Below the pieces are notes generated by a model. The model was not told where the DNA came from and searched no databases. It saw only the letters and a program-made list of their open reading frames with translations. A DNA stretch of 32,477 nucleotides from Jimgerdemannia flammicorona. Its lineage: Eukaryota. The stretch spans positions 1 through 32,477 of the forward strand of contig RBNJ01000345.1 of the NCBI GenBank assembly GCA_003990765.1, written 5' to 3'. Positions 1 through 32,477 of this stretch are shown piece by piece. The translations under genes were made by a program, and so were the position numbers. Numbering within the stretch: position 1 is the stretch's first letter; the number at the start of each line of letters is the position of its first letter.

Positions 1-623
1 TGTGCTCCTTCCTATAGGCCTCCAGGACATCTTTGCGAATAGTATCGGCACTTGGCAAATATAAATCATGCTTGAGAAGGCCAAAGATGCTATGCAATTG
101 ATCACTCTCGATGGTTGTGAATAGCTGGTCTGTGCATACAATACAGCGAACGAGCCGATTTCGAAATTCTGCCAAAGAGTATGGCTAAAATTTTTGATTA
201 AATGGCGTTGTTGGTACAGAAATGGTCAGGCAATCAGATAAATGTACCCACCACAGCTTGGATGTCGATTTTATTTATCTCTGTGTTCTTTTTGATTTTG
301 TCAGAGTGCTTGTCTTTTATGTGTCGATTTATGTTCGAAGTCGTACCCCCAAGCATTTTGAACTTCTGGCTGGTGCAGTTCATGGGGATGGATGAAACAA
401 TATCATGTATGTGTTAAACAATATCATGTGTGTGTCAAACAAAGTGTCAATAGGTGCGTCTTAATTTTTTACCTGCAATAATTACAAACAACATTATCTC
501 CTACTTAGTACAATGTTGCCAGATTTCGGAGCGAGGATTGCGTGGAAGGTGTGGAACTATCAGGGATGTTTGACTTGAAGTATCATCGGTACTGTGAACT
601 ATTGAAGACTGATCTGTCAACAT
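1..623 (-). pseudogene. hAT transposase N-terminus with BED zinc finger; one apparent 1-bp frameshift near 503
   Basis: Exons 623-473, 369-252 and 184-<1 joined by GT-AG introns give RSEIWQHCT(K)/VGDNVVCNYCSQKFKMLGGTTSNINRHIKDKH (W..CxxC..HxxxxH BED finger), then FRNRLVRCIVCTDQLFTTIESDQLHSIFGLLKHDLYLPSADTIRKDV, typical of hAT transposases. Confidence 0.8.
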
Positions 624-684
624 GTGTATTTGCGTGTTTGCGTGTGCATGTGTATGCGTGTGTGTGTATGTGTGTGTGTGTGTT
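623..684. repeat. Imperfect (TG)n microsatellite
   Basis: Run of tgtgta/tgcgtg/tgtgtg units immediately upstream of the transposase ATG. Confidence 0.8.
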
Positions 685-717
685 GTATTGTGAATGCGTC
701 TGGCATATGAGTCATGT

Positions 718-1147
718 GGAGGATTTGGATTGGAGGATTCAGTTGAAGGATTCGGATGAGGATTCGGATTGAAGGATTCGAATTGGAGGATTCGAATTGG
801 AGGATTCAAATTGGAGGATTCGAATTGAGTGATTCGGATTGAGTGATTCAGATTGAGTGATTCAGATTGAGTGATTCGGATTGAGTGGTTCAGATTGGAG
901 TGGTTCGGATGTGTGATTCGGATGGGTGATTCGGATGGGGCGATTCGGATGGGGCGATTCAGATTGAGTGATTCGGATTAAGTGATTTGGATTGGGGTGG
1001 TTCGGATGGGTGATTCGGATGGGGCAATTTGGATGGGGTGATTCGGATTAAATCCGAGTTGATCCGGATGGCTTCGGATTTGAGATTCAAATCAAACTGT
1101 CATGTGACGAATCGAATCCGGATTTGATTCGAATTGACTCATTCGGA
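718..1147. repeat. hAT subterminal tandem repeats (14-15-bp units, GGATTGAGTGATTC-like, core GATTCGGAT)
   Basis: More than 20 head-to-tail units with no unique spacers, next to the terminal sequence. Such arrays are transposase-binding sites in hAT elements. Confidence 0.85.
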
Positions 1148-1153
1148 GCACTA

Positions 1154-1497
1154 CAGGCTAGAGTTCCTTGACTGTTAGGTTATATTATTACTCAGTAGAA
1201 AGAGAGAAGTATGTTGAGTAGATAAGGGGACTATGAGATACTGATATTATGATAGCCAAGAGAATTGACTGTTTGGGGGATAACTTTAATATGATATGAG
1301 ATGGACTGCTGGATAGGACAGATGGAGAGAGAGAGATGATAGATAGGAGTAGAAGAATAGAAGGCTGAGAGAAGATTGAGAAATTGAGCTCACTGGTAGA
1401 TATAGGATGACTTGGATAAAGAGATCATAGAGTCTATACTTACTGAATGATAGGGCTAGGATTGAGAATTTACTGGATATTAACTGCTGAGTACTGT
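1154..1497 (+). mobile_element. Degenerate LINE fragment (APE endonuclease region)
   Basis: Colinear similarity to 14215-14557 (caggctagagttccttgact... vs caggctggagccccttgatt...), including the (GG)DFN- and RID-like motifs. Confidence 0.85.
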
Positions 1498-1909
1498 ATA
1501 TCTATAGAATACTAGTAGTCTCATATCCATTTTGTCTAGATATCTTAATTTGATTTATATAGTTATTCAGATATAATAGTTATTCATTATTCAGCTTGAA
1601 AGTGAGAAATTCATCTTGAATTATCAGCTAATGAGTATCAAGTTATAATGTAGCAGATATATAATTATATTAAGTATATCAGATTTCTATATCTTGAAAA
1701 CTTAATCTTCTTTGACTCTGTAGAGTTCTTAGGATATAAGAGTAGGTGAGTTTGAAGTGTATCTGCCTGTAGGCTTACTAGTTCTCTTACTTTCTCTTTG
1801 CTTTAAACTATTTTGATCAGAGGTTTATTTACTCTAGATACTGGGGATATTTATATAAGTTTGCTAGCTATAAGATGGCTAAGTTATGAGTTACTTTTTC
1901 ACAAGTATT

Positions 1910-1999
1910 AAATCTTTAACATCTGCTAAATCTTTGATAATTGTCAAAACTTTAACATCTGTAAAGAGTTTAACATTTGCTAAAACTTTAATGTTTACA
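1910..1999. repeat. Five degenerate 18-bp tandem repeats (hexapeptide-like)
   Basis: aaatctttaacatctgct / aaatctttgataattgtc / aaaactttaacatctgta / aagagtttaacatttgct / aaaactttaatgtttaca. Confidence 0.7.
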
Positions 2000-2399
2000 A
2001 AATAACTGCTATTTATAAGGCTATACTATATTTGTGAATCAGATTTAGATACTATAATCAAATATCTATTCTTCTGATTCTTGTTCCTAATTTGGATCAA
2101 CTATCACAATATATATCTAAATTTAGAAGTCAAGAAATAGAGAGAAGTAGAGTAAATATATCTGATTTATTTCAAAAGTATTGTTTTATTTTAGTATGAG
2201 TAAAATTGCTATCAGTAATATTACTCACAAATTGTATATCTAAATGATCATCTGATCATATATCCAAATTAAATCAAGCTACTTAAAAAATTATAACCAA
2301 TGTTAAATATCAGTCTTTTTTTTTATTTTCATAGTAAGAATATAGTATAAATAAAACAAAAATAAAATCTATATATATAAGTAAGTAAAGAGATATTCT

Positions 2400-3280
2400 T
2401 TACATTTGTTTCTTTATTTTTTAATATAAAAATATGCTTCTTACTAATACTTAAGCATTCTCAAAACTTAGTATCTCTTTCATTACTAGTATTATTAAGA
2501 TAAAATTACTATACTCTGATCTCTAAGTAGTGTTTAACTCTATGATATCACTAATATCATAAGATCTGGACAGAGATAAGCTACCTTCTTCTCTATTCTC
2601 TCCTCCTCTTTCTTCTCTGCTATCTCTCTCAGATCCTCTAATAGAGCTCTATCATTACTGAGTCCAAAAAGCAACATCTATATTTGTATCTTGAGTGCTA
2701 AGTAAAAAGCCAATCTTGAGTAGCAAAAGGAACTCTTATACTACAGACTGATCAAAGTAATAAGTAATTTCTTAAATCTTTTATAATATATATAGATATA
2801 GAATATAATACAAGTCTGAATTCTCTCTAATAATATGAGATCCTCTCTAATAATATAGAATTCTCTCTAGCAATCTAAATAGTATAAATTTTTTTCAATA
2901 ATATAAGTAATATGAATTCTCTCTAACAGTAATATGAGTAGAAATCCTCTCAGTATATAGATATAATACTTATTTATTATTATATATAATATTATTTTTC
3001 TAATAAAAAATATGAAAACTTTTAACTTATTTATTTTTTCTCAATACTATACTGATTCTTATCTAAAAATCCATTTTAATACTCAAATTATATATTAAAT
3101 ATTATTAGATTATACTTACTTAGAGAGATTATCTCTATTGATTTATCTTTAATCTCTTTAGTTATATATATCTTTCAACTAGAATTAAAATTATAGTTCT
3201 CTCAACAGATGATACCTCTGATGATTCCAAAGAACTTATAGAAGACCTTATAATCATCAATACTGTTTTCATTTGTCAGC
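2400..3280 (-). pseudogene. Heavily decayed, probably intron-containing gene remnant of unknown (TE-associated?) family
   Basis: Minus-strand stretch LTNENSIDDYKVFYKFFGIIRGIIC*ENYNFNSS*KIYITKEIKDKSIEIISL ends at a GTAAGT donor (~3119) and is followed by a TTTTTAG acceptor (~3063). Stops are consistent with C-to-T decay. Family not recognised. Confidence 0.3.
2817..2955. repeat. Degenerate ~20-bp tandem repeat (GAATTCTCTCTAATAATA-like)
   Basis: Units at 2817, 2836, 2857 and 2913 share gaattctctcta/gatcctctcta. Confidence 0.55.
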
Positions 3281-3525
3281 TTTAAGATAGATAAGCAGGA
3301 TAGTATTAGTAGCTTAGAAAGCAGTAACAGTAAGTCCAAATAGAAGTCACACTGTTATAAGAGGTAATGAGTGATAGATATAATAATAAAATCAATAAAG
3401 ATAAGGATATACATATGTATCTAAATATAAGATAGAGTTTATTGATAGATAAGTTTATTTATTTGTTTATTTATTTATTTATTCATTTAAACTTTTTATT
3501 AACATATTTATTTTCTTTTTAAAAA

Positions 3526-4694
3526 AGAGTTATATATAATATAATTGTTACCAACTATTAACAAATAAGATATTGCAATCACTAGTTCTTTTTCTGTATT
3601 CTGCTTAAGTATAAAATCAGAACTATATCACTAGTACTTCATGAAGATAGTTCTATATAAGATTTTAGAGTATACAATCATATCAGCAATCTGAGTATAA
3701 GATGAGATATACTAATGTAATAATAAGCTCAAAAATGTAGAATAGTTATTATAGTACATATAAACTTAGTTTTGCAATTAAGAAGAATTTTATCCAAATT
3801 ATTACAATCTATACTCAGTATTATTACTCATCTCTCTGATTCTACCTCTGGCTATTATATAATAAGAAGCTGCTATCTGTAAATTCTAACCACCTATGTT
3901 ATAAGATAAAACCACTATTGTATTATAAGTATTAAAGAAAGAACCACCATTAGTCTAATAATAGACTTGTTAAGATGGACTCAAAGCTCTCATATAATTA
4001 GTATGGATATTTATTTAGATATATAATAAGGAAGTTATATTAGCTCATGAAGACTAAGTGGAAGTCAATATCTATACTATTGATCCTGGTGTTCAAATCT
4101 TTCTAACATAGTACTCACTTATATAAAGTCATGGTTACTTTGGTTAAAATGATATCTAGTATAGAATCTAGCTACTACTTGTCCTTAATGATCTCATATA
4201 ATATATCTGCCAGATATCTGTATAACAATAAGACAAGTTCTGTCATATATAAGCATATATACTAATGGATATATAATCTGATTAATGAGGTCCATAAGAA
4301 AGCAGTATTGTGGCTCCTGAGAATGTTTGATGTAGTGATTATCCCTTGGTTCAACTCATATTCTATGGCTGAAAAAAAGAAGAAAAAGTTGAACAGATAT
4401 ATGGTACAGAAGATTCTAATATAGAGTTATGGGCACTTCCTCAACTGGCTACTCAGCAAGGCCAAGGAGCTGGGTAAAAAGGTTGTGATTGTATCTGAGG
4501 CATATATATCAAAGACCTGTAGTGCATGTGGGTGGATCAATCACAGCCTGGGTAGTCAAAAGGTTTTCCAATACTGGGATTGCAAATGAGTAGTAGATAT
4601 AGTACCTGAGGAATCTTTCTTTGGGGAATTTTGTTCCTCAAGGAGAGGTCTTTGGGCTTTGCTTGATGAAGCTGCACATAAGTGTACGGGGTGA
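3526..4694 (+). pseudogene. tnpB: Fanzor2 (eukaryotic TnpB-like RNA-guided RuvC nuclease), pseudogenised
   Basis: RVIYN (3526), RuvC-I IDPGVQIFLT (DPG 4082-4090), NLINEVHKKAVLWLLRMFDVVIIP, VIVSEAYISKTCSACG (E 4497, CxxC 4518-4529), KVFQY..C and decayed (N)STxGIFLW/ALLD corresponding to NGARGIFLRALLD. Many stops and small indels. Confidence 0.9.
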
Positions 4695-4764
4695 AAATCA
4701 TATGTTTAGCTAGTTGACTAGTGTTGATTAGTGATAGCTAGTGGTGATCGCTCAGAGCCATCCG
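3526..4764 (+). mobile_element. Fanzor2 / IS607-type TnpB element remnant 1 (5'-truncated, right end preserved)
   Basis: Contains a decayed Fanzor ORF, and its 3' end is homologous to the end of the second element (11428-11502). No TnpA recognised upstream. Confidence 0.85.
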
Positions 4765-4785
4765 ATAATGATCATTTGGTTAAGA
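4673..4785 (+). ncRNA. Putative 3' part of Fanzor omegaRNA scaffold plus flank-derived guide (element 1)
   Basis: Hairpin TGCAC-ATAA-GTGTA (4673-4686), a 31-nt block (4711-4741) and CCATCCG (4758-4764) are shared with element 2. TnpB/Fanzor omegaRNAs come from the element right end, with the guide taken from flanking DNA. The 5' boundary of the RNA cannot be placed. Confidence 0.45.
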
Positions 4786-4862
4786 AATACCATGACAACA
4801 GAGAAAAAAAAGCTATGAAAAGAGAGTTTTTTTTTTTTAAAAAAAGGGATAATAGAACATAC

Positions 4863-5570
4863 GAAAGCATTGTTTGTTCCGTTGACATCGAGCATGTTCC
4901 GCACAAGCTTTTTCGTACCAAAAGATATGATGACAATTTCTTCTAATTGTGGGGTGGCGGAAACGATTTCTGGGTTCGTCCAGTACGATGTCACCAAAAG
5001 ATCATCTTGGTCTCTTCCGTCTGCTATCGTAAGACTGCCGAGGCAAAGGATGGACATGTTCGTCGCATAGGTTGCCTACATGTGTGTGGGGCGGGATAGG
5101 TAATTACACGCGTGAATCGACAGTCTGACCCTATCGCCTGTCAGTCTGTTGCTCGCCTGCCCAATACTTTCCGATATAACGCTCACTCACCCATTCAACG
5201 CGTGGAGGGCCACATTGAGCCTCTTTGCCTGGAGGAGTAAATGCAGGTAGCGCCAGGAATGTGAATGTTGCCAGGTGGTAAAATAGATGTTCCGAACACG
5301 GCAGGTAATTATGCATATATGCATATGTATATAATTCCGTCCCAAGTTTGGGAGGCTCATGGTTGTAAACATTACAGAATTGGGCTATTGTTGCAGGGTG
5401 CACCATCCACCACCACCTACCAGCTGAAATGGTGGCTTGCCGATCCTGTCGATCTTGGAAATCTTTCTGTTGACTGAAGGCCCAGATTGTCGTCTAAGAA
5501 AGATATGACATTACAAGTCTATTCGACCACCACAAGTCCATTGGCAAAATACCCATGCAATTGGGCCCAT
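4863..5570 (-). CDS. Candidate spliced host gene of unknown function, divergent from LETM1, 3'-truncated
   Basis: Phase-compatible GT-AG-bounded exons 5493-5421, 5228-5191 and 5075-4863 (possible first exon 5570-5553) give TTIWAFSQQKDFQDRQDRQATISAGKEAQCGPPRVEWATYATNMSILCLGSLTIADGRDQDDLLVTSYWTNPEIVSATPQLEEIVIISFGTKKLVRNMLDVNGTNNAF. No family recognised. Confidence 0.4.
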
Positions 5571-5695
5571 AGTCCCGGTTTGGGGGCTGTGCGACCAGTG
5601 ACGACTGAGTCAGACAAACGAAAATTAGATCCCGATCAAACCCTTGACATTTATATAAACACCCACCCTCGAGAGAGCCGTAGCCCATTCCTATA

Positions 5696-8882
<3,187 letters not shown>

Positions 8883-9138
8883 ACAATTTTTGGGGAGGGT
8901 AAGGTTAACATAGAACAAAAGTGTAAGTATGGAGCTTAGATTGTACCGTACTGATCTTGAAGAAATGTCTTTTTCTTTGTTCATTGGCATGAATTTCTTG
9001 AAATAAAAAGCTCTTTCCGTTGCTCGAGATTTATACTGTGGTGGCTTAGCATTGCGATTTCTGTTGCCGTATGATGTCACCCACAGCACGCAACCGTAAA
9101 CAGTGGACCTCTACCCCAAACCCTCCGGAAACACCGAA

Positions 9139-11162
9139 ATGTCCTTGCTTGCAACCCGAGAACGCCGCCCAAATGCCGGTAGTCGGTGAGCCCCGTCGTG
9201 TTAAATTGCCTTGGTTCACCACGCCGAGTTCACTTGAGCACATTGACGAACATTCCGCCCTCATGGTTGCAGAATGCGAGCCTTGCTCGAGGAGGAGCTA
9301 GAGGTGGAGGAGCTGTTTCAAGAGGTGGACGATGATGTCGAATTTGAGGTGCAAGGTATAATTTTACGTCTCTTGAGGGCATTTGACTGTTCGCGAAGGA
9401 AAATTGGCTCACCACGGTCATTAACCCATTCGTACAGGTGAGGACGAAGATATCGTCGATTCTGACTTTGACGTGAGCTCTGGAGATGAAGAGGCGGGCA
9501 AAGAAGCTGAAGGCGCGGCTGAAGATCAAGCCATCCATGTGGAGGAGAAAAAGGTGCGTAAATCGCGGTAGAGTGTTCATTATACATATGTCAGTCCCTA
9601 AAAATTCATTTTCCTTTCTACCAGAAACGCAAAGTAGTAGTGCCTGTAATAAAGAAGCGGCCGCTTCCAAAACGCCGGACGCAACCAGAGGCGCCCTCGT
9701 CAACGACAACTTCTATCCCAACATCGTCGTCGATGTCCACGCCAGCAAAAAGGCAAAGAACAGAAAGACCATCAGTAGCTCCTACAAGTGAGTCAGTTTT
9801 TTTTAAATATATATATTAAAATCGAGGAGTTTGTTCCTTTGCTGTGGGCTCGGCATATTCAGCTTGCCACCTCTATTGCCCGATTCTACAAAAGCCACTC
9901 CTGCCACACGCAAGTCTTCTCGCGCCACAACCGTCAAGAACCGTGAATGGGTCGAGGAGCAACTGAAAGAGTATGAAATCAAGAGGGTAACTTTTGTTCC
10001 GAGTACGATCTAAAATTGATTTTCTGGCTATTCCCGAATGTCGATTGTGTTATATCTCTCGACCATTATTTCTAAACAGGCCGCCCAACCCAAACGTGAC
10101 CGACCTACAATTCGGGCGCTCACACAACAAGAGCTCCTCGCCGAAGCTGCAATCACGGAGGAGCAAAACAAGGCGTCCCTCGAAACATGGCAACAAATGG
10201 AAGCCGACCGGATGCAAAAGGCCAAAAAGAAAACCGACACGGGCATTATCGGCCCCTTCGTCCGGTTCTACTCGTTCATGGATGGCGACGAATCCAAACG
10301 GCCAAAGGGACGCAAGGCATTGGTGATCGAATATAAGCCCGGCACGGGCAATGTGGTCAGACAGATTGAAGATGAGAAGGTGAAGCAGTGGATAGCGATG
10401 CAGGAGGCCGAGGAATGCGACGTCGTTGGGCGGAACCTGGTCAGCTTCGAAGGTTACGATGGCGACGAGGCCGACGACGGGGGACGTAGTGGCGGGGCGG
10501 CGTACGACGGGAACGGCGGCGGCGTGCATAGGGGAGAGAACGACCTAGATGAGGAAGATCTCGAAACCGCGGACTTGATCCCAATGCTTAAGAACTGGAT
10601 CGAGCGGCCTGCGCGACCGCGGAAACCGCTCATGTGCCCGATTACGGGGCTCCCTGCTCGGTACAAGGACCCCAAGACGGGCGTCCCTTACGCGAACAAA
10701 GATGCCTACCAGATCATCCAGCAGATTGTGGGGCAAGAGTTCGTATGGTCAAGCGTGCTCGGGGCCTACGTGCAGAGCGAGAACCAACAGTTGCCGCGGG
10801 GTGCGCCGGAGGGCTGGGCGAGAGCTGGGGCAGGGAAGGTGGTGGATGAGGAGGATTGGCCTGAAGGTGAGGGAGATGATGTGCCAGGGTGGTTGAGGGA
10901 GAAGAGGAGGATGGAGCGGGAGGCCAAGGATCAGAAAGAGAAGGAGCGGGTGAAGGAAAAGGACACGAAACGGTCAAGGAGTGAGGGTGAGGAGGTTGGG
11001 AAGAAAGATGGGGAAGGAGAGCAGCCGGATAACGGGAAACGCGAAGAGTCGGGCAAGGTTGAGGGTTCTGCAGGGGACGGATTAAACAAGAAGATAATCG
11101 AGGGAAGAGAGAGCAGGAGGAGGGGCTTGCGGAATAGCGTTACGATTATTGTACAGGAGTAA
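9139..11162 (+). CDS. VPS72: Vps72/YL1 (SWR1/SRCAP H2A.Z-deposition subunit), 6 exons
   Basis: Exons 9139-9185, 9273-9355, 9438-9553, 9625-9787, ~9895-9986, 10080-11162. Motifs: RERRPNAGSRMRALL, DIVDSDFD, RKSSRATTV, LTQQELLAEAAITEEQN, and YL1-C CPITGLPARYKDPKTGVPYA. Confidence 0.93.
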
Positions 11163-11407
11163 AGATACGGTGGCAGGCCACCTCAGCTATGTGTTTGTCA
11201 ATACATTCTATAGATACACGAGCTCGCGTATTGGGCTTTTCTACATACGACTTTTACATGCAATCGATTTGCTGTGATTGGGTTTGTTTGTGTCCATCTC
11301 CAAGTTTGCGATTGGTCGTGGCATCTGCGATTGAACGGCAAGTTTGTTCCAACCAAAGACAAATCGTATATATGCCACCCTCACCAAATCTACATCCAAA
11401 TATTTTT

Positions 11408-11502
11408 AAGCCACCAAAATTCCTTAGCGGATGGGTTGAATCGGCCAACTATCGCTACACAACACTATGTAACTATAGTCAGCAAATTGGCACAGTTGTG
11501 CC
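11408..11502 (-). ncRNA. Putative 3' part of Fanzor omegaRNA scaffold plus flank-derived guide (element 2)
   Basis: Minus strand reads GGCAC-AACT-GTGCC hairpin (11502-11489), a 31-nt block (11475-11445, 23/31 identical to 4711-4741), then CCATCCG (11434-11428). Confidence 0.45.
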
Positions 11503-11995
11503 CTTAAACTGAAGTCATAACCACAGCCCCATCAAGCAATGTCTGGATAAATATCCCACAAGCTCTGTTTATATCTCTTGTTGATAACGAGATTGTAGCC
11601 ACCACATTTGAGTGCTGAGATTATACTTGTACATATTATAGAAAAGAATAGATTAGTTTTTTAAAAAGATAATATTATATCTTAATCATTTTATAGCTGC
11701 TATAGATTTTACTGATACATATATGATTCTGATATTGATATAATCACTATCTTGTTATGCTCTTTCTCTTTATATTTGAGATACTTATATATAAAACCTC
11801 ATATACTTATATTATTATCTAACATACTGTTTAGTTATTGAGCCTTCTCTTTATATAATATCAAGATATCATCAATTTACTATATATTATTATTCAATGT
11901 TATCCATATACCTCTCTCCACTACAATTTACATTATACAAACTTTTAACAATACTTTTGACATAGTTTTTAAAGTAAAGGTAATAATAATATAGC
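11428..11995 (-). pseudogene. tnpB: Fanzor2/TnpB element 2, C-terminal segment and right end
   Basis: Minus-strand translation: KRRLNN*TVC*III*VY (KRRLN.TVRQMMTWAH), KIVIISISESY..SKIYSSY (SE.YTSKTCSSC), KCGGYNLVIN.. and NRACGIFIQTLLDGAVVMTSV* (NGARGIFIRALLDG). Stop at 11506-11504. Confidence 0.85.
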
Positions 11996-12049
11996 AATTA
12001 ACAAGAGATTAGAGGAGTATGCTAGGTAGGACAACTCCAGTGCATTTGA

Positions 12050-13900
12050 CTAGCAGTATGTGGGGAGGAGTTATGGCTTGAAGGGAAGTCTGTTGAGCTC
12101 ACTGGCTAGAGAATATAGAAGAGAAGAAGGTAGTGCTGAAAGATAGAAGACTAGAAGAGTGAGCTTTGCTGATAAGATCAAGGCTGGGTACTTATCAATA
12201 GGTCTGGAGACCTGGCTGTAAGGTGATAAGAAGAAGAGAAGAGCTACAGAGTCTAGTAGAGAGGCTTCTGAGAGTAGTGGTAGTAAGACTAGGAGAGTTA
12301 TATGTAGCTGGAGAGAGTGGGACTACTATAGAGGAGAGACTGCTAATTTAGAAAAAAAAATCCAGATATGATGACTGATGATAAGGCTGAACAGGGGCAG
12401 AACATGAGGCCTAAAGACCTGGCTGATGGTGTAATAGGTCTGGTAGCAGTACTGTTACTTAAGAAATTGGTATCTAAATTCACTATCACATCATACTTCT
12501 AAGGCTTAGCAGTTATAGTATAGATAGTTCTGGAACCACTGGCCCAGAAGGTGAAAGGGACTACCTCAGTGAAGTTCATAAAAGGTCTGAAGAGGGTTGA
12601 GGTGGGGTTCAAGAAGAAGAAGTGAATATTGGAGATATTAGAGAAAAGAGTGATAGTAGGAGAGATAGCAATTTCTATAGCTTAGTGCTTATACTGAACC
12701 CTCAGATAGTATAGCTAGTAGTGGCAAATATCTTGATAGTAAAGAAGGAGGTGGCCAGGGACTGATTATCAATATCATCAAGGAGTATAGAGATGTGGTA
12801 AATATTGGTTTCTGAGTCTGAGAGGATATAGAGTTCAGAACTGAAGATATAGATATTAGGGTGAGGCTAGAAGACAAAGAGAATACTGGAAAGAGAAGAG
12901 ATTGACTAGTAGTACTTAAGTGGAGACCAGTGGAGTATAAGGTCTTGAGGGTCAAGAAGATATCAGAGGAGGAAAAGAACTTACTGGAGGTATTAAAGAA
13001 CCTGACCAGAGCTGTTAAGAAGAGAAGATTAGTCTGAAAGGAGTATAAGACCAAGATAGTGGTAGAGATAGTAAATGGTAAGCAAGTGAGACTAGATCAG
13101 ACTGCCTGAGAGAGAGTATAAGAGAGGTAATATCAGAAGAATTTATAGACAAAGTTGGGAGAGTAGCTAGAGGAGGGGAAAGCTACTAATAGAGTCAGAT
13201 CAAGGACCAGTGCTTGAGCAGAAGAGGAGGAGATAGTAGTGAAGGTGATCTTGGCAGAAGAGAGAGACCCAGTGTAAGATATAGTGATTGAGGATGAGAT
13301 AATGATAGAGGTGATTTGAGTTCAGTATGATATATCTATAGAGGAAAGGAGAAATGATAAGCTACAGAATATACTAGAGGAGAACTGGGATGAGTTAGTG
13401 AGGGTGGATGCTGATGATGGTTGAGAGGCTGGAGGGCAGGAGGTGGTCCAAGAAGTAGATGAGACTATAGATAAGAAGAGATGACTATAGAAGATATTGA
13501 TGAATATCATGACAGATAAGTTAAGTGAGATAGACTTTAGAGTGATCAGTAAGAGACACTAGAGAGAGGTTCTGTGAGAAGAAGAGGTAGTATAGAAGAT
13601 TAGAGATGAGCTGATGGTAGGTCTATTAGAGGTAGAGGAGTATGGAGTAGATGGCAACAGAGAGGTGATACTTCTGAGAATTATGAATAACTGTACAATC
13701 TATCTGTGGGACCCTAGAAAGAAGTTGGTGAAGTGGCAGGTAGTGTATGAGAAATACTAGTCTAATATAGAGGCTGTGAATGGTGAGGACTATTGGGAGA
13801 TCTTGGTAGCTCTGGATGCTCAGCAGGGAGAGGCTAAGAAGCTTAAAGCAGAGAGGAATCTGAATGTCACTGGAGATACAGTGAGCATGAAACTGTAGAG
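12050..13900 (+). pseudogene. LINE ORF1 remnant
   Basis: Purine-rich, coding-like strand upstream of ORF2 with many TAG/TGA decay stops. Assigned by position, with no diagnostic motif firmly recognised. Confidence 0.5.
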
Positions 13901-13931
13901 TAGGTGACCTTCTTTATAACAATTATTCAAT

Positions 13932-16900
13932 ATGAATAGTATAACTAGAATTTTATCTTTAAACATCAATGAGTCATGGAGTATAATGAGGTATCAGAAT
14001 ATTTTTAGCTAGTTAAAGGGGCTAGATGTAGATCTGTTTCTACTACAGGATATTGGATGTAATGTAGACTTAAATGTGCTAGACTGAACAAGAGAATAGG
14101 GTAGAGCAGCTGTTTGGTAGAGCTGGGTGGACATTTTGGTTAAGAAGGATAAAGGAGATATTAGTGATATTGAATATTGGAGAGACAGGGTGATATGGGG
14201 GGTATGGCAGAGACCAGGCTGGAGCCCCTTGATTATTGGGTCTTGTTATTGTCTAGTGGAAAGAGGAGAGTAAGTAGAATGGATAAGAGAACTTTGAGAT
14301 ACAGAGATACTGGTAGAGGTGGAAATTGACTGTTTAGGCAGAGACTTTAATATAATTTGAGATAGGCTACTAGACAGAACTGATAGAGAGAGAGAAATGA
14401 CTAGTAGGAGTAGAGGTATTGAAGATTGAGAGGAGATTAAAAGATTGAGCTCTTTGGTAGATACTGGGTAACTTGGATGAGGGGATCATAGAATCTATAC
14501 TCACTAGATAGTAGAGTTGAGCTTGAGAATTGACTGGATCTTAACTGCAAAGTGCTGAAGTGAGGATGTCTAGAGTCCTCTGGAGACAATTTGGTACCTA
14601 TGGTCTGACCATTGGAGTCTGCTTGGTTGTGGGAGGTTTGAGAGAAGTAGAGAGAGACCTGGACATTAGTACCTCAATATCTCATTGCTGGGAGAGTTCT
14701 CATTGTGAGATGTATAGATGGTGGACATAAGTGTCAGGATTCTTGGCTGAAGAGTGAGGGGACTGGAGATCAGGAACTGATAGAGCTATTTGAAATCAGA
14801 TACTCAGAAGTTCTGGGGAGAGATAGGGAAGATGAGGGGCAATAAGAGAAGGAAGTAACTAAGATGGGCCTCTTAGAGATTGGAGAAGCTACTGATGGTC
14901 TGGGCCAATCTTCTGAACAATGGGGAGAAGGAAGACTAGAGGGTTCATCAGGCCTGGCTTGAGGTGGAGGAGCTAAAAAGAATGCTAAAGTAGGAAGAAG
15001 ACTTATAAATAAAGAGTATAGTAGTCCAGTTGAGATAGCAGAGCATAGAAGAGGGAGAGTAGCCCACAAAGTTCTTGTTAAGACTTCTTTAAGTAAGGAG
15101 GGTGAGACAATAGTGAGAGATAGTATTGTATAAGGCAGGAGAGATAGTGGTTGAAACTCTGGAGATCCTAGACCAGTTGAGCTCAAGGTGAGAACATTTA
15201 TGAAATAAGAAGAAGAGTGAGAAAGATGATCTGGACATTGAATGATATCTAGAGGACTGGTATCCAGACTCAGCAGAGGGCCTAGGGGACTTTAGAGCTT
15301 CTATCCAGAGAGGGAATATTTGTAGAGTTTTGGTAATAACTAGTCTTGGGAAAGCTTCTGGAGAGGATAGGCTGTCTTGAGATTTCTGGAAGAAGATGGT
15401 GAGTGTGGAATTGACTCTAGAGGAAATAATGTAAATGTGCAATAAGATTATTAGATCAGAAGAGTGAATTGGGAAACAGAGACTAGAATTGATAGCTCTG
15501 TTGTATAAGAACAAGAGAAGACAAGAGGAATGGAAAAATTAGAGGCTGATCATACTTTTGGATATAGATTATAAGCTGGTTATGAAGATACTGATAGGAA
15601 GGCTGCAAGGAGTGGTATAGCAGATATTGGGGGCTGAATAGAGAGACTTTATTAGGAGATATTTAATAAGAGATAAGACAGCTTAGGTGTATAGAGTTAT
15701 CAAAGAAGCATGGGCTATAGGGATCAATAATTGGCTAGTCTTTCTGAACCAGAAGAAGGCATATAAAGGGTCTAGCAAGTATGGCTGATAGGGGTGTTGA
15801 AGTATGTAGAGATTCTCTTAGAGTTCTGAAGATCATTGATCAGGCTACTAGAGGAAAGTCAGGCAGTGATATTAGTAAATAGATATAGAGGGGTTTTATT
15901 TTCTCTAGGCAGAGAAGTGCTATAAGAAAATCTGCTATCACTAATCCTCTATACCCTCTCTCTAGAGTCTCTACTGGATAGGATTAGGTATAAGGTAAGA
16001 TGGTTAAATATTCTTAGAGTGAACTAGAAGATAGAAGTCTTTGCAATAATATGGTGGTTAGGCTGGGCTCTGTAGAAGATATGTATGACTGTACTGAAGA
16101 GAGCTATGGAATGGTATGAGGAATATATCAGTACTAAGCTGAACTAGCATAAGTATGAGACCCTGGTATTAGAAGGAGAAATAGTAGAGAGAGATATGAT
16201 TGGATCAGTAGTTTTAGCAGAAGAGGTAGTCTACTATCTAGAAATCTACTTCTCAGTATATAGGTCTCTGCTACCTCAAGAATAGTGAGAGCAGTGATTA
16301 GTAGAGTGAGGAAATACTCTCCTGGGGTGGAGTGACTGATACATCTCTCTAGCTAAAAGAGTAATAGTGCTGAATGTATACTGAATACCCAAGCTATAGT
16401 ATCTGAAGTATCACTTGGATTTTCTGGTATAGATGGTCAAGAGACTATTGAAGATGGTCAAGATCTGAATATGGGTAGAATAGTGGAGTCAGATAGGCTG
16501 AGAGGTGATACATAACATTGCTAGTAAAATAGAAGAGACTAAATTTGGTAGACTCTGTCAAGTATCTACATTACTTGAGAGCATGGTAGTTGAAGTAAGC
16601 TAGTATATTGAGGGGCTGTGAGTAGATGCCACTTATGCAGAGAGTATGAGAGATGCAGTTTTCTCTCTATAGTATATCTGGTGATCTGTTTTCTCTAGTA
16701 GTATTAGAGAGATACCAGAAGATGTACTTTAGGGATTTCTGGTAGAGAGTGATTGATGGTATATATTGAATTGATATCAGATAGTAGAGCAATAAAGAAG
16801 AGACTAACTGAGGACCCAGGATATAGAGGTGGGATTACCTTCTGCTAGAAGGTACACTGATGGATAATTTTAGTCTAAAGGATAGTATGAAGTATCTTTG

Positions 16901-17643
16901 GAAGTATGGGTAAGATATATAGTCTATGGCTTAGTAAGAGATAGAGATCAATGAGAAGTGAGATTAGAATAAAGTATAGTTATAGAGCCAGTAGGTGGCA
17001 TAATAGATTCTCTCCAAGTTTTGGATAATATAGTGAATGCTTTTATAGCAAAATATGATGTTGAACTATCAGTCAGAATATTAGATAGAGGGAGAAATAT
17101 TGGAGTATGAAGAGTGCTTTGATGTCAGACAGAAGAGTGAGATAGTGCAGATCTCAGAGTATTGGTTAGAGAAGTGTGAAATAATGAAAGACTTTTGGAG
17201 AGTAATTAAGGGCCTTTTGGAGATCTGTCCACCAGGACTTATAGTGGGAAGAGATAGGGGGAGCTACAGAGGAGACTAGTGAGAGAGGTTAGAGATAAGT
17301 GGTTAACTCTTGGGTGGATGCTAGCTATTTGGGTTAAATCTGCCAAATATTGACTATATGTATATATGTATTCAAGAAGAATTAGCAGTTAGTACTTGAG
17401 TTATAGGTCATAAGATGAGAGTGGATGATATTGGATCTATTGAATAACTGGTGGAAGGGGTGGGGCTTTAGAGGAGGGCCCTATAGAAGACTGGTGGAAA
17501 AAATATATAGATAGAGTAGAAGGAGAATTGGAGTGACTGGGGGAATAGTGGTGTTCTGGAGAGATGGAGAAGAGGGAGAGGAGGGCTCTAGGAGAATTAG
17601 ATAAAAGAGAGAGTGGGGGTCTGTAATAGTACATATAACATAG
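13932..17643 (+). pseudogene. LINE ORF2 (APE endonuclease, reverse transcriptase, C-terminal Cys/His knuckle)
   Basis: RILSLNIN (~13950), LFLLQD, CLGRDFN (~14330), RIDWIL, WSDH (~14600), KASGEDRL (~15350), WKN*RLIILLDIDYK (~15530), FLNQKKAY (~15740), REVL*ENLLSLILY (GVRQGDPLSP-like, ~15910), C...C...FW (~17115-17200). Confidence 0.9.
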
Positions 17644-17799
17644 ACTAGTATTCAGGATAATAAAGTGGAAATCTAAGTGACTATAATATATATATATATA
17701 TTATTATTCAAAATTTAAGAAAGAGTAAATCAATAAAAACTATATATAATAAGTATTAATAGTAGTAAAAGTAATAGAGGGTTTTTTTAAAAGAATATA

Positions 17800-18054
17800 A
17801 TATATATTAAAATTTATTAATTATAGTACTATATATCTTCTTATATACTTTATTAATAAGATAGTAGATTCTTTACTAAAGTCTTATTTATACTCTTTTT
17901 GTTAAGTTATACTTATAAGCAAATATATAATTATCTTTGAGATCATCAAGTTTAGAGTAAGATATAAATAGATAATCTAATTAATATTATAATTATTAAT
18001 CTTACTATCTTTAAGATTTAGAGATTATTAAGTAAGAAATTTATATATGTATAC
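17800..18054 (-). pseudogene. tnpB: Fanzor2/TnpB element 2, middle segment (between the LINE and the gypsy LTR)
   Basis: Minus strand: V...FLT**SL (VRTFLTW.SP), INNYNIN*II.L, LDDL, RV*IRL**RIYYLINKVYKK (RIxxLIDEVHKK), VL*L..FN. Colinear with 4091-4330 of element 1. Confidence 0.75.
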
Positions 18055-19605
18055 TGTCATGTAGTAGTCACTGAGTCCTTCAAATATATTAGATTCTCTT
18101 CAAGGTATATCTCTTAAACTAACTCAAGTTTGTTATAAGCAAGTTCTTATTAGAGTACCTTTCCAAGGTCTTATAGTCCTCAAACTTCTTATCTTTAAAC
18201 TATCTTATTATCTCTTTGCTTGCTTGTAAGGAATTGTATATGTAAACCAGAACTGACTTTATTTCAGAGGAAATAAGAGGGGTATTTATACAAAATATAA
18301 TTCAATAGTTGCTAAGATATAAAGCTAAATATAAATTCCAATAACTAAAATAAAATGCCAGAACATGGAGAACTGCTAAGTTTAAGTATTGGCACAGATG
18401 GTTATATAGATCCAGGATACTGGTATAATTTCAGTGATACAGGAAAATAGTGCTGGAATAATTCTGAGTCACATCAAAATGCTAGTAGTGGAACAGCTGT
18501 TATACAGAAAAAGAGTGCTGGCATAATTTGGTGTAACCAAGGAACTTAGAGCAGAATGTTCAAGACCATAGGGGCTTCATCCTCATCTGAGGTCAGAATG
18601 TCTTTGAAAGAGATGAGGTCTGTAAATTTGTCATTGTCACATAGGTTGCACATTTCATATATATCGCACAGGATGACATCATCACTAATGATGTCATCAC
18701 ATTCAGTGGCAGCAGAAACAAGGAGGTCTGGAGCTCTCCAGTCTATGAGATTCTCTTTCATGAAATAGGAAACAAATGTGGGATCTTGAGGAGGTCTAAC
18801 CTGGATGCTTAGGCCTTGGAATACTGAGATCAATCCTTACAGGAATTGGTCTGAGTTGTCCTGGAGGATGGGATGCCAGAAGTCTTCTACTTCATCACTA
18901 TTGAGAGTAATAGTGGACTGGGCTTCTGTAGCCACTCTGGCTTCTAATATATTGATATGGTGGGCTGACAGATCTCTAAAATCTGAGACTCTAACATACT
19001 CCAAGTTGAGGATTAACCATGGTACATGCCTGAAGATCTGGTGAATCTTCTTAGCTATCCTTATCTCATATATATCCATGAGAATGATATCTTGTAATTC
19101 TTGAGGGCTGGTCTGTGGGAACTCCTGGCAGAGGAGGTTTCCTATTTTGTACTCCTGCCATATTTGGAGGTATTTGGTAGATCCTTGTTTCCATTTTATA
19201 GTAGTAGAGAATGTAATGATAAGAGTCACCAGTATACAGATTAACACTAGGAGTCCTTCTTGTATAGATCTTCATAACTCTTCTGATGTCTTGAAACATC
19301 CTTTCTTTGACTGAGGTGTCTTGGTAGTTCCTTGATCTTGAGGTTTGGCAAGCAGCAGGCATTTCATTTGTGGTAAGTCTTTGAGCTATTTTGGGATTGG
19401 TAGATCTTATTGAGTTGCTGCTACTGTGGTTCCTTGATCCTTCTTTTATATTTCTTAAGATACTCATACTGTGGTCACAATAACTCACAGTTGGTCATCA
19501 TTACTTATCTTGTATGCTATATAATCTTCTTGTGCTTCAATCTAGTGACTTGTAAGGAAAGGCTGTCTCCTATACTGATGTTATCATTCTGGGATCACCA
19601 TTACA
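18055..19605 (-). repeat. 3' LTR of element A (1551 bp)
   Basis: Plus-strand termini TGTCAT...ATTACA. Preceded on the minus strand by the purine tract AGAAGGAAGA. TATAAATA (18290-18283) and AATAAA (18263-18258) on the minus strand. Colinear with the second copy. Confidence 0.85.
18546..19488 (-). pseudogene. ORF of unknown function inside the LTR U3 region (~270-315 aa)
   Basis: Track ORFs 19488-19066, 19247-18837 and 18833-18546 join into one frame once the 8 bp present in the other LTR (32136-32143) are restored and one TAA is read through. Confidence 0.65.
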
Positions 19606-19615
19606 TCTTCCTTCT
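19606..19615 (-). other. Polypurine tract of element A
   Basis: AGAAGGAAGA directly before TGTAAT on the minus strand. Confidence 0.7.
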
Positions 19616-19651
19616 GAATAAGGATCTTCTTGAGTGTCCTTATTCATTAGT

Positions 19652-19958
19652 TCAGTTCTGAAAAATTTGCTGATCCCATAACCTCTGGCAAGGGGTCAAA
19701 AAGTGGTATTTATGGGCTAGCATCTTCTCTATATATTTTGGCATAATGGTGAAGGGGTCACTCCCTTCATATAGAGTAAGGGCCTGATTCTAATCTTGAC
19801 TAATCAGTTGATGGTTTGAACTCCTCTGGCTTTGAAAGTCTTATGGATAAGTAGTTGCAGGTGCTGTATTCCTTAGAGAATAGTCCAGACAGATATCCTG
19901 CTGGTCACAGGATATGCTGTTACAATTTGCAGACTAGAACCTTACAGGTGGTCATCAT
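19652..19958 (-). pseudogene. Small accessory ORF between integrase and PPT (element A)
   Basis: AGYLSGLF...EEFKP../..LYEGSDPFTIMPKYIEKMLAHKYHF with one frameshift. Similar to 30755-31018. May instead be a C-terminal extension of integrase. Confidence 0.5.
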
Positions 19959-21167
19959 ATTTTGCTTCTCTTGTATAGGTTCATGGTACTTCTTGAGTCT
20001 GTTCTTATATACCATGGTAGGTAGTATAGTCTCTGAGATTTTTCTAAGCCAGAAGGTAGTTCTCTTGATATCTTGTATATAGAAGGGTCTTTTCCATTTG
20101 GGCTCCAGTTTTCACAACTATAAGGTTTCTATCATATTTTGATACAGTAGGACCTTTTCTTCAATTTGGATGGGTTCTAGAGTCTTGTGATTCTTTTCTG
20201 CATTCTTCTTTATCAGCGCTTGTGACTTGATGATGTAATCTTCAGCCTTCTTCCTGATTTGGTATAGCCTCCAGATTTCTGCATCAACCTGTCTCCAAGT
20301 TAGGTCTAGATTTGTAGCTAAGGTTCTATCAGAATCTTCTTCTCCAAAGAGCAGTTCTCTTGGGGTAAAGTGTATACTCTGTGACCATATGTATCATAGG
20401 ACAGAGAGGGTGGTTGGGAGGGAGTTATCCCAATTCTCATATGTATCTGAGATCTTTGCCAGGATGTTCTTGAGGGTCTTGTTGGTTCTCTCTATCTGTC
20501 CATTTCCTTAAGAGTGGTATATAGTAGTTTTGATGTGTTGAATCTTATATTTCTGATACATTATCTTATAGAATCCATTGACAAATTCTGTGCCATGGTC
20601 TGTGGTAATTTGTTTCAGTGTCTTGTAGTGGCAGATGATTTCTTAGTACAGGAAGTTGGCTATAGAGAGGGCATTGGCTTCTTATAATGCTCCTGCTTCT
20701 ATCTATTTGGTAAAGAGGTCTATAATAACTATAATATAGCAGTTTCCTAATAGTGTTACTAGTAGTGGCTCAATGATATCTATTACAATGTAGTGGAAGG
20801 GGATAGGCTCAATTCTTGATGACCTAAGTGCCTGGTCTTGCTGATCTTATCTCTGTTTTTGGTACTTGTCACACCCTTTGACAAATTGGCACAGGTCTTT
20901 TTCCATTTTGGGCCACCACATGGTTCTTCTTGTCTTGTTATATATGTTAGCTCCTCCTAGGTGTCCTTGTTTATGTACTTCCTTCATTACTTGATACTTT
21001 TTGTGTTCAGGTATTACAAGCTTTCCTCCTTTTCTGAGTATGGTATTGTCTAGTTCAAACTGTTTCCAAGTTCAGTTGATAATAGTGATTGTCCAGAGTT
21101 TGAGGTAGTTGGACATATTCTGCTGCCCAAGGTAGCTGATTAATCCATAGTATAACTCCTTATTCAT
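19920..21167 (-). pseudogene. Integrase of element A, in a separate frame from RT-RNase H
   Basis: MNKELYYGLISYL.., HHCC region (VHKQGHLGG..WWPKM..CDKYQ), IVIDII, ITTDHGTEF, YHS*GNGQIERTN, KLEPKWK.PF. Confidence 0.88.
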
Positions 21168-24100
21168 GTTGAATAGTCTTGATGAGAGTATTTTGAGGTA
21201 TCCTTGAGAGTGTATCAGTATTGATATTGGTTCTTCCTAAGTAGTGCTTGACAGTACAGTCATACTCTTACAGCTTTTAGATCCATCTGGTATATATTCC
21301 TTTGGAGTTCAGAGTGTGGAATAGCCAGACAAGAGCAGAATAGTCTGTTTGAATAGTGAAGTATTTCCCAGCTAGATAGTAGTGGAACTTGTCTATGGCC
21401 CAAACTACTGCTAAACATTCAAGCTTGCATGACTCATAGTTCTGATCTGCTCTGTAGATACCTCAGCTTATATAGGAGATGACATATTCATGTCTATCTT
21501 TCTTCTGAGCTAGGACTGCTCCAAGTCCTATGGTACTTGCATCTGTCTACAGGATGAACTCTAGGTTCCAATCTGGTCTTCTAAGGATAGGTACTTGGGT
21601 CAATCTGGTCTTAAGTTTATTGAAGGTTTCTTGGTATTTCTTGGTCCATTCAAATTTGGTTTCCTTCTTCAGTAGCTTATAGATAGGTACTGTAATTTTG
21701 GAGTATCCTTTGATAAATCTTCTGTAGTAGCTGGCCAGTCCAAGGAAGGCATAGACTTCTGTGGTTGTTCTGGGTCTCAGATAGGCTGCAATAGCCTCAA
21801 TCTTCATGAAGTTTGTATAGATTCTGGTCTGATTGATGAGGTGTCCTAGGTAGGTAATTTCCTGAGCTATAAACTTACATTTCTTGAGCTTGATATAGAG
21901 GCCATACTCCTTGAGCTTCTTGAGAGCTAGCTATATATGGTTGATATGTTCCTGTGTAGTATTGCTGAAGATGATCACATTATTAACATAGATAAAGAGC
22001 CATTTTCCAATCTCATTGCTAAAAACTCTGTTCATCATTCACTGAAAACTTGCTAGAGTATTGTACATTCCAAATGGCATTTGCAGGTAGATATAAGTGG
22101 CATCAGGTGTGATGAAGGCTGATTTCTCACTGGTATCTTGAGTGAGACCAATCTGATGGAAGTCTGAGAACAGATCCAAGGTAGTGTAGTATTTGGCTTC
22201 ACTTCTAAGAGTGGTAAGGATTTTTTAAATATTTGGTAAGAGCTGCCTATCCTTCTTAGTGATTGCATTGAGCTTCCTATAGTTAATGTAGAGTCTTAGT
22301 ACAAACTCTCCAGACTTACTTCTTTTCTTTGGGGTGAGGACAATAGGTGAAGTCCAGGGACTGATAGCTTGCTTGATGATTCTGGCTTCTTCTATTTCCT
22401 TGAGTTCTGCTCATAGCCATTCTTTGTAGGCAGGTGGTATAGGTCTGGCTTTCTGATAGATGGGCTTGATATCACTAGTGTCAACTTTGTAGTAGTACTT
22501 GGGTTCTTGATTGTAGATATCCCTGAAGTCTGTAGTAAGTACTCCTTCATTCTGATACAGGATCTTGAGAAGTTGTTCTTTCAGGGGAAAGTTTTCTCCA
22601 ATGATATATATGTGCTTGTTCTGGTCCTTGTCTTTCTTGTACTCAAGTTTGGTAATCTTGATAGCAGTATAGACACTTTTTCCAGTAGATCCAAAGCCTT
22701 GTTCTCTTCTCAGTCTTGATGAGTTTGATGGCTTCAGTGATCTTGGGCTTCTTGATTTCATAGATCAGCATCTGGTTAATCCTGTCATACTTCTTGACTT
22801 CAAATAGGGTGGTGGAGTTGTGATTCCTAACTATGAGGAAGATCTCACCAGTGTAATCAGGGTTAATTACTCCTCCTTCAACTGAGATTTCACTTTTGGC
22901 CAGACTGCTCCTGATCTTGATAATTCTGATATGGTTCTCTGGCAGCTTGACTCCAATTTCAGTATCAAGTAGGGTGGTGGTCTGTGGTTTAAGGGTAGCA
23001 TCTTGAATGCTGGCAAGGTCTATTCCTATGGCTTCTTCAGTCTTATATTCTGGGATCTTAGCTTCAGGGTAAAACTTCTTGACCTTGAGGGTGATGTCTG
23101 GTTCTTATTCCTCCTCATTATCACTGTTAGCTTGAAGCTTGGGGGGCTGGTCATCTTCTTCAGCTTTCCTTTTTGCTTCAGTGGCTTCTTGCTCATACTT
23201 CTGTTGACAGATTTTCCTGGCTTCATTGATACAGGACCAGCAGTCATTTAGGTGTTCAGAGCAGTACATCCTAGTACCATAGGGGTATCTTCCTTGAGAG
23301 GCATAGTCATCAATGATCTTGGTATACTACTGCTCATCTGTGAGCTTAGGTGTCTTGTTCTTATTCTTATTCTTATTCATCTAGTGCATGAAGACTTCTG
23401 TATCCTCTTCATCTCCTTCCTCCATATTTGGTAAAACTCTCTTGTAGATATTGATGGAGACTCATACCTTTCTTCCTCTATAATTGATCTGCATCTTCTG
23501 GGTATTGAGGTCAATGATGGCCTTGGCCTTGTGAAGCTATTGGTTGTTAATGAGAATATCATAGTTAGTGGTACTTGTAACAATTATATCTACTGGGATA
23601 GTAGCTCCTCCTATCTTGATGGAGACTTCTCAGATTTTGCCAAGGGGGGTAGCTCATGTATTATCTACTGTGACATAGACCATCTTGGTGGACTCTTTAA
23701 TATTCCAGCCTAGGCAGTCAATTGCCTTCTTGCTCATAAGGCATCCTCTAGCATTGGTATCAATGATGGCATTAAAGATACAATCTTCAATCTGACATGA
23801 GATATAGGCTGATGTCTTGTACTGGTCTTTAGATTCTTTATCTGAGTTTTTGGATTCTTCCTGTACATTGTGAGCTTCTACAATTTTGTACTCTTGATTC
23901 TTGGTAGTAGTTGCAAGTCCTACTCTTAACTACTATCTGAAGGCAGGGACTTCAGCTAGCTGTCCAAAAGTAGCATTGACCTTCTGTTCTTTGAGGTCCT
24001 TATGGATATTATACTGGTAGATCTTGGTCTTATGCAGCTTCTGTTTTTTCTTGCTTTTCCTTCCTTCTGAGACTGGAGTAGTGTCTTTAATGATTTGGCA

Positions 24101-25279
24101 GGCAGCTTCATCTAACTCCATGTCTTGATCAATCTTCTTGGGTTGGGTCTTACTTTGGATAGTGATAGCTGGGGTCTTCTTTAGTCTTCCAACTGGCTTA
24201 CTATTGCTCTTCTTATCATAAGGCTTGGACTGGGTTCTGGTATCTTTAGTAGTAGGGTAGAATTCAAGCTTCTTGTAGTATTTTTCATCATCAGTATCAC
24301 TAATCTCCTCAATGACTACTGCATTGGTTTGTTCTCTGGTTCTGCTAGCATTGCTTGGTTGGGCTTTGCATCTTATTTTGATTATGCAATTCTTTGCATA
24401 GTGGCCTTCTTCTCTATATCTGAAGCATGTGATATTACATTCTTCTGTAATAGCTGCAAATCTCTGCACTAGTCTCCTGTTGGTGCTTTGGACTTCTCTA
24501 ACAATATTACCAAGGTGTGCAGTCATCTCAGTGAACTGCTTGGCAAGTTTCTCCACTGGATCAGCTTTGGTTGCCTTGGAGGTAGGTGGGAATAGTTATC
24601 TGTTTACAACTGTGGTGAGTATAATACTAGTTGGCTTTGATGGCTCTATCTTGATATCAGTTATTTTCTCTATTAAGTATTCAGTATGGTATCTGGCAGT
24701 CCAATATCTCTGTGTAAAGACTACTTTCTGATCAAGGGTCAGTGCAGCTGGAGTAGACCAGATTACTAGGGTAATTTCAGAGTGAACTTCTTTGAGGAAG
24801 GTTGAATCTGCTATTTGTTCCTTGAGGGCATTATTGTAGCCAGTCAAGACATCTGATGACAGATTCAGATATAGAATGAGTTGGGATCTTCACTGAGTTC
24901 CTGGTAGATAGTATTGAGTTGATCCTTAAGAGCTTGCTTGATCTCTTCAGTATAGTATATTGTTCTGAGAAAGGCCTTCATGTTGGCAAGTTTGGCTGTA
25001 CTATTATCAGCAATAGTGGCTATATTGAACTTGTCTCTGGTAGATCCTCTGAGGCTAACTGATAGAAGGACCAATTGTATATCTACACCAAGGGTTCATA
25101 TAGTGGCAAATTGTTCAAAGTCTTTAATGAAGATCAGGATTGACTCTTCAGTAGTATATCCATAGAATGTGGGAAGACACATTTCTATCTTATCTTGAAT
25201 TCTTGCAGGGGTGACTCTTGTAGTCAGAGTAGTTATTGTAGTGGTTGTTTATTTTTCAGCTTAAAAGTGAGGGATTCAT
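21160..25279 (-). pseudogene. pol: gag-protease-dUTPase-RT-RNase H of element A
   Basis: Zinc knuckle CFRYREEGHYAKNC (~24390-24430), AIIDTNA (protease, ~23760), SPWTSPIV, LYINYRKLN, IYVNN (YVDD, ~21985), AFLGLASYYRRFI, TDAS..GLGAVL, KLECLAVVWA, DTLSR. Confidence 0.92.
22681..23090 (-). pseudogene. dut: dUTPase domain of element A (between PR and RT)
   Basis: LKVKKFYPEAKIPEYKTEEAIGIDL..IRSSLA..GGVINPDYTGEI..DRINQM..REQGFGSTG, corresponding to trimeric dUTPase motifs I-V. Confidence 0.9.
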
Positions 25280-25287
25280 CTTAAATC

Positions 25288-25305
25288 ACCAGCCAATGGG
25301 CACTA
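25288..25305 (-). other. Primer-binding-site-like sequence of element A
   Basis: TAGTGCCCATTGGCTGG (likely decayed TGGTGCCC...) 3 nt inside the LTR. Cognate tRNA not identified. Confidence 0.5.
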
Positions 25306-25308
25306 AGT

Positions 25309-25799
25309 TGTCATATAGTAGTTGCTGAGTTCTTCAAATATGTCAGATTCTCTTCAAGATATATCTCTTAGACTAACTCAAGTTTATTATAAGCAAGTTC
25401 TTATTGGAGTACCTTTCCAAGATCTTATAGTCCTCAAACTTCTTATCTTTAAACTATCTTGTTATCTCTTAGATTGCTTGCAAGGAATTATATATAAGTG
25501 AATTAGAACTAACTTTATTTTAAAGGAAATAAGAGAGATATTTATATAAAATATAATTCAATGGTTGCTAAGATATAAAGCTAAATATAAATTCCAATAA
25601 CTAAAATAAAATACTAGGATATGGAGAACTGCTAAGTTCCAGTGTCAGTATAGATGGTTGCACAGATTCAGAATACTGGTATAATTTCAGTGATATAGAA
25701 AAATAGTGCTGGAATAATTCTGAGTCACATCAAAATGCCAGTGGTGGAACAGCTGTTATATAGGAAAAGAGTGCTGGCATAATTCAGTATAACCAAGGG
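25309..25799 (-). repeat. 5' LTR of element A, part 1
   Basis: Colinear with 18055-18543. Confidence 0.92.
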
Positions 25800-26253
25800 T
25801 GTAACAATTTCACAGTTATATTTAGTCTTAGTATATTTTTACATCTTTTAGTTAGTCTTTTCTAGTTATTTCTTGAACATTCTACTATGTTCTGTCACCT
25901 TCTACTTACTTAGAAACCTTTTCTTTGTACCTAGATACCACTAGAACATTCTTGTCTTTTCTTGGTGCTAAGCATCTTATCTTAGCTAGTTATGGAACCT
26001 TTTGGAACATTGTAGAATAGTATTAGTCAGCTCTGCCAAGAACCTATTTCTTGGTATTTCTCTTTTTTTCCAAGATCCTTCTGGATCTTTCTTTCAGATC
26101 ATATATAAATATTCTTGTTCTCTGCCTAAATAAAACTCAGAATATTTTCTCTCTGAGAATACTTGAACCTTTAAGTAACTCTTCAAGCTACTTTAGGCCA
26201 ACTAGAACTTCCAGATTTAGCCACTTCCTCTTAAAGAAACTAGAATCATTACA
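25800..26253 (+). repeat. 5' LTR of element B
   Basis: TGTAAC...ATTACA, direct repeat of 31030-31493. Confidence 0.95.
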
Positions 26254-26255
26254 CT

Positions 26256-26269
26256 TGGTAGCAGTGGTG
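26256..26269 (+). other. Primer binding site (initiator tRNA-Met type)
   Basis: TGGTAGCAGTGGTG 2 nt after the LTR. TGGTAGC is complementary to the 3' end of eukaryotic tRNA-iMet. Confidence 0.75.
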
Positions 26270-26343
26270 TTATTACACCTTACCTTATTAAGAAACCTCA
26301 CACAAATCCAGAAACCAGTCACAACTAGTTACACAAACCCAAA

Positions 26344-27299
26344 ATGAGCTACAAAGAGTCAGCCTACTAGTCAGACCCCTCTGCTACAGAAGAAGCAGGA
26401 GGATAGCAACTTGGCATAGAAGATATGATCAATACTATGGCTCACCAAATTCAAGAACTTCAAGTACAACTAGAACAGCAGAAAACACAAACTACAGGAA
26501 CATTATATCCTACCATAGTACTAGTTAGTTTTAAGTTACTCAAGCTAGATACCTTTGACAGCCATCAAGGAGGACTATCTATAGATGCATGGACCTTTCA
26601 ATTAGACCAATACTTTGAACTTATAAGAATGAAAGATAACATGCAAGTCCAATTTTCCACCACACTTCTCTGAGGAAATGTAGCCATCTGGTGACACAAT
26701 CATATCATAGTTATATCTGTACACTTATATGCATAAATCAGAGATTGGAAAGCTTTCAAGAGAGCCCTTCACAAGCAGTTCAAGCCTGCTAATGCCACCA
26801 AGCTAGCCATAGACAAGCTAGTGAACATCAAGCAACTCAAAATGCACAATTCTTATCAATCCAACTTGAGCTACCAGTGGTATCTGAGGATGAAAAGATA
26901 GACTGCTATATCCAAGATTTGAAGGGAAACACACAAGTTAAGGTCAAGCTAGAAGAGCCCAAAACTCTTGATAAAGCCATGAGAATCACCAATAGATTTG
27001 ATATCATCATTTTTAGCAACCACTTTGAGCCAGAACACTACAAGAAGAACCACTTCAAGAACTGCCACAGAAACCAACTAAGGACAGTTGGTCTGACACT
27101 AATAGACTTAGACACTATGAACAAAAAGAATACCAAGCTCACCTCTGAAGAAAAGGACTGTCTGAAGAAATCCGGAGTCTGTTTCTTCTGTCACCAAATA
27201 GGACACATTGTAACAAAATGTCCTAGGAAGACTAGCAAACCCTCAAGACCAGTCACCATGTTGTCCAAGGATACACCTGTCAATCCCACTACTAGTTAA
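26344..27299 (+). pseudogene. gag: gag of element B
   Basis: LDTFDSH..IDAWTFQLDQYF, EDEKIDCYIQDLK, LIDLD, knuckle CFFCHQIGHIVTKC. Confidence 0.88.
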
Positions 27300-27305
27300 C
27301 TTGAG

Positions 27306-27716
27306 CTCAAGGTCAAGAAGCTTCATCTGAAGGCCCAGATTCCTTAATATCAAACAGAAGAAGCCATTGGTCTTAACCTACATTCAGTTAAACAAGTTAC
27401 TATTCCAGCCAAGGGTCATACTCTAGTGCCTACTAGAATTGCAGTTCAATGCCCTGAAGGACATTATGCTAGAATTGCACTATGATCAGGACTTAGTGTT
27501 AAACATCATTTAGATGTAGATGCTGGTATCATTGACCCAGACTTTCAAGGACAAGTTCAAGTTTTGCTTGTCAACCAGAAGGATCAAGACTATACAGTTA
27601 AAGAAGGAGACCAAGTTGCACAAATGATCCTAGAAAAAGTCAGTTAACTCAAGATTACAGAAGTCCAAGAACTCCCTAAAACTAAACAAGATCAAAAGGG
27701 TTTTAGCAGGACTGAT
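27306..27716 (+). pseudogene. dut: dUTPase domain of element B (between gag and PR)
   Basis: LKVKKLHLKAQIP*YQTEEAIGLNL..IAL*SGLS..AGIIDPDFQGQV..GDQVAQMI..QDQKGFSRTD. Confidence 0.92.
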
Positions 27717-27749
27717 CAAGCAGCAAGTCTTAGTGAAAATTGAGCTCAA

Positions 27750-30719
27750 GCTATGCTCATTTTCAAAGGCCTAGTTAAAGGAAAAGAAGTTCAAGTACTT
27801 ATAGACAGCAGAGCTGCAGGAAACTTCATCAATCAGAATCTCATCAAAAGTCTCAAGATTCTCACCAAGCATACCCAAAAACAATAGTATAGTCACTATA
27901 GATAGTACTCTATACTCCATTGAGTCAATTGCTGCCAAACTACCCATCAAGATCCAGAAATATTGGGAGTAAATAGACTTCAAGGTTATTCTACTGGGAG
28001 ATCATAACCTGATCTTAGGAAAACCCTGGCTTATGAAACATAACCCAGATATTGATGAATGTAAGAATGAAGTTACCCTACTTCAAAATGGAGTCAACAT
28101 TACAATCAAGACAGACAAGACTATAAGTAAGACCCAGATTGCAATATTGTTAGCTATATAGTACAAAAAAGTACTCAAGAACCCTTGATTGATCAAATAT
28201 TTGATACTCTCAAGAATGCCAAGTACTTCACTAAGTTAGACCTCATGTCAGAATATCACCAGATTTGAATCAAGTCAGAAGACATTCTTAAGACTACATT
28301 CATGACCCCCTTTGAACTCTACGAATTCCTGATCTTAGTATTTGGTCTCATCAATATACCTACCACATTCTAGACCCTGATGTACAAGATATTCAAGAAC
28401 CAACTATTTATTTTTCTGTTGGTATATCTTGACAACATTCTGATCTTTAGTGCAACTAAAGAAGAACACCTCAAACACATTCAAATAATCCTAGAGATCC
28501 TGCAAAAATACAAGCTTTATGCTAAGCTCAAGAAGTGTAAATTCTTTAAGAAACAAGTTGAATACCTTGGCCACATTATCTCTGCATAAGGAATTCAAGT
28601 AGACCTATACAAAATAGAAGTAATTAAAGAATAGCCCATTCTATCAAACCTCACAGAACTTCAATCCTTCCTTGGTCTAGCTGACTATTACTGTTGCTTT
28701 ATCAGAAACTTCTCTGGCATTGCTGAGCCACTGACTAACCTCATGAGGAAGGCCCTGCACTCAGACCACTATGTACCCTACACCTGGGATCTCTTCTGTC
28801 AACAAGCCTTTCAAGAACTCAAGAATTGCCTGACTCATACTCCAGTCCTATATAATGCAGATCAAGGCCTAAAATTCACAGTTACTACTGATGTATTGAA
28901 TTTTGCCATTGGAGCAGTTCTGTTATAAGATGATGGCAAAGAATATTGCTCTATTGCTTTTAAGTCCCACAAGCTGGCCCTAGCTGAACAAAAGCTAGCT
29001 ACTCATGAGAAGGAACTACTAGCAATAATATATACACTAGACTACTGGTAATGCTATCTAGAAGGTATTGAGTTTGATGTTATTACTGATCATCAATCCC
29101 TCAAGTATATCAACACCCAACCTACTCTGTTACATCTACAAGCCAAGTGGAGCCTCAAGCTTCAAACCTTCAACCCAATGATCATCTATAAGTTCAGCAA
29201 GACACTTGTAGTACTAGATGCCTTATCAAGATACCCAGACCTTGCTACAATCATGCAAGTTACCTTGGTATCAGAATTTCTAGACCAAATCAGATAAGCT
29301 TATAAAGAAGGCACAGTTGCCACTAGAGTTTTCTTGAATGAACTCAAGGATATATATACTGTCAAGAACAATCTGATCTATCATCAAGACCAAGTCTATC
29401 TACCTGAAAACATGAACCTATGCTACAAGGTTTTGCAAGAACACTATGACTTCTCTCTTACTGGTTATCTAGGAATTGAGAAGACTGTCAAGAACATCCA
29501 ACACTGCTACTATTGGCCAAACATGGTCAAGGAAATCAAGAACTATATTACCAGCTGTGATCTATGTCAGCATAACAAGTCTACCAATCAAGTGTCTACT
29601 GGTTTGCTATAACCACTGTCAATTTCTACCAAGAAGTTTGAGTAAGTCACTATGGACTTTGTAACTCAACTACTATGAACTCAATCTGATGCTAATGCTA
29701 TTGTCATATTCATTGACTGCCTAACTAAGACTATGGTTACTGAACTAATCACTACCAATGCTACTATACCCAAGATTTCAAGAATCTTCTTCAAGTCCAT
29801 CTTCCATTACTATGGTCTACTACAAGTAATTGTTAGCAATTGTGACCCCAAATTCACCAGTCACTTCTGGCAAACTCTCTTCAAGACTCTGAAAACCCAA
29901 TTGGCTATATCTACTGCCTTTCACCCACAAACTGATGGACAAACTGAGTACATGAACAGAACTCTAGAACAAATACTTAGAAACTATGTTTCTTACAAGC
30001 AAGATGATTGGGACATCTATCTGACTTATGTGGAGTTTGCATACAATAATGCTGTCCAATCATCTACTGGTCTTTTCCCTTTCCAGTTACTCCACGATTA
30101 AGATTCTGAGACCCCTGCAAGTCTATTCCCTTTCAAGAAAACCAGTCAAATACAAGTCTCAACTACCAAGAACCTTACAGATAAAATAGATGAACTACTC
30201 AAGATTGCTACTGTGAATCTTCAGAAGGCTCAATAGTATTAAGCCAAGTATACTGATAAGAAATGTCATAATGTTACTTATACTATTGGAGATCAAGTCC
30301 TACTGTCTACTGAGAATCTCAAGATACAATCTCAAGTCAACTGCCCTTCAAATAAGTTCCAACCTAAGTATATTGGACCTTTTGAGATCACTGAACAAGT
30401 CTCTGTATCCTCCTACTGCCTCAAGCTACCTGAAACCATGAGAGTATACCCAGTCTTTCATGTGTCACACCTCAAGACCTGGAACTAGTCACCACCCTAC
30501 TCTGGTCAAATTCCTAAGCCTTCTGCCCCTATGATTATTGAAGACTATATTGAGTATGAAGCTGAGAAAATCCTTGACAAATGAATCCACTACTGCCATC
30601 CTGAATACCTAGTTAAGTAGATGGGTTATCCTAAATATGATGCTACCTAAGAACTACTGGTCAACCTCAAGAACTCTCAAGATCTAGTTCAAGACTTTGA
30701 GATAAAATACATTACCTAA
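27750..30719 (+). pseudogene. pol: pol of element B (PR, RT with internal deletion, RNase H, integrase, chromodomain)
   Basis: VLIDSRAAGNFI, LILGKPWL, FTKLDL, VYLDNILIFS, SFLGLADYY, EKELLAI, YYWPNM..CDLCQ, STAFHPQTDGQTE, KYIGPF, chromodomain EYEAEKIL..YLVK*MGY (30552-30701). Confidence 0.93.
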
Positions 30720-30754
30720 TCTCTGTAGTGACTTTCTTGGATTATTGATGACCT

Positions 30755-31018
30755 ATGGTAATAACTAGTGCCTTATACATCAGAAGTTTACTTTGGGACC
30801 CCAGAATTAGCAGAACATTTAATGAACAAGAAGTCCACCAAAATGAAGCTACTAGCTGAGTTCAAACCCCTCTCAGTTGGTTAGTCTGATAATAGGCCCT
30901 CTATCCTATATGAGGATGGCTAATCCCTATCAATATACCAATTCAAGTTTGAGAAATTTTGGTTAAGTATATCTAGTTTTGTGTTACTTAAGAACTCAAT
31001 GAGGACATTGGTTCTTAA
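30755..31018 (+). pseudogene. Small accessory ORF between chromodomain and PPT (element B), 87 codons plus stop
   Basis: MVITSALYIRSYFGTPELAEHLMNKKSTKMKLLAEFKPLSVG*SDNRPSILYEDG*SLSIYQFKFEKFLVKYI*FCVT*ELNEDIGS*. Internal stops are TAG/TAA, the type C-to-T decay produces. Similar to 19652-19958. Confidence 0.5.
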
Positions 31019-31029
31019 GGAGGGAGGGA
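31017..31029 (+). other. Polypurine tract of element B
   Basis: AAGGAGGGAGGGA immediately before the 3' LTR. Confidence 0.9.
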
Positions 31030-31493
31030 TGTAACAATTTCACAGTCATATTTAGTTTTAGTACATTTTTACATCTTTTAGTTAGTCTTTTCTGGTCATT
31101 TCTTAAACATTCTACTATGTTCTGTCACCTTCTACTTACTTAGAAACCTTCTCTCAGTGCCCAGACACTACTAGAACATTCTTGTCTTTTCTTGGTACCA
31201 AGCATTTTGTCTTAACTAGTCATGGAATCTTTTGGAACATTGTAGAATAGTATTAGTCAGCTCTACTGAGAATCTATTTCTTGGTATTTCTCTTTCTTTC
31301 CAAGATTCTTCTAGATCTTTTTTTCAGATTATATATAAATATCCTTGTTTTTTGTCTGAATAAAGCTCAGAATATTTTCTCCCAGAAATCTTCTAAGAAT
31401 ACTTGAATCTTTAAGTAACTCTTCAAGCTACTTTAGGCCAACTAGAACTTCCAGATTTAGCTACTTTCTCTTAAAGAAACTAGAACCATTACA
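31030..31493 (+). repeat. 3' LTR of element B
   Basis: Direct repeat of 25800-26253 with 10 extra bp near 31381. Confidence 0.95.
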
Positions 31494-31498
31494 AAGAG

Positions 31499-32463
31499 AC
31501 TTAGAGTAGAATGTTCAAAACCATAGGGGCTTTATCCTTATCCAAGGTCAGGATATCTTCAAAGGAGATGAGGTCTGCAAATTCATCATCATTGCATAGG
31601 TTACACATTTTGCATATATCATGCAGGATAATATCATTGCTGATGATGTCATTACATTTGATGGCAGTGGGAACAAGGAGGTCTGAAGCTCTCTAGTCTA
31701 TGAGGTTCTCTTCTATGAAATAGGGGACAAATGTAGAGTCTTAAAGAGGTCTAACCTAGATGCTTGGGTCTTAGAATACTGAGATCAATTCTTACAGGAA
31801 TTGGTCTGGGTTGTCCTAGAGGATGGGATGCCAGAAGTCTTCTACTTCATCACTATTGAGAATGATAGTAGACTGGGCTTCTGTAGCCACCCTGGCTTTT
31901 AGTATATTGATATAGTGGGCTGACAGATCTCTGAAATCTGAGACTCTAACATACTCCAAGTTGGGGATCAACTATAATGTATGCCTAAAGATCTGGTGAA
32001 TCTTCTTAGCTGTCCTTATCTCATATATATCTATGGGAGTGGCATCTTGTAACTCTTGAGGGCTGGTCTGTGGAAACTCTCAGTAGAGGAGGTTTTCTAT
32101 TTTATACTTCTGCTATATTTGGAGGTATTCAGTAGCAATAGTGATCCTTATTTCCATTTCATAGTAGTAGAGAATATAATGATAAGAGTCACTAGTACCC
32201 AGGTTGACACTAGGAGTTCTTTTTGTATAGGTCCTCATGGCTCTTCTGATATTTTGGAACATTCTTTCTTCAACTGAGATACCTTAGTGGTTTCTTGACC
32301 TTGAGGTTTGGTAAGTAGCAGGCATTTTATTTATAGTAAGTCTTTGAGCTATTTTGAGATTGGTAGATCTTATTAAGTTGCTGCTACTGCAGTTCCTTGA
32401 TCCTTCTTTTATATTCCTCAAGATATCTATACTGTGGTCACAATGACTCACAGTTGGTCATCA
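31499..32463 (-). repeat. 5' LTR of element A, part 2 (contains the second copy of the LTR ORF, ~31501-32451)
   Basis: Colinear with 18544-19500. Similarity stops at a poly(T) run (32464-32477). Confidence 0.92.
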
Positions 32464-32477
32464 TTTTTTTTTTTTTT

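Follow-up and report, generated by a model that had tools for sequence, protein, structure and literature searches.

Two decayed, probable Fanzor2 copies with inward-pointing tails flank a LETM1–VPS72 segment in a fungus-like genome

Why should two remnants of a nuclease transposon lie on either side of two host genes, each with its right end turned towards them? The window analysed here, a stretch of 32,477 nucleotides, contains two fungal-type genes whose flanks hold two long-dead, heavily mutated copies of Fanzor2, a TnpB-like, RNA-guided nuclease, with their tails directed inward. The pair suggests old transposon debris bordering repeat-rich DNA, with no sign of more. We consider it probable (about 0.7) that two separate Fanzor2-type copies flank a single-copy LETM1–VPS72 segment, that they decayed in the manner of repeat-induced point mutation (RIP), and that their convergence is most simply a coincidence.

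The LETM1-like gene (transcribed span 5482..8946, plus strand) encodes a LETM1_RBD domain and the VPS72/YL1-like gene (9116..11222, plus strand) encodes YL1 and YL1_C domains; both have GT..AG introns and are covered by spliced RNA contigs. The end of element 1 lies 718 nt before the LETM1 transcript begins, and element 2 ends 206 nt past the end of the VPS72 transcript. The preliminary description of this locus had placed a CpG-normal island with these two genes between the remnants, and the counts agree: 455 CpGs are observed versus 463.5 expected at 4686-11578, with 0 versus 63.8 at 1251-4685 and 6 versus 724.7 at 11579-32477.

Element 1 is a decayed, intron-less copy on the plus strand (~3714..4764). 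Translated in the frame that begins at 3300, with X for each stop, it matches PF07282 (Cas12f1-like TNB) at nt ~4428-4589 with E 2.5e-9 and 37.6 bits, above the gathering cut-off of 26.3 bits. The profile search that the preliminary description had named as able to refute it thus assigns the element to TnpB/Fanzor. A phmmer search with 4185-4682 returned 2920 proteins at E<=1e-3 (top match 7.3e-24, 51% identity), and a family HMM made from 41 of 150 phmmer hits matched 4113-4598 at E 2.3e-41 and 4052-4207 at E 2e-5; tblastn extends the recognisable element leftward to ~3714-3750. Motif reading places the RuvC-I DPG at 4082..4090, in a different frame from the remainder, and therefore implies a frameshift. 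The E-x6-CxxC fingerprint identifies SEAYISKTCSAC (4494..4529), in which the alternative RuvC-II glutamate precedes the zinc ribbon's first CxxC by six residues; at the site where most TnpBs have glutamate, element 1 has a proline ('VVIIPWF'). The RuvC-III region (SRYST*GIFLWGIL, 4592..4633) is broken, with bases missing relative to the DRDVNGARGIFLRGIL of an intact relative, L001. Overall, nine stops in 283 codons plus frameshifts leave the element dead, and there is no ORF of at least 80 aa between 977 and 4752, in agreement with the earlier statement that element 1 is missing from the ORF track.

The non-coding right-end tail of element 1 (4667..4764, plus strand) ends in CCATCCG and keeps CpGs at 4687, 4749 and 4763. 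Two RNA contigs of X1 and two of X2 follow the element to 4764, beyond which they diverge from the window and from each other, and the sole metagenome contig with the last 21 bases of the element is L001, stopping exactly at ...CCATCCG. Together with the protein matches, these ends establish the plus-strand remnant ending at 4764. Removal of two GT..AG introns (92 and 77 nt) from L001 yields an open frame of 274 aa, which the family HMM matches at 1.4e-100 and which fits the published pattern DPG..E-x6-CxxC..CxxC..D, with 98 nt from the stop codon to the CCATCCG end. The metagenome contig L001 may derive from a different strain or species and is a stand-in for the ancestor of element 1 (alignment over 3863-4764), so we infer the direction of each change.

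Both elements are TnpB/Fanzor remnants, and their sequence features favour the Fanzor2 side. A DPG in RuvC-I marks Fanzors (1 and 2) and the pro-Fanzor clade, as does the alternative RuvC-II glutamate six residues ahead of the first CxxC (PMC10711439); element 1 carries both, and L001 also has the DPG. Residence in a eukaryote is indicated by GT..AG-spliced genes 206-718 nt from the remnants and by the spliceosomal-type introns of L001 itself. Fanzor2 proteins cluster with Fanzor2/IS607 TnpBs, are compact and have an N-terminal HTH. Here, this side is favoured by a match to ApmFz2 and by HTH_OrfB_IS605 in seven of ten tested relatives, all ten of which have TNB and nine OrfB_IS605. The 18 PDB matches at E<=0.01 include a single recognised Fanzor entry, 9B0L (ApmFz2); this best solved relative matches the window fragment at E 1.5e-7 and the distant relative P0001 at E 9.7e-24. 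The IS607-type ApmFz2 of Acanthamoeba polyphaga mimivirus shares the TnpB-type RuvC and zinc ribbon, the DPG and the alternative glutamate (PMC11832414, PMC3627910, PMC10530073). Unlike ApmFz2, both copies in the window are dead and lie in a chromosome of a fungus-like genome, and their intact relative has introns. IS607-type elements have a serine-recombinase TnpA beside the nuclease gene, and neither terminal inverted repeats nor target duplications. In the window, a search for inverted copies of the right end found none, even with transitions allowed. No serine recombinase is detectable near element 1: at E<=0.1, all six frames of 1500-3750 lack Pfam matches, in DNA of 20-27% GC that may have become unrecognisable.

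Element 2 lies on the minus strand in two pieces. The 3' piece (11428..11897) comprises a tail (11428-11503) with the same CCATCCG terminus as element 1, a stop codon (11504-11506), a RuvC-III motif (11513-11581) and a RuvC-II-like 'NKIVIISISESY' (11721..11798). The 5' piece (17712..18054), covering family-HMM positions 174-256, is cut beside the RuvC-I motif by an LTR element that has an LTR pair and begins at 18055; the DPG position would fall at this junction, and the motif is lost. Between the pieces sits a LINE-like retrotransposon (11898..17694, plus strand) with endonuclease motifs recognised by eye, a (TA)n tail and an RVT_1 match (E 0.035) below the cut-off. It is bounded by exact 17-bp direct repeats, the target-site duplication TATATATTATTATTCAA (11881..11897 and 17695..17711). 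Element 2 is older than the insertion of both the LINE and the LTR element. The proposal that Fanzors seeded later transposon nests accordingly holds for element 2, with its inner LINE and LTR truncation; around element 1 the same order would be our extrapolation.

CpGs reach into both elements: the outermost, at 4687 and 11588, are 77 and 160 nt from the respective right ends, in keeping with the earlier observation that depletion sets in within ~100-200 bp outside each end. Comparison of element 1 with L001 revealed that 138 of 164 substitutions are C>T or G>A. At 3863-4686 these changes affect 52/79 CpG, 55/134 CpA, 23/105 CpC and 6/87 CpT sites, and in the tail (4687-4764) the corresponding counts are 0/4, 2/13, 0/7 and 0/11. 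Along 3863-4762, the changed fraction of CpA sites falls towards 4764 (15/27, 14/22, 16/29, 6/26, 4/21 and 2/22). Because the density of C>T/G>A drops towards the element end, the CpG border looks like a RIP-like taper rather than a boundary made by the Fanzor. RIP relics border gene islands in filamentous fungi. As in such relics, C>T/G>A changes are confined to repeated DNA, the repeats in the window are AT-enriched and contrast sharply with the single-copy genes, and the changes decay towards the repeat edge. Transitions dominate, CpG is lost in repeats and normal in genes, and the preference is CpG > CpA > CpC > CpT; unlike in RIP relics, CpG in the window is struck at least as hard as CpA. 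The near-intact L001 gives a base-by-base measure of the mutation spectrum and of how it declines where a repeat ends, a clean worked example from a host genome whose repeats are mutated down to zero CpG.

We propose that two copies of one Fanzor2-type family, marked by the DPG and the alternative glutamate, inserted beside LETM1–VPS72 and then died. A RIP-like, repeat-directed C-to-T process would have struck both, as it would all repeated DNA in the window, erasing every CpG and lowering GC to 20-30%. Its intensity falls off within a few hundred bases of the repeat edge, leaving CpGs in the right-end tails (77 and 160 nt), so that the 'CpG island' would seem to start just inside each element. 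The LINE afterwards split element 2 and the LTR retrotransposon truncated it, and the repeat nest would thus have grown outward from old gene-proximal insertions. Detection bias probably aids the convergence: the conserved C-terminal half of a Fanzor adjoins its right end, so only copies in this orientation would stay readable in the lightly mutated zone. The relics themselves would presumably be without function, and their current value lies in annotation: two housekeeping genes surrounded by a pair of decayed Fanzor2 copies, a LINE nested in one of them and an LTR nest.

Alternatively, a transposase or guide-directed homing may have delivered both elements to open gene-side DNA with the right end genewards, retrotransposons piling on later. 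Both copies do have the right end inward (n=2), element 2 does predate the LINE and LTR insertions, and the flanks of other transcribed copies, the sequences running loose at 4764, contain CpGs and therefore lie outside mutated repeat DNA. If the family were rare in the genome, two different inward copies bounding one 6.7-kb island would be unlikely by chance. However, two copies are a small sample, one end faces the 5' side of a gene (718 nt) and the other the 3' side of a gene (206 nt), RNA data capture transcribed copies alone, and detectability favours exactly the inward orientation; we therefore judge such a preference rather unlikely. The arrangement would bear on the site choice of eukaryotic RNA-guided transposons only if right ends systematically face genes genome-wide.

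The right-end tails themselves are conspicuous in RNA. RNA contigs of great depth, derived from other family copies, cover 4690-4764 and run on into unlike flanks, with depths of 917 and 3874 versus 134 and 142 for LETM1. Both tails fold into structures more stable than those of shuffled sequences (z -4.49 and -3.36), and when three sequences are aligned, both sides are changed in 7 of 39 pairs. A functional right-end RNA locus would produce a discrete RNA over the right end plus ~15-20 nt of flank as guide, and assembled contigs hide RNA ends. The tails resemble the right-end RNA of a Fanzor of another clade in that ~75-100 nt 3' of the stop, up to the right end, are conserved and present in RNA; the RNA of the present family is known from assembled contigs. 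With both right ends turned towards the island, the guide of any right-end RNA would come from the island edges, as the preliminary description had reasoned, though both copies are dead. The abundant tail RNA of other copies indicates that the Fanzor2 family is not inert, and a family with introns and transcribed right ends coexists with a RIP-like defence. A role for the right ends is possible, although we saw no sign that the inward ends affect LETM1 or VPS72. We think it clearly unlikely that the family is alive in the host fungus, with abundant right-end RNA, and prefers gene-island edges with its guide-giving end genewards. If it does, old copies would mark an oriented, gene-proximal targeting rule for an RNA-guided nuclease transposon of eukaryotes, and the repeat nests around genes would have grown from such copies.

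Elements 1 and 2 could instead be retrocopies of spliced Fanzor transcripts made by a LINE rather than by DNA transposition. Both L001 introns are absent from element 1 to the base, the two differ beyond C>T/G>A at only 26 of ~870 aligned positions, element 2 is continuous through the position of intron 1, and the window does contain a LINE whose target duplication is intact. Against this, there is no poly(A) after 4764 or 11428, and no convincing target duplication surrounds element 1, where only one low-complexity 11-mer and one 8-mer were found. The distant relatives P0001 and P0002 are also continuous across both intron positions, so the lack of introns may be ancestral and those of L001 a later gain; Fanzor genes have been reported to capture introns (PMC10530073). 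An RNA-mediated origin thus seems very unlikely to us.

Another alternative is that element 2 is no Fanzor remnant but AT-rich debris with chance matches. It has no Pfam match, the C-terminal HMM gives a single hit in the window, at the element 2 motif, of 1.5 bits (a score reached by 2 of 150 block-shuffled windows), and the DNA alignment with L001 contains 190 'other' mismatches in 829 columns. Four independent signals are nevertheless concordant in position and order. The C-terminal RD.NGA.GIF motif (11578-11510) is matched by 14 of 150 queries (best E 6.2e-4), and the tail aligns with that of element 1 at a score of 236, unequalled by 200 shuffles (148 +/- 18, maximum 209). Family-HMM hits are colinear once the LINE is removed (174-210, 215-256 and 341-363), the second at 10.4 bits when even 4.3 bits is reached by none of 150 shuffled windows. 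Finally, 18047-11428 with the LINE excised aligns with spliced L001 at a score of 278, above all 100 shuffles (223 +/- 13, maximum 254). In a window-wide scan the two halves rank fourth and fifth of 126 window-strands, right after three covering element 1. The protein-level support is modest, but the different minus-strand remnant that had been described as ending at 11428 is real, weaker than element 1 and larger than a scrap; chance debris is highly improbable.

We give almost no credence to the suggestion that the right-end tails or their RNA act as chromatin boundaries that keep methylation or mutation from spreading into the genes: both tails fold stably and keep CpGs while the bodies have none, but the border falls within the elements, the C>T/G>A change declines gradually over ~500 nt towards the end with no step at the tail, a third CpG border (1144/1154) lies at a LINE-related fragment (1154-1496) where there is no Fanzor, and we know of no mechanism tying TnpB-family ends to such boundaries. 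In the LTR elements, dinucleotide indices suggest that only CpG is affected, and methylation-driven deamination may thus contribute to CpG loss. The LINE fragment at 1154 loses its CpGs up to the very edge and both Fanzor tails are spared, indicating that the taper at repeat edges is not uniform.

CpG dinucleotides occur at background frequency at positions 1-1144 and 4686-11578 of the window (455 observed versus 463.5 expected in the latter), are absent from 1251-4685 (0 versus 63.8) and are almost nil in 11579-32477 (6 versus 724.7). The CpG-normal island in the middle carries, on the plus strand, the LETM1-like gene (RNA span 5482-8946; three exons match PF07766, lowest E 8.9e-24) and the VPS72/YL1-like gene (RNA span 9116-11222; PF05764, 5.9e-15, and PF08265, 7.2e-17) that the preliminary description had placed there. 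Contigs assembled from the sequencing runs X1 and X2, two runs of one organism, cover both spans; splicing at GT..AG sites identifies them as RNA. In X3, a root metatranscriptome, a small part of the island's genes is represented.

Element 1, the plus-strand copy on the left of the island, could be assigned by profile. Its frame from 3300, with stops read as X, matches PF07282 (Cas12f1-like TNB) with a score that passes the curated cut-off (E 2.5e-9), and a search of 1.84 billion representatives with 4185-4682 as query retrieved 2920 proteins at E<=1e-3 (best 7.3e-24, 51% identity). When the best 150 of these 2920 relatives were used in tblastn, 156 of 157 HSPs fell on the plus strand of 3600-4700; one relative, P0001, aligns over residues 100-390 of its 410 with 3750-4598. 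A family HMM built from the 41 of the 150 best relatives that are 340-480 aa long matches 4113-4598 (E 2.3e-41) and, in another frame, 4052-4207 (E 2e-5). Element 1 is a dead copy, as its main frame has 9 stops per 283 codons and at least two frameshifts.

A DPG motif lies at 4082-4090, and SEAYISKTCSAC at 4494-4529 places a glutamate six residues ahead of the first CxxC; according to PMC10711439, Fanzors and the bacterial proteins most closely related to them share a molecular fingerprint consisting of DPG and this alternative glutamate. Among ten relatives tested, TNB was found in ten, OrfB_IS605 in nine and HTH_OrfB_IS605 in seven. The best solved relative is 9B0L (E 9.7e-24 with P0001, 1.5e-7 with the window fragment), which is ApmFz2 (PMC11832414) and the sole recognised Fanzor entry among 18 PDB matches at E<=0.01. 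The domains of the relatives and the 9B0L match favour the label 'Fanzor2' for element 1, based on relatives rather than on a tree. According to PMC10432273, Fz2 is widespread in fungi, and finding such an element here is therefore no novelty.

No serine recombinase was found upstream of element 1 in six frames of 1500-3750. A search for an inverted copy of the right end gave the end itself and one chance-level match (at least two matches occurred in 65 of 100 shuffles), and the only candidate target duplications around the element, TTTTTAAAAAA (3516, 4834) and TATGAAAA (3011, 4814), are at chance level for AT-rich DNA. The 2.2 kb at 1500-3700 have 20-27% GC and no recognisable protein family in six frames, and could be the decayed upstream part of the element's transposon or older debris.

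Very deep contigs match the window at 4690-4764 only, with depths of 917 (X1) and 3874 (X2), compared with 134 and 142 for the LETM1 contigs. Beyond 4764 the flanks of two X1 and two X2 contigs differ from the window and from one another, and another contig has a short deletion, then CCATCCG, then a third flank. The last 21 bases retrieved one metagenome contig, L001 (1093 nt), a near-intact relative of element 1 that terminates exactly at CCATCCG. Since the contigs diverge at 4764 and L001 stops at this motif, the repeat unit ends where the preliminary description had put the end of the plus-strand remnant, and other copies are transcribed with differing right flanks. The right end of this Fanzor family is abundant in the RNA of the X1/X2 organism. 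The flanks of the deep right-end contigs contain CpGs.

The predicted fold of 4560-4764 has -71.8 kcal/mol (z -4.49, matched by 0 of 200 shuffles), and that of the minus strand of 11428-11620, at the right end of element 2, has -61.4 kcal/mol (z -3.36, matched by 1 of 200). Seven of 39 pairs are altered on both sides in a three-sequence tail consensus, the sequences being too few to weigh. Rfam gave no family at 4200-5000, with one match at E 0.85, far under its gathering score. For Fanzor1 of S. punctatus, PMC10432273 reports that a conserved 75-nt region past the stop codon gives rise to an RNA of 88-90 nt that includes 14-15 nt of flanking sequence. The 75 nt covered deeply here are reminiscent of that RNA, although contigs cannot reveal RNA ends. 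An X2 contig of depth 2.5 skips 89 nt (joint 4514-4604) with CT..AC ends, perhaps through antisense splicing or because it stems from another copy that carries a deletion.

Removal of two GT..AG introns (92 and 77 nt) from L001 leaves a 274-aa frame, open at the contig start, that fits the published pattern DPG-x(120,160)-E-x6-CxxC-x(12,18)-CxxC-x(4,8)-D and scores E 1.4e-100 against the family HMM; its stop codon is followed by 98 nt up to the contig end. L001, which possibly derives from a different strain or species, serves only as a stand-in for the ancestor of element 1. Of the 164 substitutions from L001 (minus strand) to element 1 (3863-4764), 138 are C>T or G>A; the others are T>C (8), A>G (4) and transversions (14). 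By context, the sites changed in 3863-4686 are 52/79 for CpG, 55/134 for CpA, 23/105 for CpC and 6/87 for CpT; the corresponding counts in the tail (4687-4764) are 0/4, 2/13, 0/7 and 0/11. We infer a RIP-like, repeat-directed C-to-T process. Changed CpA sites number 15/27, 14/22, 16/29, 6/26, 4/21 and 2/22 in successive 150-nt bins towards 4764, so that, measured against L001, the apparent intensity of C-to-T change wanes across the last ~500 nt ahead of the repeat edge. This fading near the repeat edge would explain why the CpG depletion noted in the preliminary description begins 77 nt inside element 1.

Both L001 introns are absent from element 1, precisely to the base, and element 2 reads straight across the position of intron 1. 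One reading is that the introns were gained in the live Fanzor2 lineage of L001; neither position is interrupted in the distant relatives P0001 and P0002, and PMC10530073 reports that introns are captured by Fanzor genes. The other reading is that elements 1 and 2 are retrocopies; neither poly(A) nor a convincing target duplication was found in its favour.

Element 2 is the minus-strand copy on the right of the island. Pfam gave nothing at E<=1 in the three minus frames of 11300-13400; other lines of evidence point to a Fanzor remnant. Fourteen of the 150 queries align their extreme C-terminus (RD.NGA.GIF..LLDGA) with 11578-11510 (best E 6.2e-4), and an HMM of this motif, built from the 104 of 150 relatives that have it, has that site as its single match in the six-frame window, at a score reached by 2 of 150 block-shuffled windows. 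A stop codon at 11504-11506 is followed by a 76-nt tail to CCATCCG at 11428. This tail aligns with that of element 1 at a score of 236 (shuffles 148 +/- 18, maximum 209 in 200 shuffles). The alignment drifts ~25 nt beyond both element ends, an extension that we read as chance or weak target similarity because RNA contigs show element 1-type copies diverging at 4764. Stringent DNA alignment of the whole elements gave a low-complexity match only; their homology is visible only in the tail alignment with softer scoring.

The element occupies 11428-11897 and 17712-18054, split by a LINE-like element and cut beside its RuvC-I motif by an LTR element from 18055, which accounts for the outer coordinate of 18054 noted previously. 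With the LINE excised by script, the family HMM matches are colinear on the minus strand: HMM positions 174-210 at 18042-17932 (-1.4 bits), 215-256 at 17923-17795 (10.4 bits) and 341-363 at 11581-11513; a RuvC-II-like 'NKIVIISISESY' lies at 11798-11721 (P0135, a protein relative, E 0.079). In the uncut window, the match at 17920-17795 scores 4.3 bits, a value that none of 150 shuffled windows attained. When the rejoined element was aligned with spliced L001 in a transition-tolerant way, the alignment ran from 18047 to 11428 and scored 278 (shuffles 223 +/- 13, maximum 254 in 100 shuffles). With this scoring applied across the entire window, the two halves of element 2 took ranks 4 and 5 of 126 window-strands, ranks 1-3 covering element 1. 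Identities make up 378 of the alignment columns with L001, C>T/G>A changes 174, other mismatches 190 and gaps 87, so element 2 belongs to a much more distant or older subfamily. RNA contigs with at least 90% likeness to the window were absent from 11427-12028, a threshold uninformative on more divergent contigs.

A supposed 31-nt 'insertion' of element 1 relative to element 2 was rejected, as L001 carries the same segment, which is part of that subfamily's C-terminus. The last ~20 codons of the subfamily (GIFLRGILFLEGRSSGFA in L001; window 4600-4660, L001:95-160) overlap a near-perfect 16-bp RNA hairpin, and the subfamily of element 2 is without this segment.

The nested LINE-like element, ~5.8 kb within 11881-17711 on the plus strand, is G-rich and sits between two exact copies of a 17-nt direct repeat, TATATATTATTATTCAA, at 11881-11897 and 17695-17711. 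Its tail is (TA)n, and a fragment at 1154-1496 matches it at 74% identity. Pfam found nothing in 11600-14900 (plus) and only RVT_1 in 14500-17800 (plus), at E 0.035, below cut-off; the LINE-like call thus rests on endonuclease-type motifs read by eye, the repeat shared with 1154-1496 and the target-site duplication. On its plus strand G is about three times C (GC skew ~+0.5), which suggests C-to-T mutation mainly on one strand. Element 2 predates both the LINE and LTR insertions, which partly supports the earlier idea that Fanzors seed nests of transposable elements.

Two dead Fanzor2-type copies, one on each strand as first described, thus flank the island, the right end of each pointing into it. 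Such an arrangement could stem from a preference in insertion or orientation. Detection bias has to be reckoned with too: the conserved, recognisable half of a Fanzor adjoins its right end, and only right-end-inward copies stay readable because the gradient spares the island-proximal few hundred bases. A boundary role of the right-end tails, the chromatin function suggested initially, is not supported, as the mutation change is a gradient, a third CpG border (1144/1154) coincides with a LINE fragment edge and has no Fanzor, and the ends face different gene parts, 718 nt upstream of the LETM1 transcript for element 1 and 206 nt past the VPS72 transcript for element 2.

LTR retrotransposons form a nest rightwards from 18055; their repeats pair as 18055-18542/25309-25798 and 25797-26253/31027-31493 (89% identity), and motifs of Gypsy-type RT, RNase H and integrase were recognised only by eye. 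The order LTR-internal-LTR-internal (18055-25798, then 31491-32465, 85% identical to 18536-19502) suggests a tandem array at 18055-32477. A second LTR element (25797-31493) is inserted at the LTR/internal junction. Depletion in 18055-32477 seems confined to CpG, with TpA/ApT of ~0.8-1.0 and (CpA+TpG)/(ApC+GpT) of 1.2-1.7. At the opposite edge of the window, the CpG-normal stretch 500-1144 contains a run rich in (TG/CA) and a minisatellite, in which 708-938 is similar to 844-1071 at 71%; the stretch stops 10 nt short of the CpG-free LINE fragment at 1154-1496.

Follow-up and report, generated by a model that had tools for sequence, protein, structure and literature searches.

Two stretches of a 32,477-nucleotide window of Jimgerdemannia flammicorona DNA ("the window" below denotes this whole stretch) are very probably the right ends of dead IS607-type transposons with genes for TnpA and Fanzor2, in which the right end would have served both as DNA carrying TnpA sites and as omegaRNA. 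Transposons of this kind are known, and the protein clade already figures in published Fanzor tables. Both window copies are pseudogenes, and what gives these fossils their interest is a scaffold that is well supported, a target motif that can be predicted and a relative that is apparently intact.

An earlier note on this DNA had described, in both right ends, a GCAC-N4-GTGY motif (4674-4685; 11501-11490), a 31-nt block of short repeats (4711-4741 on the plus strand; 11475-11445 on the minus strand) that is identical at 23 of 31 positions, and the heptamer CCATCCG (4758-4764; 11434-11428). All were found in place, and the flanks start as quoted there. The block match is not reached by any of 2000 dinucleotide shuffles (best shuffle 22), and the local alignment of the two right ends scores 105.5, above all 500 shuffles (maximum 97.5). 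The assignment to IS607-type elements with Fanzor2 in a fungal host is upheld by the TnpA and Fanzor2 remnants, by the domains of the relative L279 and by a Mucoromycota-like host gene. The two divergent Fanzor families of the earlier note are both Fanzor2, but they are rather subfamilies of one clade, of which the genome holds at least nine (our own grouping), and this common descent explains why the two elements are alike at the right end. The conserved module, formerly taken to start at 4673, begins at about 4604, some 70 nt further upstream.

Elements, boundaries and target bias

The elements, their gene remnants and their flanks are located as follows.
2279..4764, plus strand: element 1, a full-length decayed IS607/Fanzor2 transposon of 2486 bp, subfamily A; left end placed by comparison with 24 genomic left ends, right end by genome matches
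2279..2325, plus strand: left end of element 1, aligned by eye; core CCG decayed to CTA (2279-2281), followed by partly deleted subterminal repeats
2434..3411, plus strand: remnant of the TnpA serine recombinase gene, two exons, intron end at 3108, many stops, one deletion
3107..4666, plus strand: Fanzor2 remnant, in a different frame from TnpA where the two overlap; with DPG (4082), the shifted Glu (4497) and a zinc finger
4758..4764, plus strand: terminus CCATCCG of element 1; predicted 3' strand of the pseudoknot at 4758-4762, putative CG core dinucleotide at 4763-4764
4765..4785, plus strand: host flank, would-be guide of element 1 as judged from the boundary; no fixed base follows the end
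11504..11869, minus strand: element 2, subfamily D; what is left is the decayed 3' part of a Fanzor2 gene, whose zinc finger seems to be interrupted by an intron
11407..11427, minus strand: host flank, would-be guide of element 2; sister ends diverge after CCATCCG

Element 1 aligns in blocks with the relatives L279 and L287 at 64-74% nucleotide identity; for L279 the range is 66-74% over four blocks. With the L279 TnpA as query, tblastn recovers 2502-2738 (E 2.5e-6) and 3109-3411 (E 1.7e-17), remnants that give no Pfam match even in frame; the L279 Fanzor matches element 1 with E 3e-63 and 2.5e-12, and the Fanzor2 remnant of element 1 matches PF07282 with E 3.9e-10. DPG and Glu are retained, and an alignment of copies places a deletion of the RuvC-III Arg-Asp (RD) codons near 4598. 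Because of this deletion, the many stops and the survival of only 3 of 98 aligned CpG relative to L279, element 1 is dead. Element 2, which retains its RuvC-III RD, is 75% identical to the copy L032 over 11869-11443, and blastx leads to RALLDGA-type proteins (E 0.003); its 46-aa piece has no Pfam match. It is traceable to about 11869, and its 5' part, left end and TnpA were not found; a search with the left end of L101, a copy of the same type, matched only itself.

The right boundary was defined by a search of the genome with 4500-4800, where query position 265 corresponds to 4764. The 42 matches comprise 41 besides the window itself, and 27 of these stop at query 261-269 (13 exactly at 265), 14 earlier and none later. 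CCATCCG is therefore the element terminus, as had been proposed, and in the alignment of genomic right ends, a check suggested at the time, conservation drops at 4764. For the right end of element 2 a DNA search gave two further genomic matches and a pattern search three more; the sister ends L032, L033 and L101-L103 diverge past CCATCCG. Matches to the zinc-finger/RuvC-III region number 92 by protein search and 70 by Pfam search. Among the pooled fetched loci, 56 distinct right ends carry CCATCCG or its C>T/G>A form, followed by A in 15, T in 22, C in 11 and G in eight. Since these ends were picked by the motif, with copies such as L005 and L014 that lack it falling outside the count, only the free flank, and not the conservation of the motif, counts as independent evidence. 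In a tenth subfamily, GTAGGCGT takes the place of this terminus (16 pattern matches, all 16 with T). Sixteen genomic copies (L180-L195) form a separate Fanzor2-like family ending in GTAGGCGT, in which an upstream loop GCCTAC is complementary to the terminal GTAGGC.

At the left side, 31 matches led to 30 fetched loci, of which 24 have a recognisable terminus CCG-CTCAAAAAATCG and six were dropped as too decayed or truncated. The core reads CCG in 19 loci, CTG in two, CCA in two and GCG in one, and the left end of the window copy resembles CCG-CTCAAAAAATCG of its sisters after C>T and G>A changes. A left end at CG-AATTTG, drawn from five copies, was rejected, as the 30 loci show conservation 33 nt further, to CCG-CTCA. 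In four elements with both ends (L036, L038, L101, L279) the junctions share CCG only; the ends CCG-CTCA and CCATCCG lack terminal inverted repeats and target duplications and have CG or CCG as the core, not the usual GG. The architecture of Fanzor1/Fanzor2* transposons, with terminal inverted repeats, target duplication and no IS607 TnpA, is thus not seen here, and a pseudoknot is predicted, unlike in Fanzor1. The recombination core is probably CG, the last two bases of the terminus, because bacterial relatives end NNATC-GG in the register in which the fungal clade ends CCATC-CG.

Exact 7-mers shared by left and right ends number five in subfamily A, as opposed to 0.32 in shuffles (p 0.002); they are borderline in L218 (p 0.05) and not above chance in L219, L223, L234 and L279. 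A search for an empty site led to L447, in which the left flank recurs; what follows it resembles the right flank no more than shuffled sequence does (p 0.75, 0.52). A 175-bp non-autonomous element consisting of a left and a right end only, with A-CCG in front, lies at L101:1350-1524 (G000:C941). Positions 717-1147 of the window hold a tandem array of 14-bp (7+7) units of the GATTCGGATT type, and similar arrays interrupt the left ends of L091, L092, L094 and L095.

The left-end flanks also point to a target motif, which the earlier note had proposed to derive from them. The base before the left core is A in 18 of the 24 ends, G in five, C in one and T in none, while the background frequency of T before CCG in the flanks is 27% (p ~5e-4); the right end of the element itself reads TCCG. 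As target and end are both CCG and T is excluded before it, an RCCG target (TAM) that would spare the element's own TCCG end is suggested. Alternatively, the TAM may be CCG only and the purine bias a preference of TnpA for insertion, self-cutting being avoided otherwise, e.g. by CG methylation or by TnpA sitting on the end. This reading, which we judge rather unlikely, draws on the 5'-CCG TAM of NlovFz2 (PMC10432273), on ApmFz2, which reads only 3 nt (PMC11832414), on CboTnpA, which alone prefers TGGG (10.1101/2023.11.20.567912), and on the almost CpG-free host repeats. On the other hand, the NlovFz2 scaffold ends GCG and not CCG (supplement of PMC10432273), so that NlovFz2 tells self apart at the third base, which is identical here; and most right ends still have an intact terminal CG, which was hence not reliably methylated and lost.

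To return to the RCCG motif, no targets of the two would-be guides beside RCCG occur in the fetched loci. Right flanks have a normal CpG content (median o/e 1.02; 50 of 55 above 0.5), in contrast to 0.007 for the repeats of the window, so that a CG core would largely restrict insertions to DNA that is not decayed.

Predicted omegaRNA fold and its conservation

Both right ends are predicted to fold more stably than shuffled sequence, with z -4.95 for 4603-4764 and z -4.01 for 11428-11575 (0/200 shuffles each); profile folds of the subfamilies range from z -0.6 to -6.3. The predicted common plan starts with stem-loop 1, goes on with a small hairpin (3 bp, loop of 6 nt), stem-loop 2, which varies, and stem-loop 3, which is long, and ends in CCATCCG; the hairpin loop GATGG is complementary to the terminal CCATC, which would give a 5-bp pseudoknot of the TnpB type.
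4604..4657, plus strand: stem-loop 1, a long G-U-rich hairpin over the last codons, predicted in the window copy and in subfamily profiles
4661..4672, plus strand: 3-bp hairpin whose 6-nt loop would pair with the terminal CCATC; covariation; one pair broken by G>A at 4669 in the window copy
4673..4686, plus strand: predicted stem-loop 2 (GCAC tetraloop hairpin), pair probabilities 0.98-1.0
4689..4753, plus strand: predicted stem-loop 3, holding GACTAG-type repeats with a period of about 10 bp that also occur in the left end
11428..11575, minus strand: predicted omegaRNA scaffold of element 2, with pseudoknot hairpin at 11537-11526, stem-loop 2 from 11525, stem-loop 3 at 11488-11439 and terminus at 11434-11428

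The small hairpin at 4661-4672 (11537-11526 in element 2), absent from the earlier note, is the best conserved upstream piece. The GCAC hairpin, which that note regarded as common to both elements and expected to be conserved or to covary, is real in element 1 and is exchanged for different hairpins in other subfamilies, e.g. a 7-bp stem with a GCGA loop in subfamily B. In element 2 the window copy is predicted to fold a short GCAC hairpin; since both sister copies, L032 and L033, use GCAC as the 3' arm of a longer one, homology of the two GCAC hairpins was judged unlikely and their match is probably due to chance. The short repeats, earlier interpreted as TnpA sites and/or scaffold, form stem-loop 3 of the predicted RNA and in the family of element 1 recur at the left end, in line with both roles.

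Covariation is seen for the small hairpin together with the pseudoknot. Across 21 genomic sequences, two pairs of the small stem are compensatory, while the pseudoknot helix shows no two-sided change; because the latter is almost invariant within the fungal clade, its covariation support comes from distant relatives. The anchoring protein motif is carried by 77 of 225 fetched loci, and the ends of 47 loci were fixed, in a hand-guided manner, from the divergence of sister copies and snapped to the nearest CG/GG within a few bases. The nine loop/terminus types obtained from the relatives form 42 of 45 Watson-Crick pairs (shuffle mean 31.8). In a MAFFT alignment of 26 chosen sequences, including both window ends, 97.1% of 208 cells are paired (slid controls 31-52%), five of eight pairs show two-sided changes (49 such changes) and the covariation score is reached by none of 500 shuffles, a statistic inflated by the relatedness of the rows. 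A putative third core dinucleotide may be hinted at by L284, a prokaryote-like relative known from a single copy with a putative end, where the loop GTTTC matches the terminal GGAAC, followed by AG.

An omegaRNA with a pseudoknot to its last scaffold bases is the structure modelled for these right ends; no Rfam family matches, apart from one chance match (snR39, E 0.17) in five loci. Palindromic or repeated TnpA sites fold by themselves, and one may ask whether conservation of the module serves only the DNA (TnpA binding, core) and the encoded protein, the folds being by-products and guide RNA no longer in use. Such a case can be built on the repeats common to left and right ends in subfamily A, on a hairpin motif that encodes ALLDGA in several subfamilies, on the scarcity of two-sided changes within the genome (RNAalifold finds them in only 2/37 and 2/29 pairs, and on 13 copies it retains stem-loop 1 with one-sided changes only), and on the element ends having lost fewer CpG than the interiors, which can mimic constraint. 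The hairpin motif, however, is kept out of the protein frame in subfamilies A-C and outside the ORF in G1-G3, which argues for constraint on the RNA; stems are replaced at the same place by different stems rich in G-U pairs, loop and terminus covary across relatives, and intact relatives keep all three RuvC residues. Conservation as DNA and protein alone is therefore quite improbable. As to subfamilies G1-G3 (L139, L153, L161, L167-L169, L241, L242), the start of the scaffold is duplicated, so that the whole predicted omegaRNA is found outside the reading frame, 130-240 nt 3' of the RD motif.

Apparently intact relatives, host context and transcripts

Among 80 metagenome loci, the contig L279 carries an apparently intact element of 2718 bp (159-2876) with CCG at both ends. 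Removal of three predicted GT-AG introns of 55-62 nt leaves an open TnpA of 253 aa and a Fanzor2 of 607 aa in overlapping frames. The former has the MerR (PF00376, E 1.2e-7) and Resolvase (PF00239, E 3.7e-8) domains of an IS607 TnpA; the latter has HTH_OrfB_IS605 (PF12323, E 1.1e-7), DPG, the shifted Glu, a C4 zinc finger and RD, and the same set of Fanzor2 features (DPG, shifted Glu, zinc finger, RD) is found in alignment A4. As L279 is apparently intact, the resurrection of a consensus protein, recommended earlier, is not needed. In L279, and also in L287, TnpA and the N-terminal extension of Fanzor2 share more than 200 codons in different frames, with one intron common to both. Many metagenome relatives are adjoined by TnpA matches. 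In subfamily E an open 240-aa RuvC frame has ApmFz2 (PDB 9b0l) as its sole PDB match (E 1.4e-7) and a chytrid protein as its best homologue (51%). A quick tree gives the CCATCCG clade 85% SH-aLRT and places L280 outside, and for these reasons it was not used as proof.

Two spliced host genes, LETM1-like and Vps72-like, sit between elements 1 and 2, and the Vps72-like protein has its best named homologues in Mucoromycota; the location of these Fanzor2 genes is eukaryotic. The gene island at 5800-11200 has a CpG o/e of 1.0, and the nested repeats at 12000-32477 one of 0.007; fragments in the latter region resemble what we take to be retrotransposon pol and a dUTPase-like frame.

The RNA evidence consists of contigs from four of five listed runs, two of which show spliced host transcripts (X3 and X4, with small shares, were left out of the habitat inference). 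Loose contig ends begin exactly behind 4764 in both spliced-transcript runs, and the interiors of both window elements have little or no contig cover in X1-X3, which is not informative on expression. A contig matching 4690-4764 reaches depths of 918 and 3835 in two runs, compared with 98-216 for neighbouring host genes, and has the diagnostic letters of copy L026 instead of those of the window copy. Relative to the host genes nearby, contigs with L026 letters have 4-39 times the depth in two runs. This copy also has an inverted-repeat mini-element of ~65 bp in the loop of stem-loop 2 (L026:1501-1660, G000:C401). That the host has kept the right-end RNA of some copies as an expressed RNA, as this depth might suggest, is quite improbable, since L026, whose Fanzor gene is broken, lies about 400 nt from an ABC-transporter gene and tail to tail with it, so that read-through from the 3' end of that gene on the opposite strand suffices, and the contigs carry no strand, start or level.

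Working model and known systems

The favoured reading, a right end with a double role in an IS607-type element, can be put in terms of a living copy, in which the last ~125-170 nt would act as both DNA and RNA. As DNA, the short direct repeats would bind TnpA, and TnpA would excise and insert the element by exchange over the CG core, with no target duplication beyond the shared CCG. Once produced as RNA, the same bases would fold into an omegaRNA scaffold of three stem-loops plus the 5-bp pseudoknot GATGG/CCATC, with a guide starting right after CG. The guide start directly behind CCATCCG, as formerly proposed, agrees with the boundary; in dead copies the presumed guide is mere flanking DNA. 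Fanzor2 might then cut the empty donor site beside RCCG, whereupon repair would restore the element (homing), while its own right junction, TCCG, would escape cutting.

As a tentative extension, to which we give somewhat less than even weight, an early-fungal IS607/Fanzor2 clade may have switched its core from GG to CG and acquired a four-base RCCG TAM, with self recognised by the T at the fourth position. As host repeats have lost nearly all CpG, such a CG core would direct the element to DNA rich in genes, and both enzymes may be controlled by CpG methylation. Members that are intact, L279 for one, would obtain TnpA and Fanzor2 from overlapping frames of a single spliced stretch and should need no repair to be active. 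With the predicted scaffold, guide start and RCCG motif and with the apparently intact relative, a whole eukaryotic IS607 system (recombinase, nuclease, RNA and both ends) becomes directly testable; this extends to the question, left open in PMC3673617, of whether elements of this kind really transpose in a nucleus through TnpA.

Several components have precedents in print, namely Fanzor2 in IS607 elements (PMC3627910), eukaryotic IS607 elements, those of fungi included (PMC3673617), introns in Fanzors (PMC10530073), the pseudoknot of ApmFz2 (PMC11832414) and the CCG TAM of NlovFz2 (PMC10432273). The Fanzor2s characterised in the literature searched are from mimivirus, Naegleria and molluscs, and nowhere in that literature are a guide RNA and a target motif mapped for a fungal Fanzor2 of the IS607 type. 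The searched supplement of PMC10711439 contains neither CCATCCG nor the hairpin motif, and CCATCCG is absent from the searched supplements of PMC10530073. The papers and supplements searched mention neither the CCATCCG end nor its fold or the target bias, though an earlier description may exist.

With respect to mechanism, the IS607 TnpA binds helically spaced end motifs (PMC6188088); it cuts the element out scarlessly as a circle and inserts it at a matching dinucleotide, while TnpB and the right-end RNA cut the empty site and promote copying back (10.1101/2023.11.20.567912). A close parallel is provided by ISXfa1 and the pro-Fanzor IS607 elements (10.1101/2023.08.09.552727; PMC10711439), which combine a TnpA serine recombinase with a TnpB-type nuclease. 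In their reRNA, too, there are three stem-loops, one of which holds TnpA repeats, and the bases in front of the guide take part in a pseudoknot; the scaffold includes the core, and the target motif is not identical to the element's own end; in ISXfa1 the TAM is GGG and the end CGG, and the pseudoknot is needed (10.1101/2023.08.09.552727). In the present clade, by contrast, the core is probably CG and not GG, the base that tells self from target would be the fourth (T vs purine) and not the third, both genes contain predicted spliceosomal introns, and the host is a fungus.

RALLDGA-type fungal Fanzors, e.g. those of Cetraspora (CAG8580437.1) and Diversispora (RHZ87106.1) in Table S5 of PMC10711439 and 15 matches in Data S1 of PMC10530073, belong to the same protein clade by their C-terminal motif; some rows include TnpA sequence, but they are listed as proteins. 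NlovFz2 of Naegleria lovaniensis (PMC10432273) is also a Fanzor2 whose TAM is CCG and whose scaffold has CG as its last two bases, but its scaffold sequence, which terminates in GGCG, is unlike these ends. ApmFz2 of Acanthamoeba polyphaga mimivirus (PDB 9b0l; PMC11832414) resembles the present elements as a Fanzor2 in an IS607 element with a pseudoknot at -4 to 0, whereas it is viral, has a GGG TAM and a 205-nt scaffold, and falls outside this clade in the weakly supported tree.

Follow-up and report, generated by a model that had tools for sequence, protein, structure and literature searches.

Do two retrotransposons with unlike ends and differently arranged pol genes share a small gene, and if they do not, what do they share? 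The question is raised by a 32,477-nt stretch of DNA from Jimgerdemannia flammicorona, referred to below as the window, in which two gypsy-type elements (here A and B) display the same short peptide motifs just upstream of the polypurine tract (PPT). According to the original prediction, made from the sequence, these motifs belong either to an undescribed accessory gene of ~90-100 aa or to a conserved cis element, exchanged between co-resident retrotransposons and possibly travelling with dUTPase as a counter-defence module. The layout of the two elements, the DNA that they share, its reading frames and its distribution among relatives are considered in turn.

Two nested Ty3/gypsy elements

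Comparison of the window with itself, together with reading of the element ends, uncovered two LTR retrotransposons, one nested in the other. Element A is carried by the minus strand. Its 3' LTR covers 18055..19605 (TG...CA, 1551 bp), its internal region 19606..25308, and its 5' LTR (25309-25799 and, from 31494 on, the rest of the window) is cut in two by the insertion of element B. The latter, a chromovirus on the plus strand (25800..31493), has LTRs at 25800-26253 and 31030-31493 and is bordered by a 5-bp target site duplication (AAGGG/AAGAG, 25795-25799 and 31494-31498) whose copies differ by one transition. Since B inserted in the 5' LTR of A, it is the younger element at this locus.

Both elements display the LTR pair, PBS, PPT and PR-RT-RH-INT order of Ty3/gypsy LTR retrotransposons. 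The internal region of A carries PBS, gag, PR, dUTPase, RT, RNase H and integrase and is devoid of a chromodomain; a Pfam scan of its read-through translation returned protease, dUTPase, RT, RNase H and integrase. For element B, the scan returned gag, dUTPase, RT, RNase H, integrase, SH3 and chromodomain, and a protease-like motif follows the dUTPase. The two elements are as dissimilar as had been announced: no match between their LTRs appeared in the window self-comparison, and their pol layouts differ (PR-dUTPase-RT in A; dUTPase-PR-RT-...-chromodomain in B). At the amino acid level, identity was 34% for RT/RNase H, 24% for integrase and 33% for dUTPase.

Both elements carry heavy RIP-like damage. 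Transitions made up 221 of the 227 differences between LTR pairs (18055-19502, 25309-25798, 25797-26253 and 31027-32465), 138 of these 221 lay in CpA context, and just 2 CpG were left in the LTRs. This damage accounts for the many TAA, TAG and TGA codons found in pol. In the chromodomain of element B, tryptophan codons are read as TGA, TAG and TAA.

The locus is eukaryotic nuclear DNA, probably of fungal origin. A GC-rich island (5000-11200, 50-57% GC) is flanked by AT-rich mutated repeats and holds host genes, namely a YL1/Vps72-like ORF (10020-11162) and a LETM1-like piece (6681-7175). Strong GC skew (+0.41 to +0.53) extends over the 6 kb between 12000 and 18000, where the two ORFs tried against Pfam gave no match, and a 74% repeat links 1154-1496 to 14215-14557.

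A matched core before the polypurine tract

In each element, an untranslated stretch separates the end of pol from the PPT. That of A (minus strand, 19616..19919) begins after the first stop in the pol frame (TAA, 19920-19922) and ends at the PPT AGAAGGAAGA (19606..19615), and the ORF path earlier proposed for this element (19652-19958, minus strand) falls in its post-pol stretch. That of B (plus strand, 30720..31016) extends from the pol/chromodomain stop (TAA, 30717-30719), which is followed by five stops within 18 codons, to the PPT AAGGAGGGAGGGA at 31017..31029. Directly 5' of each PPT stands a hairpin, with an 8-bp stem AATAAGGA/TCCTTATT in A (19617-19644, minus strand) and a stem CTTAAGAAC.../...GTTCTTAAG in B (30987-31019, plus strand); the stem sequences are not alike.

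Between pol stop and PPT, A and B contain, in one and the same orientation, a conserved core of ~60 nt, delimited by local alignment and exact blocks at 19767..19823 in A (minus strand) and 30858..30913 in B (plus strand). Four exact blocks follow each other in the same order, so that the DNA similarity noted at first is real: GAGTTCAAACC (A 19813-19823; B 30858-30868), TTAGTC (A 19798-19803; B 30881-30886), AGGCCCT (A 19779-19785; B 30894-30900) and CTATATGA (A 19767-19774; B 30906-30913). The chain of exact matches includes a further common block, TGATGACC, located in A just upstream of the untranslated stretch (19950-19957, minus strand) and in B at 30746-30753 (plus strand).

Smith-Waterman alignment of A 19606-19990 (minus strand) with B 30720-31026 gave 45 identical columns out of 61; the other columns held 7 mismatches, of which 5 were transitions, and the gaps of 5 events. 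Its score of 36 compares with 19.7±2.3 for dinucleotide shuffles (maximum 30), none of 1000 reaching the observed value. Likewise, the collinear chain of exact matches summed to 58 versus 28.5±7.2 in shuffles (0/500 reached 58), and an alignment that tolerates transitions was collinear over ~300 nt (0/1000 shuffles). Among 626 window segments taken on both strands, the two post-pol stretches were each other's best match, the runners-up scoring 31 and 29.

These figures, together with the identical anatomical position and orientation of the core in both elements, argue against a chance resemblance of two AT-rich sequences mutated by transitions. Yet scores of 34 and 35 turned up in unrelated loci totalling ~90 kb of real DNA, which is heavier-tailed in score than shuffles, and the margin of the core over chance is therefore modest. 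Other observations point the same way: blastn of whole A against whole B did not have the core among its reported matches at E<=10; the end of the A pol (…ATACAAGAGAAGCAAAATATGATGACCACCTGTAAG, 19941-19976, minus strand) recurs with a score of 33 some 100 nt inside the element's own LTR (19484-19515, minus strand); and an unrelated metagenome contig fits the three-block pattern, near the rough number of matches expected by chance. About 10% was allotted to chance with the matching position as prior expectation, and we consider this explanation improbable. The comparison involves two sequences, both heavily mutated. The DNA homology and the matched position of the core are taken here as established.

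Reading frames of the post-pol stretch

The peptide chain that first drew attention to this stretch was partly recovered. A and B both have EFKP and LYE; in B, the motif A-x-Y-I-x3 ends with L instead of F, and EKFWL stands where EK-x-L was announced. The first motif of B is in frame 30701 and EFKP in frame 30702, so that B, like A, requires a frame change, and this change falls before EFKP. Both reading paths are interrupted by stops, including a TAG within the TTAGTC block, in the EFKP frame, that is common to A and B.

Stop codons are dense in all frames, some 2-3 times more so than in equally mutated pol. The sense frames of A contain 7, 7 and 8 stops in 127-128 codons and those of B 6, 8 and 11 in 101-102 codons, i.e. 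5-11% of codons, versus 2-3% in the equally mutated pol frames (32 in 1130 codons for B, 7 in 366 for the RT of A). No open frame was found in the post-pol stretches of A and B, sense or antisense, the longest open run being 45 codons. Moreover, the diagonals of the exact blocks are 24, 26 and 25, and that of TTAGTC is 21 by spacer-length count. They thus occupy three phases modulo 3, AGGCCCT and CTATATGA being out of phase with GAGTTCAAACC, and no frame pair translates all blocks alike.

Protein comparisons agreed with this picture. Alignments in the frame pairs earlier proposed scored 26 and 21, values equalled or exceeded in 273 and 399 of 400 shuffles, respectively, and are therefore not above shuffled controls, an outcome that the original prediction had itself named as a refutation. 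The highest protein score (36, reached by 14/400 shuffles) occurred in another frame than those proposed. For the read-through path, with X at the break in A, 172 of 2000 residue shuffles attained the local score of 31, and the semi-global score was at the null mean (1081/2000). Column identity by codon position was flat in the post-pol stretch (0.65/0.58/0.61 versus 0.64/0.72/0.49 in RT), so that codon-position bias did not materialize either; this test was given little weight because its nucleotide alignment is gap-rich and overfits. When the 89-aa translation of B, with X in place of its 2 stops, was run through phmmer against 1,835,955,588 representative proteins, it gave 0 matches at E<=0.001. 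Word searches with the integrase tail of A found protein matches of 123 aa and 103 aa, neither of which extends into the post-pol stretch, and the pol/integrase ORF of one relative ends in ...NRLKKYYPRQ, short of that stretch.

What a coding relationship looks like between these elements is illustrated by the N-terminus of dUTPase, the strongest A/B DNA match by blastn (66 nt, 79%, E 2e-8; A 23025-23089, minus strand; B 27306-27370, plus strand). There the residues are the same and third positions differ synonymously, which provides an internal control for true coding.

A small sense-strand ORF of ~90 aa between pol and PPT, broken only by RIP-like mutation and one indel, could still be argued from the path itself: that of B has 2 stops in 89 codons and that of A 1 stop and 1 frameshift in ~83, near the stop density of mutated pol, and where the EFKP and LYE blocks stop, the differences are synonymous in this frame. 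Additional ORFs (aORFs) of unknown function are also known from the interval that separates pol from the 3' LTR in plant and some fungal elements (PMC7264820, PMC2864245). Against such an ORF stand the shuffled protein scores, the phase of the blocks, the common TAG, the extra frame change in B and the empty phmmer search; in addition, the loss of 1 nt at 19754, observed in some copies of the family, would again shift the frame. We regard this ORF as very improbable. The ~90-100-aa accessory gene is thus unsupported, coding signal being absent from the stretch, and the peptide motifs are a by-product of nucleotide homology. As matters stand, this negative result is the useful one: what looked like an accessory gene results from reading a short nucleotide match as protein and should be kept out of gene and protein-family catalogues.

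Relatives, RNA structure and a possible 3'-end function

Searches based on RT returned 17 other gypsy loci, two from IMG/VR (L003 and L004) and fifteen from MAG or genome contigs (L010-L024), several of them partial. Neither the core nor a dUTPase match was present in any of the 17. The best sense-strand core score among them (31) was found in L013, 3 kb outside the LTRs of that element. Some of these loci are nearer to A or to B than A is to B. In an RT tree of 14 rows, A grouped with L003, L004, L013, L017 and L022, and B with L010-L012, L014-L016 and L018; the two groups, each with 97/97 support, were set apart, with A and B on long branches. Five of the 17 loci are omitted from this tree, four because the matched piece was shorter than 200 residues and L024 because it gave no match at the cut-off.

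The fifteen contigs L010-L024, which are catalogued as parts of bacterial or archaeal genomes or MAGs, encode a Ty3/gypsy RT and look like eukaryotic DNA in prokaryote bins. Among them, L013, a 'chromosome 59' of 1.1 Mb, harbours a young and complete LTR element (LTRs 3746-3899 and 10088-10241, 99.4% identical). L003, an IMG/VR gypsy relative of A with 42% RT identity, has a third open frame of 609 codons after pol (5188-7017).

Further searches were less productive. An alignment of the integrase C-terminus found no relatives in IMG/VR, one of dUTPase yielded just 5 loci with a dUTPase match and without an RT match, and the core pattern had 0 matches in viral contigs and 0 in prokaryote genome contigs. 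A core-pattern match from a JGI metagenome (2 loci, one sequence) displayed no retroelement features and no Rfam family and was treated as chance. Four soil-metagenome runs, on the other hand, contained many short contigs of both families over the post-pol interval, one of 387 nt spanning 19429-19816, which indicates that this interval belongs to the families and not to the window copy alone. Where these contigs show G or C, the window copy tends to A or T. Among the differences listed, one C of the CCCC run at 19754 is missing in some family-A contigs from two soil-metagenome runs.

Could the core be a relic of recombination, left by template switching between co-packaged RNAs or by uptake of the same third sequence twice, and since decayed and functionless? 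Its restriction to two co-resident and phylogenetically distant elements, with no copy in the 17 other gypsy loci, would fit, as would the tolerance of 3' UTRs for insertions and the predominance of transitions among core mismatches (5/7), which matches the RIP-like decay of the LTRs. Given two copies only, a neutral patch would look much like a functional one. Yet the window contains no copy of the core besides those of A and B, and 5 gap events in 61 columns, together with weak similarity of the flanks, suggest an old divergence with selectively retained blocks and not a recent copy. A neutral origin is in our view possible but rather unlikely.

The reading that we prefer, at a probability of roughly 0.45, is that the core is a non-coding 3'-UTR segment, probably cis-acting, common to A and B through exchange or through a host-specific constraint. 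The conserved cis element named in the original prediction stands as far as the matched DNA, the position of A and B on opposite sides of the RT tree and the absence of the core from all 17 relatives are concerned; its cis function is something that we infer, as are its mode of action and its exchange between lineages. As A and B are distant and the closer relatives sampled lack the patch, exchange within this genome or host-specific constraint appears likelier than deep vertical descent. The core would then act in cis, as a stretch of genomic RNA or cDNA located at the element's 3' end, built of short exact blocks with spacers of varying length and serving replication or packaging, and the shared peptide motifs would arise from nucleotide homology in the untranslated stretch from pol stop to PPT. 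By analogy with Ty3 and Drosophila gypsy and their 3' primer-binding segments, it might offer a second contact for the primer-tRNA/Gag complex. The 5' PBS is long and ordinary in both elements and differs in sequence, which makes a supplementary tRNA site unnecessary and suggests that the two elements use different primers.

RNA folding weighs, though not decisively, against this preferred reading. Predicted folds of the post-pol stretches show no unusual stability (z -1.0 and -1.7), the consensus fold of the two sequences is weak (-2.95 kcal/mol, 5 pairs), and pairing of the core with the 5' leader was not above shuffles (3/60 and 5/60). The double changes in the consensus fold are all transition pairs, which RIP-like mutation also produces.

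A tRNA-like fragment of host RNA, captured during reverse transcription, was envisaged as well, since GAGTTCAAACC presumably resembles a T-loop/box B sequence and CTCAGTTGGTTAG of element B what we take to be a D-arm. These two motifs, however, stand in the wrong order for a tRNA. ARAGORN found no tRNA in the window, and none when its thresholds were set at 80%, a level at which 400 shuffles yielded 47 calls, and Rfam searches of both strands gave no tRNA match at E<=10, other families appearing only as sub-threshold noise. With no cloverleaf recognisable by ARAGORN or by the Rfam tRNA model, a tRNA-derived element was rejected, and capture of such a fragment is barely credible.

The suggestion that the core travels with dUTPase as a module was not substantiated: the dUTPases of A and B lie more than 3 kb away from it, on opposite sides of the protease. 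The sole link is co-occurrence, both features being found in A and B and neither in the 17 relatives, several of which are partial loci. A stronger version of exchange, in which two deeply diverged Ty3/gypsy lineages swapped or independently acquired a functional, host-specific 3'-UTR module needed at the RNA 3' end, seems unlikely to us. If true, it would suggest that co-resident retrotransposon lineages shuffle non-coding and accessory parts, perhaps dUTPase included, as modules. A working cis element would be a rare replication signal, neither PBS nor PPT, common to distant LTR retrotransposon lineages in one host, and evidence that LTR retrotransposons swap parts.

Several known systems invite comparison. 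The RNA transport elements CTE, RTE and MTE of retroviruses and retroelements are structured, cis-acting RNAs that reside between pol or env and the 3' LTR. The A/B core shares this interval with them; in contrast, no significant or shared structure was found for it. The aORFs of LTR retrotransposons occupy the same position in the element, but unlike them the A/B stretch displays no open frame, no conservation at the protein level and no database homologue. The dUTPase-bearing fungal Ty3/gypsy families of Postia, Phanerochaete and Tuber resemble A and B in that the place of dUTPase in pol varies, the PosPlaTy3 families having it at different places (PMC2864245). Both the aORFs at this position and the varying place of dUTPase in fungal gypsy elements are thus already in print (PMC7264820, PMC2864245). 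A shared post-pol motif is not mentioned in the available portion of PMC2864245, and no description of one was found in the literature searched on dUTPase-bearing fungal gypsy elements.

A likeness also exists to elements with cis-acting sequences at the 3' end. Ty3 has a bipartite PBS with a 3' part and mini-Ty3 requires its 3' UTR in cis (PMC5371799, PMC11381356), and Drosophila gypsy has a 3' PBS, a second tRNA-Lys site (PMC1635307). Common to the Ty3 and gypsy segments are short blocks (7-12 nt) close to the 3' end of the genomic RNA, with a cis role during reverse transcription (PMC5371799, PMC1635307). Those of Ty3 are located in U3, whereas the A/B core lies upstream of the PPT, and the likeness is one of position: like a 3' primer-binding segment, the core is found in both elements within the untranslated 3' part of the genomic RNA.
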